In this document: positions 1-64,000 of the stretch, piece after piece
Position numbering within the stretch: position 1 is the first letter of the stretch
Layout: every line of letters begins with the position of its first letter
Assembly (NCBI GenBank): GCA_014190035.1
Contig: BJFU01000001.1
Coordinates: 14,135 to 78,134 of the forward strand
DNA length: 64,000 nucleotides
DNA from: Actinomycetes bacterium
GTDB lineage: Bacteria > Actinomycetota > Actinomycetes > S36-B12 > UBA5976
Reading direction: 5' to 3'
The notes under the pieces: generated by a model
What the model saw: only the letters and a program-made list of their open reading frames with translations
What the model was told of the DNA's origin: nothing
Database searches by the model: none
Program-made: the position numbers and the translations under genes

Positions 1-877
1 CATACAGGCTAACTGCTGCCACATTTGATTTAAGAACTTGCAAAACAATCTGCTTATGACCTATTTCATAAACAGCATTGCTCAAAGCGTTCATAATCTT
101 TTTAGCTAAACCTTTGCCTCGATAACTTTCTTCTACCCAAACTGTTGTAACCATTGCTAAATCTGAAGAAGCAGAAACTCTTCCCGTGGCAATGATTTTA
201 TTTTCACTGTCTAAAATAGAAGCAAATCTAACAAAACTTCCACTAACTAACAATTCTTTACTTAAACGTGGGGCTTTAGCATCAGATGACATAACTGCTT
301 CCAACCATTTAGGAGTTAATTCTCTTTCCATGATCACATCTTTGTTTTCAGATTTAATTGTTGGAGCAATCATATATAAAGCGTGAGCAACTTCTACAAA
401 ATTGTTTTTAGCCAAAGCTTCATCAAAGGCTCCAGGTTTAGGAGATTGCACAATTGCCGCAGTTTTTTTTGATCTATACCAATCAATAATTTTCTTTAAG
501 GAGTCATCAACTGAATCTTGGGGTCTGCCATCTAGTCGACAAGAATTAGCACGAGCAGATTCATTTCCTGAAAACCTTAAAACCCAATCGCCCAGATTTT
601 CAGTTTCATTTGGAACCCAAGTACTTTCAGAATCTCGTTCTAAATCAAGAGATCCAATTTCTGGTTCAATAACCTTGGCCGCAAAGATTTTTCCCGTCAC
701 AATTTCTTGGATTGAATCACCTTTTTTTCGAACACCGATTACCCCTGTTGGCCAATCACCGACCCAAGAAACTAAATGACCCAATACGTCAGTTAACTCA
801 GCATCAGCTAAATGGCGCACAGTTATGCGCCTGCCGATATCTGAAGGGCTAATTCTTAGCCTGCCGATTGCTGACAT
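1..877 (-). CDS. GNAT family N-acetyltransferase (C-terminus truncated by window edge)
   Basis: Minus-strand ORF from ATG at 877 running off the window start (MSAIGRLRISPSDIGRRITVRHLADAELTDVLG...). The distal part carries the acetyl-CoA-binding motif YRGKGLAKKIMNAL. The + ORFs 186..386 and 402..779 are antisense shadows. Confidence 0.65.
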   Translation of the reverse strand, partial: MSAIGRLRISPSDIGRRITVRHLADAELTDVLGHLVSWVGDWPTGVIGVRKKGDSIQEIVTGKIFAAKVIEPEIGSLDLERDSESTWVPNETENLGDWVLRFSGNESARANSCRLDGRPQDSVDDSLKKIIDWYRSKKTAAIVQSPKPGAFDEALAKNNFVEVAHALYMIAPTIKSENKDVIMERELTPKWLEAVMSSDAKAPRLSKELLVSGSFVRFASILDSENKIIATGRVSASSDLAMVTTVWVEESYRGKGLAKKIMNALSNAVYEIGHKQIVLQVLKSNVAAVSLY

Positions 878-970
878 ACGAGAAAATTTGTTCCTTTCAT
901 ATACTCTTTACATATAAATAGTAGAGATGAAGTAGTTTTGTCTTACTTTCCCGAGTAGAGGAGTCCAAGC

Positions 971-1291
971 GTGACCTACGTTATCGCCGAACCATGCATT
1001 GATATCAAAGATAAATCATGCATTGAAGAATGTCCGGTTGATTGCATCTACGAAGGCGAACGCATGCTCTACATCCAACCTGACGAATGTGTCGATTGCG
1101 GAGCTTGCGAACCTGTTTGTCCAGTTGAAGCAATTTATTACGAAGATGATGTTCCAGAAAACTTTAAAGATTACTCTGCATCAAATGCAGCTTTTTTTGC
1201 TGAAATTGGTTCTCCAGGAGGCGCTGCCAAATTAGGAATGACCTCTAATGATCCTGCTCAAATTAAAGCAATGCCACCAAAGTCTAAATAA
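971..1291 (+). CDS. fdxA: 7Fe ferredoxin (3Fe-4S plus 4Fe-4S)
   Basis: VTYVIAEPCIDIKDKSCIEECPVDCIY...CVDCGACEPVCPVEAI, the classic actinobacterial FdxA cysteine pattern. GTG start. Confidence 0.92.
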   Translation: MTYVIAEPCIDIKDKSCIEECPVDCIYEGERMLYIQPDECVDCGACEPVCPVEAIYYEDDVPENFKDYSASNAAFFAEIGSPGGAAKLGMTSNDPAQIKAMPPKSK

Positions 1292-1300
1292 GAAAAACTT

Positions 1301-2245
1301 GTGAGTAATCAAAAGCTGGTCTACTTAGGACCACCAGGAACATTTACTCACGCAGCAATTGACTTAATGACAGTTCCTTGGACTGGCGAAATAATTGCAG
1401 AAAAAGAAGTTTCTGATGTTGTTTTTGCAGTTGAATCAGGAAGCGCTGATGCAGGATTAGTTCCTTTAGAAAATTCTGTTGAGGGCGATGTTCTAAGTAC
1501 TCTTGATGAATTAATTTTTCGTGCTGCACAATGTTTTATTAATGAAGAGATAGTTGTTCCTATTTCATTTGTGCTCGCAGTGCCGTCTTCTACAAAGAAT
1601 GAACCTGTTACAAAAGTATTAACCCATCCACATGCGGCTGCCCAATGTAAAGAATATTTAAAAGCAAACAAAATTGAAGTTGAATTCACAGCCTCCACTG
1701 CTGATGCTTGTCGAATTGTTTCCGAACGAAAAGAACCTGGTTTAGCTGCCATTGCTGCCACAAAAGGTGCTGACACTTTTGGTTTGTTTGTTAAGCAAAC
1801 AAGATTAGAGGATTTTGCTGGTGGAAAAACCAGGATGGCATTAATCTCTCGAAATCTTTCATCCCCAACTGGTCATGACAAAACCACTTTGGTTATCACT
1901 CCAGTTGCTGATCGAAATGGTTTGTTATCAGACATTTTGACCTGTTTTGCTAAAAGAGATATTGGTTTAACTTCAATTAGTTCCAGACCTTTAAAAACTC
2001 GTTTAGGTGAATACACTTTCATGATATCTACACGAGGACACATTGGTGAACCAACATTGCAAGCAGCAATTATGGATGTCAGCAATTTAGGTGCGGCAGT
2101 GAAAGTTCTTGGCTCATACCCAATGAATCCAGAAATTAGTTCTGCTCGTGTTGGCGAATCATTGCCTCCTGGAAGTGTTACTTCAGATGTATTAAAAGAA
2201 TGGGTTGATCGTTTAGTTAAAGCGGCAACTGAAGTTCCACGTTAA
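1301..2245 (+). CDS. pheA: prephenate dehydratase
   Basis: N-terminal LVYLGPPGTFTHAA motif and a C-terminal ACT-like segment (TLVITPVADRNGLLSDILTCFA...SRPLK). Confidence 0.9.
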   Translation: MSNQKLVYLGPPGTFTHAAIDLMTVPWTGEIIAEKEVSDVVFAVESGSADAGLVPLENSVEGDVLSTLDELIFRAAQCFINEEIVVPISFVLAVPSSTKNEPVTKVLTHPHAAAQCKEYLKANKIEVEFTASTADACRIVSERKEPGLAAIAATKGADTFGLFVKQTRLEDFAGGKTRMALISRNLSSPTGHDKTTLVITPVADRNGLLSDILTCFAKRDIGLTSISSRPLKTRLGEYTFMISTRGHIGEPTLQAAIMDVSNLGAAVKVLGSYPMNPEISSARVGESLPPGSVTSDVLKEWVDRLVKAATEVPR

Positions 2246-2262
2246 TTAATTCAAATCAAACT

Positions 2263-3231
2263 ATGAAGATTTCAATTGTTGGCTTAGGCCTAATCGGTGG
2301 ATCAATTGCCCAAGGATTAAAAAGTAAACATCAAATCACAGGATTTGATCCTGATAAAAATACTCAAGACCAAGCCACAAAATCTGGCATAAATATTGCA
2401 TCAGATTTAAACACGTGTGTTAAAGATGCAGAGTTAGTAATTGTGGCAGCACCCACAACACAGAGTGAAGAAATATTAAGAGAATTAAAAAAGATTAATT
2501 TTGCAGCAATTGTGGCAGATATTTGTTCAGTAAAAGCTCCGCTACTAATTGCTGCACAAGGTTTAAATTATGTCGGAACCCACCCCATGGCTGGATCTAA
2601 CGAAGCAGGATTTAGTAGTGCAAATAAAGATTTATTCATTGATGCACCTTGGGCAGTATCAGTTGTAAACGAAACAAACAAAGAAGCATTAGCTGCAGTA
2701 ATAAATGTAATTTGTGAATTAGGCGGATTTGTTGTCCCAGTTGATCCACACGATCACGATGAATCAGTAGTTTTAAGTAGCCACCTCGCTCACGTTGTTG
2801 CATCTGCTTATGCCAAAAGTGTGGGCGAATCAGAATTTGCTCAACTTGCTCAATTATTAGCAGGAGGAAGCTTTAGAGATTTAACTAGAGTTACCACTTC
2901 TCCAGCAGAAAGAACAGCAGAAATTGTTTGGCCTAATAGAAAATCATTATCTAGAGTTGTGGAAAATCTTGGAGAAAATCTAGCTAAATTACAAAACTTG
3001 CTTGATCAAGGAAGCCAAGCTGATATTGAAAAATTCTTAGCTTCAGCAAGTTCTTTAAGAACTATTTCTGATGCCACCTTGGCAAATGTTAAGAATAAAC
3101 AAGGAAACAAAGTTGTTTCAAAAATAGATAATTTAGTGTCTGATTTTCTAAAGTACTCAAAATCTAGAGTTATTGCTTCAGATTTTTCAATAACAAATAG
3201 CGAAGTTAGTTACTTAGTTAACGAAATTTAG
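2263..3231 (+). CDS. tyrA: prephenate dehydrogenase
   Basis: Rossmann motif [14 protein letters not shown] and the GTHPMAGS motif. Adjacent to pheA. Confidence 0.8.
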
Positions 3232-4154
3232 TTCTTATGTAGGACTGAATTCAGTCCGCCCCAACTACCTGTTCTAGTTTGCGCTTCAATTGCACCTGTT
3301 TGAGAATTTCTTCTGAAAAGTAAATTGTTACCACCAGATAGTTCTTTAGCTTTAACAATTTTTGCATCTGGCAGTAGTACTTTTGATCCAGCAGTTAAAT
3401 AAAGTCCTGCTTCCACCACACAGTTATCGCCCAGACTTATGCCTAATCCAGCATTTGCGCCAATTAAACATTTTTCGCCCACACTAATTACTTCTTGTCC
3501 GCCACCAGAAAGTGTTCCCATAATTGAGGCACCCCCGCCAATATCTGAACCATCGCCAACTACAACTCCTGCAGAAATTCTTCCTTCAACCATTGATGAA
3601 CCTAAAGTTCCAGCATTGAAGTTAACAAAACCTTCATGCATCACTGTTGTGCCAGATGCAAGATGAGCACCTAGGCGAACTCGATCTGCATCTGCAATTC
3701 GAACACCACTTGGTACAACGTAATCAAGCATGCGGGGAAATTTATCAACTGAAAATATTGTTAAATGTTGACCAGCTTTTTTGGCAATGGCTCTTACTTG
3801 TTCTACTTTTTCTGGCAAAACTGGACCAATAGTTGTCCAAGCAACGTTGTTTAGAATTGCAAAAATTCCTTCAAGATTAATTGTTCTAGGTTTTACTAAA
3901 CGATGAGAAAGTAAATGCAGACGTAAATATGCATCCTCTACAGTTTCAGCAGGTTTTGATAAGTCTTTAATTATGGTTTTAACAACTTTTAGTTCGCAAC
4001 CTCTTACTGAATCTTTTCTTTCAAAAGATGTTGCATCAAGAATTTGGATAGGGGATGAATTCAAAGCTGGGTTTGGGTACCAAACATCCAGTGTTTTCTT
4101 GCCATCAATTGTGGCAATACCTATCGCACTTGCGGCTTCGGTTATAAAACTCAT
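3228..4154 (-). CDS. dapD: 2,3,4,5-tetrahydropyridine-2,6-dicarboxylate N-succinyltransferase
   Basis: Left-handed beta-helix hexapeptide repeats ([50 protein letters not shown]). Divergent from dapE, as in mycobacteria. Confidence 0.85.
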
Positions 4155-4198
4155 GAGTCAAAACTATCTCTTACTTGGGGTTAATGGTCACATAAGGG

Positions 4199-5278
4199 TT
4201 GGCCTGTTGGCAGAATAGGAACGTGTTGAAAATAGATCAAGAACTTGGTGGGTTAACCCTTGATCTTGTCAATATTGCAAGTGTTTCCAAGGACGAGAAG
4301 GCAATTGCCGATTTGGTCCAAGCCGCTTTGTCGGAAGTTAAACATCTAAAGGTTTCTAGAATTAGTAATTCAGTTATTGCCCAAACAAATTTTGGACACA
4401 GTAAACGAGTAGTGATAGCAGGACATCTTGACACAGTTCCTGCCAACAAAAATTTTCCTGGTAAAAAAACTGACACCGAAGTTATTGGTTTAGGTGCAGT
4501 TGATATGAAAAGTGGAGTGGCAGCTGCTTTAAAACTAGCCAGCCAATTAAGTAACACAAAATATGACATTACCTATTTATTTTATGAAGCTGAAGAAATT
4601 GAAACTAAATACAACGGGCTAGAACTTATAACTAAAGAAGCAAAAGATTTATTAAAATGTGATTTTGCTATTTTGATGGAACCAACCAATGGCATCATTG
4701 AAGTTGGTTGCCAAGGTACCCTTCGCTTTGAAGTAGGAGCTAAAGGAACAAGATCTCATTCGGCTAGATGGTGGAATGGAGAAAATGCGATTCATGCCTT
4801 AACTCCAATTTTAGAAATCCTTAATTCTTATAAGTCACGCGAACCTGTAATTGATGGTTATAAATTCCGAGAAGGATTACAAGCGGTAAAAATTAATGGT
4901 GGAGTAGCAGGAAATGTTGTACCGGATTCAGTAACCATGACAATTAATCATCGCTTTGCTCCTGATACCACGCCTGCACAAGCTGAAGAAAATATGAAAA
5001 AACTATTTAAAGATTTTAATTTTCAACTCATGGATGCAGCTTCAGGTGCACCAACCGGATTAGATAATGAATTAATAAAAGACTTTGTTTCAAAAATTGG
5101 CACAGATATTGCACCAAAATTTGGATGGACAGATGTATCACGTTTTGCTTCAGCTGGTATTCCAGCAATTAATTTTGGTCCTGGAGATCCAAACTTGGCA
5201 CATCATCCTGACGAAGTTGTAAAGATTAAACAAATTGAAGATGTCTACACATCCCTTAAATCTTGGCTAACTGCCTAA
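4199..5278 (+). CDS. dapE: succinyl-diaminopimelate desuccinylase (M20 peptidase family)
   Basis: M20 motifs (VVIAGHLDTVP, GAVDMKSG, YEAEE). The start may instead be GTG at 4223. Confidence 0.85.
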   Translation: MACWQNRNVLKIDQELGGLTLDLVNIASVSKDEKAIADLVQAALSEVKHLKVSRISNSVIAQTNFGHSKRVVIAGHLDTVPANKNFPGKKTDTEVIGLGAVDMKSGVAAALKLASQLSNTKYDITYLFYEAEEIETKYNGLELITKEAKDLLKCDFAILMEPTNGIIEVGCQGTLRFEVGAKGTRSHSARWWNGENAIHALTPILEILNSYKSREPVIDGYKFREGLQAVKINGGVAGNVVPDSVTMTINHRFAPDTTPAQAEENMKKLFKDFNFQLMDAASGAPTGLDNELIKDFVSKIGTDIAPKFGWTDVSRFASAGIPAINFGPGDPNLAHHPDEVVKIKQIEDVYTSLKSWLTA

Positions 5279-5734
5279 ATGAAACCAGTTGAATTAACGC
5301 TTTCAGTTGAAATAAATGCTTCCCAACAAGAAGTGTTTAACAAAGTTGTTGACTGGGAAAGTCAAGGCGAATGGATGCTTGGAACCAAAGTAAAAGGTAC
5401 AAAAAATAATGGTCAAGGACTAGGTGGAGAAATAAATGCCTGGACTGGTTTTTGGAAAATAGGTTTTAATGATCCAATGGTTATAACTCAATGGATTGAG
5501 CCAAAAGTTGTTGATGTTAAACACTTAGGGAAAATAGTTAAAGGCACAGGATCAATGATTGTTGAAAAACTTGATGAAAACAAATCAAGATTTATTTGGA
5601 GTGAGTCAATAGACTTGCCTTTAGGTTTATTTGGCAAGTTTGGTTGGTTTTTTATTAAACCTTTTTTTGCTTCTGGAATTAAGTATTCCTTGAATAAATT
5701 TGCGCTCACTTTTGCACAATCAGACCCAAAGTAG
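5279..5734 (+). CDS. SRPBCC (START/polyketide cyclase-like) family protein
   Basis: 151-aa ORF with an SRPBCC-like profile (SVEINASQQEVFNKVVDWESQGEWM). Abuts the dapE stop. Confidence 0.55.
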   Translation: MKPVELTLSVEINASQQEVFNKVVDWESQGEWMLGTKVKGTKNNGQGLGGEINAWTGFWKIGFNDPMVITQWIEPKVVDVKHLGKIVKGTGSMIVEKLDENKSRFIWSESIDLPLGLFGKFGWFFIKPFFASGIKYSLNKFALTFAQSDPK

Positions 5735-5797
5735 ACGAAGTCTTAGCCTTACGAGATAATAGATATAGCAAACTTTAATTATTGAAAAGGTGTTTAA

Positions 5798-5962
5798 ATG
5801 GCCGCAATGAAACCTCGTACCGGTGATGGTCCAATGGAGGTTACAAAAGAAGGACGCGGAGTTGTTATGCGTGTACCTCTTGAAGGTGGCGGACGTTTAG
5901 TTGTTGAAATGACTGTTGAAGAAGCTAAAGAACTTGATGTGCAATTGGAAGTTCTTAAGTAA
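5798..5962 (+). CDS. DUF3117 family small protein (54 aa)
   Basis: Hand-translated: MAAMKPRTGDGPMEVTKEGRGVVMRVPLEGGGRLVVEMTVEEAKELDVQLEVLK. It matches the highly conserved actinobacterial DUF3117 sequence and falls below the 60-aa cutoff of the ORF track. Confidence 0.8.
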   Translation: MAAMKPRTGDGPMEVTKEGRGVVMRVPLEGGGRLVVEMTVEEAKELDVQLEVLK

Positions 5963-5967
5963 TTTTC

Positions 5968-6588
5968 TTAATGCGGTCTGTAAGAAGCCGCAATCATTCC
6001 TGATCCACTTGGAATCATTACCGAAACTAATCTTGAATCATCTTTAATTTTTTCACTTACAATTCTCACCGCTTCATTATCAGCAGCATTTGAATCACCT
6101 AAAACATTATGAAAAACTAATAACCCACCTGGGCGAAGCAATCTTAAAGATTGTTCAAAAAGTGTTTCATATTCTAATTTGTCACCATTGATAAACATTA
6201 AGTCATAAGCGTTATCGGTTAACTTACCTACAACTTCAATAGCTCGACCTGCAATTAATCTAATTTTATTTGTGGCAATTCCCGCATCAGAAAATATCTC
6301 TTTGGCGGCTCGTTGTCTTTCTTGATCAGAATCAATCGATGTTAAAACACCTGCACTATTCATTCCTCTAAACAACCACAAACCTGAAACTCCAGTGCCA
6401 GTTCCAATTTCAACAACATTAGAAGCATCAATTGTGGAAGCCAAAAATTTAAGTAGTGCGCCCACCCCTTGACCTATTGGGTTTAGTCCTAGTTCATTTG
6501 ATTTTTCACGAGCGTTAGAAAGATGAGTATCTTCAGGAATAAAAGTTTGTGAGTAAAGCCATTCACTACTTGATGGAGCTTGTGTCAT
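5968..6588 (-). CDS. class I SAM-dependent O-methyltransferase (caffeoyl-CoA OMT-like)
   Basis: SAM-binding motif VVEIGTGTGVSGLWL and the family 3 OMT profile. Positionally equivalent to mycobacterial Rv1220c. Confidence 0.8.
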   Translation of the reverse strand: MTQAPSSSEWLYSQTFIPEDTHLSNAREKSNELGLNPIGQGVGALLKFLASTIDASNVVEIGTGTGVSGLWLFRGMNSAGVLTSIDSDQERQRAAKEIFSDAGIATNKIRLIAGRAIEVVGKLTDNAYDLMFINGDKLEYETLFEQSLRLLRPGGLLVFHNVLGDSNAADNEAVRIVSEKIKDDSRLVSVMIPSGSGMIAASYRPH

Positions 6589-6758
6589 ATTTTCTAACCT
6601 TTCCCGTGGTTACTATCTTAATGTTTTCTCAGGACTAGTTAGTAGTTTCCTTAGGTTTGAACTAAATGGACTTCCTCAGGAGGCAAAAAGATTGGTTATC
6701 ACTAAACTGGAAATACAGGAGATTTAACCCTCAAAGAGAGTGAAGTTAAAACACAAAA

Positions 6759-7895
6759 ATGGTTGAAAATTCAAATTCACCAACACCAGGTTTTGGAACA
6801 GTTCCATCCTGGGAAAGAAAAAAGAAACGTAAGAACACTCCTCTTTCAGCAGTCATAGTTATTTCTTTAGTTTTTGGTGGTACAGCCGGTGGAGCTCTTG
6901 GTTACCTAGCGGCAGATTTTTCAAATGGAGTTTCCAATTCAACATCTCAAGTTTCAGAAACAAGTAAGCCAGTTGTCATAACTCCAGCAACCGAAACTGT
7001 TTCTCAAATTGTGCAAAATGTTAAACCAAGTGTGGTTTCAATAAAAGCTGAAGGAAATTCAGGTTCTGGTACTGGTTCAGGATTTATCTATCGAGAAGAC
7101 GGATACATCGTAACTAATAATCACGTTGCAGCACCTGCGATTAATGGTGGAAAATTAACTGTCTATTTACAAGACAAAACTTCTTTCGAAGCAAAACTTG
7201 TTGGCAGAAATGCGTCATATGATTTAGCTGTTTTAAAAATAGATGCAACAGGTTTGAAACCAGTGAATATCGGTGATTCAAGTGCCATAAATGTTGGAGA
7301 CCTAACTGTTGCTTTTGGTTCTCCACTTGGTTTAACCGGAACAGTAACTTCAGGAATTGTTAGTGCGCTTAATAGACCAGTAACAGCTGGTGGTGCCGAC
7401 GATCAATCCTTCATTTCAGCGATTCAAACCGATGCAGCAATTAATCCAGGAAATTCTGGTGGACCATTAGTAAATGGTCAAGGGCAAGTAATAGGTGTTA
7501 ATTCTGCAATTGCCACTTTAGGAAACGGTCCACAAAGTGGAAGTATTGGTTTAGGTTTTGCTATTCCCATTAATCAAGCTCAAAGAGTAATAACTGAAAT
7601 TATTCAATCTGGTAAATCAAGCACTCCTATTGCAGGAATAAGTATTGATTCAACTTATGACGGAGTGGGCGCCAAAATTGCTGAAGTAGTAGCAGATGGT
7701 CCGGCTGCTTCAACAGATTTGAAAGTTGGAGATATCGTCACAAAAATTAATGGAGAAGCCGTTGAAGATTCTACTGAATTGATTGTTGCTATCAGAAGAA
7801 ATAATCCTGGAGACACAATTGTGTTAACTGTTAAAAATACTGCTGGAAATGAAAGAGAAGTTTCAGTTGTGTTAGGTAGCAGAGAAGAAGGCTAG
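6759..7895 (+). CDS. htrA: HtrA/DegP-like trypsin-type serine protease with N-terminal TM helix and C-terminal PDZ domain
   Basis: Catalytic motifs TNNHV (His), DLAVLK (Asp) and GNSGGPL (Ser). PDZ-like tail (GDIVTKINGEAVED). Confidence 0.88.
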   Translation: MVENSNSPTPGFGTVPSWERKKKRKNTPLSAVIVISLVFGGTAGGALGYLAADFSNGVSNSTSQVSETSKPVVITPATETVSQIVQNVKPSVVSIKAEGNSGSGTGSGFIYREDGYIVTNNHVAAPAINGGKLTVYLQDKTSFEAKLVGRNASYDLAVLKIDATGLKPVNIGDSSAINVGDLTVAFGSPLGLTGTVTSGIVSALNRPVTAGGADDQSFISAIQTDAAINPGNSGGPLVNGQGQVIGVNSAIATLGNGPQSGSIGLGFAIPINQAQRVITEIIQSGKSSTPIAGISIDSTYDGVGAKIAEVVADGPAASTDLKVGDIVTKINGEAVEDSTELIVAIRRNNPGDTIVLTVKNTAGNEREVSVVLGSREEG

Positions 7896-9016
7896 TTAGT
7901 TAAAAGTCCTAAGTTTTTACCAACTAAACCTTTTGGACTTGTTAATAATGATTTAGCCATATTGATGATTTCAACTGCAGCAGGTGAATCTGGATCAGAA
8001 ATAACTAGCGGCATTCCACTATCTCCACCCTCACGAAGTCGCACGTCAAATGGCACCCGAGCCAAAACTTTTACATCCGTTCCTAATTCATCACTAATAG
8101 CTTTTGCAACAGTGTCGCCGCCGCCTGTACCAAAAAGTTCCATAACTTCACCACAATGAGGACAAGGAACTCCTGTCATATTTTCAATTACACCTACAAC
8201 TCTTTGATGAGTTTGTTTGGCTAATGTTCCTGCTCTAACGGAAACTTCAGCGGCACTAATTTGCGGAGTCGTCACAACAATTATTTCTGATTTAGGAACA
8301 AGTTGAGCAACACTAATTGCAACATCGCCTGTTCCAGGTGGTAAATCAAGTAGCAAAATATCTAAATCTCCCCACCAAACATCTGTCATGAATTGTTCAA
8401 CAGCTTTGTGAAGCATTGGTCCACGAAATGCAATCGGTTGAGTAACTCCACCTGGTTTAAATGCCAGCATTGAAATAACTCTTACTCCGTGTGCAAGTTG
8501 AGGCATGATCATTCCTTCAACAACAGTTGGTGCATTTGTTACACCCATGATTCGAGGAATTGAGTGACCATAAATATCTGCATCAAGAATTCCTACAGAT
8601 AAACCAAGTTCAGCAAAAGCAATTCCCAGATTTGCTGTCAGAGAAGATTTACCAACTCCACCTTTTCCTGATGCCACTGCATAAATTCGAGTTAAACTTT
8701 TCTCGGAAGCAAAAGGGTTTTCTTTGGTCGGTCCTCTAAGTAATTCTTTGAGTTTCTTTCTTTGATCATCATTCATAACGTCTAATACAACTTTTGTTTT
8801 GGCTGAATTATCAATTTCAGCTATAGCATTTGTGACACGTTTGATTATTTCTTCTTTTAAAGGGCAGCCTGAAACAGTTAAATAGATTTCAACTAGTACA
8901 TCTTGACTAGATACTTCAACGTTTTTGACCATGCCAATTTCAGTGATAGATCTTCTAATTTCTGGATCCTGCACAGTGGCAAGAGCGGTCATCACCGCGT
9001 CTTTAGTTAAGGACAC
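7892..9016 (-). CDS. mrp: Mrp/ApbC family Fe-S cluster carrier ATPase
   Basis: N-terminal DUF59-like domain, deviant Walker A SGKGGVGKS, and a CPHC motif. Confidence 0.9.
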   Translation of the reverse strand: MSLTKDAVMTALATVQDPEIRRSITEIGMVKNVEVSSQDVLVEIYLTVSGCPLKEEIIKRVTNAIAEIDNSAKTKVVLDVMNDDQRKKLKELLRGPTKENPFASEKSLTRIYAVASGKGGVGKSSLTANLGIAFAELGLSVGILDADIYGHSIPRIMGVTNAPTVVEGMIMPQLAHGVRVISMLAFKPGGVTQPIAFRGPMLHKAVEQFMTDVWWGDLDILLLDLPPGTGDVAISVAQLVPKSEIIVVTTPQISAAEVSVRAGTLAKQTHQRVVGVIENMTGVPCPHCGEVMELFGTGGGDTVAKAISDELGTDVKVLARVPFDVRLREGGDSGMPLVISDPDSPAAVEIINMAKSLLTSPKGLVGKNLGLLTN

Positions 9017-9024
9017 AGCGCTAA

Positions 9025-9510
9025 TTAATCTTTTTTGTCTTGATTAATTTGTAGTTCTTCAATTAAATCTCTCAATTCGCTCTTGATGTAATCGCGAGTT
9101 GCAACATCGTTTAAGGCTATGCGTAAATCTGCCAGTTCGCGCGCTAGGAATTCTGTATCTGCCAATAGACGATTTGCTTGATTGCGATCTTGCGCACTTT
9201 GCACACGATCTCGATCTGCTTGTCTATTTTGGGCAAGCAAAATTAGAGGAGCAGCATAAGACGCTTGTAATGACAACATCAAAGTTAAAGCAAGGAATGG
9301 CCATGGATCAACTCTGTATTCAAGTGGACCAAGTGTGTTCCATAAAACCCAACCTGCAACAAAAACTGTCATTAACGCAATGAAGCGCCATGAACCAATT
9401 TGTCGAGCAACTCTTTCGCTGACTAGGCCAAATCTTTCAGAGTCATAACGACTCTTGAATTGCAAGCCTCTGCTTCTTGGTTGATCTAAACGTGTTGTTC
9501 TTATTTTCAT
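9025..9510 (-). CDS. DUF1003 domain membrane protein
   Basis: Two TM helices followed by LAQNRQADRDRVQSAQD and a coiled tail, typical of DUF1003. Conserved neighbour of the MgtE-N/CBS gene in actinobacteria. Confidence 0.7.
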   Translation of the reverse strand: MKIRTTRLDQPRSRGLQFKSRYDSERFGLVSERVARQIGSWRFIALMTVFVAGWVLWNTLGPLEYRVDPWPFLALTLMLSLQASYAAPLILLAQNRQADRDRVQSAQDRNQANRLLADTEFLARELADLRIALNDVATRDYIKSELRDLIEELQINQDKKD

Positions 9511-10754
9511 GATCTCACCTCAACTTCGTCTTGATCGCGCCAATCATCAGGAAGCATGTGATCAATTACGTCATCAACAGTTACTGCTCCAAGTAAACGA
9601 TTTTCTGCGTCTACAACAGGTAATGCCACAAGGTTATAAGTTGCAAAATATTTAGTTACTGAAGCCAAAGTGGTATTTGGTCCTACTGGTTTTAATTCAG
9701 AATCAATAACACTTGAAACAAGTGTTCCTGGAGATTCTCTTAAAAGTCTTTGCATGTGAGCAACACCAAGATATTTACCAGTTGGCGTATCAAGAGGAGG
9801 GCGAACTACATAAACCTGACTTGCTAATGATGGTGGCAATTCTGGATTTCGAATACTTGCTAAAGCTTCAGCAACAGTTGCATCAGGTGTTAAGACAACT
9901 GGTTCAGTTGTCATCATTCCACCTGCTGTGTAATCACCGTAAGTCAAAAGTCGTCGCAAATCATCTGCTTCTTCTGGTTCCATTAATTCCAAATACTCTT
10001 CAGCTTTTTGTGGTGGTAATTCTTTCAGCAAATCTGCAGCATCATCTGGTGCCATTTCTTCAATAACATCAGCTGCTCGCTCTATTTCAAGTTTTCCCAC
10101 AATTGCAACGCGGGTTTCCTCACTCATTTCTTCCAAAACATCGGCAAGTCTTTCGTCATCAAGTTTAGAAATTACTTCAACTTGTTTCTCTAGAGTAAGA
10201 TCAGTTAAATATGTTGCAATATCTGGTGCTCTCATGTCATTAAGCGAAGTTAATAAATTATCAAAGGGTTTACCTTGCACTTGCAAAGTTAAACCATCAA
10301 CTTCACTCCAGTCAGCAAAGAATTTTTCACCACGTTTGGTAAATCCAGTTCCAGCACGACGAAGATAAAGTTTTGTAATGTGCCAATCTGCACCAGGTCT
10401 TGATTGCTCCATTGCAATATCTAGCAATGTAACTTCTTCGCCGGTGTGTTTCATTTTCATTTTGCGATCTAATAGTTCGCCTACAACTCTTGATTCAGAT
10501 TCTCTTTGTTCAAAACGGCGCATGTTGACAACACCTGTTGAAATTATTTGACGTGCATCAAAATCTGTAACTCGAGACATTGGTAAAAACACAAGTCGGC
10601 GTTGTGGAACTTCAACTAATAGTCCAATAATTCTTGGTGGATTATTACTGTGTCTTAAATGGACAACAGTGTCACGCACTTTGCCCAGCTGATCGCCTTG
10701 CGGATCGAATACAGCTGTGCCAGTGAGGCGGGAGATGAAGATACGGTCAGACAC
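9507..10754 (-). CDS. MgtE N-terminal domain / CBS pair protein (no transporter domain)
   Basis: PRC-barrel-like N-terminus, acidic MgtE_N repeats (ERLADVLEEMSEE, APDDAADLLKEL) and C-terminal CBS pairs. Confidence 0.75.
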   Translation of the reverse strand: MSDRIFISRLTGTAVFDPQGDQLGKVRDTVVHLRHSNNPPRIIGLLVEVPQRRLVFLPMSRVTDFDARQIISTGVVNMRRFEQRESESRVVGELLDRKMKMKHTGEEVTLLDIAMEQSRPGADWHITKLYLRRAGTGFTKRGEKFFADWSEVDGLTLQVQGKPFDNLLTSLNDMRAPDIATYLTDLTLEKQVEVISKLDDERLADVLEEMSEETRVAIVGKLEIERAADVIEEMAPDDAADLLKELPPQKAEEYLELMEPEEADDLRRLLTYGDYTAGGMMTTEPVVLTPDATVAEALASIRNPELPPSLASQVYVVRPPLDTPTGKYLGVAHMQRLLRESPGTLVSSVIDSELKPVGPNTTLASVTKYFATYNLVALPVVDAENRLLGAVTVDDVIDHMLPDDWRDQDEVEVRS

Positions 10755-10796
10755 ATGAAAATGTTACTCCTGGGACGTGATTGACTAACAACATAT

Positions 10797-11675
10797 ATGA
10801 AATCTACGAAAGCAAATAGCAAATTTTCCATAGATTTCGTGATTCTGGCTATCGCAATATTGGCCATCTCAACTTCAGGTCCATTAATAACTGTTACTGC
10901 TGCCCCTGCAATTGCTATCGCATTTTGGAGATGCTTCTTAGGAGCAGTAGCAACTGCGCCTTTTGCATTTAAAAATGGATTAAGAAACATAAACAGAAAG
11001 ACTTTTACTACATCAATCAGTGCTGGTTTACTTTTAGGAATACATTTTGCTGTCTGGATTCCAAGTCTTAGATTCACAACAGTTGCAGCTTCAACTGCGA
11101 TGGTTGCAACACAACCTGCCTGGGCTGCACTGATTGCAAAAATTAGGGGAGAGAGTTTTCCCAATAAAGTTTGGTTTGGAATTTTTGTGGCATTACTTGG
11201 AGCAGTGCTTTTAACAGGAACAGATTTCTCATTAGATAGAAGAGCTGTAATTGGCGATTTACTTGCATTACTAGGTGCAATTTTTGCAGCACTTTATGTA
11301 ACTGTTGGATCAAGTGCGCGTACGAAATTAACAACTGCTCAATATACGGTTATTGCTTATTTTGCAGCAGCGTTTACTTTATTAGTTCTGGCACTTATCA
11401 CAGGAATTAATTTAACTGGTTTTAGTAGACAAGCTTGGTTCTATATATTTTTATTGACGCTACTTGCTCAAATTTTGGGTCATACTTTATTTAATGTAAC
11501 TTTAAGATCATTGTCTGCAACTGTTGTGAGTATGGGAATCTTATTTGAAATGCCCTGCTCAACAATTATTGCTGCTTTAGCGATAGGTCAAGTTCCACCT
11601 TGGCAAACAATTCCGGCAATTGTTTTGTTGATGATTGGTATGTTTTTTGTTGTAACAGGTTATAAAACTAAATAG
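10797..11675 (+). CDS. EamA/DMT family transporter
   Basis: About 10 predicted TM helices with a duplicated EamA-like architecture. Confidence 0.75.
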   Translation: MKSTKANSKFSIDFVILAIAILAISTSGPLITVTAAPAIAIAFWRCFLGAVATAPFAFKNGLRNINRKTFTTSISAGLLLGIHFAVWIPSLRFTTVAASTAMVATQPAWAALIAKIRGESFPNKVWFGIFVALLGAVLLTGTDFSLDRRAVIGDLLALLGAIFAALYVTVGSSARTKLTTAQYTVIAYFAAAFTLLVLALITGINLTGFSRQAWFYIFLLTLLAQILGHTLFNVTLRSLSATVVSMGILFEMPCSTIIAALAIGQVPPWQTIPAIVLLMIGMFFVVTGYKTK

Positions 11676-12528
11676 TTTTTAAAAATGTATCTAATTCAAT
11701 TGCAGTTTTATCTGGTAATTCTCTAGCAGGTGAGTGCCCAGCTCCAATAATTTCAATAAAAGTTGCATTTAGGGTTTGAGCCATTTCAAGTTGTTCTTTT
11801 CTTGGCCAAGCATCGTCATTTTCCCCACGTAAGACTAAAACTGGTAATTTGTGTCTTGCTAAAGTTTGTTTTAATTTTTCAGTGACGTTTTCAACTTTCA
11901 TCAATAACTCTGACATGACTTGTAAAGATAAAGGATTGGTGTTTAACCATCTTTGTTTGCGCCATTTTCTAACTGGTTTAGAAAAACTCTGTTTTCTTAG
12001 AATTGTTAAAGTCAGAGTTTTTATAAACCAAATAAAAGCTAAACTTCTTCCCGCTTCCACTGCTTTTACTAAAGCAGGTAATCCTCCCCAGTTTTCTTTT
12101 GGTAAAGGTCCTGTTCCACTGCAAAGCAAAGTAATTGACGCAAATGATTGAGGAGATTTACTAGCGGCATATTGGGTAACTAATCCACCAAAGGAATGCC
12201 CAATGACATGAATTGGTTCAGAGAAACTGTTTGCTATATCTATTAAGTCTTGTGCAAAAGAATCAAGTGTGAAATCTTCTAACTTGTTTGAGCCATAACT
12301 TGCTGGTTGTCCATGTTGATCAATTGAAAAACAATGCCAACCAAGGGAAGTAAGAATGGGCATAACTGCTACAAAATCTTCGCGGCTACCACTCCATCCG
12401 GGAACAAAAACAATGGTGCCAGCATGAATTGATTCAGGTTCAGAAACTAGTGCACCAATAGTATTTTTAGAAGTTACTAATTTTTCTGTTCTTATTCCTG
12501 CAGGATTAACCAATAACTGCTCTTGCAT
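11668..12528 (-). CDS. alpha/beta hydrolase
   Basis: Nucleophile elbow GHSFGG and a C-terminal GAGHSP motif. ATG at 12528 is preferred over 12570 because it avoids overlapping the DUF3107 gene. Confidence 0.7.
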   Translation of the reverse strand: MQEQLLVNPAGIRTEKLVTSKNTIGALVSEPESIHAGTIVFVPGWSGSREDFVAVMPILTSLGWHCFSIDQHGQPASYGSNKLEDFTLDSFAQDLIDIANSFSEPIHVIGHSFGGLVTQYAASKSPQSFASITLLCSGTGPLPKENWGGLPALVKAVEAGRSLAFIWFIKTLTLTILRKQSFSKPVRKWRKQRWLNTNPLSLQVMSELLMKVENVTEKLKQTLARHKLPVLVLRGENDDAWPRKEQLEMAQTLNATFIEIIGAGHSPARELPDKTAIELDTFLKTI

Positions 12529-12532
12529 TTTG

Positions 12533-12754
12533 TTAACCGGCAAAACCAACTCGACGTTGTTCTGAAGCACCGATTTCTACGAAGGCAATACTTTCACCCG
12601 GAACTAATATTTTCTTTCCCTTGTCATCAAGAAGGGATAAAAGAGTCTTATTTTTTACGGCTGCTTCTACTTCTTTAGTTATCTGATCAGCGGTAGCTGC
12701 AGTTTCGAAAACGATTTCATGATTGGTGTTTTGAACGGCTATTCGTACTTCCAT
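12533..12754 (-). CDS. DUF3107 family protein (73 aa)
   Basis: MEVRIAVQNTNHEIVFETAATADQITKEVEAAVKNKTLLSLLDDKGKKILVPGESIAFVEIGASEQRRVGFAG matches the conserved actinobacterial DUF3107. An AGGAG Shine-Dalgarno sits upstream of ATG 12754. The 150-aa track ORF is an over-extension. Confidence 0.78.
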   Translation of the reverse strand: MEVRIAVQNTNHEIVFETAATADQITKEVEAAVKNKTLLSLLDDKGKKILVPGESIAFVEIGASEQRRVGFAG

Positions 12755-12899
12755 TGCCTCAGGGCTCCTAAATGCTTTCTTGTTTTGTCTAAGACTATTC
12801 CCATAGTTAACCCTGCGCATTCTGCCGTCTACTTCCAAGTTCTGGGCTACGGGAGTAATCTCTTGACTACTAAAAGCGTGGGAAAGCGGGGCACTTAAA

Positions 12900-14282
12900 A
12901 TGAGCGGTTCAATTAAGCAATCAGCAGATGCTCCCGTAAAGGTTTCCCAATTAGAAGCAGATATTAAATCAGGAAAAATTGACACTGTCGTTGTTGGTGT
13001 AACTGATATGCAAGGCCGTTTACAAGGTAAACGAGTTCATGCACCTTTCTTTTTAAAAGACACTATGAATCATGGCACTGAAGGTTGTAACTATTTATTA
13101 GCAGTTGATGTTGATATGAACACTGTTGGTGGATACGCAATGTCATCTTGGGATTCAGGTTATGGCGACATGGTCATGGCACCAGACTTTGACACATTGA
13201 GATACATCCCATGGCTTCCTGGCACTGCAATGGTTTTGGCAGATTTACAAAAACTAGATCACACTGATGTTTTTGCATCCCCTAGACAAATATTAATAAA
13301 GCAAATCAAAAGATTAAAAGAAATGAAATTAGTTCCTTATGTTGGAACAGAATTAGAATTTATTGTTTTTAAAGATTCATTTGAAGAAGCATGGGATAAG
13401 GGTTATCAAAATCTAATTCCTGCAAACCAATACAACGTTGATTATTCATTACTTGGTACCACACGAGTTGAAGGTTTATTAAGAGCTATTCGATTGGGAA
13501 TGGATGGTGCTGGTTTAGAAGTTGAATCAGCAAAGGGTGAATGTAATCTTGGTCAACACGAGATTGCTTTCAGATTTAAAGATGCTTTAACCACAGCTGA
13601 TAACCATGTGATTTACAAACTTGGTTCAAAAGAAATTGCTTCAGCACAAGGAATGTCTTTGACATTTATGGCTAAATTTAATGAACGTGAAGGAAACTCT
13701 TGCCACATTCATTTATCTGTGAGAAGTGAAAATGATGATCCAGTCATGTCTGATGCTAAAGATCCGCAAGGTTTAAGCGCATTAGGTAAATCATTTATCG
13801 CAGGACAATTGAAATACATGAGAGAAATGACTTTGTTTTTTGCCCCAAATATTAATTCTTATAAACGCTACGTTGAAGGATCTTTTGCTCCAACTGCAAT
13901 GAAGTGGGGCAGAGACAACAGAACTTGTGCAATTCGTTTGGTTGGGTCTGGTCATTCCCTTCGTTTTGAAAACAGAGTTCCAGGTGGAGATGTAAATCCA
14001 TATTTGGCAGAAGCTGCCATGATTGCTGCAGGAATTGCAGGAATTGAAGAAAACCTAACTCTAGAACCAGCATTTGAAGGTAACGCCTATGTTTCAGATG
14101 CAGTTAGAGTTCCATCAACTCTTGCTAAAGCAACAGAGCTTTGGGATAAGAGTGAATTTGTGGCAAAAGTATTTGGTAGCGAAGTTAAAGCTCACTACCT
14201 AAATATGGCTAAAATAGAACTTGCTTCATTTGATAAGAGCATTACAGATTGGGAAAGATTCCGCAGTTTCGAAAGAATGTAA
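12900..14282 (+). CDS. glutamine synthetase family protein (GlnA4/PuuA-like gamma-glutamyl-amine synthetase)
   Basis: GS catalytic-domain profile (GTELEFIVF, NSCHIHLS, NSYKRY, RFENRVPG). Clustered with an aldehyde dehydrogenase, an SDR and a gamma-glutamyl hydrolase. Confidence 0.85.
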   Translation: MSGSIKQSADAPVKVSQLEADIKSGKIDTVVVGVTDMQGRLQGKRVHAPFFLKDTMNHGTEGCNYLLAVDVDMNTVGGYAMSSWDSGYGDMVMAPDFDTLRYIPWLPGTAMVLADLQKLDHTDVFASPRQILIKQIKRLKEMKLVPYVGTELEFIVFKDSFEEAWDKGYQNLIPANQYNVDYSLLGTTRVEGLLRAIRLGMDGAGLEVESAKGECNLGQHEIAFRFKDALTTADNHVIYKLGSKEIASAQGMSLTFMAKFNEREGNSCHIHLSVRSENDDPVMSDAKDPQGLSALGKSFIAGQLKYMREMTLFFAPNINSYKRYVEGSFAPTAMKWGRDNRTCAIRLVGSGHSLRFENRVPGGDVNPYLAEAAMIAAGIAGIEENLTLEPAFEGNAYVSDAVRVPSTLAKATELWDKSEFVAKVFGSEVKAHYLNMAKIELASFDKSITDWERFRSFERM

Positions 14283-14318
14283 GACTTAACGGTTTTACCT
14301 AAAAGGAGTTAAATTAAA

Positions 14319-15683
14319 TTGACCGCGCTTCATGATGTAATTTCACCTGTTACTGAAAAGAAAATCACGGCCGTTCCAGCCTTAAGTGCGGAAGAAACAG
14401 TTGCGGCAATTACAAAGTCCCAAAAAGCTTTTGAAACTTGGAAGAAAGTTACCCCAGGAGACCGTGCCAAATTACTGCGAAATTTTGCTGCAGTTGTCGA
14501 AAAAAATGTTGAAGTACTAGCCAAACTAGAAGTAGAAAATGCAGGCCACACAATTGGCAATGCCCGCTGGGAAGCAAACAACGTTGTAAATGTTTTGAAT
14601 TATTACGCCGGTGGACCAGAAAGATTGTTTGGTCGACAAATTCCAGTTCCAGGCGGAGTCGACATAACTTTTAGAGAACCAATTGGCGTAGTCGGAATTA
14701 TTGTGCCGTGGAATTTTCCAATGCCAATTGCAGGTTGGGGATTTGGACCAGCATTAGCTGCCGGTTGCACAGTGGTTTTAAAGCCAGCAGAAGTTACTCC
14801 TTTAACTGCAAAGAAATTAGCTGAACTTGCTTTAGAAGCAGGAATTCCTGAAAATGTTTTCCAGGTATTAACTGGATCTGGTCGTGTTGTGGGCGAAACA
14901 ATTGTGCAAGATCCAAGAGTTAGAAAAATAGTTTTTACCGGATCAACTGAAATTGGCACGCAAATAATGGCAAAGTGTGCTCCAAATGTAAAAAGAGTTA
15001 CTTTGGAATTAGGTGGAAAATCTGCCAACGTGATATTTGCTGATTCTGATTTAGAAAAAGCAGCAGCAAGCGCCCCTGGCGCAGTATTTGATAACGCCGG
15101 CCAAGACTGCTGTGCTCGCTCAAGAATTTTGATTGAAAAGAAAGCCTTTGATAAATTCATGCCACTTTTAGAACAAGCAGTTAAATCATTTAAGTGTGCA
15201 GATCCAAGTTTGGAGACAACTGAAATGGGTCCACTAATTACTTCTGCTCACAGAGACAAGGTTGCTTCTTATGTTGAAGAATCCTTGGTTGCTTTTCGAG
15301 GAACAGCTCCAACAGGTGCTGGGTTTTGGTTTCCACCAACAGTTTTGCATGTAACAGATAGAAAACACAAAAGCTTAACTGATGAAATCTTTGGTCCAAT
15401 AGTTTCAGTTGTAACTTTCGAAGATGAAGCAGACGCTATTGCATTGGCAAATGATTCAGAATTTGGTTTAAGTGGATCTATTTGGTCAAACAATGGCGCA
15501 AAAGCTTTAAGAGTCTCTCGTGGAATTGAAAGTGGAAACTTATCCGTTAACTCTCATTCTTCCGTTAGATATTGGACTCCATTTGGTGGATTCAAAAAAT
15601 CAGGTTTGGGACGCGAATTAGGTCCAGATGCACTAAACGCGTTTACCGAAGAAAAGAACGTCTTTATTAATACTGAGATATAA
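14319..15683 (+). CDS. NAD(P)-dependent aldehyde dehydrogenase
   Basis: ALDH motifs ELGGKS and GQDCCA (catalytic Cys). TTG start. Confidence 0.9.
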   Translation: MTALHDVISPVTEKKITAVPALSAEETVAAITKSQKAFETWKKVTPGDRAKLLRNFAAVVEKNVEVLAKLEVENAGHTIGNARWEANNVVNVLNYYAGGPERLFGRQIPVPGGVDITFREPIGVVGIIVPWNFPMPIAGWGFGPALAAGCTVVLKPAEVTPLTAKKLAELALEAGIPENVFQVLTGSGRVVGETIVQDPRVRKIVFTGSTEIGTQIMAKCAPNVKRVTLELGGKSANVIFADSDLEKAAASAPGAVFDNAGQDCCARSRILIEKKAFDKFMPLLEQAVKSFKCADPSLETTEMGPLITSAHRDKVASYVEESLVAFRGTAPTGAGFWFPPTVLHVTDRKHKSLTDEIFGPIVSVVTFEDEADAIALANDSEFGLSGSIWSNNGAKALRVSRGIESGNLSVNSHSSVRYWTPFGGFKKSGLGRELGPDALNAFTEEKNVFINTEI

Positions 15684-15695
15684 GGAGAAAATATC

Positions 15696-16460
15696 TTGAA
15701 AAGATTAGAAGGCAGAGTTGCCACCATTACCGGTGGAGGATCTGGTTTAGGAAAAGCAACAGCAATTCGTTTTGCTTCCGAAGGAGCTCACGTTGTTATT
15801 GCTGACATGGATGAAAAAAGTGGCCAAGCAGTAGCAACAGAAGTAAACGGAACCTTTATCAAATGTAACGTTGCCGATAAAGCAAGTGTGGACAACTTCT
15901 TTGCTGAAGTTTTCAAAAAGTTTGGCAAGATTGATATTGCTTTCAATAACGCAGGTATTTCTCCACCTGATGATGATTCAATTTTAACTACCGAAATCGA
16001 AGCTTGGGACAAAGTTCAATTAGTGAATTTGACTTCTGTTTACCTATGTTGCAAAGCAGTATTGCCATACATGCTTAAAGCTAAAAAAGGATCCATCATT
16101 AACACTGCATCTTTTGTGGCAACATTGGCAGCAGCTACTTCACAAATTGCATACACCGCTTCAAAAGGTGGAGTACTAGCAATGACACGTGAACTCGGTG
16201 TGCAATTTGCCCGCGAAGGAGTTCGAGTTAACGCTTTGTCTCCCGGACCAGTAAACACTCCACTTTTGCAAGAACTATTTGCTAAAGATAAAGAAAGAGC
16301 ACAACGTCGTCTGGTTCATATTCCAATGGGACGTTTTGGTGAAGCTTCCGAAATTGCTGCAGCTGTGGCTTTTTTGGCAAGTGATGATTCATCATTCATC
16401 ACCGCATCAAATTTCCTTGTTGATGGTGGAATTACTGGAGCTTACGTAACACCACTATAA
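15696..16460 (+). CDS. short-chain dehydrogenase/reductase
   Basis: TGGGSGLG cofactor motif, NNAG, and a YTASK catalytic tetrad segment. Confidence 0.88.
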   Translation: MKRLEGRVATITGGGSGLGKATAIRFASEGAHVVIADMDEKSGQAVATEVNGTFIKCNVADKASVDNFFAEVFKKFGKIDIAFNNAGISPPDDDSILTTEIEAWDKVQLVNLTSVYLCCKAVLPYMLKAKKGSIINTASFVATLAAATSQIAYTASKGGVLAMTRELGVQFAREGVRVNALSPGPVNTPLLQELFAKDKERAQRRLVHIPMGRFGEASEIAAAVAFLASDDSSFITASNFLVDGGITGAYVTPL

Positions 16461-16467
16461 AGAGAAA

Positions 16468-17331
16468 TTAAAAAGGTCTTGCGCCAGAAATTTTGACTGC
16501 TTGAGAACCTAAGTTATTAGCGTTTTTCAAAATTGTTGCAGCTGGTTCATTTTTAACTAAACTAGTTAGAAATCCAGCTGCAAATGCATCACCTGCGCCA
16601 ATGGAATCAACCACCTCCACATTTTCTGGTATATCGATTACTTCCCGATCAGTGCTTAACCAGATGGATTCTTTGCTGCCTTTTTTCAAAATTAAGTTGT
16701 GGCATAACGACTTAATTTTTGAAGTGTCACCCAGAACTTCGGCTTCATCCTTGTTGGCAAACAGATAATTAAAAGGTGCAAGTTGAGCAAGTGAGTTAAA
16801 ACCATCGTTATCAATAAGGGGTTGACTGGAAGCAACATCTATTGATGTTTTTATATTGTGCTGCTTTGCCTTTTCGATGATTTCTTGAATGGTCTTTTTA
16901 GTATTCGTTCGCAACAAACTGTAGGCAGAAATATGAATTATTTCTGCTGTTTCAAACCAAGGACTAGGAACATCACTAGCAGAAAGAAAAAGATTTGCTC
17001 CTGGATCTGGAAACATGGTTCGCTCACCTTCAGCATCAATCAATATGCCACAGCTTCCACTTCTCGAGTTTGGAGTTTCCACTAAATTCAAAGAGAGATT
17101 TGGGTGAATTAATTCTTCTCGTATCAACTTTCCAGTTTGATCATCACCAATTCTTGCCACTAATCCGACTGAAACATTTTGTGTTGCTGCCCAACAGGCA
17201 GTATTGGTCGCAGATCCACCACCTTGCATTTTTATTTGGGATTGTGTATCAGATCCATAAGCAATTTGATCTTTAAATGAAATTAGGATGTCTTGCATCA
17301 CATCACCAACAAAAATAATCTGGACAGACAT
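16468..17331 (-). CDS. psuK: PfkB-family carbohydrate kinase, probable pseudouridine kinase
   Basis: PfkB signature near the C-terminus (DSIGAGDAFAAGF). Its stop abuts the psuG start. Confidence 0.7.
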   Translation of the reverse strand: MSVQIIFVGDVMQDILISFKDQIAYGSDTQSQIKMQGGGSATNTACWAATQNVSVGLVARIGDDQTGKLIREELIHPNLSLNLVETPNSRSGSCGILIDAEGERTMFPDPGANLFLSASDVPSPWFETAEIIHISAYSLLRTNTKKTIQEIIEKAKQHNIKTSIDVASSQPLIDNDGFNSLAQLAPFNYLFANKDEAEVLGDTSKIKSLCHNLILKKGSKESIWLSTDREVIDIPENVEVVDSIGAGDAFAAGFLTSLVKNEPAATILKNANNLGSQAVKISGARPF

Positions 17332-18236
17332 TATTTGGATATTGCTACAGCGATTTGAGCGGCTAGTAAAGCATTGTTCTTAACTAGGGCGATATTGGCT
17401 TTCAGCGATTGTCCTTGAGATTGTTCATGCATAAGTGCTAATAAAAACGGTGTTACGGCTTTGCCAGTAATTGAATTTTCTTTTGCTAGTTGTAAACCTT
17501 TGTTTAGAATGATTTCTTCTAATTTAGGATCAAATTGGTCCTCTTTTTTAATTGGTTGGGCTATTAAAATGGCTTCTTTAAAATGATTTACTTTTCTAAA
17601 CTTATAAATATCTGCAATCTCTGCCACACTCGTAACTTTCTCGGTTAGATCAAAACCCGAATCAAAAATCCAAAAACCTGGGAAATCTAAAGTTTGCCAA
17701 CCATAAACGGGAACGTGCCAGGTTTCTAATCTTTCTAAAGTTGCAGCAACATCAAGAATTGACTTGACTCCACTTGAAACAACGACAATAGGAATTTGAG
17801 CAAGAGCAGTTATGTCTCCAGATTCATCAAAAGTTTCACTGGCACCTTTATGGACTCCACCTAAACCACCAGTTGCAAAAGTAGTGATGCCACAAAGGTT
17901 TGCAATCCAAGCAGTGCTTGCCACAGTTGTTGCACCAGAGATTTTTCTGCTCACACAATGAGCTATATCTCTAATTCCTAATTTCAGCATGCTTGCATCG
18001 TTGGCAACTTGACTCAATTGAGTGGTATCTAAACCAACACAAATTTCACCATTAAGAACTGCGATTGTGGCAGGAATAGCCCCTGCATCTCTAACAACTT
18101 TTTCAATTTCTTGAGCAACACTAAAATTATCTGGCTTAGGTAAACCATGAGCAATAATGGTCGATTCTAAAGCAACTACTGGTTCATTATTTTTTAAAGC
18201 GTTTGCAACTTCAAGACTTATTTTCATTTCTGACAA
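17331..18236 (-). CDS. psuG: pseudouridine-5'-phosphate glycosidase
   Basis: IndA/PsuG profile (VVALESTIIAHGLPKPDN, ATGGLGGVHKG). Confidence 0.9.
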   Translation of the reverse strand: MSEMKISLEVANALKNNEPVVALESTIIAHGLPKPDNFSVAQEIEKVVRDAGAIPATIAVLNGEICVGLDTTQLSQVANDASMLKLGIRDIAHCVSRKISGATTVASTAWIANLCGITTFATGGLGGVHKGASETFDESGDITALAQIPIVVVSSGVKSILDVAATLERLETWHVPVYGWQTLDFPGFWIFDSGFDLTEKVTSVAEIADIYKFRKVNHFKEAILIAQPIKKEDQFDPKLEEIILNKGLQLAKENSITGKAVTPFLLALMHEQSQGQSLKANIALVKNNALLAAQIAVAISK

Positions 18237-18910
18237 GCCTTGACTAAAGACTGAAATAATCTTTTGTCATCACTCATTTCAGGATGCCACTGAACTCCTA
18301 AATGAAACTTCTTGTTGGGATCTTCCAACACTTCAATTGTTTCATCTTCTGCCCAGCCAGTAATAGTTAATGATCCTGGATTTTCTACTGCTTGGTGATG
18401 AGAAGAATTAACAATCATTTCTAAACCTAAAATTGAAGAGATAAGTGAATCTGGTTTGAACCGTGCTCCATGTTGAGAAAATTTTGCAGGAGCAGGTCTG
18501 TGATCAAGTTTGGTCACCTCAGGTAAATGCTGAATTAAAGATCCACCTTCAGCAACTGCCATAATTTGTAATCCTCTGCAAATTCCTAAAATAGGTAAAC
18601 CAATCTCTTTGGCAGTCTTATAAAGACTTACTTCGCCTGCATCACGATTTTCTCGAGGTTTATCAGCTGTTTCGTGTGGATTTTGTTTATATAAACGTGC
18701 ATCAACATCAGCGCCCCCTGCAATTATTAATCCATCTAAATTATTAACAACATGACCACCATTTTGATCAGGCGGAAGAATTACTGCTCTTCCTCCAGCA
18801 TTGGTAACTGAACTTACGTATTCAAAAGGCAAAACTGCAGCAGTGATATCCCAAGCCCCCCATTTGGCGGGTTCGACGTAACAAGAAATTCCGATCACGG
18901 GTGAGTTCAT
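18224..18910 (-). CDS. gamma-glutamyl-gamma-aminobutyrate hydrolase family (class I glutamine amidotransferase, PuuD-like)
   Basis: Peptidase C26 profile (GICRGLQ nucleophile Cys, HHQA, QWHPE). Confidence 0.82.
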   Translation of the reverse strand: MNSPVIGISCYVEPAKWGAWDITAAVLPFEYVSSVTNAGGRAVILPPDQNGGHVVNNLDGLIIAGGADVDARLYKQNPHETADKPRENRDAGEVSLYKTAKEIGLPILGICRGLQIMAVAEGGSLIQHLPEVTKLDHRPAPAKFSQHGARFKPDSLISSILGLEMIVNSSHHQAVENPGSLTITGWAEDETIEVLEDPNKKFHLGVQWHPEMSDDKRLFQSLVKACQK

Positions 18911-18990
18911 AAAGAGGAGTCTTGCACAAAGAAGTTATATATTTTTATTCAACAATGGGAGCAACACAGAAGTGTCACCCCCATCGCCTG

Positions 18991-19063
18991 TGCCACTGAT
19001 GGGATTTGAACCCACACCTTCCCCCTGCGAGTGGAGTCGCTCTGTCCGTTGAGCTACAGCGGC
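18991..19063 (-). tRNA. tRNA, isotype unresolved (fixed numbering gives anticodon UCG, Arg)
   Basis: The reverse complement folds as a 73-nt cloverleaf: acceptor GCCGCTG/CAGTGGC, D-arm GCTC-AACGGACA-GAGC, T-arm GTGGG-TTCAAAT-CCCAT, discriminator A, no encoded CCA. The anticodon arm ACTCC-ACTCGCA-GGGGG is atypical (see findings). Confidence 0.8.
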
Positions 19064-19170
19064 ATCAAAAAAGGTTGACATAAATTTCAATTTAAAGATT
19101 CTGATAAGCAAATGTGTGTGGATAAATGGCAATTGTGCATAACCAAAAGGATTACAAAATAGTTAATTAG

Positions 19171-19199
19171 TTGACACTTTCTTCCAAAAATGTAAAACT
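19171..19199 (+). promoter_or_regulatory. candidate sigma-70-type promoter (TTGACA, then 16 nt, then TG-extended TAAAAC)
   Basis: A perfect -35 TTGACA at 19171-19176 and a TGTAAAAC element at 19191-19198. Pattern match only. Confidence 0.3.
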
Positions 19200-19246
19200 A
19201 ATCAGGCGAGTGGATAGCAGAGAAATCTGTTGAATACCTTTCCAAA

Positions 19247-19275
19247 CGGGCCCCAGGAAACTGGGGCCCGTTTTT
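19247..19275 (+). terminator. rho-independent terminator with no upstream + strand gene
   Basis: CGGGCCCC-AGGAAACT-GGGGCCCG, an 8-bp GC stem, followed by TTTTT. Confidence 0.7.
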
Positions 19276-19421
19276 CATGCCAAGACCTATTTCTCGCGAT
19301 CCTTATTTCGGAACCCTTTTCTGGGGAAAAAGGCTATATATATGACCCAAGTGGTGAGCGTGAATTGTGAGGCTCATAGACTCGTGATTCGGTTATTCAA
19401 AAAGCTGACGTTAAGAGAGGT

Positions 19422-19640
19422 ATGGCAAAAGAAGGCGCCATTGAGCTTGAAGGCACCATTGCTGAAACTCTTCCCAATGCAATGTTTCGGGTAGAGCTAG
19501 ACAACGGCCATAAAGTTCTCGCACACATCAGCGGCAAAATGCGAATGCATTACATCAGAATTTTGCCTGACGATCGCGTAATCGTGGAGTTATCTCCCTA
19601 CGATTTAACACGTGGTCGGATTGTTTACCGCTACAAATAA
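19422..19640 (+). CDS. infA: translation initiation factor IF-1
   Basis: [72 protein letters not shown]. Confidence 0.98.
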
Positions 19641-19663
19641 ACCAATTACGAAAAAAGGAAAGT

Positions 19664-19777
19664 ATGAAAGTACAACCAAGTGTTAAGAAGATTTGCGATA
19701 AGTGCAAAGTTATTCGCAGACACAAACGCGTAATGGTTATTTGTGAAAATCCAAGACACAAACAACGTCAAGGATAA
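19664..19777 (+). CDS. rpmJ: 50S ribosomal protein L36 (37 aa)
   Basis: Hand-translated [37 protein letters not shown]. Below the ORF-track cutoff. Confidence 0.95.
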
Positions 19778-19955
19778 CTTCACAAACAATTTGTAGTAAC
19801 CATTTACGGTTATCCGTCACCTCAAATTAAATCTTGCCGATTTAAATAGAGAACGACACCTTTGGTCATCAGAAGCCAAAGACTTACCCAGGGCGGGTAA
19901 GACTGATAACACGTAACAAGACTTCTGACTTATTAGAAAAGGAAAACCGCCCAAT

Positions 19956-20333
19956 ATGGCACGTTTAGCTGGAGTTGATCTTCCTCGCGATAAGCGCGTT
20001 GAAGTTGCTCTTACTTACATTTACGGAATTGGTAAAACCCGTTCCAACCAAATGCTTGCAGCGTCAGGCGTTAATCCAAATACACGAGTAAAAGATTTAG
20101 ATGAACCATCACTAAATAAACTTCGTGAATACATTGACCAAAACTTTAAAATCGAAGGTGATCTGCGTCGTGAAGTTTCTGCAGACATCAGACGAAAAGT
20201 AGAAATTGGTTCTTACCAAGGTGTTCGTCATCGTCGTGGACTTCCAGTTCGCGGACAAAGAACACACACCAACGCTAGAACTCGTAAAGGTCCGCGCAAA
20301 ACCGTTGCCGGCAAAAAGATTGCAGTGAAGTAG
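19956..20333 (+). CDS. rpsM: 30S ribosomal protein S13
   Basis: [26 protein letters not shown]... Confidence 0.98.
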
Positions 20334-20345
20334 AGGATTTGAACA

Positions 20346-20765
20346 ATGGCTGAAAAAGAAAAAGAAAAGAAAGCTAAACCTTCAGGTCCAAAGAAGGTTC
20401 GTAAGAAAGTTAAGAAGAATGTTGCCCATGGTCAAGCACACATCAAATCAACATTCAACAACACAATTGTTTCCATCACAGATTTAACTGGTGCAGTTAT
20501 TTCTTCATCTTCAAGTGGTCAAGTTGGATTTAAGGGTTCACGTAAATCAACACCATTTGCTGCTCAATTGGCTGCAGAAGATGCAGCGAAGAAAGCAATG
20601 GAACACGGACTTAAAAAAGTTGACGTGTTTGTTAAAGGCCCAGGATCAGGTCGCGAAACTGCAATCAGATCTTTACAAGCCTCTGGTCTTGAAGTTGGTC
20701 AAATTCAAGATGTCACCTCAGTTCCTTTCAACGGTGTGCGTTCCCGCAAACGCCGTCGCGTCTAA
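20346..20765 (+). CDS. rpsK: 30S ribosomal protein S11
   Basis: [18 protein letters not shown]...[13 protein letters not shown]. Confidence 0.98.
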
Positions 20766-20795
20766 CTTTTAACAAACAAGGAGAAAAGAAAACTT

Positions 20796-21422
20796 ATGGC
20801 ACGTTATACAGGGGCAGATTGCAAGAGATGCCGTCGAGAAAAAGTAAAACTTTACTTAAAAGGTTCCAAGTGTGACTCACCAAAGTGTCCAATGGAATCT
20901 CGTCCCTTCCCACCAGGACAACACGGTAGAAACCGTGGCAAGGAATCTGAATACTCATTACAGAAACGTGAAAAGCAAAAAGCTGCACGAATCTATGGAG
21001 TATTGGAAAGACAATTCCGTAACTATTACGAAGAAGCATCAAGAAGAACTGGTAAAACTGGTGAAAACCTTCTTGAAATGTTGGAACGTCGTTTAGACAA
21101 CGTCGTTTATCGCGCAGGATTTGCTAAGAGTCGTGACATGGCAAGACAAGTTGTTCGCCACGGTCACATCTTGGTTAATGGTAAGAAATTAAATATTCCT
21201 TCTTACCAAGTTTCACCAACAGACATCATCGAAGTTCGTCCCGAATCACGCGAGTTAACACCATTCGTTGTGGCACGTGCCGAATCAGGTGAAAAGCCAA
21301 TCCCAGCATGGTTAGACGTCGCACCACACACCATGCGAATTTTGGTAACCGCAACACCATTGCGATCACAAATCGACACAGCTGTTCAAGAACAGTTGAT
21401 CGTTGAGTTGTACTCCAAGTAA
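20796..21422 (+). CDS. rpsD: 30S ribosomal protein S4
   Basis: MARYTGADCKRCRREKVKLYLKGSKC..., with an S4 RNA-binding domain. Confidence 0.98.
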   Translation: MARYTGADCKRCRREKVKLYLKGSKCDSPKCPMESRPFPPGQHGRNRGKESEYSLQKREKQKAARIYGVLERQFRNYYEEASRRTGKTGENLLEMLERRLDNVVYRAGFAKSRDMARQVVRHGHILVNGKKLNIPSYQVSPTDIIEVRPESRELTPFVVARAESGEKPIPAWLDVAPHTMRILVTATPLRSQIDTAVQEQLIVELYSK

Positions 21423-21477
21423 TAAAGCAATTCCCCAACTAAGTCATCAAATATAGGTTGACTGAGAGGCAGTAAAA

Positions 21478-22494
21478 ATGTTAATCGCACAACGCCCGAT
21501 CTTGGTTGAAGAACCAATTTCAGATACACGCGCAAGATATATTCTCGAGCCATTGGAACCAGGTTTTGGTTACACACTCGGAAACTCACTTCGTCGCACA
21601 CTTTTGTCTTCAATCCCAGGAGCTGCTGTAACAAGCATCCGCATTGAAGGTGCCTTGCACGAATTCACCACCCTTGAAGGTGTGGCAGAAGACGTAACAG
21701 AAATCGTCTTAAACGTTAAAGAACTAGTTGTCTCATCAGATAACGATGAACCAACAGTTATGTACTTGAAGAAATCTGGCCCAGGAGCAGTTACTGCAGC
21801 CGATATCACCGCTCCAGCAGGAGTTGAAGTACACAATCCAAAACTTCACATTGCCACTCTTAACGGAAAAGGCAAGATTGAAATGGAATTAGTCGTGGAA
21901 CGCGGTCGTGGCTATGTCACAGCTGTGCAAAACAAAGTAACTGGCGCAGAAATTGGTCGCATCCCAGTTGATTCTATTTATTCTCCAGTTACCAAAGTAA
22001 CTTACAAAGTTGAAGCAACACGTGTTGAACAACGAACAGACTTTGATCGTTTGATCATCGATGTTGAGACAAAGCCATCAATGAGACCAGCAGATGCAGT
22101 TGCATCAGCAGGTAGAACATTGGTTGAACTATTCGGTTTGGCACACGAATTAAACGTCAACGCAGAAGGTATTGAAATTGGGCCATCCCCAATTGATGCT
22201 TATGCATTAGAACAACTAAATATGCCAATCGAACAACTTGACTTGACTGTTCGTTCATACAACTGTCTAAAGCGCGAAGGCGTACACACAGTTGGTGAAT
22301 TGATCACTAGAAGTGAAGCAGATTTGATGGATGTTCGTAACTTTGGTCAAAAATCTATTGATGAAGTTCATGCCAAGTTAGTAATGCTTGGTTTGAAACT
22401 CAAGGATTCACCAGCAGGTTATGACAGAACAAAAGCTGCCGGCTACATCGACGAATCAGAAGATGATGTCGTTGCTGAAGACGAAAAGTTTTAA
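21478..22494 (+). CDS. rpoA: DNA-directed RNA polymerase subunit alpha
   Basis: [24 protein letters not shown], and a C-terminal-domain motif ([16 protein letters not shown]). Confidence 0.98.
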
Positions 22495-22527
22495 GAACCC
22501 GCTGAAGAAAAACAAGTAGGAGATAAA

Positions 22528-23007
22528 ATGGCATCACCAACCCAAGGTACCCGTCTTGGTGGTTCTGCATCCCATCAAAAATTGATTCTTGCTAACTTAG
22601 CAACTTCACTTTTCGAAAAAGGCAAAATCACAACCACTGAAGCAAAAGCAAGAAAGCTTCGTCCCTTTGCTGAAAGATTAATTACTTTCGCAAAAAGAGG
22701 CGACCTTTCTTCACGCCGACGTGTAATGGGAATCATTAGAGATAAATCTGTGGTTCATTCTTTGTTCACCGAAATTGGTCCAAGCTTTGCTAAAAGAGAA
22801 GGTGGCTACACCCGTATCACCAAACTTGGTACCAGAAAAGGCGACAACGCATCAATGGCAGTAATTGAATTAGTTGAAGCTTTGGCACAAAAAGTTGTGG
22901 CTGAAGCAGAAGGTGCAACTAAAAGAGCTGTGAAAGAAGAAGCAGCAGCACCGGCTAAAAAAGCAGCTAAGAAAACTGCAGCGAAAAAAGAAACTAAGGA
23001 CGCTTAA
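22528..23007 (+). CDS. rplQ: 50S ribosomal protein L17 with Ala/Lys-rich tail
   Basis: [45 protein letters not shown]... Confidence 0.97.
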
Positions 23008-23058
23008 ATAGTTACTAAAAGAAAAATTAACGAGCCCGCTTCCAAAAGAGGTGGGCTC

Positions 23059-23862
23059 GTTCGCATTCGACTAGATATTGCTTATGACGGAACAAACTTT
23101 TCAGGTTTTGGAATTCAACCTCAAACGCGAACTGTGCAAGGAGAATTAAATAAATCGTTAAAGAAGTTCCTAAGTTTAGATAAAGTTAAAACAGTTGGTG
23201 CCGGCAGAACTGATGCTGGGGTTCATGCTCGCGGTCAAGTTGTGCACTTTGATGTTGATGAAAATTTATGGTCAAAAATAAAAGATCCGATGTATAAATT
23301 TAGAAGAATTTTGCCTAACGATATTCAGGTTCGAAAGGTTTCAATTGCTCACCCAGATTTTGATGCTCGATATTCGGCATTGACTAGAAGATATTCCTAC
23401 ACAATTTCTGATGCCCAAGATGGTGTTGATCCACTTAACTCTCGATACGTTTTAGATTATCGAAAAAAACTAGACCATCATGCAATGAATAAAGCCAGCA
23501 AAGAATTAATTGGTTTAAATGACTTTTATGCTTTTTGTAAATCACGCGAGGGTTCCACCACTATAAGAAACCTGATTAAATTTAATTGGACCAGAAAAAG
23601 TGATTATGTAATATGTGAAGTAATTGCAGATGCTTTTTGTTACTCCATGGTCAGAGGTTTGGTTGCCTCCATTATTCAAGTAGGAGATGGCAAAAGAGCT
23701 GAGTCTTGGCCCAAAGAAATTATGCAAAAGCGAAAGAAAATAACTGATCTAAACGTAGTTCCAGCAAATGCTTTAGTGCTAGAAGAAGTGACATATCCTC
23801 ACCCTTCAAAGCTAAAAGAGCAGTATGAAATCACAAGAAGACTGCGCAAACTCGAGGAGTAG
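23059..23862 (+). CDS. truA: tRNA pseudouridine(38-40) synthase; start codon unresolved
   Basis: The GRTDAGVHA catalytic motif lies inside the track ORF (GTG 23134). The conserved N-terminus (V)RIRLDIAYDGTNFSGFGIQPQ continues in frame upstream to 23059, where the codon is GTT. No ATG, GTG or TTG exists in frame between 23008 and 23133. Confidence 0.8.
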   Translation, partial: VRIRLDIAYDGTNFSGFGIQPQTRTVQGELNKSLKKFLSLDKVKTVGAGRTDAGVHARGQVVHFDVDENLWSKIKDPMYKFRRILPNDIQVRKVSIAHPDFDARYSALTRRYSYTISDAQDGVDPLNSRYVLDYRKKLDHHAMNKASKELIGLNDFYAFCKSREGSTTIRNLIKFNWTRKSDYVICEVIADAFCYSMVRGLVASIIQVGDGKRAESWPKEIMQKRKKITDLNVVPANALVLEEVTYPHPSKLKEQYEITRRLRKLEE

Positions 23863-23927
23863 TAAGTAAAACCTGATGTGTAGAGTTGGCTCTAAATTAA
23901 GACAAAATTAAGAAGAGAGATACTTAA

Positions 23928-24761
23928 ATGAACTCCACCAAAGTTTGGTTAAACGATGAGTTGGTGGATGCCGATAAGGCAATGGTAAGTATTTTTGACC
24001 ACGGATTCACAGTCGGTGATGGCGCTTTTGAAACTTTGAAAGTCGTTAATGGTCAACCAGTTGCAATTACTCGCCACATCAAAAGATTAATTCACTCACT
24101 TAACACTATTGGAATTGAATTAAACAGCGAAGATATTTTAAGAAAGGCAGTTAATGAAGTAATTCTTGCCAATAAATCACTTGGTGATGTCATGAGAATG
24201 AGAATTACTTACACCAGTGGTGTTGGCCCTCTTGGCTCTGATCGCACCAAAGATAATTTCACTCTTGTGGTGGCAGTTAGTCCAGAATCTGTTTGGCCTG
24301 AGACTGCAATTGTTGCAACCGTAACTGACCCTCGAAATGATAAGTCAATGTTGGCTGGATCAAAAACAACTTCTTATGCACAAAATGCAGCTTTACTTTC
24401 AGTTGCTCGAAAACTTGGTGCACACGAAGCGATCATGCCTAACACCAAAGGTGAATTGTGTGAAGGAACAGGCTCAAATATTTTTGTGGTCAAAGATGGT
24501 CAAGTAATGACTCCACCATTAAGTGGTGGTTGTCTAGGTGGAATAACTAGAGCTTTAGTTATTAAATGGTTTGATGTCAAAGAAGTAGATTTACCAATGT
24601 CAGTGCTTCGTGATGTTGATGAAGCATTCTTAACTTCTTCCACCAGAGATATTCAACCAATTTCTAAAATTGATGATCGCCTGCTTAATGCTCCTGGACC
24701 AGTTGCCTCGAAGATGCGTCAAGAATTCATCGCAAAACTAGCCCAAAATTATGATGCTTAA
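23928..24761 (+). CDS. class IV aminotransferase (aminodeoxychorismate lyase / branched-chain aminotransferase-like)
   Basis: Fold-type IV profile (VSIFDHGFTVGDGAFETLKV, GSKTTSY, EGTGSNIF). Confidence 0.75.
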   Translation: MNSTKVWLNDELVDADKAMVSIFDHGFTVGDGAFETLKVVNGQPVAITRHIKRLIHSLNTIGIELNSEDILRKAVNEVILANKSLGDVMRMRITYTSGVGPLGSDRTKDNFTLVVAVSPESVWPETAIVATVTDPRNDKSMLAGSKTTSYAQNAALLSVARKLGAHEAIMPNTKGELCEGTGSNIFVVKDGQVMTPPLSGGCLGGITRALVIKWFDVKEVDLPMSVLRDVDEAFLTSSTRDIQPISKIDDRLLNAPGPVASKMRQEFIAKLAQNYDA

Positions 24762-24886
24762 AGGCCAATTTCCCTCACAAATTTAGGCAATACCCTCGAT
24801 GCCACGAAGCCAATAAGGGTTGGGTAATCTAGGACTTCGAGCAAGTTGAGAAACAAAAGCCCCAAAAGAGAAAAGAAAAGAAAACT

Positions 24887-25339
24887 GTGCGTACTTTCAG
24901 TCCCAAGGCCACCGAGGTAACTCGTGCTTGGCACGTTATTGATGCAAATGACATTCCATTAGGACGTATTGCATCAGCGGCAGCAACTATTCTTCGCGGT
25001 AAACACAAAGCAATTTTTGCACCACATGTTGACACTGGCGATTTCGTAATCGTTATCAACGCAGGCAAGGTTGCTCTTTCAGGATCAAAGCGCCAACAAA
25101 AGAAAGCATTCACCTACTCTGGTTTCCCAGGTGGATTGACCGCAATTGGTTATGACAAATTATTAGAAACAAACCCACAACGTGCAATTGAAATTGCAGT
25201 TAAAGGAATGCTTCCACACAACAAACTTGGACGTCAATTAATTAAGAAACTAAAAGTTTATGCAGATGCAAATCATCCACACGTTGCACAAGATCCAAAG
25301 CCATATGAAATCAAACAAATCAAGCAGATTGCAAACTAA
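24887..25339 (+). CDS. rplM: 50S ribosomal protein L13
   Basis: [20 protein letters not shown]...; GTG start. Confidence 0.97.
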
Positions 25340-25351
25340 GAGGAAAATACC

Positions 25352-25810
25352 TTGAGCGAATCAGAAAACTACGTAACCAGCGAATCATCAAAATCTTTTG
25401 CGCCACTTAAAACTGGTGTGCAAGCACCAAGTGCAGGAACTGGTCGAAGAAAAGAAGCTATTGCTCGCGTTCGTATCGTTCCAGGTAATGGCAAGTTTGT
25501 GGTTAATGGTAAAGAATTAGCAGTTTATTTCCCAAACAAATTGCACCAACAATTAGTAAATGATCCTTTTAAAGTTTTAGGTATTGAAAAGAACTACGAC
25601 GTTATTGCTCACATTGTGGGTGGTGGTTCAAGTGGTCAAGCAGGTGCCCTTCGTTTAGGAATTGCTAGAGCATTAAACGCAGTTGATAGAGATATCAACC
25701 GTCCAATTTTGAAAAAAGCAGGATTCTTAACTCGCGATCCAAGAGTTATCGAACGTAAGAAAGCTGGCTTGAAGAAAGCTCGTAAGCGTTCTCAATACAG
25801 CAAGAGATAA
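25352..25810 (+). CDS. rpsI: 30S ribosomal protein S9
   Basis: [17 protein letters not shown]...[19 protein letters not shown]...[18 protein letters not shown]; TTG start. Confidence 0.97.
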
Positions 25811-25814
25811 TTAC

Positions 25815-27149
25815 ATGGGCCGATTATTCGGCACCGATGGTGTGCGAGGCAGTGCCAACAAAGATCTCACTCCTGAATTAGTTTTTTCCCTTGGTAAATC
25901 TGCTTCATTAGTTATTGCTCAACGTCATGGCAAAGGTAAAGCCAAAGCAGTTGTGGGCAGAGATCCTCGAGCATCTGGTGAAATGTTAGAAGCGGCATTA
26001 ATTGCAGGACTTGCAACAGTTGGTGTTGATGTATTAAAAGTTGGAGTATTACCAACTCCAGCAATTGCATATTTAACAAAATATTATGGTGCTGATTTAG
26101 GTGTAGTTTTATCTGCTTCCCATAACGTATTTTCTGATAACGGTGTCAAATTCTTTTCTAAAGATGGTAAAAAATTACCTGATGAAGTTGAAGATGAAAT
26201 TGAAAAAAACTTAGAAACTAAAGTTCCACATCCAACGGGCAGTGATGTAGGTCGAGTAAAAGAAATGGCTGATGCCTACGAAGCATATTTAGCTCACCTT
26301 TTAGAAACAATAAATACTGGTGCTTTAAAAGGTTTAAAAATTGCAGTTGATTGCGCTAATGGTGCTGCAAGTGAAGTTGCTCCAGATCTTTATTCCAGAG
26401 CAGGAGCCGAAGTTATTGCAATACATAATGCACCTAATGGAATCAACATCAATGATAATTGTGGATCAACACATTTAGAATCATTAATTGAAACAGTCAA
26501 GAAAAATAATTGTGACTTAGGAATTGCCCATGATGGCGATGCTGATCGATGTTTAGCAATTGATGCGCAAGGAAACGTGATTGATGGCGATCATATTTTG
26601 GCTTTGTTAGCTCACGACTTTAAACAAACCGGAAAACTATCTTCTGACACTGTTGTTTCTACTGTGATGGCAAATCTAGGTTTTAAAATTGCAATGAAAT
26701 CAGCCTCAATCAATGTGATTGAAACAGGTGTTGGCGATAGATATGTTCTAGAAGCAATGGAAGAAAAGAACTATGTATTAGGTGGAGAACAATCAGGCCA
26801 CATCATCATGAGAAATCATTCAACAACAGGCGATGGATTATTAACAGCACTTCATTTAATGAACGCAGTCGCTACCACTAAGAAATCATTACAAGAATTA
26901 GCAGGAATAGTTAAGAAATTTCCTCAAATATTAATCAATATTCCTGATGTAGATAAAGCAAAAATTGATAATAATGAGTTAAAAGATGCTGTGAAGAAAT
27001 CTGAAACTACATTGGGTGATAAAGGCAGAGTCCTTCTTCGTTCAAGTGGAACCGAGCCATTAATTCGAGTAATGGTTGAGGCAGAAACTATGAAACAAGC
27101 TCAAGAAATAGCAGAAACATTAGCAAGTGTTGTTAAGAAAACCTGCTAG
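25815..27149 (+). CDS. glmM: phosphoglucosamine mutase
   Basis: MGRLFGTDGVRG and the active-site segment SASHN. Confidence 0.95.
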   Translation: MGRLFGTDGVRGSANKDLTPELVFSLGKSASLVIAQRHGKGKAKAVVGRDPRASGEMLEAALIAGLATVGVDVLKVGVLPTPAIAYLTKYYGADLGVVLSASHNVFSDNGVKFFSKDGKKLPDEVEDEIEKNLETKVPHPTGSDVGRVKEMADAYEAYLAHLLETINTGALKGLKIAVDCANGAASEVAPDLYSRAGAEVIAIHNAPNGININDNCGSTHLESLIETVKKNNCDLGIAHDGDADRCLAIDAQGNVIDGDHILALLAHDFKQTGKLSSDTVVSTVMANLGFKIAMKSASINVIETGVGDRYVLEAMEEKNYVLGGEQSGHIIMRNHSTTGDGLLTALHLMNAVATTKKSLQELAGIVKKFPQILINIPDVDKAKIDNNELKDAVKKSETTLGDKGRVLLRSSGTEPLIRVMVEAETMKQAQEIAETLASVVKKTC

Positions 27150-27832
27150 TTCTTAACTATTACATCTAGAAACCAACTCTTTTTTCCTTCAGGTTTTACT
27201 AATTCACACTTAAATTCTTTGGCAACAAGCTTTTGTAATTCTTGAGCAGTCTTTGGGCTCTTTGGCTGCATTACTAGAAACTTTGCCACATCTCCTCTTG
27301 TCTTTTTGGACATATGGGTGACAACAGATCTCTTGCCATTTTTTTCAGTGAACACTCTGATTCCTACAGTTTTATTTAAATCAGGAGTCCAAACACCTTG
27401 ATAGGTAGATGAGCGACAATCAATAATTAAATCTGTTTTTATTGATTCCATTGCCTTAGTAACAACTGGTTTCCACAAAGCATTTAAGGAACCTAATTTT
27501 GGTAATGATTTAGCCATATCTAGTTTGTAAGTTGGAATTGAATCAGTTAATTTAAGAGCGCCAAATAGAGCTGAGATTATTACAATTGATTTCTCAGCAC
27601 GTTTCTTTGCTGCTGCATTTAAGTTTTGATAATCAAGTGCTTGATATAAAACTCCAGAATAAACATCAATTGCTTTTGCACTTGGTCCATTAGCAATTTT
27701 CGAACTAATTGCTGCAAGAGTTTTCTTTCTTGTCGGGTTTAAATCCTTGCCGAAAGAAAGTGAGGTTAGCGATACCGGTTTGCCTTTTTGCACAGAGTTC
27801 TTGCCTTCGCTGGGTGGCAAGAGGATGAGCAT
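27146..27832 (-). CDS. yaaA: YaaA family (DUF328) peroxide stress protein
   Basis: MLILLPPSEGK N-terminus and the DUF328 profile. Confidence 0.8.
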   Translation of the reverse strand: MLILLPPSEGKNSVQKGKPVSLTSLSFGKDLNPTRKKTLAAISSKIANGPSAKAIDVYSGVLYQALDYQNLNAAAKKRAEKSIVIISALFGALKLTDSIPTYKLDMAKSLPKLGSLNALWKPVVTKAMESIKTDLIIDCRSSTYQGVWTPDLNKTVGIRVFTEKNGKRSVVTHMSKKTRGDVAKFLVMQPKSPKTAQELQKLVAKEFKCELVKPEGKKSWFLDVIVKN

Positions 27833-27879
27833 AAGTTGAACACTACGCCAGATTCTCTTTCGCGTAGGCTGTTAACACA

Positions 27880-29730
27880 ATGTGTGGAATTGTTGGATAC
27901 GTAGGTAACAAGCAAGCCCTTACCGTGGTTGTCGATGGATTGCGTCGACTTGAATATCGCGGATACGACTCAGCTGGTGTTGCTGTTGTGCAAGATCACA
28001 AACTTGAAGTTAGAAAAAAAGCAGGCAAACTTGTCAATCTAGAAACTCTTTTAGGAACTGATCCATTACCTAATTCCACCACCGGAATTGGTCACACTCG
28101 TTGGGCAACTCACGGAATTCCAAATGATGCAAATGCTCATCCGCATACTGATGTGTCTAATGAAATAGCAGTTATTCATAACGGCATTATTGAAAACTTT
28201 TCTGAATTAAGAGCAGAATTACAACTTGCAGGAGTTAAATTAAGTAGTGATACCGACACAGAAGTTGTCGCACATTTACTTAATTTTGAGTATCCAAAAT
28301 CAAACAATGATTTAGCAGAAAGCATGAGAAAAGTTGTTAGAAGATTAAGAGGTGCTTTTACTCTTGTTGCAGTTCATGCTCAGCAACCCGATGTTGTGGT
28401 TGGCGCTAGACGTAATTCACCCCTTGTGGTTGGCCGAGGAGTGGGTGAAAACTTTTTAGCCTCAGATGTTTCAGCATTTATTTCTCATACAAAAAATGCC
28501 ATTGAATTAGGACAAGATCAAGTTGTGGAACTTAGACACGACAAAATTACAATTACAGATTTTGATGGAAAGCCAGCGGTAACAAAAGAATACGTTGTTG
28601 ATTGGGATGCCAAAGCTGCAGAAAAAGGTGGCTTTGATTTATTCATGCTTAAAGAAATATTTGAACAACCAAAAGCAGTTGCCGAAACTTTAGTGGGACG
28701 TCTGGGTGAAGACGGCAAACTAATTTTGGAAGAAATGACACTTTCAATTGGTCAGATTGCCAATATTGAAAAAATAGTTTTTGTGGCTTGCGGAACTGCA
28801 TTTCATTCAGGAATGATTGGCAAATACGCCATGGAGCGTTGGACCAGAATTCCTTGCGAAGTTGAACTAGCTAGCGAATTTAGATATCGAGATCCAATTT
28901 TAAATAACAGAACTTTAGTTGTGGCAATTTCTCAAAGTGGAGAAACTATGGACACTTTGATGGCAATTCGTCACGCAAAATCTCAAGGCGCCAAAGTATT
29001 AGCAATTTGTAATACCCAAGGTGCAACTATTCCTAGAGAATCAGATGCAGTTCTTTACACCCGTGGTGGACCTGAAATTGCAGTTGCTTCCACCAAAGCA
29101 TTCTTAACCCAAGTTGTTGCCGTTGAATTATTGTCTCTTTATTTTGCAGAACTAAGACTTGATAAACCAACTGCTGAAATTAAGCAAGTAATGAATGAAC
29201 TAGCTAATATTTCTCATCAAATTGATGTTGTTCTTGACACCACAGATGCGGTAAACGAATTAGCTAAAAAGTATGTGAACGCCCAAAGTGTGTTATTTAT
29301 TGGAAGACATGTTGGATTTCCAGTTGCTCTAGAAGGTGCTTTGAAATTAAAAGAGCTTGCTTATATGCACGCAGAAGGATTTGCTGCTGGAGAATTAAAG
29401 CATGGTCCCATTGCTCTAATTGAAGATGGAATTCCAGTAGTAGTGATTGTGCCAAGCTTGAGAGAAGAAAAAGAATTACACGAAAAAGTTGTTTCAAATA
29501 TTCAAGAAGTAAGAGCAAGGGGAGCTAAAACTATTTTGATTGTTGAAGAAGGCGATGATTCAATCCTTGATTTTGCAGATCACATTATTCGCATTCCTCA
29601 AACCAGTAGTTTGCTCCAGCCCTTAGTAGCAACAGTTCCTTTACAAGTATTTTCCTGCGCACTGGCCACACTGAAAGGCCACGATGTCGACCAACCCCGT
29701 AATCTGGCTAAATCAGTAACAGTTGAATAG
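27880..29730 (+). CDS. glmS: glutamine--fructose-6-phosphate aminotransferase
   Basis: MCGIVGYVG Ntn nucleophile, two SIS domains, and a C-terminal KSVTVE. Confidence 0.97.
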   Translation: MCGIVGYVGNKQALTVVVDGLRRLEYRGYDSAGVAVVQDHKLEVRKKAGKLVNLETLLGTDPLPNSTTGIGHTRWATHGIPNDANAHPHTDVSNEIAVIHNGIIENFSELRAELQLAGVKLSSDTDTEVVAHLLNFEYPKSNNDLAESMRKVVRRLRGAFTLVAVHAQQPDVVVGARRNSPLVVGRGVGENFLASDVSAFISHTKNAIELGQDQVVELRHDKITITDFDGKPAVTKEYVVDWDAKAAEKGGFDLFMLKEIFEQPKAVAETLVGRLGEDGKLILEEMTLSIGQIANIEKIVFVACGTAFHSGMIGKYAMERWTRIPCEVELASEFRYRDPILNNRTLVVAISQSGETMDTLMAIRHAKSQGAKVLAICNTQGATIPRESDAVLYTRGGPEIAVASTKAFLTQVVAVELLSLYFAELRLDKPTAEIKQVMNELANISHQIDVVLDTTDAVNELAKKYVNAQSVLFIGRHVGFPVALEGALKLKELAYMHAEGFAAGELKHGPIALIEDGIPVVVIVPSLREEKELHEKVVSNIQEVRARGAKTILIVEEGDDSILDFADHIIRIPQTSSLLQPLVATVPLQVFSCALATLKGHDVDQPRNLAKSVTVE

Positions 29731-29746
29731 AAGGAATTAATTTCTC

Positions 29747-30118
29747 ATGATCATCGGAATTGGCGTAGATGTTGTTGATACTCCCCGTTTTCAAGGATCT
29801 TTAGTTAGAACCCCAGGTTTAAATACACGTTTGTTTACACAAAAAGAATTGAATTCTCCCGGTGGCAAAGGTGAAAATGCTGTTTCTCTAGCTGCACGAT
29901 TTGCCGCCAAAGAAGCAGTAGCAAAAGCATTAGGAGCACCAGCAGGTTTGAGTTGGCAAGATTGCGAAATACTAATTGGGGAACGTGGCAAACCTTATTT
30001 GGAATTAACTGGCACAGTTGCAGCAGAAGCAAAACGTCAAGGAATTACTAACTGGCATTTATCTTTATCTCATGATGGAAATATTGCTACAGCTTTTGTT
30101 ATTGCTGAAAAGCAATAA
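29747..30118 (+). CDS. acpS: holo-[acyl-carrier-protein] synthase
   Basis: [10 protein letters not shown]..., [12 protein letters not shown], and LSLSHDG. Confidence 0.92.
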
Positions 30119-30142
30119 CTTATTTAATTAGGTGATTCAAAA

Positions 30143-31273
30143 ATGAGTAATTTGCGCGGTGCCTATATTGACCTTGCAGCAATTCGAGAAAATATAAAAG
30201 TTTTGCAAGATTTAGCAAAGAATTCTGAAGTAATGGCTGTTGTTAAAGCAGATGCTTACGGTCATGGATTAATCCCAGTTGCCAAAGCTGCCAGACAAGG
30301 CGGTGCAACCTGGTTAGGAACAGCACTTTTAGAAGAAGCAATACATTTACGTAAATCTGGGGATAAGGGAAGAATCTTAACTTGGTTAGGTTCACCTAAA
30401 GATAATTGGCAAGAGTGTATTGATTTAGATATAGATGTTTCTGTTTCCTCAATTGAAATTGCTTCAGCAATTATTGGTGCTGCTAAGAAATCTGGAAAAT
30501 CCGCAAATGTACACATCAAAGTAGACACAGGTTTAGGCCGAAATGGTGTTATGCCAAATGATTTAGCTGATTTAACAAAAGTACTTGAAGAAGCAAAAGC
30601 AGCAGGACAAATTAATGTGGTTGCCGTTTGGACCCATTTTGCTCTAGCGGATGCTCCAAGTAGTCCAACTATTGCTAAACAATTAGAAGTATTAGATCAA
30701 AGTTTCAAGTTTGTTGAATCTAGAGGATTTAAGAATTTAATGAAGCATGCAGCAAACAGTGCTGCCACCCTGACTGCACCCAATGCTCACTTTGATTTAG
30801 TCAGACCTGGAATTGCAGTTTATGGAATTACTCCTGGTGGAGAAGTTGGCAAAGCAAGTGAATATGGATTAAGACCAGCAATGAGTTTGAAAGCAAATGC
30901 TGCATTGGTAAAAGAAGTTCCTGCAGGACACGGAATTTCTTACGGTGCTGAATATGTTACAAAAACTGATACCAAGATTGCTTTGATTCCACTGGGTTAT
31001 GCAGATGGAGTTCCAAGAATTGCTGGTAACAAAGGACCGGTTATTGCAAAAGGTAAAAAATTTAGTGTGGCAGGAAGAGTATGTATGGATCAATTTGTAA
31101 TTGATATTGGGGATCTAGATTTCGCCACCGGAGATGAAGTTGTTTTATTTGGAGATCCTGCAAAGAATGAACCAGATGTTGAAGAATGGGCCAAAGCTTC
31201 CCAAAGTATTGGATATGAAATTGTAACAAGACTTGGGCCAAGAGTTCCTCGTATCTATTTAAACGAAATTTAA
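30143..31273 (+). CDS. alr: alanine racemase
   Basis: PLP-lysine motif AVVKADAYGHG and a C-terminal beta-domain profile. Confidence 0.93.
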   Translation: MSNLRGAYIDLAAIRENIKVLQDLAKNSEVMAVVKADAYGHGLIPVAKAARQGGATWLGTALLEEAIHLRKSGDKGRILTWLGSPKDNWQECIDLDIDVSVSSIEIASAIIGAAKKSGKSANVHIKVDTGLGRNGVMPNDLADLTKVLEEAKAAGQINVVAVWTHFALADAPSSPTIAKQLEVLDQSFKFVESRGFKNLMKHAANSAATLTAPNAHFDLVRPGIAVYGITPGGEVGKASEYGLRPAMSLKANAALVKEVPAGHGISYGAEYVTKTDTKIALIPLGYADGVPRIAGNKGPVIAKGKKFSVAGRVCMDQFVIDIGDLDFATGDEVVLFGDPAKNEPDVEEWAKASQSIGYEIVTRLGPRVPRIYLNEI

Positions 31274-31286
31274 GAATCTCTTCTTT

Positions 31287-31742
31287 ATGACACTAAACAT
31301 CATCACCTCAAATGCTGAAGAAACAAAAGCCTTAGGCAAAAAACTAGGTAGTCTTCTAAAAGCTGGTGATTGTGTTTTATTAGATGGTGAACTTGGTGCT
31401 GGAAAAACTACTTTTACTCAAGGATTAGCCAGTGCTTTGAAAATAAAAGGTGATGTAACAAGTCCAACCTTTGTGATTGCGCGAGAGCATAAATCTTTAA
31501 CAGATGGGCCCAATCTTGTTCATGTTGATGCATATAGATTGAGTACGTTGGCCGAAATTTCACATCTTGATTTAGTCACCGATATCGAAAAAGCAATTCT
31601 AGTTGTGGAATGGGGTAAAGGTTTAGTGAACGATTTAGTTGCTGAACCAATTCACATTAAAATAGATCACGATAATATTGATGAAAATAAAAGAGAATTT
31701 ATAATTAATGCCCCTGAATTAATTATTAAAGGACTTTCATGA
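31287..31742 (+). CDS. tsaE: tRNA t6A37 biosynthesis ATPase TsaE
   Basis: Walker A GELGAGKTTF, SPTF, and HVDAYR. Confidence 0.9.
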   Translation: MTLNIITSNAEETKALGKKLGSLLKAGDCVLLDGELGAGKTTFTQGLASALKIKGDVTSPTFVIAREHKSLTDGPNLVHVDAYRLSTLAEISHLDLVTDIEKAILVVEWGKGLVNDLVAEPIHIKIDHDNIDENKREFIINAPELIIKGLS

Positions 31743-32416
31743 AAGGTCCTACCAACATATTGGCAATTGATACCTCCACCAACAGAATTGCTGTAGCACT
31801 ATTGCAATTTGGAAAACCACCAGTGGTAGCCATTAAAGATGATGGACTTCGTCACGCTGAATACGCAGCAGATCTAATTAAGCAAGTAATTAAAGATTCT
31901 GGGCTGATGATGCAAGAGCTTGGCGGAATTGTTTGTGGAATTGGACCAGGTCCTTTTACTGGTTTACGAGTTGGAATTGTCAGTGCTCAAAGTATTGGTT
32001 ATGCATTGAATATTCCAGTTTTTGGAATTTGTAGCCATGACGCAATTGCCTTTGAATATGCTCAAAAGAATCCTAATCAAGATGTAACAGTAATTACAGA
32101 TGCCAGAAGAAAAGAAGTTTATTGGACTAGATATCAAGGAATTAAGAGAATAACTACTCCTATTGTTTCTAAGTTAGAAGAAGTATCAAATAAAGGTGTG
32201 AAATTATTACACCAACCGCTAGATCCAGTTTCCTTAGCAAATGTAGCAATTGAAGCAATGAATAGAACTGAAAAAAGAGTAGAAATTAAATCTTTTGCCA
32301 CAGATTCAGCACAAGGAGATGGTGCTGTTGTGGCACTACCAAATCAAGTATTACTACCACCGATTCCTTTGTATTTGAGAAAACCCGATGCCTTAACTTT
32401 GGCAGAACGCGCATGA
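31739..32416 (+). CDS. tsaB: tRNA t6A37 biosynthesis protein TsaB
   Basis: ILAIDTST..., GPGPFTGLRVG; ATGA overlap with tsaE. Confidence 0.9.
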   Translation: MKGPTNILAIDTSTNRIAVALLQFGKPPVVAIKDDGLRHAEYAADLIKQVIKDSGLMMQELGGIVCGIGPGPFTGLRVGIVSAQSIGYALNIPVFGICSHDAIAFEYAQKNPNQDVTVITDARRKEVYWTRYQGIKRITTPIVSKLEEVSNKGVKLLHQPLDPVSLANVAIEAMNRTEKRVEIKSFATDSAQGDGAVVALPNQVLLPPIPLYLRKPDALTLAERA

Positions 32417-32865
32417 CTCTAAATTTGACAGAATTTTCTTGGTGGCATGTTGTAAAAGCTCATGAATTAGATAAGCAAGCTTTCAATGCCACAGCTTGGT
32501 CTTTATCAACATTTTGGTCTGAATTAACTCAAAGAAATAGATATTACTTAGCTTTAGTTGATGAGAAGAAAGAAATTATGGGATTTGGTGGCGTTGCATT
32601 CAATGGGGCAGATGCCGATATCCAAACAATGGTAATTAAACCTGAATTCCAGAAAAAAGGTTATGGCAAACAACTACTAGATGCACTACTAGAAAAAGTT
32701 CATGAAAATAATTCAAAAAGAGTTTTCTTAGAAGTAATAGCAGAAAATAAGCCAGCAATTTCTTTGTACTTATCTAGAAAATTTGAGCAAATCGCTAAAA
32801 GATCTAATTACTATCCAGACGGATCTGATGCGGTAATCATGCAACTTGATTTGAGAAGCAAATGA
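32413..32865 (+). CDS. rimI: ribosomal-protein-alanine N-acetyltransferase
   Basis: GNAT motif ([14 protein letters not shown]). Sits between tsaB and tsaD. Confidence 0.85.
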
Positions 32866-33908
32866 CAAATCCATTAATTTTAGGTATTGAGACTTCTTGT
32901 GATGAAACAGGAATTGGCATTGTTAGAGGTACAGAATTATTAGCTGACACTTTGGCTTCTTCTGTGGAAGAACAAGCAAGATTTGGTGGCGTAGTTCCCG
33001 AAGTTGCATCAAGAGCACATGTGGAAGCAATGATTCCAACGATTAAGAAATCAGTAACTGCTGCAGGAATAAGTATTAATCAAATTGATGCCATTGCTGT
33101 AACTAGTGGACCAGGTTTAGCAGGTGCATTAGTTGTAGGAGTAGCCGCCGCAAAAGCCTTAGCAGTTGCATTAAATAAACCAATTTATGGAGTTAATCAT
33201 TTAGCATCACATGTTGCAGTTGACACTTTAGAAAATGGAAAACTTCCTGAACCAACATTGGCTTTATTAGTAAGTGGTGGACATTCCTCTCTTTTGAAGG
33301 TAAATAACATTACTTATCAAATTGAATCTCTAGGTAAAACTCTTGACGATGCAGCCGGAGAAGCTTTTGACAAAGTAGCTCGAGTGCTTGGTTTACCATT
33401 TCCAGGAGGTCCTTGGATTGATAAGGCTGCTAAAGATGGCGATGCTTTAAGAATTGATTTTCCTAAAGGATTAATGAGTAAAGAAGATTTAGTCGATCAC
33501 ACCTTTGATTTCTCATTCTCTGGATTAAAAACAGCAGTTGCCAGATGGGTGCAAGCGTGGGAAAAAACAGGAGAGAAAATTCCGGTTAACGATGTTGCAG
33601 CATCTTTTCAAGAAGCTGTTGTTGAAGTATTAGTAAAGAAAACTTTATTGGCTGCAAAACAAACTGGGATTGATACTGTAGTTATTGGTGGTGGAGTTGC
33701 TGCTAATTCAAGATTAAGAAGTATGGCTGTAAGTGAAGCAGAAAAAGTGGGCGTAACAATAAGAATTCCTCGCCCAGGTCTTTGCACAGATAACGGAGCC
33801 ATGGTTGCAGCATTAGGTTCACATTTATTTAGTGCCGGAATTGAGCCAAGTGAACTCAACTTTGAAGTAGATCCAATCTTTCCCATCACCCAGGTTAAAG
33901 CTCCTTAA
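32862..33908 (+). CDS. tsaD: tRNA N6-adenosine threonylcarbamoyltransferase
   Basis: [18 protein letters not shown], and SGGHS motifs. Confidence 0.95.
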
Positions 33909-33931
33909 ATTCCTCGAGAGTTCACCAGAAT

Positions 33932-33958
33932 CTGGCACTCAACTTGAGAGAGTGCTAA
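33932..33958. promoter_or_regulatory. CIRCE operator (HrcA binding site) upstream of groES
   Basis: CTGGCACTC-N9-GAGTGCTAA, versus the consensus TTAGCACTC-N9-GAGTGCTAA. Confidence 0.85.
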
Positions 33959-34052
33959 GGCCTTGGTAAGTTGGGACTTAAGTCTTTCCTAGCTTTTAAG
34001 AAGTTGGGTTAGAAAAAATTCCGAGTAAATATCCCATGAAGGGGAGTAGACC

Positions 34053-34352
34053 GTGGCGGTCCAAATTAAACCACTCGAGGATCGAATCCTCGTTGAAGTA
34101 CTAGACGCTGAAACAAAAACTGCGTCAGGCTTAGTAATTCCAGATACTGCAAAAGAAAAACCACAAGAAGGAAAAGTTATTGCAGTTGGTCCAGGTCGTT
34201 TTGACGAAGATGGCGAAAAACGAATTCCTATGGATATCAAAACTGGTGACACCGTAGTTTTCTCAAAATACGGCGGAACTGAAGTTAGCTACGACGGCAA
34301 AGATTATTTGTTGTTATCAGCTCGCGACGTGCTCGCAATCGTTTCAAAATAA
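34053..34352 (+). CDS. groES: co-chaperonin GroES
   Basis: [40 protein letters not shown]; GTG start. Confidence 0.97.
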
Positions 34353-34371
34353 GAAACCCCAATTATTAAAA

Positions 34372-34399
34372 GCTCCGGAAAAAGAACTTTTTCCGGAGC
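34372..34399 (+). other. perfect 12-bp stem-loop in the groES-groEL spacer
   Basis: GCTCCGGAAAAA-GAAC-TTTTTCCGGAGC, with no trailing U-run. Confidence 0.6.
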
Positions 34400-34431
34400 A
34401 AATAAAAGTTAAATAGCTGAAGAGGAAATAA

Positions 34432-36066
<1,635 letters not shown>

Positions 36067-36083
36067 ATAATTTAAATTAACTT

Positions 36084-36121
36084 AAGAGGCGTTCAATTAA
36101 TTTGAACGCCTCTTATTTTTT
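36084..36121. terminator. bidirectional rho-independent terminator shared by groEL and copC
   Basis: AAGAGGCGTTCAA-TTAAT-TTGAACGCCTCTT followed by ATTTTTT, with an A/T-rich stretch on the other side. It overlaps the copC stop codon. Confidence 0.8.
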
Positions 36122-36625
36122 ACGCATCTTCAAAAAGAAAGTAATAGCAATTCCAATTGAGGCACCAAGTGCTAACCACTGCAACCAACTGATACTTGAT
36201 GAATTTTCTTCAACAGGTGCACTAATTGCAACGGGTTCTTCCATGGTTGTTACTTCTGGTGTTGCCTCACCTCTTGCTTCGGCAAGTTTGTAAACAGTTT
36301 CGCCATCTAATGGGTGTCCATCAGCAGCTACCGTTTTCCAAGAAATTGTCACATCAGGTCCAACAAGATCAGCAGGAATTGCTACATAAACATCTGCTGC
36401 TTCAACTCTGACAGTTGTTTCAACTGAACCTGCAGCCGTTGTGATTGAGGCAAAAGTTCCTTCAGCAATAACTGATTCACCAAAAGTCAATTTGACTTCA
36501 GAAGGCAAAGTCAACATCGCTTGATCTGTTGATGGTTCAACAGAAACTAGTTCAGTGTGTGCTTGTGCAGGATTTAAATTTAAAAGTGCAATAAATAGAG
36601 AAATAAATAATATTTTGATTTTCAT
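36113..36625 (-). CDS. copC: CopC-domain copper-binding protein with signal peptide and C-terminal TM anchor
   Basis: The signal peptide ends ...PAQA, then HTELVSVEPSTDQAMLTLPSEVKLTFGESV (CopC N-terminal His motif). C-terminal helix WLQWLALGASIGIAITFFL. Confidence 0.78.
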   Translation of the reverse strand: MKIKILFISLFIALLNLNPAQAHTELVSVEPSTDQAMLTLPSEVKLTFGESVIAEGTFASITTAAGSVETTVRVEAADVYVAIPADLVGPDVTISWKTVAADGHPLDGETVYKLAEARGEATPEVTTMEEPVAISAPVEENSSSISWLQWLALGASIGIAITFFLKMRKK

Positions 36626-36626
36626 T

Positions 36627-37442
36627 TTATCTTGTCCTTAATATTAGGAATTGGAAGCGGCCTTCCATAAAATATGTTTTGCTGTACATAAGTGGTTCTC
36701 CATCACCAGCGTAATGGACCTGTTGTAGAAGTAGAAACAAATCATTTGCTGGTCTTTCGTTCCCCCATCCAATTTCCTTACTAATCACTGCATCAACTTC
36801 TGCAAGTGCTCTAATCGGACGAGAATTAATTGTGTCAAGAGAAGCAAAAACACTTCCTCTTTTCATTTCTTCTACAACTTCTTCTGGAAGTGAACTTATG
36901 TTGATTGTGTCATAAGAAAACGCCACCGCTTTACCATCGGCTAGCACCGCTCTTTCTAAATACAAAACTGGATCAGCACGATCAAGTCCTAATTTATCAA
37001 TTTCTATTTCTGTTGCAGGTCTGATGGCTGCAACTTTGTATTCCATACCTGGTTCATAACCCAATTCACTAATTGTTTCTGACATGGAACGAAGTTCATT
37101 TAATCCAGTAGGAATTGATCGACCAAAATTATTAACATAAGTTCCAGAACCATGTCGAATATCAACTAAACCTTGGTATTCCAAAGTTTTTAAAGCAGTT
37201 CGAACTGTAACTCGAGAAACTTTGTAGGTGGTGGATAGCTCTGATTCACTATGGATTTTCTCTCCCGGAGCCCACTCTTTGGCCAAGATCCTTCTGCGGA
37301 TGTCATCGCTGATTCGACGAGTCAGGCTGGCTCGACCGCCAAACTGATTAGCCGGAGTGTTCACCGTGTGCTCACATTTCTTTTTCGTAACAGTTCTTCT
37401 AGGGGAGTTGACAAGCAAGACAATATCTAAGAGGCTATTCAA
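36627..37442 (-). CDS. GntR family transcriptional regulator, HutC subfamily (winged HTH plus UTRA effector domain)
   Basis: ESELSTTYKVSRVTVRTALKTLEYQGLVDIRHGSGTYV, followed by a UTRA-like C-terminal half. The start is ATG 37442 or GTG 37364. Confidence 0.85.
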   Translation of the reverse strand: MNSLLDIVLLVNSPRRTVTKKKCEHTVNTPANQFGGRASLTRRISDDIRRRILAKEWAPGEKIHSESELSTTYKVSRVTVRTALKTLEYQGLVDIRHGSGTYVNNFGRSIPTGLNELRSMSETISELGYEPGMEYKVAAIRPATEIEIDKLGLDRADPVLYLERAVLADGKAVAFSYDTINISSLPEEVVEEMKRGSVFASLDTINSRPIRALAEVDAVISKEIGWGNERPANDLFLLLQQVHYAGDGEPLMYSKTYFMEGRFQFLILRTR

Positions 37443-37445
37443 GAC

Positions 37446-37462
37446 TAGTTGTAGGACAACTA
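37446..37462. promoter_or_regulatory. 17-bp perfect palindrome, candidate GntR operator (site 1)
   Basis: TAGTTGTAGGACAACTA lies between gntR and mtnA. A 16-nt core, TTGTAGGACAACTATT, recurs at 48893..48908 on the minus strand. Confidence 0.6.
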
Positions 37463-37485
37463 TTGACTAACAATTAAGGGGCAGT

Positions 37486-38520
37486 TTGATGAGTGAAATC
37501 CGAGCCATTTCCTGGGTTAATGACGGGCTCATACTTATTGATCAAACTAAATTGCCTCATCAAGAAATCAATTTGAAAATTGAAACTGTAGATCAACTTG
37601 TTGACGCCATTATGAAATTAGCTGTGCGAGGAGCTCCAGCATTGGGAGCAGCAGGTGCATGGGGTGTAGTTGTGGCAATGCGCCAAGCAGAAAAAGAAAA
37701 GTGGAGTGAGCAAAAACGATCCGATGAATTTTTAAGAATTAGAAATGCCAGACCAACTGCAGTCAATTTAGCCTGGGGAGTGGACAAAGTTTTGCCATTT
37801 GTGGCGCAAGGAGTTAATGAAGTTTTAGCTCAAGCAAACAAAATTGCTTTAGAGGATGAAGCCGGCAATAGGCAAATGGGAAAGTTTGGTTCTAGTTGGA
37901 TTGAATCGAAAGTTAAAAATAGACCAATCAGAGCACTTACACATTGCAACACCGGATCTTTGGCAACAACTACTTGGGGTACAGCACTTGGTGTAATAAG
38001 AGAAATGAATTCTCGAGGAATTTTAAAACACGTGTTTGCAGATGAAACAAGACCATTATTACAGGGTGGTCGTTTAACAGCTTGGGAACTTGCGCATGAC
38101 AATATTGAACATTTTGTAATTGCAGACGGTGCTGCAACAAGCATTATTGCTCGCGGTGAAGTTGATGTGGCCCTTATTGGTGCAGACAGAGTTGCGGCAA
38201 ACGGTGATACTGCAAATAAAATTGGTTCATTTGCTGTTGCTCTAGCTTGTAAGTACGCAGGAATTCCTTTTGTTGTTGTTGCACCTGAATCAACAGTTGA
38301 TGTATCAACATTGACTGGAAAAGATATTGAAATTGAATATCGTGATGAAAATGAAATTCTTAGTTTAAATGGGCAAAGAATTTCTCCTGCAAAATCAAAA
38401 GGTTTAAATCCTGCATTTGATGTAACTCCAGCAGAATTGATATCTGCATTAGTTACCGAAAAAGGCGTTTATGAAATTTCAAATGGAGTAACGCCCGGTT
38501 CAATGTTAGCGAAAGCCTAA
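37486..38520 (+). CDS. mtnA: S-methyl-5-thioribose-1-phosphate isomerase family (MtnA/DrdI-like)
   Basis: LIDQTKLPH, VRGAPALG, ARPTAVNL, HCNTG (catalytic Cys), GADRVAANGDTANKIG (catalytic Asp) and NPAFDVTP. Confidence 0.9.
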   Translation: MMSEIRAISWVNDGLILIDQTKLPHQEINLKIETVDQLVDAIMKLAVRGAPALGAAGAWGVVVAMRQAEKEKWSEQKRSDEFLRIRNARPTAVNLAWGVDKVLPFVAQGVNEVLAQANKIALEDEAGNRQMGKFGSSWIESKVKNRPIRALTHCNTGSLATTTWGTALGVIREMNSRGILKHVFADETRPLLQGGRLTAWELAHDNIEHFVIADGAATSIIARGEVDVALIGADRVAANGDTANKIGSFAVALACKYAGIPFVVVAPESTVDVSTLTGKDIEIEYRDENEILSLNGQRISPAKSKGLNPAFDVTPAELISALVTEKGVYEISNGVTPGSMLAKA

Positions 38521-40512
38521 ATGTCAAATATTCCAACTCCACTAAAAGAATTAGTCGAAAGATCAAAATTCTTAGGCGTTAATCAAGATTTTGTTGTCTA
38601 TGGCGGAGGAAACACTTCGGCTAAAGGTGAAATTTCTGATCACTTCAATAGAACCAAAAACGTTTTATGGGTAAAAGGCTCTGGCGCAGACATGATGAAC
38701 GCAGAAGCTGCTGATTACCCAGCTTTGTACATGGACGAATTAATCCAAATTCTAAAGTTTGAAAAATTATCAGACGAAGAAATGACAGATCTAGTAAGTA
38801 GGGCTTTAGTTGACCCAGCAAGCAGAAGACCATCAATTGAGACTTTGCTGCACGCATTCTTGCCTTTTAAACATATTGATCATGTGCACGCAGATGCAAT
38901 TTGTGCATTAACAAATCATAAGAATGGCGAAAAGGCAGTTAAAGAAGCATTAGGTGACAAATTTGCATATGTTGATTGGATACGACCTGGTTTTGAATTA
39001 AGTAAGCAAGCCTCATTCTTAAAAGATGCTGAAGGCATAATTTTGGCACATCATGGACTTATTGTTTGGTCAGACAATAGTGATGAATGTAAGCAGAAAA
39101 ATCTTGATGTCATAAATAAAGTTGAAAAATATTTAAGTTCACTATCAAAGCGTCCTGAATCAGTATTTCAACACACAGATTACAGCGATGAAGAATATAA
39201 GAATCTTCTTTTACAGTTGCGTGGCAGACTAAATAAAAAAGGTAAGAAACTCTTAAGTCTTGATACAAGATTAAAAGAAATATCAAGCCGCAAAGATATT
39301 GATGAGATTTTAAGTGCTGGTGTATCAAGTGCCGATCATATGTTGAGAATTAAACCTTGGTCTGCAGTTCTTAACGAACCAAAAGATGGCGAGAAATCAA
39401 TTAAGGCCATTGATAACTTTGCTACTAAATATGAAAATTACTTTGAATCAAATAAAAATTTATTGCCTGCGGGCTATTCAATGAATGACTCTGACCCAAG
39501 AGTTGTCCTGGTACCAGATTTGGGAGCATTAACTACTGGTCATTCTCTGAATGAATGCAAAATGTATGCCGATATTTCTTACCACACTCATAAAACTGCT
39601 GCTATGGCGAAAGATTCCTTTGGAAATGTTGAAGGACTTCCAGATTCAGAAATTTTTGGTTTTGATTACTGGCCTATGGAACTTTATAAATTGGCAAGTA
39701 AACCAGCTCCAAAGAAATTTGCTGGAAATATTTTTATTGTTACCGGTGCAGCAAGTGGAATCGGATTAGGCATAACCCTTGAATTAGCCAAACTGGGAGC
39801 AAGTTTAGTTTTGGCAGATTTAGACGAAAAGGCATTAAATGCTGCTGCTGAAAAAATAAAGGAAGTTAAAGGCCTGAAACCAGAAATTATTGCAGGGGAT
39901 CAATCAGATGAGAAAGTTGTAAACAAAACAGTTGATTTAGCGATTAAGACTTTTGGTGGATTAGACGGTGTTGTCTTGAGTGCTGGTATTGCAGTAACTG
40001 ATCAACTCAAGGATTTGTCGGTAGATAAATGGAACAAAGGATTAGCAGTCAATTTAACAAGTGCATTCTTAATGACAAAGGCTGCAATGAATGCATTGAA
40101 AATTCAAAATTCAGGCGGATCCCTTGTTTATATTGCAAGTAAAAATGCTTTTGCTCCAGGTGCAGGTTTTGGTGGTTACTCAGTAAGTAAAGCTGGAATG
40201 TTGCAGCTTATGAGAATTGCCGCACTTGAAGGTGGAGCAAATCAAATTAGAGCTAATGCAATTAATCCTGATGCAATTTTTGATAACAGCAAACTCTGGG
40301 AAGGAGGAATCAGAGAAGAGAGAGCAAAAGCTCATGGCGTTAAGCCAGAAGAGTTAGAAGATTTTTATGCTCAAAGAAATATTTTGAAGTCACATGTAAC
40401 TTCTAAAGATGTAGCAAACACAACAGCTTTTCTTTTGTCTGACGAATCTGCCAGAACCACAGGCTCGGTCATCGCCGTCGACGGCGGGGTGGCTGCTGCA
40501 TTTCCGCGATAA
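38521..40512 (+). CDS. bifunctional class II aldolase/adducin-domain plus short-chain dehydrogenase fusion (YuxG/RhaEW-like)
   Basis: 663 aa. The N-terminal ~400 aa resemble the rhamnulose-1-phosphate aldolase/alcohol dehydrogenase family (GGGNTSAKG, HVHAD). The C-terminal SDR has VTGAASGIGLG and YSVSK motifs. Confidence 0.8.
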   Translation: MSNIPTPLKELVERSKFLGVNQDFVVYGGGNTSAKGEISDHFNRTKNVLWVKGSGADMMNAEAADYPALYMDELIQILKFEKLSDEEMTDLVSRALVDPASRRPSIETLLHAFLPFKHIDHVHADAICALTNHKNGEKAVKEALGDKFAYVDWIRPGFELSKQASFLKDAEGIILAHHGLIVWSDNSDECKQKNLDVINKVEKYLSSLSKRPESVFQHTDYSDEEYKNLLLQLRGRLNKKGKKLLSLDTRLKEISSRKDIDEILSAGVSSADHMLRIKPWSAVLNEPKDGEKSIKAIDNFATKYENYFESNKNLLPAGYSMNDSDPRVVLVPDLGALTTGHSLNECKMYADISYHTHKTAAMAKDSFGNVEGLPDSEIFGFDYWPMELYKLASKPAPKKFAGNIFIVTGAASGIGLGITLELAKLGASLVLADLDEKALNAAAEKIKEVKGLKPEIIAGDQSDEKVVNKTVDLAIKTFGGLDGVVLSAGIAVTDQLKDLSVDKWNKGLAVNLTSAFLMTKAAMNALKIQNSGGSLVYIASKNAFAPGAGFGGYSVSKAGMLQLMRIAALEGGANQIRANAINPDAIFDNSKLWEGGIREERAKAHGVKPEELEDFYAQRNILKSHVTSKDVANTTAFLLSDESARTTGSVIAVDGGVAAAFPR

Positions 40513-40529
40513 ACGGAAATGAGTAAGAG

Positions 40530-40553
40530 CAAGTGAATTAAGTAATTCACTTG
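40530..40553. repeat. 24-bp inverted repeat between the aldolase-SDR gene and the ABC binding-protein gene
   Basis: CAAGTGAATTA-AG-TAATTCACTTG, with 11-bp perfect arms. Confidence 0.7.
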
Positions 40554-40571
40554 TAAAAAGAAGGAGAAAGA

Positions 40572-41663
40572 ATGATTAAGAACAAAGCACTAGCTGGTAT
40601 TACAGTTGTTGCTGCGTTGCTTCTTGCTGCATGTTCCCAAGGAACTAGCGACACCGCTACAACTGCAGATGAAGGAACAGTTGCAGAAGCAACCGGTACC
40701 AAGCCAGCACCATTTGATGCTGGTCCGGTAAAGATTGCAATCGTACAAAACAGTGGCGCCGGTGACTATTTCCAACAATGGACAAACGGAGCTAACAAGC
40801 AAGCTGAAGCAATCGGATTTGAAGTTCAAATCTATGACGCCCAAGCTGACAATGCTAAGCAAGCAACTGACATGGAAACAGCAATTGGTTCAGGCGTAGC
40901 TGGAATCATTGTTGACCACGGTCAAGCAGACACCATGTGTCCATTGATCAACAAAGCACTTGACGCAGGAATTCCTGTTGTTGTGTACGACGTTGCAACC
41001 GCTGAATGTGCACCAAAAGCTGTTACAACACAACAAAGCGATGCTTCACTTGCACAAGCAGTGCTAGATCAAATGGCACTAGATCTTGGTAAAGATGCCA
41101 AAGTTGGATACGTAAACGTATTAGGTATCGCACCTTTGGATCGTCGTCACGTTGTATGGGAAGCAATTGTGAAAGCTAACAATTGGACCCAGTCCTTCTT
41201 CGTTGGTAAATTTACCAACTCAGTTGCAACTGATAATGCACAATTAGTTGACGCAGCTCTTAAGAAGAGTCCAGACGTAGTGGGTATTTTTGCTCCTTAC
41301 GATGAACTAACTAAGGGAACTGTTTCAGGAATTGAATCAAATAACCTTCAGGCTTCAATCAAGGCATACGGAATTGATATTTCAAATGCTGATATTGAAA
41401 TCATGACTAAAGAAGGTTCACCATGGGTAGCAACAGCAGGTACTGATCCAAACGCGATCGGTGCAGCAGTTGTTCGAAACATGGCACTTGAAATAGCAGG
41501 CCAATTGGGAGTTAAATCAGTTGATTTCCCAGGTGTTCTAATTACTGCACAGTTCCTAAAGGACAACGCAGTTAAGAACATGGTTGACTTGCGTGCCAAG
41601 TTGCCAGAATTGAACCTTGCATCTGTCAGCGGAGCTGACTGGATTCCTGCAGTTCAGTTCTAA
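40572..41663 (+). CDS. sugar ABC transporter substrate-binding lipoprotein (CUT2 / ribose-binding-protein-like)
   Basis: Lipobox LLLAAC, and a type I periplasmic binding fold profile (VKIAIVQNSGAGDYFQQW). Confidence 0.82.
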   Translation: MIKNKALAGITVVAALLLAACSQGTSDTATTADEGTVAEATGTKPAPFDAGPVKIAIVQNSGAGDYFQQWTNGANKQAEAIGFEVQIYDAQADNAKQATDMETAIGSGVAGIIVDHGQADTMCPLINKALDAGIPVVVYDVATAECAPKAVTTQQSDASLAQAVLDQMALDLGKDAKVGYVNVLGIAPLDRRHVVWEAIVKANNWTQSFFVGKFTNSVATDNAQLVDAALKKSPDVVGIFAPYDELTKGTVSGIESNNLQASIKAYGIDISNADIEIMTKEGSPWVATAGTDPNAIGAAVVRNMALEIAGQLGVKSVDFPGVLITAQFLKDNAVKNMVDLRAKLPELNLASVSGADWIPAVQF

Positions 41664-41688
41664 TTAATTAGTAGACGGAGGCGAGTTA

Positions 41689-43194
41689 ATGGTTTCAGCT
41701 GTTGAGGTTAGAAACATTTCAATGGCATTTGGCACAAACCAAGTGTTAAGTGGAGTGGATTTAACAATCGACAAAGGACAAACCACGGCATTGTTAGGAG
41801 CTAACGGTGCAGGTAAGTCCACATTAATTAAAATATTGTCCGGAGTTTATTCATCCTTTACCGGGGAAATATTGATTGATGGAAAAGCTGTAACTATTGA
41901 CTCGCCAACTACTGCGAAATTAGCAGGTATTGAAACTGTTCATCAAAGAATTGATGAGGGAGTAATTCCTGGTTTAACAGTTGCCGAAAATCTATTATTT
42001 GACAAAATCGTCTCAGGAGAAATTCCCAGAGGAGTTTCTTTAAAAACAATTGTGAATGAAGCAGAAAAAATTGCTGGAGCATTAGACCTTAATTGGAATA
42101 GATCCAAGCTACGAAATGACGTTTATGAATTAGGTATCGCTGAACAACAAATGCTGATACTAGCTAGAGCACTTTCTAGGTCCCCAAAACTTTTAATTTT
42201 AGATGAACCAACCTCTGCACTCTCAGTTGCTGAAAGCCAAAACTTATTTAGATTTATCAAGAATCTTGAAGAGCAAGGAATTGCTGTTTTGTACGTTTCC
42301 CACAAATTAAGTGAATTAGAACAAATTGCTAAGAAACTTGTGGTGATGCGAGATGGAAAAATTAGAAATGAACAAAGCACACCCTTTTCATGGGATCTGG
42401 CTTTGAAAGAAATGCTAGGACAACAAGAACTTGGAGAAAGAAATAACTTTAAACAAGTTCAGGGTACTGGTGTGATTCTGAAATTAAATAACGTTCAATT
42501 ATTTAAAGAAAGTGAACCACTGAATTTAGAAATAAAGAAAAAAGAAGTTACTGGAGTAATTGGTCTACTTGGTGCAGGTAAAACTGAGCTTGCAAAAGTA
42601 ATTTATGGAGCAGATGAACTAATTTCAGGTTCAATGGATCTTGAAGGCCAATCATATAAACCAGGACATCCTTCAGATGCGGTTAGAAAAGATATTTATT
42701 GAGTTCCAGAAGATCGTGCAGCAGAATCAATGATTCCAAATTGGAGCATTTCACACATTGCAACTTTACCTTTCATGGGAGATTTTTCAGTTCGCGGAAT
42801 AATTAAGAAAATTAAAGAGGGCATACGCGGCAAAGAACTTGTACAAGATCTAAAAGTTGTCACAACTTCTCATGAAGCAATTGTAGATTCCCTTTCAGGA
42901 GGAAATCAGCAAAAAGTTGTTGTAGGAAGATGGTTGCAATCAAATCCCAAACTAATGATTTTGGATGAACCATTTAGAGGTGTAGATATTGGAGCCAGAA
43001 GAGACATTTCTAAACGGGTTAGAGATTTAGCTGCCACTGATGTTGCAGTTTTGGTTTTAGCCTCAGATGTGGATGAAATTTTAGATGTTGCAGATCGAGT
43101 AATTGTGTTAGTTGAAGGAAAAGTTGTAATGGATGTAAATGCTGGGGAAACATCAAAGGACAAAATAGTTAACAAAATGTCGGAGGTGGCATAA
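41689..43194 (+). pseudogene. sugar ABC transporter ATP-binding protein (tandem NBD, CUT2 type) interrupted by an in-frame TGA at 42700-42702
   Basis: Track ORFs 41689..42702 and 42730..43194 share one frame, and the 27 nt between them read VPEDRAAES. NBD2 Walker A (GLLGAGKTE) is upstream of the stop; its signature LSGGNQQK and Walker B LMILDEP are downstream. It could also be annotated as two CDS. Confidence 0.6.
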
Positions 43195-44223
43195 ATGAGT
43201 ATCGGAAAAACAAGTGCAACAAATGGGTTTGACTTGAGAGACTTCATTGTCAAATACGGTTTTATCCTCGTGACAGTGATTCTATTTGTTTGGTTTGCGT
43301 CAACAGAACCTACTTTTAGAATGCAAAACACTTTGTTTTCAATGCTTAAATTCACATCTGTTGTGGCAATTACCGGCCTTGGTGTGACTTTAACAATGGT
43401 GGTGGGAGGACTTGATCTTTCTGTTGGCTCAATTGCAGGATTATCAGTAACTCTTTCTGCCATGACAATGGTTATTTATGCACAAACTGGAGCTATTGCT
43501 CTGGTAGTAGTACTACTAGGTGGAGTGCTAGTTGGACTATTTAATGCCTTTTTAATTGTGGTTTTAAAGATTCCAGATTTACTAGCAACGCTTGCAACGA
43601 TGTTTACGATTATGGGATTAAAACTTGTTCCAGTTGATGGCCAATCTGTTTCTTCAGGATTGATTTTAAGAGATGGAAGCGTTGCTCCGGGAAAATTCAC
43701 TCCAGGATTTTTACTTATTGATCGCGCCTACATTGGTCCAGTTCCTCTACCAGTTGCCATATTTTTCATATTGGCATTTGTAGTTTGGATTTTTTTAACA
43801 AAAACTAGATGGGGCAGAGTTATGTATGCAATTGGCTCAAACCCAGAAGCTGCAAGATTAGCGGGAGTTCGTGTTCAAAGATATAGAGCTCTTGCTTATG
43901 TTCTCTCAGGAGTTTTTGCTTCAATTGGTGGCTTAATTCTTTCTTCAAGAATTGGGCAAGGAGATATCAGTGCTGGAAACTCACTGTTACTAGATGCTGT
44001 TGCTGTTTCCTTGGTTGGAACTTCAGTGTTGGGTATGGCAAGACCAAACGCTTGGGGAACAACTCTTGGTGCAGTTTTAATAGGAATCGTGATTACTGGT
44101 TTAACCATTAAAGGGTTTCCTTATTACGCCCAAGATGTGGTTAAAGGACTTGTGTTATTAACTGCTTTGATATTCTCATTTACACTTTCTAGACGAAAGT
44201 CTAGATTTGTGCCGGCTGTCTAA
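43195..44223 (+). CDS. sugar ABC transporter permease (RbsC/BPD_transp_2 type)
   Basis: About 9-10 TM helices and the typical CUT2 permease profile. Begins immediately after the ATPase stop. Confidence 0.85.
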   Translation: MSIGKTSATNGFDLRDFIVKYGFILVTVILFVWFASTEPTFRMQNTLFSMLKFTSVVAITGLGVTLTMVVGGLDLSVGSIAGLSVTLSAMTMVIYAQTGAIALVVVLLGGVLVGLFNAFLIVVLKIPDLLATLATMFTIMGLKLVPVDGQSVSSGLILRDGSVAPGKFTPGFLLIDRAYIGPVPLPVAIFFILAFVVWIFLTKTRWGRVMYAIGSNPEAARLAGVRVQRYRALAYVLSGVFASIGGLILSSRIGQGDISAGNSLLLDAVAVSLVGTSVLGMARPNAWGTTLGAVLIGIVITGLTIKGFPYYAQDVVKGLVLLTALIFSFTLSRRKSRFVPAV

Positions 44224-44234
44224 AGGAAAAATAC

Positions 44235-45461
44235 ATGGCTGATCAATACGAATTCTTAACAAAAGACAACATCTCAGAATACTTATCAAGTAAAAAAGTA
44301 TTTGCTAATTTAATAGATGCTAACAACCTTGTGGAATTCAAAGAAGTTGGCGATGGAAATCTTAATTTAGTTTTCATCATGAAAGACTCTGCAGGCAAAG
44401 GAATAGTTTTGAAACAAGCTTTGCCATACGTGCGCTTAGTTGGACCTGATTGGCCGATGACACCTTCTAGAGCAAGAATCGAAGCCGAAACAACAATTAT
44501 TCATTCCAAATATGCAAATAATCTTGTTCCTGAAATTTATGATTATGACCCAGATCGTTTCATCATTGCAATGCAAGATTTATCTGATCACGTTGTTTGG
44601 CGAGGAGCGCTAAATTCAGGTTTAAGATTTGATGGAGTTGCAGGACCCCTAGGAAAATATGTGGCCAACACTGCTTTTGGTACGTCTATATTTAGCCTAG
44701 GACAAGAACAACATAAATTAGAAATTGCCAGAGCAATAAATCCAGGACTTTGCTTAATCACTGAAGACTTAGTTTTTACAGAGCCCTATTTTGAAAATGG
44801 CCGCAACTCAGTGCTCCCAACAAATGAAAAAGATGCTCAAGAATTAGCAAATGATAAAGACATGGTTCATGAAATTGGTTTATTGAAATATAAATTTATG
44901 ACAGCTGGTGAATCTCTAATTCACGGCGATCTTCACACAGGATCGGTCATGATCAAATGTGAAGATAAAAAGGTAGCTGTAAGTGTTAAAGCAATTGATT
45001 CTGAATTCTCATTTTATGGACCCATCGGCTTTGATTTAGGTGCTTTAGTAGCTAATTACACAATTGCAGCGGCAAGAGCTTGTGCATTAGGAAATATTGA
45101 ACAAATGCATTGGGCCTTAAGTCTTGCCGAACAAACTTGGGTTGAGTTTGAAAAAGAGTTTAGAAAACTTTGGCCAACAAGAGTTGACAAAAGAGTTTTC
45201 ACAGATGCATTTTTAGACGATTTAATTAAAACTTGGAGATCAGACACTCTGGGTTATGCAGGAGCAAAGATGGCTCGAAGAATTGTGGGACTTGCTAAAA
45301 CTTCAGATATTGAAACTCTAGAACCAAATGTGCGTGAAGGTGCTGCTCGAGCTGTATTACAGATTGCCAGAAAAACCACAAAAGAACGAGACCTTGCAAA
45401 ATCTTGGTCAACACTTGCTAAAGAAGCAGCTGAAATTATGCAGAAAACTGCCACAAAATAG
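44235..45461 (+). CDS. mtnK: S-methyl-5-thioribose kinase family (MtnK/DrdK-like)
   Basis: Close motif match to B. subtilis MtnK as recalled: EVGDGNLNLVF, KQALPYVR, RARIEAE, LIHGDLHTGS, DSEFSFYGPIGFDLG. Confidence 0.9.
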   Translation: MADQYEFLTKDNISEYLSSKKVFANLIDANNLVEFKEVGDGNLNLVFIMKDSAGKGIVLKQALPYVRLVGPDWPMTPSRARIEAETTIIHSKYANNLVPEIYDYDPDRFIIAMQDLSDHVVWRGALNSGLRFDGVAGPLGKYVANTAFGTSIFSLGQEQHKLEIARAINPGLCLITEDLVFTEPYFENGRNSVLPTNEKDAQELANDKDMVHEIGLLKYKFMTAGESLIHGDLHTGSVMIKCEDKKVAVSVKAIDSEFSFYGPIGFDLGALVANYTIAAARACALGNIEQMHWALSLAEQTWVEFEKEFRKLWPTRVDKRVFTDAFLDDLIKTWRSDTLGYAGAKMARRIVGLAKTSDIETLEPNVREGAARAVLQIARKTTKERDLAKSWSTLAKEAAEIMQKTATK

Positions 45462-45469
45462 GGGAATGT

Positions 45470-45829
45470 ATGAAGACACCTAGAGAAATTGCTGAGTCAT
45501 ATTGGAAAGCAGAATGCGCTAGAGATACCAAAGCTGTTTTAGAGCATTACCATCCTGATGCAACTTTTTGTCCTCCTGGACAAAAACTTGTTGGACACGA
45601 TCAAATCAGCACTTTTTATGATGCATCAGGAGAAGCATTTCCTGGCTTAAAAGTTGATATCTTACATGAAGTAAGAAATGGCGATGAAAGTTGTATTGAA
45701 TGGTACGCAACTTTGACTGACAAACAAGGAAATGTTTTTAACATTCCTGGAGTAAACGTAATTAAAATAAGAGATGGAAAATTTGAATCCGTTCATGCAT
45801 ACTTTGATCCAACAGTTTTAAACGGCTAG
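45470..45829 (+). CDS. NTF2-fold / SnoaL-like protein
   Basis: 119 aa with a SnoaL/ketosteroid-isomerase-like pattern (AESYWKAECARDTKAVLEHYHPDATF...IKIRDGKFESVHAYFD). Confidence 0.6.
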   Translation: MKTPREIAESYWKAECARDTKAVLEHYHPDATFCPPGQKLVGHDQISTFYDASGEAFPGLKVDILHEVRNGDESCIEWYATLTDKQGNVFNIPGVNVIKIRDGKFESVHAYFDPTVLNG

Positions 45830-46929
45830 TTTTCTAGACTTTCCACATAAGTTCTTAAACTTCTAGCATTATCTAAAAGATTACCTCGGTGAAGCGCTCC
45901 ACCAATTAATAAGAAAGTGTCTTTACCAAAAAAGTTTGCTATTTCTGGGATTCTTTCAATTGTCATTCCGCCCCCAGGTGAAGGAAAAATTGGCTTTATA
46001 TTTCCTAATTTAGCGCGACAGAAATCTGCAATTTTTGTACATTCCTCTTTGGAGAAACTAAATCTGCCTCCATAGTTAGGGAAAACACTTATGTCTGCAC
46101 CACTCAAACGCATCAAAGTTGCCAGTACTATTTCGTGATTTAGACCATAATTGCTGTTCATAAAGTGAGAACCTAAAGTCGAAGGATGACTCATTAAAGG
46201 TATAGAAACTTCTTCGTCGTCTGCAATCATGCGCATTGTGTCAAAACCAGAAACTCCAGGAAGAATCATTAATGCACCACTGCCTAATTTTCGAGCAGTA
46301 ATGGCACATTCTAAAATTTCTTCGGCCGGACGATTAATGCTGGGGGCATAAACAGATTTACGATTAAATTTTTGGTTTGCTTCTGCTACTGCACCTGCAA
46401 TAACTTTTACTCGTTCATTCCATTTAGCCCAAGGTTGATTTGCCAAACTGTGATCATCTTTTATTAAATCAATTCCTGCTTCAACCATCACTGTGGCAAT
46501 TTTGGCTAATTCAGCAGAACCTAAACCCATTGGTTTTAAAGCAGTAGCCAAGATAGGACGTTTCTTTGCTCCTAGTATTTCTCTTACCCCACTTATTCCA
46601 AAACGTGGTCCTTTAAAAGAGTTTAAAAAGTCTTCGGAAAAATCAATTTTTGTAACTCGTACATCTGGAAACATCGAAACATTTCCCCATACGACATTCA
46701 ACATCTGACCAATTTCATAGCCAGTGGTATCAGTGTTGTAGTCAATTACAACTTCTGTCTTAGAAATCCCAATTTCTTTTGAGGAAACAACTTGGCCGAC
46801 TACTTGTTCTTGGATCCATTTAGGAGCTAAATCAAAAGGAAATTCAATGGTTTGCTCAACTCTGATTGCTTCAGTTACTTCTTTGCTGGAATCAGATTTT
46901 AAATGATAGGTAATCTGAATTGACGACAT
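45826..46929 (-). CDS. RuBisCO-like protein (form IV large-subunit homolog), short and divergent
   Basis: Barrel motifs align to the RuBisCO large subunit: KRPILATALKPMGLG (compare GRPLLGCTIKPKLGL), GIDLIKDDHSLANQPW (compare GLDFTKDDENVNSQPF), SPGGG, LLIGGALH. Only 367 aa. Confidence 0.8.
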   Translation of the reverse strand: MSSIQITYHLKSDSSKEVTEAIRVEQTIEFPFDLAPKWIQEQVVGQVVSSKEIGISKTEVVIDYNTDTTGYEIGQMLNVVWGNVSMFPDVRVTKIDFSEDFLNSFKGPRFGISGVREILGAKKRPILATALKPMGLGSAELAKIATVMVEAGIDLIKDDHSLANQPWAKWNERVKVIAGAVAEANQKFNRKSVYAPSINRPAEEILECAITARKLGSGALMILPGVSGFDTMRMIADDEEVSIPLMSHPSTLGSHFMNSNYGLNHEIVLATLMRLSGADISVFPNYGGRFSFSKEECTKIADFCRAKLGNIKPIFPSPGGGMTIERIPEIANFFGKDTFLLIGGALHRGNLLDNARSLRTYVESLEN

Positions 46930-46934
46930 CTGAA

Positions 46935-47948
46935 CTACAACGCTTCAGCTTTTGCAGTGCTATGAACATCGATAACTCTAGTTTGAGAAAGCTCTTCTTC
47001 TGATATTTGCAAATTCTTATCCATAAGTTTTTCAGTTGCTTCAATGAGATTTCGTGCGCTCATTCCATATTTGTGAAGTAAATACTTTTGGGATGCTCCA
47101 TGAGCGTAAGTATCTTTCAAACCAATCTTGATTAGTTTCTTACCAATTCCGTGTTCTGCGATTAGATCAGCAACGGCACTTCCTAAACCACCAATCACGC
47201 TGTGGTTTTCCATGGTGATTACTCCATATTTACTTGACTTAAGGCTTTCAATTACTTGAGGATCGGTGAAAGGTTTCAAAGTTGAAATGTGAAGATGTTG
47301 CACACTCACACCGTGTTCCTTAAGTGCAGGAATCGCTCTTAAAGCTTCTTCGGTGGAAATTCCAGAACTTAAAATTGTTACATCCGTTCCTGTACTCAAA
47401 ACACGTGCTTTATTAAATTCCATAACTTCATTTTTTGGAAAAATTCTAGATATTTCTCCCCGAAGCATTCTTATATAAACTGGACCATTAATTTTGTGTG
47501 CCACCTCTAGCACAGATTCAACTTCTGTTGCATCGCCAGTTTCTAGGATTGTCATATTTGGTATTCCACGCATAACGTTCACGTCATCAATTGCTTGATG
47601 GGTTACGCCTCCTGGAGTTGTGATTCCAGGCAAAAAACCAACCATTCTCACGGGAAGATTTGGGTAAGCCACTGACATCTGAAGTTGATCAAGAGGTCTT
47701 CTATAAATAAAGACAGCAAAAGTATGAATCCAGGGCTCAAATCCTTCTCGAGCTAATCCGCTAGCAAAACCGAGCATGTTTTGCTCACCTAGGCCAAAAG
47801 AAAAGAATCTATCTGGGAAAGTATCTCTAAATTTGCCGACTTCGCAAGAACTGGTTAAGTCTGCTGATAAAACTACAACTTCTGGTTTGAATTTACTCCA
47901 TCTGACAAAGTTTTCAACGTGTGGTCTTTTAACTATTTCGTAAGCCAT
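46935..47948 (-). CDS. transketolase, C-terminal (pyrimidine-binding plus C-terminal domain) subunit
   Basis: Split-transketolase B-subunit profile (FFSFGLGEQNMLGFASGLA, GVTHQAIDD). Confidence 0.88.
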   Translation of the reverse strand: MAYEIVKRPHVENFVRWSKFKPEVVVLSADLTSSCEVGKFRDTFPDRFFSFGLGEQNMLGFASGLAREGFEPWIHTFAVFIYRRPLDQLQMSVAYPNLPVRMVGFLPGITTPGGVTHQAIDDVNVMRGIPNMTILETGDATEVESVLEVAHKINGPVYIRMLRGEISRIFPKNEVMEFNKARVLSTGTDVTILSSGISTEEALRAIPALKEHGVSVQHLHISTLKPFTDPQVIESLKSSKYGVITMENHSVIGGLGSAVADLIAEHGIGKKLIKIGLKDTYAHGASQKYLLHKYGMSARNLIEATEKLMDKNLQISEEELSQTRVIDVHSTAKAEAL

Positions 47949-47949
47949 T

Positions 47950-48870
47950 TTATTTCCATGCTTTCAAGAAATTGTTGTATTTGATTTTTTCAAAAGGGTT
48001 AGCAAATCTAACGTAGTGAAGTGCATCTGGTCTATCTTTTAATATTTCAATTCCCTTTGCAGGATCTGTATAACCAAGAATTACTTTAGGTTTATCTTTG
48101 GCAGAAAATCCAGATTGCAATATTTGATTTATATCGTTGCCATCAATCTTGTCAACATCCCAACCAAAACTTTTAATTCTGTCAATCAATGGTTCAATTG
48201 ACATAACTTTTTCCATTGGACCGTCTACTTGGTTTCTGTTTACATCAACAATTATTCGAATATTATTTAATTCATGAAAACTAATTGCAGATAATGCTTC
48301 CCAGGTTTGTCCTTCTTGAAATTCTCCATCTGACATAAATATCCAAGTTTTTCCTGATTCACCACGTAACTTTCTTGCTAAGGCAACTCCTCCAGCTTGT
48401 GAAATAGCTTGGGCCAGGGAACCTGTAGTTGTTTCAAATCCTGGGGAATGCTCAGCACCAATCATTTCTACAGTTGTGCCATCTTTATTAAATTTCTCTA
48501 ATGACTTTTCAGTTAATCTTCCTGTTTCGATTAGTGCTGCGTAAATAACTAATGCGTAATGAGCTGGGCTGATAAATAGACGATCTAAATCTGGACCTTT
48601 TTTGCCGTGAAATTCTGCACCTGTTATGTAGTCAGTGAAATTTTTACTGGGCACATTTACAAAATCACGTGGTTCTAAAGGTGCTGAAAGAGGGGAAAGG
48701 TTAACAAGATTTGTGTATAGGCAGGCAAGAATTTCGGCAGAGGAACAAGCTTGGCTTAAATAGCCACCATTGTTTTTAACGGTGTGCTCAAGAACTCGAT
48801 GACGAATTCCATGGGCGATAGAGGCGATTTTCTCTATATCCACCTGTGTATTTGACTTAGATATGCTCAT
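47950..48870 (-). CDS. transketolase, N-terminal (thiamine diphosphate-binding) subunit
   Basis: GGYLSQACSSAEIL and the ThDP motif FMSDGEFQEGQTWEA. Confidence 0.88.
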   Translation of the reverse strand: MSISKSNTQVDIEKIASIAHGIRHRVLEHTVKNNGGYLSQACSSAEILACLYTNLVNLSPLSAPLEPRDFVNVPSKNFTDYITGAEFHGKKGPDLDRLFISPAHYALVIYAALIETGRLTEKSLEKFNKDGTTVEMIGAEHSPGFETTTGSLAQAISQAGGVALARKLRGESGKTWIFMSDGEFQEGQTWEALSAISFHELNNIRIIVDVNRNQVDGPMEKVMSIEPLIDRIKSFGWDVDKIDGNDINQILQSGFSAKDKPKVILGYTDPAKGIEILKDRPDALHYVRFANPFEKIKYNNFLKAWK

Positions 48871-48894
48871 TTCGCTTCAGCATAGCAAAGAGAA

Positions 48895-48911
48895 TAGTTG
48901 TCCTACAAGTT
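48895..48911. promoter_or_regulatory. candidate GntR operator (site 2), overlapping a putative leaderless promoter of the transketolase-RLP operon
   Basis: TAGTTGTCCTACAAGTT matches 15 of 17 positions of the reverse complement of site 1. In gene sense the region reads TTGTAG, then 18 nt, then TATGCT, then 8 nt, then ATG, with no Shine-Dalgarno. Confidence 0.55.
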
Positions 48912-48925
48912 AAATTTAAAAGTAA

Positions 48926-48961
48926 AATGCCCTCGTAAGATTCACGAGGGCATTCTTTTTT
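48926..48961 (-). terminator. rho-independent terminator downstream of whiB (bidirectional in form)
   Basis: AATGCCCTCGT-AAGATTC-ACGAGGGCATT, flanked by CTTTTTT on the + side and a T-rich run on the minus side. Confidence 0.75.
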
Positions 48962-48987
48962 GGAGGGTAAAATAGTTGAGGGAAGTC

Positions 48988-49287
48988 TTAACCAGCGACT
49001 GGTAAAACTTCTTTTACTGGGGCATAGATGGCTTCGCGGTCATCTTCACTCATGGCACCCCAGACGCCGTATGGCTCACGAACAGCTAAAGCGTGTTCTG
49101 CACATTGGCGAAGAACTGGGCAGGTGGCACAAATGGATTTAGCTAGCGCGATTCTGTTCTCGCGAGCAGGTCCGCGTTCACCTTCAGGATGAAAGAAGAT
49201 CTCAGGATCTTCTCCACGACATGCCCCTTTTAGCTGCCAGTCCCATAGATCAGAGTTGGGTCCTGGAAGACGGGTTACATCAGCCAT
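48988..49287 (-). CDS. whiB: WhiB family redox-sensing transcriptional regulator (WhiB3/WhiD-like)
   Basis: LPGPNSDLWDWQLKGACRGEDPEIFFHPEGERG...AKSICATCPVLRQCAEHAL...YGVWGAMSEDDR. Four Cys and the GVWG turn. Confidence 0.92.
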   Translation of the reverse strand: MADVTRLPGPNSDLWDWQLKGACRGEDPEIFFHPEGERGPARENRIALAKSICATCPVLRQCAEHALAVREPYGVWGAMSEDDREAIYAPVKEVLPVAG

Positions 49288-49431
49288 GTTTTTCCTTTGG
49301 TTGAAGCGATTGTTTTAACAATACGATATTGTTCATAACTTAGTCAATCATCCCCCCTGACTAATATTGTGAAGTCTCTCTCATGGGCATACGATTGGCC
49401 AAAGTTGTTCAACCGGGGGAGAATTGCCTTC

Positions 49432-50424
49432 ATGGCCGACGAAAACGTTGCAGAAATCTCCTTGGGTTGGACCGTGGCCGTGGTGGCCAGACGAGTTGGT
49501 GTTGCTCCGGCAACCCTTCGTACCTGGGAGCGCCGATATGGAATATGTCCCAGTGATCGCTCCAGTGGTGGACATCGTCGCTACTGCATAACCGATGTTG
49601 CTCGTCTTGAATTAATGAGACGTTTAGTTTTGTCAGGAATGCCTGCTGGTGAAGCAGCGCGGGTGGCATTGAAATCTGAATTCAGTGATGTTCGAGAAAT
49701 ATCTTTAATCGATTCCAATTCTTTGGGTAACAAAATTGATTCGGTTTTTAATGATTTAAATCTTGAGTCAGATTTTGGTCATCCCGGTGGTGGTTCGGTT
49801 TTGTCGATGCAAGGCGCCCCGGCAATTGCCAGAGGTCTTGCAAAAGCTGCTTATTCACTTGATACCCAAGCTTGCACACAATTAATTCAAAACAGTATTC
49901 ATGCTCGCGGTGTAATTTGGACGTGGGAAAAATTGCTACTCCCAGTTTTAATTGCCCTTGGTAAGAAATGGGAATTGACTGGAGAGGGAATTGAATCTGA
50001 ACACATTTTAAGTGAATGCATTATTGGCCAGATGAAACAAATTTCAGATCAATTAATTGCTCCTGTAAACATGCGTCCAGTGCTACTTGCTTCTGCGCAA
50101 GATGATTTACACACCATTCCACAATATGTTGCTGCAGCTGCCTTAGCCGAAAGAAGAATTGGCAGCAGAACTCTTGGTGCCAGAGTTCCTTACACCTCTT
50201 TATTAAGTGCGATGAAAAAATTAGCGCCTGCTGCAGTTTTAATATGGGGACAAGTCCCAGTGAAAACTCTTCCTCCTGAATTTTCAGAACTAATCAATGC
50301 ACGCCCCACACCACTTTTATTGGTGGCAGGACCAGGTTGGCCGGATCATTTGCCCCAAGGTTTCAAACGAGCAGGAGATCTGACTTCAACGATCACAGCA
50401 ATTAGTAATGCTGTGGGCCAATAA
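49432..50424 (+). CDS. MerR family regulator with CarH/LitR-like cobalamin-binding-type C-terminal region
   Basis: MerR HTH (WTVAVVARRVGVAPATLRTWERRYG). W-x9-E-H motif (WELTGEGIESEH) and, 36 residues later, DLHTIP in place of the D/E-x-H-x-x-G B12 motif. ATG 49432 is preferred over GTG 49369. Confidence 0.7.
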   Translation: MADENVAEISLGWTVAVVARRVGVAPATLRTWERRYGICPSDRSSGGHRRYCITDVARLELMRRLVLSGMPAGEAARVALKSEFSDVREISLIDSNSLGNKIDSVFNDLNLESDFGHPGGGSVLSMQGAPAIARGLAKAAYSLDTQACTQLIQNSIHARGVIWTWEKLLLPVLIALGKKWELTGEGIESEHILSECIIGQMKQISDQLIAPVNMRPVLLASAQDDLHTIPQYVAAAALAERRIGSRTLGARVPYTSLLSAMKKLAPAAVLIWGQVPVKTLPPEFSELINARPTPLLLVAGPGWPDHLPQGFKRAGDLTSTITAISNAVGQ

Positions 50425-50476
50425 ACACCTATATTTAAAGAAACTTTTTAAACCTTTTCTACGTCACAAGTTAGTA

Positions 50477-51061
50477 ATGAAGGCATTGATTTTTGATTTA
50501 AATCCAATAACTCTCGAACTAGTTAAAAGTAAGGTCTCAAATTCAAAGCAGATATCAGAAATCTATTCATGCAATAGTGCTAAAAACTTTTCGCACTTAA
50601 TTGAAAGTAAAAATCCACAATTTGTATTTTTGAATCAAGAAGCTTCAAGCAAAATCAAGCAAAAACATCAGGTATCTAATAGGAGTTTTGTTCTAATTGT
50701 CAAACCCAATCAAATAATTGAATTAGATCACAAAGCCTTGCAAATTGTTGATGCCTTAATTCAAACCGAAGCCACAGATCTAGAATTTCAAATTTTGATC
50801 TCAGCGCTGAAACTTGAAATGGGTAAATCCCGCCCCAGTCCCAAATTAAAGGCTCCCAAAGGAAGTCCACCCAGGCTTACTCCTCGAGAAATTCAAATTT
50901 TGCACTACCTATCTCTAGGCAAAAGTGATTTAGCCATTTCAAATCAACTCCAGGTTGGTTTGCCAACGGTCAAGACTCACGAGAGAAGAATCTTTTCTAA
51001 GTTACAAGTGAACAATCGAACCCATGGGGTTGCCCAAGGGATTCGATGGAACATCATCTGA
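50477..51061 (+). CDS. LuxR-family HTH regulator with degenerate receiver-like N-terminus
   Basis: C-terminal LTPREIQILHYLSLGKSDLAISNQLQVGLPTVKTHERRIFSKLQV. ATG 50477 is preferred. Confidence 0.7.
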   Translation: MKALIFDLNPITLELVKSKVSNSKQISEIYSCNSAKNFSHLIESKNPQFVFLNQEASSKIKQKHQVSNRSFVLIVKPNQIIELDHKALQIVDALIQTEATDLEFQILISALKLEMGKSRPSPKLKAPKGSPPRLTPREIQILHYLSLGKSDLAISNQLQVGLPTVKTHERRIFSKLQVNNRTHGVAQGIRWNII

Positions 51062-51118
51062 CATTAAGACTTTGTGGGTAACTAAGTCAGCGCATTCTGG
51101 CTTTGCAAGATAGGCTTC

Positions 51119-52243
51119 ATGATTGTGACTGAAGTCGAAATTGGTGGCACCAAGCGTGGTCGAATCGCATACTCATTCGACGATATTGCGCTAGTTCCAA
51201 CTAGAAGAACTAGAAATCCTGAAGACGTTTCCACTAACTGGAAAATTGATGCTTACGATTTTTCTTTTCCAATCATGGCCGCTCCTATGGATTCGGTTGT
51301 TTCACCTGATGTTGCAATAAGTTATGGCAAATTAGGTGGCTTAGCAGTTTTAGATTTAGAAGGTTTATGGACTCGTTACGAAGATCCACAAAGTGAATTC
51401 AAAAAAATTGCTGATGCTAAATCAAACTCAGCAGTTGAACTATTACAACAGATTTATTCAGCACCGATAAAACCAGAATTGATAAAGGAAAGAATTAAAC
51501 AAATTAAATCAGCAGGAGTAATCGCTGCTGCATCTTTATCTCCACGCGCAGTTGTTAAACATTTTAAATCAGTAGTTGAAGCAGGCATTGATATTTTTGT
51601 AATTCGTGGATCCACTGTTAGTGCTGAACATGTTTCAACAGGGGATGAACCATTAAATCTTAAAAAATTTATTTATGAATTAGATGTTCCAGTAATAGTG
51701 GGCGGATGTGCATCGCATCAAGCAGGTTTGCATTTAATGAGAACAGGGGCAGCTGGAGTTTTAGTTGGCTTTGGTGGCGGAGCAGCTCATACAACTGCTG
51801 ATGTTTTGGGAGTAAGAGTTCCAATGGCAACAGCAGTAGCCGATGTTGCTGCTGCAAGAAGAGAATATTTAGATGAATCTGAAGGAAGATATGTTCACGT
51901 AATTGCTGATGGATCTGTGGGCAAAAGTGGTGACATTAGTAAAGCAATTGCTATGGGTGCAGATGCAGTAATGATTGGTTCAGCGTTAGCTCGATCAAAT
52001 AGTGCACCAGGTGGTGGAAAACATTGGGGATCAGAAGCTGTTCATAAAGATTTACCCCGTGGTCAAGTTGTGGAATTAGGAGTTGCCGGCACTTTAGAGC
52101 AAATTCTTTTTGGTCCATCAACAAATGCAGAAGGAACACTTAATTTGGTTGGAGCATTAAAACAAGCGATGGCTACAACTGGTTACAGCGATTTGAAAGA
52201 ATTACAAAGAATTGAAGTGGTAGTAAATTCCGTTAGATCTTAA
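51119..52243 (+). CDS. GuaB3-type IMP dehydrogenase-related protein (no CBS insert)
   Basis: FDDIALVPTRRT..., PIMAAPMDSV, 374 aa. Same position relative to whiB3 as mycobacterial guaB3. Confidence 0.82.
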   Translation: MIVTEVEIGGTKRGRIAYSFDDIALVPTRRTRNPEDVSTNWKIDAYDFSFPIMAAPMDSVVSPDVAISYGKLGGLAVLDLEGLWTRYEDPQSEFKKIADAKSNSAVELLQQIYSAPIKPELIKERIKQIKSAGVIAAASLSPRAVVKHFKSVVEAGIDIFVIRGSTVSAEHVSTGDEPLNLKKFIYELDVPVIVGGCASHQAGLHLMRTGAAGVLVGFGGGAAHTTADVLGVRVPMATAVADVAAARREYLDESEGRYVHVIADGSVGKSGDISKAIAMGADAVMIGSALARSNSAPGGGKHWGSEAVHKDLPRGQVVELGVAGTLEQILFGPSTNAEGTLNLVGALKQAMATTGYSDLKELQRIEVVVNSVRS

Positions 52244-52968
52244 TTAACTTTAAACGTAACACTTACTACCGCTCTCACACTCTTATCGATAGTTGATGTG
52301 TCATAACTTCCATAATCTGATTCAACTGAATCTGGTGGATTAACTTGTACAGATCCACTTGAACCTGAAATTGGATCTCCCACAGTTCCACCAATTGCAG
52401 CAACCATTGCAGTTGCTCTAGTTTTTGCATCGGCTACAGCTTCTTCAATAACTTTTGGTCTAAGTTCTGCCAAATTAGATAAGTAATATTCAGGAGTTCC
52501 AGAACTTGCTGATATTCCTGTTTGTAGAACCTGACCAATATTTTCAGTTGCTAGTTTTACTTTCTGTACTTCTTTAGTTCTTATTCGTAAAGAATTATTT
52601 GCCACATATCCAACAATGTTGGAGGTTTGTGTTCCATTTGCTACTTCGTAAGCAGTCGAAGTTGAAACACCATAAGAGGTAATTTCTTGAGCTGAGATTC
52701 CTTGCGAAACCAGATATGCAACGAGTGCTTTTGTGTCAGAGTCAACTTTTGCAACTGCCTCTGAAATTGAGGGAAGTTGGGTATTGATATAGATATTCCA
52801 AACAGCAGTATCAGCTGTTGCTTCCACTTGAGCAGATCCAGTGACAGTTATTCCTTTTCTACCCTTATCGCTTAACCCTCCCGAGACAAACAATAAACCA
52901 AAGAAAATTCCTAGAGAGACAACTATTGAACTTGCCATAACGGTAATTAAGACGCTGCGTGTTTTCAT
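52240..52968 (-). CDS. SIMPL domain (DUF541) protein with N-terminal TM helix
   Basis: DUF541-like profile (VTGSAQVEATADTAVWNIYI...LRIRTKEVQKV). Confidence 0.65.
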   Translation of the reverse strand: MKTRSVLITVMASSIVVSLGIFFGLLFVSGGLSDKGRKGITVTGSAQVEATADTAVWNIYINTQLPSISEAVAKVDSDTKALVAYLVSQGISAQEITSYGVSTSTAYEVANGTQTSNIVGYVANNSLRIRTKEVQKVKLATENIGQVLQTGISASSGTPEYYLSNLAELRPKVIEEAVADAKTRATAMVAAIGGTVGDPISGSSGSVQVNPPDSVESDYGSYDTSTIDKSVRAVVSVTFKVN

Positions 52969-52990
52969 AATTTCAACTTATCACAGGCGT

Positions 52991-53350
52991 ATGTTTATAA
53001 ATATGGACGTTACTTATAAATCGTTTGTGTTAGCGCACTTTATCGGTTTAGCTGCTTTATTTGGCGGATTCTTTGTACAGATGAAATCAAAAACAAAAGT
53101 AGTAAACCCTGCAATGTTTCACGGAGCATTGACCCAATTAGTAACAGGTGTGGCCTTAGTTGGATTAGCAGAATCCGGTGCTGTTGATGAAGAATTAAAC
53201 ATGACCAAAATTTCCATTAAATTATTGGTTGTTTTGATTATCACAATTTTAGTTTTCATCAATCGCAAAAAAGCTGCAGTTTCTACTGGACTCTGGGCAA
53301 TGATTGGTTTACTAACACTGGCAAATATGGCAGTGGCGGTTTACGTTTAA
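52991..53350 (+). CDS. small integral membrane protein (hypothetical)
   Basis: Four hydrophobic helices. ATG 52991 or 53003 is preferred; the upstream part of track ORF 52841..53350 is antisense to the SIMPL gene. Confidence 0.5.
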   Translation: MFINMDVTYKSFVLAHFIGLAALFGGFFVQMKSKTKVVNPAMFHGALTQLVTGVALVGLAESGAVDEELNMTKISIKLLVVLIITILVFINRKKAAVSTGLWAMIGLLTLANMAVAVYV

Positions 53351-54084
53351 GCGTCAACCTCAAAAAACATTTCAGCGAACCTGCCTTCGGGCAGGTTCGC
53401 TGCTTTTGAGGCCATAGTCATCCAACCGGTAACTCTTTCTCTTAAATCTGTTACGTGAGCAGTTTGAGATTTGTGAGATTCAAGTGCTTGGAATTTCAAT
53501 TCAATATTTTCGGTTACATCTAAGTATCTAGTTGGTGAGTGATGAGACATCACCCAAATTTTGGGAACATTCCAAGGTTCTAAACCTTCTTTTAGTAAAT
53601 GTGGGAAAGCAAATTGGTTTCTTGCATCTGGATAAACAGCTTGCACTGCAACTTCGCCAACCGCCATGTGATCGGGGTGTGAAGCAGGCATACGAGCCCA
53701 GTTTCTTTCAGGAGATTGGGTGATCAAGATGTCTGGCTTTGCCATTCTTATAACTCTGACAAATTCTTCTCTTAAAGAAAGACTTGGCACGATTGATCCA
53801 TCATCTTTTCCTAAATAATGAATTGTGTTAACACCTAGTATTTTTCCAGCCGCACTTTGTTCAACTCTTCTTATCTTTCGCATTTCTGCTCTACTAATTG
53901 ATTCATCTTCGCCACCTTGATGACCATCAGTTGTGATGCAATAAGTAACTTCTACGCCAAGTTTTGTAAGTGTGGCAACAGTTCCACCAGCACCAAAATC
54001 AACATCATCAGGATGTGCAGTGATAACTAATACTTTGGAACCAGATTTAGGTAGCTCTAGTGGTGTTAGAACAGGTGAACTCAT
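53347..54084 (-). CDS. PIG-L/LmbE family deacetylase (MshB/Mca-like)
   Basis: VLVITAHPDDVDFGAGGT and HPDH motifs. ATG 54084 is preferred over 54180, which would overlap pcrA. Confidence 0.78.
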   Translation of the reverse strand: MSSPVLTPLELPKSGSKVLVITAHPDDVDFGAGGTVATLTKLGVEVTYCITTDGHQGGEDESISRAEMRKIRRVEQSAAGKILGVNTIHYLGKDDGSIVPSLSLREEFVRVIRMAKPDILITQSPERNWARMPASHPDHMAVGEVAVQAVYPDARNQFAFPHLLKEGLEPWNVPKIWVMSHHSPTRYLDVTENIELKFQALESHKSQTAHVTDLRERVTGWMTMASKAANLPEGRFAEMFFEVDA

Positions 54085-54107
54085 AGGTAACAACTTAGAC
54101 TTAAGCA

Positions 54108-56327
54108 ATGTCTGTGAATCAATCGGCTTTAGATGATTTAAACCCTCAGCAAAGAGCAGCGGTAACCCACCAAGGTTCACCGCTATTAATTGTGGCAGGA
54201 GCAGGTTCTGGCAAAACTAGAGTTTTAACAAGACGCATTGCTCATTTGATGAGTGAGCGTGGAGTAAGTCCACACGAAATATTGGCAATTACTTTCACCA
54301 ATAAAGCAGCAGGTGAAATGAAAGAACGCGTTACCGAACTCGTTGGTGGTCCAGCTCGAATGATGTGGGTTTCCACTTTCCATTCAGCATGCGTGCGAAT
54401 TCTTCGAGGAGAAGCAACTCGATTAGGAAGAACTTCAACTTTTTCAATTTATGATTCTGCAGATTCTCTTCGTTTAATAACCATGGTTGCGGCCAGCTTA
54501 GATATTAACTCCAAAGCACTAAGCCCAAGATCAATTGCAAACCAAATATCAACTTTAAAAAGTGAATTAATTGATCATGAAACTTATATGAGCAAAGCTG
54601 AAACTGAGCAAGAAAAATTAGTTGCTCAAGTATATGGAGATTACGATCGAAGATTAGCTCGCGCTAATGCTTTTGACTTTGATGATTTAATTGGGGCAAC
54701 TGTTGCCGTATTGCAATTATTTCCAGATGTGAAACAAAAATATAGAACCAGATTCAAACATATTTTGGTTGATGAGTATCAAGACACAAACCATGCGCAA
54801 TACATGTTGATTAAAGAACTAGTTGGCACCAGTAAAGATGGATTAGTACCAGGTGAACTTTGCGTGGTGGGTGATGCCGATCAATCAATTTATGCTTTTC
54901 GTGGTGCAACCATTAGAAATATTGAGGAATTTGAAAGAGATTATCCAGAAGCAAAAACAATTCTCTTAGAACAAAATTATCGCTCCACACAAAATATTTT
55001 AACCGCAGCCAATGCTGTTATATCTCAAAACTCTGAAAGAAGAGAAAAAAAGCTTTGGACAGATGCAGGAAGTGGTGAGCCAATTGTTGGCTATGTTGCA
55101 GATAATGAACATGACGAAGCATCATTTGTTGCATTAGAAATTGAAAGATTAAGAGAAGAAAATGATTATAAGTATGGACAAATTTCAGTTTTCTATAGAA
55201 CTAATAATCAATCAAGAGCTTTAGAAGAAGTATTTATAAGAATTGGTGTTCCATACCGAGTTGTGGGTGGTTTGAAGTTTTATGAAAGAAAAGAAGTTAA
55301 AGACATACTTGCTTATTTAAGAGCAGTTATTAACTTAGATGATGAACTATCTTTAAGAAGAATTATTAATGTTCCCAAAAGGGGAATTGGCGATAAAGCT
55401 GAAGATGTAATTGATAACTTTGCTCGAAAGAATAAATTAAGCTATGGCCAAGCAATTGCTCAAGCTGCAAACATTACTGAATTAAGTACCAAAGCTAGTT
55501 CTTCATTAGTTGAATTTGCTGAGATGATGCAAGTCTTTAGAGATATGTTTTTAGCAGACACCAAGCCTTCTGAAATTGTCCATTCAGTGTTAGAAAAAAC
55601 TGGCTACTTAGAAATCCTGTTTAATTCAGATGATGCCCAAGATCAAGGAAGAGTTGAGAACTTAACCGAACTTGAATCAGTGGCACGAGAATTTGAAGCA
55701 AGTCATAGTGCTGGAGAAAACGGCTTAGCTCAATTCTTAGAACACGTCTCCTTAGTTGCAGATTCAGATGATGTTCCAGGAAATGACGAAGGACTAATCA
55801 CTTTGATGACTTTGCATACCGCAAAAGGTTTGGAATTTCCTGTAACTTTTCTTACCGGCATGGAAGAAGGAATTTTTCCTCACGCCAGATCTCAAACTAA
55901 TGAAAAAGAATTATCGGAAGAACGCAGACTTGCTTACGTTGGAATTACAAGGGCTCGTGAAAGACTTTATGTCACAAGATCTGTCACAAGATCTGTGTGG
56001 GGAGCACCTTCCTATAACCCAAGTTCTAGATTCTTAGATGAAATTCCAGCATCTTTAATTAGTTGGCAAAGACTTGAACCAATGAATCAACCAGTTTCAT
56101 CTGGTGGATTTGGGGCAGCTCCTGCCATGTCTCGAGCCAGTAAACCAAAAGAACCTAAACAATATTTAATTCTAAATGTGGCAGACAAAGTTTTGCATGA
56201 AAGATTTGGTTTAGGAACCGTTACTGAAACTGGTGGAAGTGGTGATAGCGCAGAAGCCACAATAGATTTTGGTTCACACGGAGTAAAACGTTTACTACTT
56301 AGATATGCACCTGTTGAAAAACTTTAA
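54108..56327 (+). CDS. pcrA: ATP-dependent DNA helicase PcrA/UvrD
   Basis: LNPQQRAAV, AGAGSGKT, VDEYQDTN, and the VGDADQSIYAFRGA motif. Confidence 0.93.
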   Translation: MSVNQSALDDLNPQQRAAVTHQGSPLLIVAGAGSGKTRVLTRRIAHLMSERGVSPHEILAITFTNKAAGEMKERVTELVGGPARMMWVSTFHSACVRILRGEATRLGRTSTFSIYDSADSLRLITMVAASLDINSKALSPRSIANQISTLKSELIDHETYMSKAETEQEKLVAQVYGDYDRRLARANAFDFDDLIGATVAVLQLFPDVKQKYRTRFKHILVDEYQDTNHAQYMLIKELVGTSKDGLVPGELCVVGDADQSIYAFRGATIRNIEEFERDYPEAKTILLEQNYRSTQNILTAANAVISQNSERREKKLWTDAGSGEPIVGYVADNEHDEASFVALEIERLREENDYKYGQISVFYRTNNQSRALEEVFIRIGVPYRVVGGLKFYERKEVKDILAYLRAVINLDDELSLRRIINVPKRGIGDKAEDVIDNFARKNKLSYGQAIAQAANITELSTKASSSLVEFAEMMQVFRDMFLADTKPSEIVHSVLEKTGYLEILFNSDDAQDQGRVENLTELESVAREFEASHSAGENGLAQFLEHVSLVADSDDVPGNDEGLITLMTLHTAKGLEFPVTFLTGMEEGIFPHARSQTNEKELSEERRLAYVGITRARERLYVTRSVTRSVWGAPSYNPSSRFLDEIPASLISWQRLEPMNQPVSSGGFGAAPAMSRASKPKEPKQYLILNVADKVLHERFGLGTVTETGGSGDSAEATIDFGSHGVKRLLLRYAPVEKL

Positions 56328-56328
56328 A

Positions 56329-57087
56329 CTAGTCAGAACCCCATAGCCAGATTCCTGGATTCTTATAATTACCATTTACTAAAGTTTCAAAATGCAAATG
56401 TGCACCAAATGCTTTTCCTGATGCTCCAATGTTTCCAATTCTTTGCCCTACATCAACTTCTTGACCTGCTTCAACTCTGATTCGAGAAAGATGTGCATAT
56501 CTAGTTACCACTCCATCTAAATGTCTTATTTCAATCGTTCTTCCATAAGCAGGACGCCATCCTGTGAAAATTACTGTTCCAACTCTTGCGGCATAAACTG
56601 AATCACCAAAGTTGCCGTTGAAATCAATTCCAGTGTGCCAACCTAAATCCCAAATTCTTCCCTTTCTGCCATAACCAACAGAAATTCTTGCGCGAGCAGG
56701 ATTGACTGTGTACTTAGCTCTTAATGCTCTTCGCTCTGCAGCTTTCTTTTCTTTCTCAACAGCAATTCTTGCTAATTCACGTGCTGCAATATCTGCAGCT
56801 TGTGCTCTAAATTTTAGAATTTTTTCTTCAGTTCCAGGAGCACCTAACTTTGCAACAACTGGTGTTTGCACAATTGGAAGATCAGCTGCTGCCACATCTT
56901 CATTTGCTACAGAAAGTTCTGCGGGAGCATCTGCCACCACAACAGGTTCAGATGATCCAGAAAAATTGGAAGGCAATGCCAAAGCAATTGTTAAACCAAT
57001 TGCAACCAGCAGGACTGAACCTGAGATCCAACGATTATTGGGTGCCTTTATTTTTATCATCTTGTGCTCAACCTTGCCCGATGTCAC
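56329..57087 (-). CDS. M23 family metallopeptidase
   Basis: HTGIDF...; GASGKAFGAHLHFE. Confidence 0.85.
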   Translation of the reverse strand: MTSGKVEHKMIKIKAPNNRWISGSVLLVAIGLTIALALPSNFSGSSEPVVVADAPAELSVANEDVAAADLPIVQTPVVAKLGAPGTEEKILKFRAQAADIAARELARIAVEKEKKAAERRALRAKYTVNPARARISVGYGRKGRIWDLGWHTGIDFNGNFGDSVYAARVGTVIFTGWRPAYGRTIEIRHLDGVVTRYAHLSRIRVEAGQEVDVGQRIGNIGASGKAFGAHLHFETLVNGNYKNPGIWLWGSD

Positions 57088-57216
57088 TCCAGTAACACCG
57101 AGGTGGGTTAGTGACTAATGTCATTTGACTCAAATTCAGAACTCAATTATGGGGACAATAGGCTTAGGAGGAATTGTTCAATATTTGTTTTATGCATATA
57201 AGGAGTAAGTCAAAAA

Positions 57217-58395
57217 GTGGATCTCTATGAATACCAAGCAAAAGAACTTTTTGCTACCCATGGAGTAACCACTCAAGTTGGAAAAGTTGTCAGCACTCCT
57301 GCAGATACACAAAAAGCAGCAGCTGAATTTAATTGCGCTGTAGTTGTTAAAGCACAAGTAAAAACTGGTGGTCGCGGAAAAGCTGGCGGCGTTAAATTAG
57401 CTAATAATCCAAGTGAAGCTTTAGAAAAAGCAACCAACATTTTAGGTTTAGATATAAAAGGCCATATTGTTAAAAAGGTTTTGATAACTCCCGCAGAAGA
57501 TATTAAGGAAGAATATTACGTTTCATTTTTGCTTGATAGAACTAATAGAACTTTTCTTTCCATGGCAAGTGTTGCCGGAGGAATGGATATTGAAGAAGTA
57601 GCGGCAAAGACACCAGAAAAATTAGCAATGATCAAAATTGATCCATTAACTGGAGTTGATAGCACTAAGGCTTTAGAGATTTCAGTTGCAGCAGGAATTC
57701 CGCAGGAAGTTCAAAAAGATGTAGCAGTATTGATAGAAAAAATGTGGAAACTTTTTGTAGCTACAGATGCGACCTTGGTTGAAGTAAATCCATTAGTTAG
57801 AACCAACGATGATCGCATTGTCGCTCTTGATGGCAAAGTAACTTTGGATGAAAATGCAAACTTCAGACATGCAGAAAATGAAAACTTTGTTGATACTGCA
57901 AACGTTGATCCACTAGAAACAGCAGCTAAAGCAAAAGATTTAAACTACGTAAAACTTGAAGGAAGTGTGGGCATCATTGGAAATGGTGCAGGACTAGTTA
58001 TGAGCACCCTTGATGTTGTGGCATATGCCGGTGAAAAATTTGGTGGAGTAAAGCCTGCAAACTTTCTAGACATTGGTGGAGGAGCATCTGCTCAAATAAT
58101 GGCTGATGGTTTAGGAATTATTTTGTCTGATCCTTCAGTTAAGTCAGTTTTTGTGAATGTTTTTGGCGGCATTACAGCTTGTGATGCTGTTGCAAATGGA
58201 ATTGTGCAAGCAATTGAAATTTTGAAATCAGGATCAAACTATGTACAAAGACCAATCGTGGTTCGTCTTGATGGCAATAATGCACAAGAAGGTTTAAGAA
58301 TTCTAAGAGAAGCAAAACCAGATAACGTTGAAATTGTTGACACTATGGATGATGCTGCAGCAAGAGCAGCGCACTTAGCAGCAGGTGTTAAATAA
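57217..58395 (+). CDS. sucC: succinate--CoA ligase (ADP-forming) subunit beta
   Basis: [12 protein letters not shown]...; GTG start. Confidence 0.96.
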
Positions 58396-59273
58396 TGGCG
58401 ATTTTATTAAACGAAAACAGCAAAGTAATAGTTCAAGGAATGACTGGTTCTGAAGGTAAAAAACATACCGAAAGAATGATTAAGTCTGGAACTAAAATTG
58501 TTGGTGGAGTAACTCCAGGCAAAGGTGGACAAAGTTTAGAAGTAGCGGGACAAAATGTTCCAGTATTTAACTCTGTGCAAGAAGCAATTGCTGCAACTGG
58601 TGCAAATGTTTCAGTAGTTTTCGTACCACCAAAATTTGCCAAAGGTGCAGTTATTGAAGCAGTAGATTCAGCAATGCCATTAGTTGTAGTTATCACTGAA
58701 GGCATTCCAGTTCATGACACCGCACATTTCTTTACCTACGCACAAAAATCTGGCAAGACCAGAATTATTGGACCAAACTGTCCAGGAATTATTTCTCCAG
58801 GATTAAGTAACGCAGGAATTATTCCTGCAGATATCACAACAAAAGGTTCTATTGGTTTAGTTTCAAAATCAGGAACCCTGACCTACCAAATGATGTATGA
58901 ATTAAGAGACCTTGGATTTACCACCGCCATTGGAATTGGTGGAGATCCAATTATTGGAACAACTCATATTGATGCTTTACGTGAATTTGAAAATGATCCA
59001 GATACAAAAGCAATAGTGATGATTGGTGAAATTGGTGGAGACGCAGAAGAAAAAGCTGCAGAATTCATTAAAGCTAATATCAAGAAACCGGTAGTTGCTT
59101 ACGTTGCAGGATTTACTGCACCTGAAGGTAAAACAATGGGACATGCAGGAGCAATTGTTTCAGGATCAAGTGGAACTGCTGAAGCAAAGAAAGTTGCTCT
59201 AGAAAAAGCTGGAGTAAAAGTTGGTAAAACTCCAAGTGAAACAGCACTTTTGTTACGCGCCGCAATAAAATAA
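58395..59273 (+). CDS. sucD: succinate--CoA ligase subunit alpha
   Basis: [15 protein letters not shown]..., GHAGAIVSG (phosphohistidine). Confidence 0.96.
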
Positions 59274-59277
59274 ATTT

Positions 59278-60465
59278 GTGATCGATACTCCAGTTCAACG
59301 CCATAGCGTTGTTACCGCTGGACTTTTAGTAACTCTTTGGACATTTTTAATCACATTTGGATCATCGGTAATTCTTGTTTTTACAACTTGGATATTGGCA
59401 GGGGATAGAACAACTTCAATTACTGATGCTTTCAAAGTTGTAATTTGGGGTTACCTTGCGATGCAAGGAGTGCCCATAGTTATCAATTCAACAGTTTTAT
59501 CTTTACCATTCTTAGGCTTTCTATTACTTACACTTTTGTCGCTGTATCGATCATCTAGATGGGCAATTAGATCTGCACTCCACGAGGAAATGAATCGACC
59601 AACACTTATTTCATTACTAGTTGTTTCAGTTGCCTCTGTTTCTTATTGCGGTGTTATCGCATTGTTAAGACTCTTTGTTGATTCTCAAAATATTAATTGG
59701 CTAGAAGTAATGATTAAACCAATTGTCATGGTTGTGTCAATGTCAATATTTGCCGTTGGCACAGTGGGTGGTACTTGGTCATTAATATTTGATGATTTAG
59801 ATGACATGATAAAAAGAATTCTTAAAATGGTATTTAGATTTACTCTAGTTACGTTAACTGTTGGATTCTTGATTGTTGCAATAGCTATTGGTCTTAATTA
59901 TGAAAATATGCTTTTAGTTCAATCATCCCTATTAGGTGGAATTGTTGCAGTTATTGCAGTGGTAATTTCTGGAATTGGCTGGCTACCAAATTTTGTTTTG
60001 TGGTCTTGGGCTTGGATTACTAGTTCCACAGTTGCACTAGGACAGGGTTCAAGTATTTCGCTAAATAGTGCAACAATTTCTCAATTACCAGCATGGCCAT
60101 GGTTTGGATTAATTCCTACGGCTTTACCAAGTTGGACAAAATTCTTAATAGCAATACCAATTCTTCTAGGAGTTTTAATGGCTTTAGCTACCAGGAATAA
60201 CAAAATTTCAATTTGGATTGTTAGTTCATTCTTTGTTTCTCTCGGAGTTTCAGCAACTTTGAGTTTGCTTGGATTTCTTAGTTCAGGATCATTGGGTAGT
60301 AATTTATTATTAAATTTTGGAGTTTCCCCTAAAGAGATTTTTCAGAGAAATATGACCTGGTTCTTAATCGGTCAGGTTCTGATAATTGGAGTTGTGTTTG
60401 CTTGGCGAAAGAATCGTCAAGTCAAACAACAGCCTCAAGAAATGTCTGAAACAGACGAAGAATAG
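59278..60465 (+). CDS. polytopic membrane protein, PerM/DUF6350-like
   Basis: About 10 TM helices. Sits immediately after sucD, as mycobacterial perM does. GTG start. Confidence 0.55.
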   Translation: MIDTPVQRHSVVTAGLLVTLWTFLITFGSSVILVFTTWILAGDRTTSITDAFKVVIWGYLAMQGVPIVINSTVLSLPFLGFLLLTLLSLYRSSRWAIRSALHEEMNRPTLISLLVVSVASVSYCGVIALLRLFVDSQNINWLEVMIKPIVMVVSMSIFAVGTVGGTWSLIFDDLDDMIKRILKMVFRFTLVTLTVGFLIVAIAIGLNYENMLLVQSSLLGGIVAVIAVVISGIGWLPNFVLWSWAWITSSTVALGQGSSISLNSATISQLPAWPWFGLIPTALPSWTKFLIAIPILLGVLMALATRNNKISIWIVSSFFVSLGVSATLSLLGFLSSGSLGSNLLLNFGVSPKEIFQRNMTWFLIGQVLIIGVVFAWRKNRQVKQQPQEMSETDEE

Positions 60466-60551
60466 AAAGTAAAGCCAGAGGATTTCGGTCAGAAATTTCA
60501 ACTGACTAGGCTCTGAGTTAGAAATTCCAGTGAAAGGCGCACCTTCTTCAA

Positions 60552-62102
60552 ATGAGTAAAACAACCATCAAGAGAGCACTTATTAGTGTTTCCAATAAAG
60601 AGGGCTTAGCCGAGTTAGCCAAAGAACTTAATAATGCTGGAGTAGAAATTGTTTCTACAGGTGCCACCGCAAAATTAATAAGTGAATTAAATATTCCTGT
60701 CACAAAAGTATCTGATGTTACGAATTTTACTGAAATATTAGATGGCAGAGTTAAAACTCTTCACCCATTAATCCACGCTGGAATCTTGGCAGATACTAGA
60801 AAATCTGAACACAAGAAATCTTTGGACGATCTGCAAATTAAGCCCTTTGATTTAGTGGTAGTAAATCTTTATCCATTCGGAGACACAGTTTCATCCGGAG
60901 CAGATTTTGATCAATGTATTGAGCAAATTGATATAGGCGGAACTGCCTTAATCAGAGCTGCAGCCAAAAACTTTGAAAATGTTGCAGTAATTGTTTCCCC
61001 AAATGAGTACTCAGAATTGATTAGTAATTTGAAACAAGGAATATCGCGCGATTTAAGAATTAAATGGTCAGCTGCAGCTTTTGCACACACTGCAACTTAT
61101 GACACATTGATTGCACGGTGGATGTCTAGAAAAACAACTCCGGAACAAGATTCACCTACTTGGGTGGGTGCTTCCTTTACTAGATCTGAAATTCTTCGTT
61201 ACGGAGAAAACCCACATCAATCAGCCGCTCTTTATAGAGGAATTAGTTCTGAAAAAGGTATTGCACATGCAAAACAATTAGCAGGAAAAGAAATGTCTTA
61301 CAACAATTACGTAGATGCAGATAGCGCCAGAGCTGCAGTTTTTGATCACGTTGAACCTTGCGTAGTGATAATTAAACACGCAAATCCTTGCGGAATAGCA
61401 ATTGGCAAAGACATAGCAACTGCTTATCAAAAAGCATTAGATGCAGACAAAGTTTCTGCTTACGGCGGAGTGGTTGCAACTAATCGAAAAGTTGATAAGC
61501 AGTCTGCACTATTAATTAACGAAGTATTTACAGAGGTAATCGTTGCACCTTCTTATGACAAAGATGCTTTAGCAGTCTTAAAAACAAAACCAAACTTAAG
61601 AATCTTGCAATTAGCTGGTCCACACATGGGGCACAGAGTTGAATGGCGCACCATTTCTGGTGGAGTGTTAATGCAAACAGTTGATGATGTTGAAGCAAAA
61701 GGTGATGATCCTGATGAATGGAAATTAGTTTCAGGAACTAAACCAAGTGATGAAGTATTAGCAGATTTAGAATTTGCTTGGCGCTGTGTACGTGCTCCTA
61801 AATCAAATGCAATTGTCTTAGCAAAAAATGGTGGCATGGTCGGTGTTGGCATGGGACAAGTAAACAGAGTTGATGCAGCACAACTTGCAGTTAATAGAGC
61901 AGGAATAGAAAGAGCAAAATTAAGTGTGGCAGCATCTGATGCTTACTTCCCATTTGCTGATGCTTTAGAAATTTTAATCAATGCTGGAATTAGTGCTGTT
62001 GTTCATCCAGGTGGTTCTAAGAATGATGCCGAAGTAATTGCTGTGGCCCAAAAAGCTGGCATCACAATGTATTTAACAGGGGTTAGACATTTTTCTCATT
62101 GA
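60552..62102 (+). CDS. purH: bifunctional AICAR transformylase / IMP cyclohydrolase
   Basis: [14 protein letters not shown]..., GRVKTLHP, and C-terminal TGVRHFSH. Confidence 0.96.
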
Positions 62103-62160
62103 AAAAGCAAGCGTTCCTATTTCCATAACTCTTGCTTTTGTTGCAGGGGTTGCCGCAACT

Positions 62161-63012
62161 TTGCAAGCAGGAATTAGTGGCCAGTTAGCTCATGAATTAA
62201 ACGATGGAATCATGGCAGCGCTAATTTCAAATATTGGTGGCACAATCTTTACTGGACTTTTTCTCTTAAATCCAGAAGTAAGAAGAAAATGTAAGAAACT
62301 ATTTCAAGATGTTGTTTCAGGAAAGTTTGCCAAATGGCAATTGTTGGGTGGAGTCGCCGGAGCAATTTATATCGCAACAGCCTCAAGCACAGTTAGCATT
62401 ATCGGAACAGGTCTATTTACCGTTGTTCTAGTTGCTTCACAAAATATGAGCGGAATTGTTGTAGATAGATTTGGATTGAGTTCAGGATCTAGAAAAAAGA
62501 TAACTCCCAAAAGATCTATTGCAGCAGTTATTGGAATAGCAGCAGTTTTACTTTCTGTGACAGATTTTCAAGGAAAAATTCTATGGATTCCAATAGTTGC
62601 AGTAGTAATGGCAGGTGTGGCAGTAACTGTTCAATTTGCTTTAAATGGTCGCGTTACCAAAGCGGCTAATTCTCAAGTATCAGCTTTTATTAACTTTCCC
62701 ATGTCAATGATTACTGTTTGTATCACACTTTTTGTTATGAATTTATTTGGAAAGACTTGGAATACCTGGCCTAATCAATGGTGGCTTTATACTGCAGGTT
62801 TTCTTGGAGCAGTTGTAGTGTTTTTAGCTGCAGCAACAATTAGAACTTTAGGTGTTTTACTTTTTGGTTTAGCAAGTGTAGCTGGGCAACTGATCACATC
62901 AATTGCACTTGACGTGATATTGCCAAATGCGAACATAAATGTGGGCTGGGCGCTCATAAGTGGTGCAGGTCTCATGCTCTTGGCCGTCTATCTTGCAAGT
63001 GATTTAAGGTAA
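62161..63012 (+). CDS. DMT superfamily transporter, DUF606/YdcZ-like (true start probably upstream)
   Basis: A duplicated 5-TM DUF606 pattern. The frame is open from 62077, and the first TM helix (ISITLAFVAGVAATLQAG) lies upstream of the first canonical start, TTG 62161. Confidence 0.65.
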   Translation: MQAGISGQLAHELNDGIMAALISNIGGTIFTGLFLLNPEVRRKCKKLFQDVVSGKFAKWQLLGGVAGAIYIATASSTVSIIGTGLFTVVLVASQNMSGIVVDRFGLSSGSRKKITPKRSIAAVIGIAAVLLSVTDFQGKILWIPIVAVVMAGVAVTVQFALNGRVTKAANSQVSAFINFPMSMITVCITLFVMNLFGKTWNTWPNQWWLYTAGFLGAVVVFLAAATIRTLGVLLFGLASVAGQLITSIALDVILPNANINVGWALISGAGLMLLAVYLASDLR

Positions 63013-63022
63013 ACTTACATTT

Positions 63023-63373
63023 ATGAGCGCAACTACTCCTCAATCAAATTCTGAATCTAGAGGTTTACGCGCAGTTTCAACAAACGAAAATCCTAAACAA
63101 TCAGGACGTTGGCAAAAATTAATTCGTCGACAATGGCCAACTTTAATTCCGTTAGTTATAACTTTGGTTGGAATTGTTTTAGCAACTCAAACTAATTTTC
63201 GAGTCGGTGCTCTAGTTTTTTCGCTAGGCGTATCAGTAGCCGCAGTGTTACGTGCGTCACTTCCTAGATTCACTTTAGGTTGGCTGTATGTAAGAACTAA
63301 ATGGGTAGACGTTTTGGTTTTAGGCAGTTTTTCTGTTTTCCTTTTAATTCTTTCGATAGTTGTGCCCTCTTAG
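63023..63373 (+). CDS. DUF3017-like small membrane protein
   Basis: Basic N-terminus followed by three hydrophobic helices (RQWPTLIPLVITLVGIVLA...). Confidence 0.5.
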   Translation: MSATTPQSNSESRGLRAVSTNENPKQSGRWQKLIRRQWPTLIPLVITLVGIVLATQTNFRVGALVFSLGVSVAAVLRASLPRFTLGWLYVRTKWVDVLVLGSFSVFLLILSIVVPS

Positions 63374-63458
63374 CCCCAAGTTTTGGTATTTGACTAGAAT
63401 TTGAATTGAAGAAATAGATATTTACCTTAATTTTCATTTGAAAGGATCTAAAATCTAA

Positions 63459-64000
63459 ATGGCCAGATCAGGCAAAGTTGCAGTAATCGGAGCAGGTTTC
63501 TACGGTTCAACCACCGCTATGCGTTTAGCAGAATATGACATTTTTGACACAGTCGTTCTAACTGATGTTCTTGAAGGTAAAGCTGAAGGTCTTGCTTTAG
63601 ATATGAATCAATCCAGACCAATTCAAAACTTTGAAACAAAAATCGTTGGCCAAACTACCGGATTAGATGGTTCAGGCTATGACGCAATCAAAGGTTGCAG
63701 CATTGTTGTGATCACTGCAGGCTTGCCAAGAAAACCAGGCATGAGCCGTATGGATTTAATTGAAACAAACGCAAAAATTGTGCGACAAGTTTCAGAAAAT
63801 ATTGCTAAGCATGCACCAGATTCAGTAGTAATTGTGGTTTCAAATCCACTAGATGAAATGACAGCTCTTGCACAACTTGCTACTGGTTTTCCAAAAAACC
63901 GCGTGATGGGACAAGCTGGAATGCTTGATACTGCAAGATTTACAAACTTTGTTGCAGAAAAAACAGGATCAAACGTTAGTGATGTTAAGACTTTAACTCT
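63459..64000 (+). CDS. mdh: malate dehydrogenase, LDH-like family (3' end truncated by window edge)
   Basis: Hand-translated MARSGKVAVIGAGFYGSTTA...ITAGLPRKPGMSRMDL...VVSNPLD. Runs to the window end. Confidence 0.9.
   Translation, partial: MARSGKVAVIGAGFYGSTTAMRLAEYDIFDTVVLTDVLEGKAEGLALDMNQSRPIQNFETKIVGQTTGLDGSGYDAIKGCSIVVITAGLPRKPGMSRMDLIETNAKIVRQVSENIAKHAPDSVVIVVSNPLDEMTALAQLATGFPKNRVMGQAGMLDTARFTNFVAEKTGSNVSDVKTLT

What the first reader, a model, noticed from the sequence alone, without database searches (positions are those of the whole stretch)
36627..48925. Uncharacterised sugar salvage/catabolic cluster: MtnK + MtnA + aldolase-SDR fusion + CUT2 ABC importer + NTF2 protein + RuBisCO-like protein + split transketolase under a GntR regulator
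SEEN: two convergent operons are bracketed by a HutC-type GntR gene. The + operon runs mtnA-like isomerase, class II aldolase-SDR fusion, sugar-binding lipoprotein, tandem-NBD ATPase, permease, mtnK-like kinase, NTF2/SnoaL. The minus operon runs transketolase-N, transketolase-C, RuBisCO-like protein. Both 5' ends carry the same 16-nt sequence.

ESTABLISHED:
- MtnK + MtnA + a class II aldolase make up the DHAP shunt / 5-deoxyribose disposal route (DrdK/DrdI/DrdA; Ald2). It yields DHAP plus acetaldehyde or 2-(methylthio)acetaldehyde.
- Bacillus methionine salvage uses MtnK, MtnA, MtnB, the RLP MtnW, MtnX and MtnD.
- The Rhodospirillum rubrum RLP isomerises methylthioribulose-1-P to 1-methylthio-xylulose-5-P.
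- YuxG/RhaEW fusions cleave rhamnulose-1-P and oxidise the aldehyde product.

None of those published layouts, as far as I know, combines an importer, an aldolase-SDR fusion, an RLP and a split transketolase. No mtnB, mtnX, mtnD or cupin gene is present in the window.

INFERENCE: exogenous 5-methylthioribose or a 5-deoxypentose is imported, phosphorylated at C1 and isomerised to the ketose-1-P. One branch is aldol cleavage with built-in aldehyde redox chemistry. The other is RLP-catalysed rearrangement to a xylulose-5-P-like ketose that the transketolase cleaves to glyceraldehyde-3-P. Other rare sugars remain possible substrates.
Basis: partly seen in the sequence, partly recalled or inferred. 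Interest (0 to 1): 0.88.

Follow-up and report, generated by a model that had tools for sequence, protein, structure and literature searches.

The report
Methylthioribose salvage cluster with odd transketolase
A freshwater actinobacterium carries one co-regulated gene set that most likely imports and breaks down 5-methylthioribose or 5-deoxyribose (leftovers of S-adenosylmethionine chemistry), using a RuBisCO-like isomerase paired with an uncharacterised transketolase-like enzyme where known bacteria use a different partner.

Summary
Window 36627-48925 carries a GntR/HutC regulator, MtnA, a class II aldolase-SDR fusion, a CUT2 ABC importer, MtnK and a SnoaL protein on the + strand. These converge on RLP, TK-C and TK-N on the - strand. 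An exact 16-mer operator lies about 22 nt upstream of both operons.

- The ATPase has an in-frame TGA. It is TTA in 97%-identical relatives.
- The layout is not a one-off. TK-N/TK-C/RLP, often with MtnK, MtnA and the ABC importer, recurs in most of 80 genome loci across several phyla, including cultured isolates.
- The "transketolase" is non-canonical. Four substrate-contacting residues are replaced invariantly.

The RLP is a sister clade of the characterised DeepYkr 5-methylthioribulose-1-P isomerases and keeps their signature residues. DeepYkr genes pair with a cupin; this clade pairs with the TK-like enzyme.

Best reading (inferred, no biochemistry): salvage of 5-methylthioribose/5-deoxyribose through a DHAP-shunt branch plus an RLP-to-ThDP-enzyme branch. 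No paper in the searchable library describes the RLP/TK pairing. I rate it a new variant of a known kind, interest about 0.7.

The parts
36627..37442 (-). GntR/HutC-type regulator (winged-helix HTH plus UTRA effector domain). The true start is probably downstream of the listed TTG.
   Evidence: Pfam GntR 66 bits and UTRA 53 bits. The L002 orthologue is 245 aa.
37449..37464 (+). Operator 1, TTGTAGGACAACTATT (core palindrome AGTTGT-AGG-ACAACT), 22 nt upstream of mtnA.
   Evidence: Conserved at the same position in L001, L002, L006, L018, L028, L038 and L039.
37486..38520 (+). MtnA-type aldose-1-phosphate to ketose-1-phosphate isomerase.
   Evidence: TIGR00512 405.6 bits against cut-off 279; Pfam IF-2B.
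38521..40512 (+). Class II aldolase domain fused to an SDR domain (YuxG/RhaEW-like architecture, below the rhamnulose equivalog cut-off).
   Evidence: Aldolase_II at residues 10-193 and adh_short_C2 at 409-657. TIGR02632 510.8 bits, below 567.75.
40572..41663 (+). Lipoprotein sugar-binding protein of a CUT2 ABC importer.
   Evidence: Peripla_BP_4 110 bits. LAAC lipobox. Best PDB hit 4ry8, 8.7e-53.
41689..43194 (+). Tandem-NBD ABC ATPase, interrupted by an in-frame TGA at 42700-42702.
   Evidence: The codon is TTA (Leu) in L002, L084 and L085, where the gene is an intact 501 aa.
43195..44223 (+). ABC permease (BPD_transp_2, RbsC-like).
   Evidence: 138.9 bits.
44235..45461 (+). MtnK-type 5-methylthioribose/5-deoxyribose 1-kinase.
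   Evidence: TIGR01767 390.8 bits against cut-off 275. The only PDB hits are the MTR kinases 2pyw and 2olc.
45470..45829 (+). SnoaL_2/NTF2-like protein of unknown role. Its 3' end overlaps the RLP 3' end by 4 nt.
   Evidence: Found between MtnK and TK/RLP in 9 related loci.
45826..46929 (-). RuBisCO-like protein, sister clade of the DeepYkr 5-methylthioribulose-1-P 1,3-isomerases.
46935..47948 (-). TK-like ThDP enzyme, pyrimidine-binding and C-terminal half.
   Evidence: Best PDB hit is the split transketolase 6yaj, 4.3e-62. The yeast His469 equivalent is Leu and Glu476-Asp477 is Pro-Gly, invariant in 49 sequences.
47950..48870 (-). TK-like ThDP enzyme, pyrophosphate-binding (N-terminal) half.
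   Evidence: Best PDB hit 6yak, 1.9e-36. The E. coli His26 equivalent is Tyr and His100 is Ile, invariant in 44 sequences. Mg ligands are kept.
48893..48908 (-). Operator 2, identical 16-mer, 23 nt upstream of the TK N-half gene.
   Evidence: Conserved upstream of TK-N in L002-L004, L006, L028, L029, L038 and L054.

Best explanation
This is one GntR/HutC-repressed regulon for using 5-substituted riboses, namely 5-methylthioribose and/or 5-deoxyribose. These are the sugar remnants of the SAM by-products MTA and 5'-deoxyadenosine.

Proposed sequence of steps:
1. The lipoprotein binding protein and CUT2 ABC transporter import the sugar. In this strain the ATPase carries a premature stop.
2. MtnK phosphorylates C1.
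3. MtnA isomerises the product to the 5-substituted ribulose-1-phosphate.
4. Branch A is a DHAP-shunt variant. The class II aldolase domain cleaves the ketose-1-phosphate to DHAP plus 2-(methylthio)acetaldehyde or acetaldehyde. The fused SDR domain then oxidises or reduces that aldehyde.
5. Branch B starts with the RLP, a DeepYkr-type 1,3-isomerase, which converts the same ketose-1-phosphate to 1-methylthio- or 1-deoxy-xylulose-5-phosphate.
6. The dedicated TK-like ThDP enzyme, translationally coupled to the RLP, then cleaves the C2-C3 bond to give glyceraldehyde-3-phosphate plus a ThDP-bound C2 unit. Here it takes the place that the cupin methylsulfurylase holds in Rhodospirillum and Rhodopseudomonas.

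Shown by computation: gene identities, the shared operator, co-conservation, the RLP signature, and the remodelled TK active site.

Inferred: the substrate identity, the order of steps, and all of the chemistry.
For: - MtnK and MtnA exceed NCBIfam equivalog cut-offs. The only PDB relatives of MtnK are MTR kinases.
- The binding protein's best PDB relative is 4ry8 at 8.7e-53. I recall this entry as a 5-methylthioribose complex, but that is my own memory and could not be verified here.
- The RLP aligns over its full length with R. palustris RLP1 (3qfw, 8.2e-65). PMC5893883 shows RLP1 to be a 5-methylthioribulose-1-P 1,3-isomerase.
- The window clade and the DeepYkr clade share 54 columns conserved at 95% or more. 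Of these, 25 differ from YkrW, and there are only 3 fixed differences between the two clades.
- DeepYkr genes overlap a Cupin_2 gene and have no TK nearby. In the window clade, TK-N/TK-C sit directly upstream of the RLP in 44 of 59 loci with enough flank, and no cupin family is present.
- MtnA occurs in 47 of the 81 loci analysed (80 genome loci plus the window), the aldolase-SDR fusion in 45, MtnK in 27 and the ABC ATPase in 30.
- Rhodoglobus vestalii has GntR, MtnA, MtnK, binding protein, ATPase, permease, a stand-alone class II aldolase, TK-N, TK-C and RLP together.
- The operator TTGTAGGAC(A/G)ACT is conserved upstream of both operons in genomes whose proteins are only about 50-60% identical.
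- TK residues that contact the donor C1-OH are replaced by Ile and Tyr, while the ThDP/Mg machinery and the distal Arg and Ser phosphate ligands are kept. This fits a donor whose C1 carries S-methyl or H and whose far end carries a phosphate. The residue roles come from the published yeast and E. coli transketolase structures, recalled from memory.
Against: - There is no biochemical or genetic evidence for any step.
- The TK-like enzyme also lacks the Asp that binds the donor C4-OH and one phosphate-binding His. That is not predicted for a xylulose-5-P-like substrate.
- Twelve Planktophila loci keep MtnA, the aldolase-SDR fusion and the RLP but have no TK or MtnK within 10 kb. The RLP is therefore not strictly dependent on the TK.
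- Some loci carry both a small class II aldolase and the aldolase-SDR fusion (L034). Others carry a second MtnA paralogue, a DeoC/LacD aldolase and RbsD/FucU (L072 and L073). The real pathway may have more steps or a different substrate.
- If both branches end in triose phosphate plus a C2 unit, they look redundant.
- The aldolase-SDR fusion is of the rhamnulose-type family, not the Ald2/DrdA type.
Confidence: 0.6

Rival explanations
1. The machinery is the same but the sugar is different. The MtnK-like, MtnA-like, RLP and TK-like proteins would act on another imported rare pentose or deoxy-sugar (for example a different 5-modified pentose or a 6-deoxyhexofuranose) and not on SAM-derived sugars.
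For: - Variant loci add RbsD/FucU mutarotase-type proteins, a DeoC/LacD aldolase and a second MtnA paralogue.
- The aldolase-SDR fusion belongs to the family used for rhamnulose-1-P.
- The TK-like enzyme lacks the Asp that reads the D-threo C4-OH.
- HMM equivalog cut-offs do not prove specificity.
Against: - MtnK and MtnA score well above the cut-offs trained on MTR enzymes.
- The RLP keeps the full DeepYkr signature.
- The binding protein's closest solved relative is 4ry8, not a ribose, xylose or rhamnose binder.
- No rhamnose or fucose isomerase or kinase gene is in the window.
Confidence: 0.15
2. The pathway is linear and not branched. The class II aldolase-like domain would act as an MtnB-like dehydratase or an epimerase, and the SDR would reduce a keto intermediate. 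The RLP and the TK-like enzyme would then process that product, giving a new methionine-salvage-like route.
For: - The class II aldolase fold also houses MtnB dehydratase and AraD epimerase (established knowledge).
- MtnA, the aldolase-SDR fusion and the RLP are contiguous in 12 Planktophila loci without a TK.
- ThDP enzymes can cleave vicinal diketones.
- The altered TK pocket fits a substrate that is not xylulose-like.
Against: - The RLP lacks the YkrW enolase signature: it has KDDH, not KDDE, and Asn where YkrW has the catalytic Lys.
- The fusion scores 510-565 bits against bifunctional aldolase/SDR models.
- In Rhodoglobus a small Ald2-sized class II aldolase replaces the fusion, as expected for a DHAP-shunt aldolase.
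Confidence: 0.12
3. The RLP/TK-like module is anabolic. It would channel 5-deoxyribose or MTR carbon into 1-deoxy-xylulose-5-phosphate for isoprenoid, thiamine and pyridoxal synthesis, with the TK-like enzyme working as a DXS-like carboligase or transferase and not as a cleaving enzyme.
For: - In the DeepYkr system the end product is DXP (PMC5893883).
- The RLP acting on 5-deoxyribulose-1-P would give DXP directly (chemical inference).
- The TK halves hit DXS models and structures: TIGR00204 3.7e-45 and 8a29 1.6e-30. NCBI labels relatives as "DXP synthase N-terminal domain-containing".
Against: - The best matches are split transketolases, not DXS.
- Co-regulation with an importer and a catabolic aldolase under a sugar-type repressor suggests catabolism.
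- If the RLP made DXP directly, no further enzyme would be needed.
Confidence: 0.08
4. The two operons are merely neighbours and are functionally unrelated.
For: They are on opposite strands and are not one transcript.
Against: - The identical 16-mer operator precedes both.
- The motif is conserved before both operons in distant genomes.
- In other genomes all the genes form one colinear operon (L024, L030, L043, L070).
Confidence: 0.02

Closest known systems
MTA-isoprenoid shunt of Rhodospirillum rubrum and Rhodopseudomonas palustris (MtnP, MtnA, DeepYkr RLP, cupin methylsulfurylase)
   Same: MtnA is followed by an RLP with the same conserved catalytic signature: ALKPxG, DLIKDDH, FPNYGGRF. 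The RLP gene is translationally coupled to the presumed next enzyme.
   Different: - The RLP is a sister clade, about 37% identical to DeepYkr.
- The partner is a split TK-like ThDP enzyme, not a Cupin_2 protein (against 19, 35).
- Entry is by import plus MtnK, not by MtnP.
- The hosts are mostly Actinomycetota and Chloroflexota, not Alphaproteobacteria.
DHAP shunt / 5-deoxyribose disposal (MtnK-MtnA-Ald2 in E. coli ExPEC and R. rubrum; DrdK-DrdI-DrdA in Bacillus thuringiensis)
   Same: Kinase, isomerase and class II aldolase logic. The sugars can serve as growth substrates (PMC6079011, PMC12632272). Variant loci use a SorC/DeoR-type regulator like E. coli MtnR.
   Different: - The aldolase is fused to an SDR.
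- A dedicated ABC importer is present.
- An RLP/TK-like branch is co-regulated with the shunt.
- The regulator here is GntR/HutC.
RhaEW/YuxG bifunctional rhamnulose-1-P aldolase / lactaldehyde dehydrogenase
   Same: Same two-domain architecture and family.
   Different: It scores below the TIGR02632 cut-off (510.8 against 567.75). The context has no rhamnose genes and has MtnK and MtnA in their place.
Bacillus methionine salvage RLP MtnW (YkrW clade enolase)
   Same: RLP fold. It shares the SxxYG loop that 3qfw lacks. MtnK and MtnA lie upstream.
   Different: It has KDDH, not KDDE, and Asn where YkrW has the catalytic Lys. NF007095 scores 211.6 bits against 409. No mtnB, mtnX or mtnD gene is present.
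Split transketolase (Carboxydothermus hydrogenoformans, PDB 6YAJ/6YAK) and sugar-pathway split transketolases
   Same: Two-subunit TK fold, the ThDP/Mg motifs, the cofactor Glu, and the E. coli His66, His261, His473 and Arg520 equivalents.
   Different: The E. coli His26, His100, His461 and Asp469 equivalents are Tyr, Ile, Leu and Gly, invariant across phyla. There is also an insertion of roughly 20-35 residues after the first helix.
Phosphoketolase (mechanistic analogue only)
   Same: After C2-C3 cleavage, a ThDP-bound enamine with a beta leaving group can eliminate it to give acetyl-ThDP. This is established phosphoketolase chemistry.
   Different: No close sequence relationship was found, and the leaving group would be methanethiolate, not hydroxide. 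This is purely a hypothesis here.

Membership tests
DHAP shunt (MtnK-MtnA-Ald2 / DrdK-DrdI-DrdA) | 5-methylthioribose/5-deoxyribose 1-kinase | tested here: met
   TIGR01767 390.8 bits against cut-off 275. PDB hits 2pyw and 2olc only. Activity was not testable.
DHAP shunt (MtnK-MtnA-Ald2 / DrdK-DrdI-DrdA) | Aldose-1-P to ketose-1-P isomerase of the MtnA/DrdI type | tested here: met
   TIGR00512 405.6 bits against cut-off 279.
DHAP shunt (MtnK-MtnA-Ald2 / DrdK-DrdI-DrdA) | Class II aldolase that cleaves the ketose-1-P to DHAP plus an aldehyde | tested here: inconclusive
   An Aldolase_II domain is present (60 bits), but inside a YuxG-type fusion and not as an Ald2/DrdA-size protein. A 211-aa stand-alone aldolase takes this place in Rhodoglobus.
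MTA-isoprenoid shunt (DeepYkr RLP + cupin) | RLP with the DeepYkr catalytic signature | tested here: met
   54 shared conserved columns, 25 of them absent from YkrW, and only 3 fixed differences. Full-length alignment to 3qfw.
MTA-isoprenoid shunt (DeepYkr RLP + cupin) | RLP falls inside the DeepYkr clade | tested here: inconclusive
   In a neighbour-joining tree of 122 sequences the two groups are reciprocally monophyletic sisters, about 37% identical between groups. Only YkrW was used as outgroup, and sampling came from the top hits of two searches.
MTA-isoprenoid shunt (DeepYkr RLP + cupin) | Adjacent Cupin_2 methylsulfurylase gene | tested here: not met
   Present next to the R. palustris and Rhodomicrobium RLPs. 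Not detected in the window ORFs scanned, nor among the annotated families recurring in the 80 loci.
YkrW/MtnW enolase route (Bacillus methionine salvage) | YkrW active-site signature and equivalog score | tested here: not met
   KDDH, not KDDE; Asn83, not Lys. NF007095 211.6 bits against 409 and TIGR03332 150.3 against 513.6.
YkrW/MtnW enolase route (Bacillus methionine salvage) | mtnB, mtnX and mtnD in the neighbourhood | tested here: not met
   None among the window ORFs scanned.
RhaEW/YuxG rhamnulose-1-P aldolase / lactaldehyde dehydrogenase | Equivalog-level match and rhamnose gene context | tested here: not met
   The architecture is met, but TIGR02632 scores 510.8 bits, below 567.75. No rhaA or rhaB was found in the window.
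Canonical transketolase (EC 2.2.1.1), split form | ThDP/Mg2+ binding motif and cofactor-activating Glu | tested here: met
   GDG...N and Glu are invariant.
Canonical transketolase (EC 2.2.1.1), split form | Substrate-contacting His26, His100, His461 and Asp469 (E. coli numbering) | tested here: not met
   Tyr, Ile, Leu and Gly, invariant in 44 to 49 family members, whereas the 6yak/6yaj, human and DXS sequences differ. NF004559 scores 153 and 194 bits against a cut-off of 488.
Apiose-pathway RLPs (OiaX/OiaT) | Equivalog-level match | tested here: not met
   NF042437 92.1 bits against 700.
CUT2 sugar ABC importer | Peripla_BP_4 binding protein, tandem-NBD ATPase, BPD_transp_2 permease, all intact | tested here: not met
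   All three components are present, but the ATPase has an in-frame TGA at 42700-42702.
GntR family, HutC subfamily | GntR winged-helix domain plus UTRA effector domain | tested here: met
   A palindromic operator lies before both operons.

The most novel reading that the evidence does not exclude
The TK-like pair would be a new kind of ThDP enzyme. It would cleave 1-methylthio-xylulose-5-phosphate to glyceraldehyde-3-phosphate. Because the ThDP-bound fragment then carries a thiolate leaving group, it would eliminate methanethiol in a phosphoketolase-like way to give acetyl-ThDP, which ends as acetate or acetyl-phosphate.

That would be a thiol-cofactor-independent replacement for the glutathione-dependent cupin. 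It would let sulfate-assimilation-deficient freshwater Actinobacteria (acI/Nanopelagicales) obtain both reduced sulfur and carbon from dissolved 5-methylthioribose.
Probability: 0.2. Interest if true: 0.9.

Novelty: new variant of a known kind. Interest (0 to 1): 0.7.

Why it matters
Salvage of the SAM by-products MTA and 5'-deoxyadenosine is known through the universal methionine salvage pathway, the DHAP shunt and the RLP/cupin isoprenoid shunt. This module would add a fourth downstream solution, an RLP isomerase coupled to a dedicated, remodelled ThDP enzyme. It is not rare. It recurs in most of 80 genome loci examined, spanning Actinomycetota, Chloroflexota, Acidobacteriota, Planctomycetota, Verrucomicrobiota and Gemmatimonadota, and in hundreds of metagenome protein clusters.

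It is carried by acI/Nanopelagicales, the most abundant freshwater bacterioplankton. These bacteria lack assimilatory sulfate reduction and need reduced sulfur (PMC5301498, PMC12817590). An importer-linked methylthioribose route is therefore ecologically relevant.

The work also gives an unassigned RLP clade and an unassigned transketolase subfamily a concrete, testable substrate hypothesis. Cultured carriers are available for the experiments: Rhodoglobus vestalii, Georgenia sp. H159 and Enemella sp. A6.

Tried and rejected
- **Literature.** Six full-text searches combining RLP, transketolase, MTR, methylthioxylulose, methylthioribulose, MtnK and MtnA found nothing relevant. Erb 2012 and Warlick 2012 are not held, so prior mention in closed-access papers or in the Warlick thesis cannot be excluded.
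- **4RY8 ligand.** I tried to confirm my recollection that PDB 4RY8 is a 5-methylthioribose complex. The text search found nothing. A single-sequence AlphaFold model of the binding protein was too poor for a fold search (pLDDT 43.7).
- **Riboswitches.** An Rfam scan of the window found only a tRNA and no SAM or other riboswitch.
- **Promoters and terminators.** The consensus scan found no enrichment and no promoter at either operator. The only clear terminator is the bidirectional one at 48924-48956 after whiB.
- **Rejected readings.** A YkrW enolase function, apiose-pathway RLPs, a canonical pentose-phosphate transketolase, and unrelated neighbouring operons were all rejected. The reasons are given in the membership tests and rival explanations.
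- **Rhodoglobus operator.** The window operator motif is not conserved in the Rhodoglobus locus. That GntR presumably recognises a diverged site.
- **Other pathway genes.** I looked for mtnN, mtnP and metY in the window and found none.

Full report
**Observation.**
- The + operon runs from 37486 to 45829: MtnA, class II aldolase-SDR fusion, Peripla_BP_4 lipoprotein, tandem-NBD ATPase, BPD_transp_2 permease, MtnK, SnoaL_2.
- The - operon runs from 48870 down to 45826: TK N-half, TK C-half, RLP.
- The two 3' ends overlap by 4 nt.
- A GntR+UTRA (HutC-type) gene at 36627-37442 is divergent from the + operon.
- The 16-mer TTGTAGGACAACTATT occurs exactly twice in 64 kb, at 37449-37464 (+) and 48893-48908 (-), each about 22 nt upstream of the first gene of an operon. 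Its core is the palindrome AGTTGT-AGG-ACAACT.
- The flanks are housekeeping genes: glmS, alr, tsaD, groEL and copC on one side; whiB, merR, luxR, an IMPDH-like gene and pcrA on the other.

**One correction.** The ATPase contains an in-frame TGA at 42700-42702. Metagenome contigs 97% identical over the cluster, and locus L002, have TTA (Leu) there and an intact 501-aa gene. In this genome the importer is either freshly inactivated or the base is a sequencing error.

**Organism.** The closest RLP and TK homologues come from freshwater metagenomes and Candidatus Nanopelagicales/Planktophila genomes. The 37-42% G+C and the whiB neighbour fit an acI actinobacterium.

**Gene identities.**
- MtnA scores 405.6 bits against TIGR00512 (cut-off 279), and MtnK 390.8 bits against TIGR01767 (cut-off 275).
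- The only solved relatives of MtnK are the Arabidopsis and Bacillus MTR kinases.
- The binding protein's best solved relative is 4ry8 (8.7e-53), far ahead of ribose binders at about 1e-10. I recall 4RY8 as a Thermotoga lettingae binding protein crystallised with 5-methylthioribose. I could not verify this here, so it is a lead only.
- The aldolase-SDR fusion belongs to the bifunctional aldolase/SDR family but is below the rhamnulose-1-P equivalog cut-off (510.8 against 567.75).
- The RLP passes no NCBIfam cut-off: MtnW 211.6 against 409, OiaX 92 against 700.

**One regulon.** The operator motif TTGTAGGAC(A/G)ACT is found about 16-27 nt upstream of both the TK N-half gene and the mtnA/gntR divergent region. 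This holds in L002, L006, L028, L029, L038 and L054. It is found at one of the two positions in L001, L003, L004, L018 and L039, where only one end is present on the contig. Proteins in several of these loci are only 50-60% identical to the window's. In other genomes all the genes form one colinear operon (L024, L030, L043, L070). The two operons are therefore functionally linked. No riboswitch is present.

**Comparative genomics.** A genome scan with an RLP alignment returned at least 587 candidate loci. One of the two search patterns also matches DeepYkr RLPs, so this is an upper bound. The best 80 loci, 43-95% identical, were analysed.
- tblastn with the window proteins and all-against-all clustering of ORFs give these family counts per 81 loci (80 genome loci plus the window): RLP 81, TK-C 54, MtnA 47, aldolase-SDR 45, TK-N 45, ABC ATPase 30, MtnK 27, permease 25, binding protein 15.
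- Less frequent families are a FUSC/ArAE exporter 16, a SorC regulator 14, a DeoC/LacD aldolase 12, GntR 10, a Zn-ADH 10, SnoaL 9 and RbsD/FucU 9 (Pfam).
- Of 59 loci with at least 2.3 kb upstream of the RLP, 44 have TK-N/TK-C directly upstream on the same strand. This is 42 by ORF calling plus L027 and L049 by tblastn.
- The hosts span Nanopelagicales, Microbacteriaceae, Georgenia, Enemella, Nocardioidaceae, Acidimicrobiia, Anaerolineae/Thermoflexales, Acidobacteriota, Udaeobacter, Pirellulaceae, Gemmatimonadales and others.
- A bare TK-N/TK-C/RLP triad occurs in L060, L064 and L069.
- Twelve Planktophila loci have MtnA, aldolase-SDR and RLP with no TK or MtnK. They look like a deletion derivative of the L024-type operon.
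- The cultured Rhodoglobus vestalii has GntR, MtnA, MtnK, binding protein, ATPase and permease, then SorC and a 211-aa stand-alone class II aldolase, then TK-N, TK-C and RLP.

**RLP classification.**
- The best solved relative is 3qfw (8.2e-65), aligned over the full length. Its sequence is 100% identical to a Rhodopseudomonas palustris protein (P0121).
- R. palustris RLP1 is a DeepYkr RLP shown in vivo and in vitro to be a 5-methylthioribulose-1-P 1,3-isomerase (PMC5893883).
- In a neighbour-joining tree of 89 window-type, 30 DeepYkr and 3 YkrW sequences, the window type and DeepYkr are reciprocally monophyletic sisters. Median identity is 51% within the window type, 60% within DeepYkr and 37% between them.
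- The two clades share 54 columns conserved at 95% or more. Twenty-five of these differ from YkrW: Asn where YkrW has its catalytic Lys, KDDH where YkrW has KDDE, the FPNYGGRF loop, and Arg326. Only three differences are fixed between the clades.
- The RLP therefore very probably catalyses the same or a closely related isomerisation.
- Limitation: other form-IV clades were not included, and sampling came from the top hits of two searches.

**Partner swap.** DeepYkr RLP genes in R. palustris and Rhodomicrobium vannielii overlap a Cupin_2 gene and have no transketolase nearby. This matches the published RLP/cupin methylsulfurylase pair. In the window clade there is no cupin family, and the tightly packed upstream partner is the split TK-like enzyme. 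The gaps in the window are 1 and 5 nt. This is the strongest argument that the TK-like enzyme handles the RLP product.

**The transketolase is not canonical.** I aligned 44 N-halves and 49 C-halves from the loci with the Carboxydothermus split transketolase (6yak/6yaj), human transketolase and a DXS.
- Conserved: the ThDP/Mg motif, the cofactor Glu, the E. coli His66, His261 and His473 equivalents, Arg520 and Ser385.
- Replaced invariantly: His26 to Tyr (NNGGY[LM]SQACS), His100 to Ile (VE-MIGAEHSPG), His461 to Leu, and Glu-Asp469 to Pro-Gly (GFLPGITTPGGVTHQ).
- From the published yeast and E. coli structures (recalled from memory), His100 contacts the donor C1-OH, His26 the C3-OH, Asp469 the C4-OH and His461 the phosphate.
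- A hydrophobic residue at the C1 position fits a donor whose C1 bears S-methyl or H. The loss of the Asp and of one phosphate ligand is not explained.
- The C-half is 60-72% identical across phyla, more conserved than the RLP. This implies one specific conserved function.
- NCBI and JGI names for relatives are generic: "transketolase", "DXP synthase N-terminal domain-containing", "thiamine pyrophosphate-dependent enzyme".

**Mechanism proposed.**
1. Import.
2. C1 phosphorylation by MtnK.
3. Isomerisation by MtnA.
4. A DHAP-shunt branch through the aldolase-SDR fusion.
5. An RLP branch to 1-methylthio- or 1-deoxy-xylulose-5-P.
6. ThDP-dependent C2-C3 cleavage to G3P.

For the methylthio substrate, the ThDP-bound fragment carries a beta thiolate leaving group. 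Elimination of methanethiol to acetyl-ThDP, as in phosphoketolase, is then chemically expected. This is my inference and is untested. It would supply reduced sulfur without glutathione. That is attractive because acI bacteria lack assimilatory sulfate reduction and need reduced sulfur (PMC5301498; PMC12817590). No metY, mtnN or mtnP gene is in the window.

**Novelty.** The components and the upstream logic are known from the DHAP shunt (PMC6079011, PMC12632272) and the MTA-isoprenoid shunt (PMC5893883). The RLP clade, its coupling to a remodelled split TK-like enzyme, and the combination with an importer and an aldolase-SDR fusion were not found in any paper of the searchable library. Closed-access papers and theses could not be checked. 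I rate it a new variant of a known kind.

**What remains unexplained.**
- The role of the SnoaL protein.
- The apparent redundancy of the two branches.
- The TK-less Planktophila variant.
- The extra MtnA paralogue, DeoC/LacD aldolase and RbsD/FucU in Acidimicrobiia-type loci.
- The missing Asp and His in the TK pocket.

Noticed in passing
window 42700-42702: There is an in-frame TGA in the ABC ATPase gene. The codon is TTA (Leu) in contigs 97% identical and in L002. It is either a recent nonsense mutation or a base-call error, and the second nucleotide-binding domain would be split.
   Followed up: yes
window 12900-18910: A gamma-glutamylation-type polyamine utilisation set is present: a glutamine-synthetase-like protein 12900-14282, an aldehyde dehydrogenase 14319-15683, an SDR 15696-16460 and a Peptidase_C26 18224-18910. 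It is interleaved with a pseudouridine catabolism pair: a PfkB kinase 16468-17331 and an Indigoidine_A/pseudouridine-5'-phosphate glycosidase 17331-18236.
   Followed up: no
L007, L009, L011, L012, L014, L016, L019, L020, L022, L023, L026, L035: This Planktophila variant has an amino-acid-type ABC transporter, then MtnA, aldolase-SDR, RLP, a FUSC/ArAE exporter and a Zn-ADH. It has no TK, MtnK or sugar importer. It looks like an internal deletion of the L024-type colinear operon.
   Followed up: partly
L049, L072, L073, L067 (Acidimicrobiia-type loci): An extended variant carries a second MtnA paralogue, a divergent aldolase-SDR (about 30% identical), a DeoC/LacD-family aldolase, a SorC regulator and RbsD/FucU next to MtnK, MtnA, TK-N, TK-C and RLP. 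This hints at additional steps or a broader substrate range.
   Followed up: partly
L001, L016; L006, L028, L054: Several record titles look taxonomically wrong. Contigs labelled 'Bifidobacterium breve' MAG are 95% and 52% identical to this acI RLP. 'Rubrivirga' MAG contigs carry the same actinobacterial GntR operator and gene order. This suggests mislabelling or mis-binning.
   Followed up: no
window 49369-50424: A MerR-family regulator of 351 aa lies next to whiB. The orthologue in L086 has a faint B12-binding_2 hit, which suggests a LitR/CarH-like light-responsive regulator.
   Followed up: no
window 48924-48956: A strong bidirectional terminator-like hairpin (15 pairs) lies between whiB and the TK operon's operator, marking the cluster boundary.
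   Followed up: no
L083 9251-9886: Rhodoglobus vestalii has a stand-alone 211-aa class II aldolase, divergent from TK-N, in place of the aldolase-SDR fusion. L034 carries both a small aldolase and the fusion, so the two may not be equivalent.
   Followed up: partly

What the first reader, a model, noticed from the sequence alone, without database searches (positions are those of the whole stretch)
45826..46929. Short RuBisCO-like protein with altered metal-site and phosphate-site motifs
SEEN: it is 367 aa, against roughly 400-480 aa for most form I-IV large subunits. The segment preceding the GP..G motif that leads into the barrel is about 45 residues shorter than in plant RuBisCO. Motif alignment from memory gives ALKPM for TIKPK: the Lys175 equivalent is kept and Lys177 becomes Met. 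It gives IKDDH for TKDDE: the carbamylated Lys201 and Asp203 equivalents are kept and Glu204 becomes His.

ESTABLISHED: Lys201, Asp203 and Glu204 ligate the catalytic Mg2+. As I recall them, the characterised RLPs (MtnW/YkrW, the R. rubrum RLP) retain KDDE.

INFERENCE: it is not a carboxylase. A His in the metal site suggests different metal or acid-base chemistry, possibly a new RLP function.
Basis: partly seen in the sequence, partly recalled or inferred. Interest (0 to 1): 0.65.

Follow-up and report, generated by a model that had tools for sequence, protein, structure and literature searches.

The report
Known-type RuBisCO-like isomerase, unusual transketolase partner
The short RuBisCO-like protein is an ordinary member of an already characterised group of sugar-phosphate isomerases that recycle the sulfur-containing by-product of S-adenosylmethionine, but here, in many other bacteria and (as a gene fusion) in diatoms it is coupled to an atypical transketolase-like enzyme. 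I found no description of that pairing.

Summary
A 367-aa RuBisCO-family ORF lies at 45826-46929 on the minus strand. Against spinach RbcL it has ALKPM (K175 kept, K177 lost) and IKDDH (K201 and D203 kept, E204->His).

The His is not new. The same signature and the same ~365-aa length occur in the IV-DeepYkr RLPs: PDB 3QFW (R. palustris BisB18) and the R. palustris RLP1 type, which was shown to be a 5-methylthioribulose-1-P 1,3-isomerase. The window protein groups with them (NJ bootstrap 100%). It sits in an mtnA / mtnK / sugar-ABC / aldolase-SDR locus.

So it is most likely that isomerase. "Not a carboxylase" holds. "New function because of His" does not.

The new element is the partner. The cupin methylsulfurylase that normally follows this RLP is absent. 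Instead, a split transketolase-like pair (46935-48870) lies just upstream on the same strand (5 nt from the RLP here; overlapping or within 6 nt in about 45 of 53 related loci). It keeps the ThDP and phosphate sites but invariantly lacks four canonical transketolase residues (H26Y, H100M, H461F, D469G). This pairing recurs in 53 of 85 related loci across several phyla. It alternates with cupin (with MetY in one locus) at the same position. In diatoms the two are fused into one polypeptide.

I infer a ThDP-dependent branch that cleaves 1-methylthioxylulose-5-P.

The parts
45826..46929 (-). RuBisCO-like protein, DeepYkr type (367 aa). Predicted 5-methylthio-D-ribulose-1-P (and possibly 5-deoxyribulose-1-P) 1,3-isomerase. 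Motifs: ALKPMG 130-135, IKDDH 156-160, GGRF 287-290.
   Evidence: The exact sequence is NCBI GDX16769.1, annotated 'hypothetical protein', from an Actinomycetes MAG.
46935..47948 (-). Transketolase-like C-terminal subunit (Pyr + C domains, 337 aa). Keeps R358, S385, E411, H473 and R520 (E. coli TktA numbering). H461->F105 and D469->G113. Stops 5 nt before the RLP start.
47950..48870 (-). Transketolase-like N-terminal (PP domain) subunit, 306 aa. GDG/N ThDP-Mg motif kept, H66 kept. H26->Y37 and H100->M136.
45470..45829 (+). SnoaL/NTF2-like protein (119 aa), role unknown. Sits after mtnK: immediately upstream of the TK-like pair on the same strand in 7 loci, and convergent with the RLP gene here and in 4 others.
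44235..45461 (+). 5-methylthioribose kinase MtnK (TIGR01767, 390.8 bits against a cutoff of 275).
40572..44223 (+). Sugar ABC importer: substrate-binding protein 40572-41663, ATPase 41689-43194 (interrupted by an in-frame TGA at 42700-42702), permease 43195-44223. Presumed uptake of 5-methylthioribose or 5-deoxyribose.
38521..40512 (+). Bifunctional class II aldolase / short-chain dehydrogenase (663 aa). Presumed DHAP-shunt branch acting on the same ketose-1-phosphate.
37486..38520 (+). 5-methylthioribose-1-phosphate isomerase MtnA (TIGR00512, 405.6 bits against a cutoff of 279). Supplies the RLP substrate.
36627..37442 (-). GntR/UTRA-family regulator, divergent from mtnA. Conserved in related loci.

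Best explanation
The ORF is a form IV RuBisCO-like protein of the DeepYkr kind. It belongs to a large, mostly actinobacterial sister branch of the alpha-proteobacterial enzymes that have been characterised.

Shown: it shares their fold, their length and 17 of the 20 spinach active-site positions examined, including KDDH. It is embedded in a locus that imports a pentose (ABC transporter), phosphorylates it (MtnK) and isomerises it to the ketose-1-phosphate (MtnA).

Inferred: it catalyses the 1,3-proton-transfer isomerisation of 5-methylthio-D-ribulose-1-P to 1-methylthio-D-xylulose-5-P. It very plausibly does the same for 5-deoxyribulose-1-P, giving 1-deoxyxylulose-5-P. The reaction moves the carbonyl next to the CH2-SCH3 end and leaves the phosphate at the far end.

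That product has exactly the shape of a transketolase donor: a xylulose-5-P skeleton. In the known pathway a cupin methylsulfurylase takes it next. Here that gene is replaced by a ThDP enzyme encoded immediately upstream. The enzyme keeps cofactor binding and the phosphate-binding arginines. It has lost the histidines and the aspartate that hold the donor's C1 and C3 hydroxyls, the substrate phosphate (H461) and the C4 hydroxyl (D469) (H26Y, H100M, H461F, D469G).

Inferred: it cleaves C2-C3 of the RLP product to give glyceraldehyde-3-P plus a ThDP-bound two-carbon thioether fragment. I favour beta-elimination of methanethiol from that fragment, leaving acetyl-ThDP, by analogy with phosphoketolase and sulfoacetaldehyde acetyltransferase. 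The reason is that the pair occupies the same chromosomal slot that holds cupin + O-acetylhomoserine sulfhydrylase in a close relative. The fate of the C2 unit is the least certain step.
For: RLP identity:
- The best solved relative is 3QFW (E 8e-65, rmsd 1.6 A, TMt 0.94).
- 3QFW is the R. palustris BisB18 RLP, and it is followed by a cupin gene.
- R. palustris RLP1 is experimentally a MTRu-1-P 1,3-isomerase (PMC5893883).
- The active-site signature is identical apart from the T65 and H298 positions, with the S379 position (G here, A in the alpha enzymes) variable within the clade.
- NJ bootstrap is 100% for alpha DeepYkr plus the window clade against YkrW.
- Relatives at 46-58% identity sit next to orthologues of the methylsulfurylase cupin, which are 47% identical to the BisB18 cupin. 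These relatives are nested among the TK-linked ones.
- Only one alignment column separates the TK-linked from the cupin-linked RLPs, and it is not in the active site.

Substrate supply: MtnA and MtnK pass their curated NCBIfam cutoffs.

Coupling to the TK-like enzyme:
- The TKN-TKC-RLP order occurs in 53 of 85 loci, on the same strand in 53 of 53, with an overlap or a gap of at most 6 nt in about 45.
- It is found in Actinomycetota, Chloroflexi and a Thermoguttaceae MAG.
- 22 of 26 loci of at least 15 kb also carry mtnA.
- A Chloroflexia operon reads SBP-ATPase-permease-mtnK-mtnA-TKN-TKC-RLP with no aldolase.
- Cupin and the TK-like pair never occur in the same locus.
- Locus L010 has cupin + CoA-binding protein + MetY where its relatives have TKN-TKC.
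- Single-chain TK-like genes with the same signature are followed by an RLP in 2 of 3 places examined.
- Diatom proteins of about 1115-1185 aa fuse RLP (ALKPMG, IKDDH) with TKN (GGYLSQ) and TKC (FLPG..PGG.THQ).

TK-like signature.
Against: - No enzyme was assayed.
- The window protein is only 33-38% identical to the characterised alpha-proteobacterial enzymes, and the actinobacterial clade has only 74% NJ support.
- The tree is NJ, not ML. It lacks IV-Photo, NonPhoto, AMC and GOS reference sequences.
- A third context class (18 Planktophila-type loci: mtnA-aldolase/SDR-RLP) has neither cupin nor TK nearby. The RLP product may therefore not need a dedicated partner, as would be true if it were DXP.
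- The loss of D469, which reads the donor's C4-OH in canonical transketolases, is unexpected for a xylulose-5-P-type donor.
- The aldolase/SDR in the same locus could already dispose of the ketose-1-P, which makes the second branch look redundant.
- The ABC ATPase carries a stop codon in this window, so uptake may be defective in this strain, or the stop may be an assembly error.
Confidence: 0.65

Rival explanations
1. The RLP's physiological substrate is 5-deoxyribulose-1-P, from 5'-deoxyadenosine or 5-deoxyribose, rather than the methylthio sugar. It makes 1-deoxy-D-xylulose-5-P directly. The TK-like enzyme then handles this 1-deoxy ketose, cleaving it to G3P plus hydroxyethyl-ThDP or transferring the C2 unit. 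No sulfur chemistry is involved.
For: - The Planktophila-type loci have an RLP with no cupin and no TK, as expected if the product (DXP) is already a central metabolite.
- Kinases of the MtnK family accept both 5-deoxyribose and methylthioribose (PMC6079011).
- H100->Met/Leu and H26->Tyr in the TK-like enzyme make a hydrophobic C1 pocket that would suit a methyl group as well as CH2-S-CH3.
Against: - MtnA and MtnK pass the methylthio-specific equivalog cutoffs, although those models probably do not separate the two specificities.
- The module alternates with the methylsulfurylase cupin, with MetY beside it in L010, and that module is sulfur-specific.
- One RLP-less TK-like gene lies next to Cys/Met PLP enzymes.
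Confidence: 0.2
2. One reading: His in place of Glu204 changes the metal or the acid-base chemistry and marks an RLP with a new, uncharacterised reaction.
For: - H160 is at least 90% conserved, so it is functionally important.
- The partner enzyme differs from the one in the characterised pathway.
Against: - The same His is present in all 14 alpha-proteobacterial DeepYkr sequences examined, including 3QFW and the R. palustris RLP1 type, whose reaction is known (PMC5893883).
- No active-site position distinguishes TK-linked from cupin-linked RLPs.
Confidence: 0.07
3. It is a YkrW/MtnW-type 2,3-diketo-5-methylthiopentyl-1-P enolase of the classical methionine salvage pathway. That is the name of its best NCBIfam hit.
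For: - NF007095 is the top hit (211.6 bits).
- The MtnW structures give the lowest Foldseek E-values.
Against: - The score is far below the curated cutoffs (211.6 against 409, and 150 against 513.6).
- The YkrW general-base Lys at the N123 position is Asn here, and KDDE is KDDH.
- The tree separates it from YkrW at 100%.
- No MtnB dehydratase, MtnX or MtnD was seen among the locus genes scanned (36.1-50.4 kb). The rest of the window was only partly annotated.
Confidence: 0.03

Closest known systems
IV-DeepYkr RuBisCO-like proteins: R. rubrum Rru_A1998, R. palustris RLP1 (RPA2169), PDB 3QFW. 5-methylthioribulose-1-P 1,3-isomerase of the MTA-isoprenoid shunt.
   Same: - Fold, with rmsd 1.6 A to 3QFW.
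- Length of about 365 aa.
- Active-site signature: E60, N123, K175, K201, D203 and H294 kept; E204->H, R295->P, K334->R, L335->F; K177 lost.
- Association with mtnA.
- Nested relatives are paired with the orthologous cupin.
   Different: - Only 33-38% identity; it belongs to a sister (mainly actinobacterial) branch.
- T65->F and H298->L, where the alpha enzymes have C/M and A/S.
- The adjacent partner is a transketolase-like ThDP enzyme instead of the cupin methylsulfurylase.
- The substrate is supplied by MtnK and an ABC importer rather than by MTA phosphorylase.
IV-YkrW / MtnW DK-MTP-1-P enolase (B. subtilis, G. kaustophilus 2OEK, A. acidocaldarius 4NAS).
   Same: Same superfamily and dimeric RLP fold. 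Also part of methylthioadenosine recycling. K175, K201 and D203 are kept.
   Different: YkrW has KDDE and a catalytic Lys at the N123 position, is about 405-415 aa long, and works after the MtnB dehydratase. None of these applies here.
Cupin-type 1-methylthio-D-xylulose-5-P methylsulfurylase (R. rubrum; R. palustris RPA2170).
   Same: It occupies the position next to the RLP in relatives, and it is the enzyme the TK-like pair appears to displace.
   Different: It is an unrelated fold. It is reported to depend on a thiol (PMC6302742) and to yield DXP plus methanethiol (PMC4334135). No orthologue is present in the 64-kb window.
Canonical and split transketolases (E. coli TktA; C. hydrogenoformans split TK 6YAK/6YAJ) and DXP synthase.
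   Same: Same three-domain ThDP fold split into two chains. The GDG/N Mg-ThDP motif, the activating Glu411, and the phosphate-binding R358, S385 and R520 are all kept.
   Different: H26->Y, H100->M/L, H461->F and D469->G are invariant or nearly so in the family (H100->M in 42 of 44, L in 2). The canonical H/D pair reappears only in hits below about 212 bits (rank 41 onward). The scores are well below the NCBIfam transketolase and DXS cutoffs.
DHAP shunt (MtnK/MtnP-MtnA-Ald2; DrdK-DrdI-DrdA) for methylthioribose and 5-deoxyribose.
   Same: The same first two enzymes and the same ketose-1-P intermediate. A class II aldolase, here fused to an SDR, is present in the locus.
   Different: The RLP plus TK-like branch would yield glyceraldehyde-3-P instead of DHAP, and an activated rather than a free C2 fragment.

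Membership tests
RuBisCO large-subunit superfamily | Sequence match to the catalytic domain, and an N-domain plus (beta/alpha)8-barrel fold. | tested here: met
   PF00016 E 4e-25. AF2 pLDDT 95.2. TM about 0.9 to RLP and RuBisCO structures.
Bona fide RuBisCO (forms I-III) | Conservation of the RuBP-binding and catalytic residues K175, K177, K201, D203, E204, H294, R295, H298, H327, K334, S379, G381 and G403/404. | tested here: not met
   K177, E204, R295, H298, H327, K334 and S379 are replaced.
IV-YkrW (MtnW enolase) | A score above the curated equivalog cutoffs, the KDDE metal site, and Lys at the N123-equivalent position. | tested here: not met
   211.6 against 409 bits and 150.3 against 513.6 bits. 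KDDH, and Asn83.
IV-DeepYkr (MTRu-1-P 1,3-isomerase) | Groups with characterised members to the exclusion of other RLP clades. | tested here: inconclusive
   NJ bootstrap 100% with 14 alpha DeepYkr sequences against YkrW and spinach. 3QFW is the best PDB sequence hit. However, no Photo, NonPhoto, AMC or GOS references were in the tree, and identity is only 33-38%.
IV-DeepYkr (MTRu-1-P 1,3-isomerase) | The clade's active-site signature (K..KDDH, P295, R334, F335, N123, E60) and a length of about 365 aa. | tested here: met
   17 of 20 positions are identical to P0121 (3QFW) and P0163. Lengths.
IV-DeepYkr (MTRu-1-P 1,3-isomerase) | A neighbouring cupin MTXu-5-P methylsulfurylase gene. | tested here: not met
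   No cupin orthologue in the window. It is present next to nested relatives L002, L003, L010, L012, L015, L047 and L080.
IV-DeepYkr (MTRu-1-P 1,3-isomerase) | Catalysis of MTRu-1-P to MTXu-5-P plus MTRu-5-P. | not testable with these tools
   Needs an enzyme assay.
Transketolase (EC 2.2.1.1), for the neighbouring pair | ThDP/Mg motif plus the catalytic residues His26, His66, His100, His461, Asp469 and His473 (E. coli numbering). | tested here: not met
   The cofactor motifs are kept, but H26Y, H100M, H461F and D469G. The E. coli reference sequence was checked against 2r5n, with one residue corrected.

The most novel reading that the evidence does not exclude
The RLP and the atypical ThDP enzyme together form a third, undescribed branch of 5'-methylthioadenosine (and perhaps 5'-deoxyadenosine) salvage. 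The RLP turns the ketose-1-phosphate into a xylulose-5-P-like donor. The transketolase-like enzyme splits that donor into glyceraldehyde-3-P and a ThDP-bound fragment. From this fragment methanethiol is eliminated without any thiol co-substrate. This would give genome-streamlined freshwater acI Actinobacteria, Chloroflexi and, as a single fused protein, Thalassiosirales diatoms a route to recover reduced sulfur.
Probability: 0.35. Interest if true: 0.8.

Novelty: new variant of a known kind. Interest (0 to 1): 0.55.

Why it matters
The RLP alone adds little: it is one more member of a clade whose reaction is known. What matters is the pairing.

- It defines a discrete family of transketolase-like enzymes with an invariant altered active site. 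All 150 proteins at least 90% covered by the regular-expression census in two searches carry the signature.
- I found no publication that links this family to RLPs or to methylthio-sugar metabolism.
- It ties that family to MTA and 5-deoxyribose recycling by three independent genomic signals: operon adjacency, displacement of the cupin, and gene fusion.

The carriers include the numerically dominant freshwater bacterioplankton (Nanopelagicales) and bloom-forming diatoms. The result could therefore change how reduced-sulfur recycling and methanethiol production are modelled in lakes and oceans.

Two cultured strains, Georgenia sp. H159 and Ornithinimicrobium cavernae KCTC 49018, make it directly testable.

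Tried and rejected
Papers not held by the library:
- Tabita 2007 (PMC2168653), Erb 2012 (PMC3475740), Imker 2008 (PMC2597038) and Warlick 2012 (PMC3490199).
- As a result, the clade residue tables and the R. rubrum sequence could not be checked directly.

Literature searches:
- RLP or methylthio-xylulose with transketolase: nothing relevant.
- Nanopelagicales with methylthio or rubisco: nothing relevant listed.
- Absence of hits applies only to the open-access library.

Readings rejected:
- The YkrW enolase, for the reasons given above.
- The carboxylase reading.

Alignment problems and how they were handled:
- MAFFT put a gap at K177 and mis-registered H461 in the transketolase alignments. 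I resolved both by ungapped counting from the invariant THQ and PG.E anchors.
- The His261-equivalent of the TK-like N-subunit could not be aligned reliably and is left open.

Checks not attempted:
- An ML phylogeny, because no such program was available.
Full report
OBSERVATION.

The ORF at 45826-46929 is real, lies on the minus strand, starts with ATG and encodes 367 aa. It matches Pfam RuBisCO_large (E 4e-25). An AlphaFold2 model built on 61 homologues has mean pLDDT 95.2 and superposes on RLP and RuBisCO crystal structures with TM about 0.9.

For residue numbering I used the spinach RbcL sequence from memory, and confirmed that it is identical over 475 residues to PDB 1ir1/8ruc. The alignment gives:
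- kept: E60=E25, N123=N83, K175=K132, K201=K157, D203=D159, H294=H248, G381, G403/404;
- changed: E204->H160, T173->A130, R295->P249, H298->L252, H327->V282, K334->R289, L335->F290, S379->G319, T65->F30, W66->P31;
- K177 has no basic counterpart (ALKPMG against TIKPKLG).

The GP..G motif lies at 107-111 against 150-154 in spinach. The N-terminal part is therefore 43 residues shorter. About 48 residues are missing at the C-terminus.

THE MOTIFS ARE A CLADE HALLMARK, NOT A NOVELTY.

The best solved relative by sequence is 3QFW (E 8e-65), a 378-residue chain that itself reads ALKPQGL and DLIKDDHGL. Foldseek names it 'Rubisco-like protein from Rhodopseudomonas palustris', released in 2011. It has the lowest rmsd (1.6 A) and the highest target coverage (TMt 0.94) of all hits.

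Its sequence is 100% identical to a 368-aa protein of R. palustris BisB18 (CP000301.1). That gene is followed, with overlap, by a Cupin_2 gene. A second R. palustris RLP of 366 aa has the same RLP-cupin layout. Its 90% cluster contains the TIE-1 protein ACF00976.1.

This is the arrangement of RLP1 (RPA2169) and the methylsulfurylase cupin (RPA2170). RLP1 was shown in vivo and in vitro to be the 5-methylthioribulose-1-P 1,3-isomerase of the MTA-isoprenoid shunt, with kcat 1.3 s-1 (PMC5893883).

All 14 alpha-proteobacterial sequences of this clade that I aligned carry K..KDDH, P295, R334 and F335, exactly as the window protein does. YkrW/MtnW enolases do have VKDDE. I could not obtain the R. rubrum sequence itself.

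The family is large. There are more than 3600 homologues with E below 1e-10, nearly all 360-373 aa, and relatives in at least 576 species genomes. K132, K157, D158 and D159 are invariant. M134 and H160 are at least 90% conserved.

PLACEMENT.

I built a neighbour-joining tree of 102 sequences on 360 columns with 50 bootstraps. It included the window protein, 83 RLPs from fetched loci, 14 alpha DeepYkr sequences, three YkrW fragments and spinach RbcL.
- Alpha DeepYkr plus the window's clade: 100%.
- The alpha clade: 100%.
- The mainly actinobacterial clade: 74%.

Identity to the alpha enzymes is 33-38%. The window protein is thus a member of a sister branch, not a close orthologue.

The tree is NJ only and lacks Photo, NonPhoto, AMC and GOS references. 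Whether this branch corresponds to the old 'IV-GOS' group is open.

The exact sequence is deposited as GDX16769.1, 'hypothetical protein', from an Actinomycetes MAG. The window has 39% G+C and a WhiB gene, and its closest relatives are Nanopelagicales MAGs.

CONTEXT IN THE WINDOW.

- Plus strand: mtnA (TIGR00512, 405.6 bits against a cutoff of 279), a bifunctional class II aldolase/SDR, a sugar ABC importer, mtnK (TIGR01767, 390.8 bits against a cutoff of 275) and a SnoaL-like gene. A divergent GntR regulator lies upstream.
- Minus strand, converging on these: a split transketolase-like pair followed 5 nt later by the RLP.

No methylsulfurylase-type cupin exists anywhere in the 64 kb.

CONTEXT ELSEWHERE.

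I classified the neighbours of the RLP in 85 loci by BLAST against the window's proteins and the cupin of locus L002.

- 53 loci have TKN-TKC-RLP. The genes are always on the same strand, and TKC and RLP overlap or lie within 6 nt in about 45. These loci come from Actinomycetota (including the cultured Georgenia sp. H159 and Ornithinimicrobium cavernae KCTC 49018), Chloroflexi and a Thermoguttaceae MAG. 22 of the 26 loci of at least 15 kb also carry mtnA.
- In seven loci all ten genes, mtnA through RLP, lie in one direction.
- A Chloroflexia operon reads SBP-ATPase-permease-mtnK-mtnA-TKN-TKC-RLP-regulator-RbsD/FucU with no aldolase at all.
- 7 loci have the cupin instead. It is 47% identical to the BisB18 cupin. 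None of these loci has the TK-like pair, and no TK locus has the cupin.
- In L010 the RLP is 58% identical and the flanking synteny (WhiB ... RLP-aldolase/SDR-mtnA) is the same. There the slot between WhiB and the RLP holds cupin + CoA_binding_2 + an O-acetylhomoserine-sulfhydrylase-like gene instead of TKN-TKC.
- Cupin-linked RLPs are scattered among TK-linked ones in the tree. Only one alignment column, outside the active site, separates the two sets.
- 18 Planktophila-type loci have mtnA-aldolase/SDR-RLP with neither partner nearby.

THE TRANSKETOLASE-LIKE ENZYME IS ATYPICAL.

Its closest solved relatives are the split transketolase of Carboxydothermus hydrogenoformans (6YAK/6YAJ), human transketolase and DXP synthases. 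NCBIfam scores are far below the transketolase and DXS cutoffs.

I aligned it against E. coli TktA. My recalled TktA sequence was checked against 2r5n, with one residue corrected. Across 44-50 RLP-linked pairs:
- kept: the GDG/N Mg-ThDP motif, Glu411, His66, His473, and the phosphate binders Arg358, Ser385 and Arg520;
- changed: His26->Tyr (44/44), His100->Met (42/44), His461->Phe (50/50), Asp469->Gly (50/50).

From established transketolase enzymology (my own knowledge): His26 helps hold the donor's C3-OH, His100 helps hold the C1-OH and the dihydroxyethyl-ThDP intermediate, His461 helps bind the substrate phosphate, and Asp469 reads the C4-OH. The change creates a more hydrophobic head pocket.

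An exhaustive search of 1.84 billion representatives with TKC found 1160 proteins at E of 1e-30 or below.
- All top hits carry the F/G pair (37 of 150). The canonical H/D pair appears only from rank 41 onward, at about 212 bits or below.
- In a second search, 112 of 118 hits had the F/G motif and 108 had GGY. The remainder are compatible with truncated sequences, which I did not check.

ROSETTA-STONE FUSION.

Thalassiosirales diatoms encode single polypeptides of about 1115-1185 aa with RuBisCO_large + Transketolase_N + Transket_pyr + Transketolase_C. The species are Cyclotella cryptica, C. atomus, Thalassiosira profunda, T. exigua and Skeletonema marinoi. The records come from genome annotations, EukProt and an MMETSP transcript marked complete.

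Their RLP part is 36-42% identical to the window RLP and carries ALKPMG, IKDDH and GGRF. Their TK parts are 43-59% identical and carry GGYLSQ, VELIGAEH and FLPG...PGG.THQ.

Bacterial single-chain versions of the TK-like enzyme are followed directly by an RLP in two of three places examined. The third lies next to PALP and Cys/Met-metabolism PLP genes.

MECHANISM.

Shown:
- the RLP belongs with enzymes of known reaction;
- its substrate-supplying genes are in the locus;
- it is genetically coupled to the TK-like enzyme by adjacency, mutual exclusion with the cupin, and fusion.

Inferred: MTR (or 5-deoxyribose) is imported, phosphorylated by MtnK and isomerised by MtnA to the ketose-1-P. The RLP performs the 1,3-isomerisation to 1-methylthio-D-xylulose-5-P (or DXP). 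This molecule has a xylulose-5-P skeleton and a distal phosphate, so it fits a transketolase-type donor site, whereas the 1-phosphate precursor cannot.

The ThDP enzyme then cleaves C2-C3 to give glyceraldehyde-3-P. The enamine left on ThDP carries a beta-thioether. Elimination of methanethiolate to give acetyl-ThDP is chemically precedented by phosphoketolase (loss of water) and by sulfoacetaldehyde acetyltransferase (loss of sulfite); both precedents are from my own knowledge. That reaction would make the enzyme a thiol-independent functional replacement of the cupin. It is consistent with the swap against cupin + MetY in L010.

Two alternatives for the C2 unit cannot be excluded: release as 2-methylthioacetaldehyde, or transfer to an acceptor.

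The main rival is that the true substrate is the 5-deoxy sugar. The partner-less Planktophila loci would fit that.

LITERATURE.

Searches of the open-access library found no paper that connects an RLP, or methylthio-xylulose, with a transketolase, and none listed that connects Nanopelagicales with RLPs. Several key subscription papers were not available, so prior mention cannot be excluded.

VERDICT.

- The reported observation is confirmed.
- Its interpretation is only partly right. The protein is not a carboxylase, but the His is the normal DeepYkr residue and does not point to a new RLP reaction. As an RLP it is a new member of a known kind.
- The surrounding evidence points to a new variant of the MTA-salvage pathway, in which an atypical ThDP enzyme replaces the cupin methylsulfurylase. 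It is widespread and apparently undescribed.

Limits:
- no biochemistry;
- an NJ tree with incomplete reference clades;
- context classes assigned by BLAST on the 80 loci most similar to the query (plus 5 fetched earlier), which biases the sample towards Actinomycetota.

Noticed in passing
window 42700-42702 (within 41689-43194, + strand): The ABC-transporter ATPase is interrupted by a single in-frame TGA. Homologues have Leu or Met at that position and read through as one protein of 501-502 aa. This is either a nonsense mutation (a pseudogene, so uptake would be lost) or an assembly error in the MAG.
   Followed up: partly
P0419, P0422, P0431, P0445 and others (diatom proteins): Thalassiosirales diatoms (Cyclotella, Thalassiosira, Skeletonema) encode polypeptides of about 1115-1185 aa that fuse this RLP type with the atypical transketolase-like enzyme. 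One is annotated only as 'RuBisCO large chain family protein' or hypothetical.
   Followed up: partly
window 45470-45829 (+); also L001, L007-L009, L029, L037, L044, L065, L066, L070, L077: A SnoaL/NTF2-like gene of 119 aa follows mtnK in 11 loci. In 7 it lies immediately upstream of the TK-like genes on the same strand; in the other 4, as in the window, it converges on the RLP gene. Its role in the pathway is unknown. It might be an epimerase or isomerase acting on the 3:1 xylulose/ribulose product mix.
   Followed up: no
L010 7647-9897; L012, L015, L047: In the cupin-type loci a CoA_binding_2 protein sits next to the methylsulfurylase cupin (4 of 7 loci). In L010 an O-acetylhomoserine-sulfhydrylase-like gene sits there too. 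This hints that CoA might be the thiol co-substrate in Actinobacteria, which lack glutathione.
   Followed up: no
L014, L016, L018, L020, L022, L023, L036, L057 and others (Planktophila / Nanopelagicaceae): A nested clade of 18 loci has an mtnA-aldolase/SDR-RLP operon with neither cupin nor TK-like genes within the fetched flanks. What consumes the RLP product there is unexplained.
   Followed up: partly
L089 4801-10052: One single-chain TK-like gene with the full atypical signature has no RLP within 8 kb. It is divergent from a PALP (cysteine-synthase/CBS-like) gene and a Cys_Met_Meta_PP gene.
   Followed up: no
L064 12851-13682 (Ornithinimicrobium cavernae): Two further ORF fragments with 46-54% identity to the RLP lie about 2 kb downstream of the intact RLP. 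They may be a second, disrupted RLP copy.
   Followed up: no
window 16468-18236 (-): A PfkB kinase and an Indigoidine_A-like (pseudouridine glycosidase-type) gene pair. The same pair lies immediately next to the RLP in loci L002 and L003, but 28 kb away from it here.
   Followed up: no
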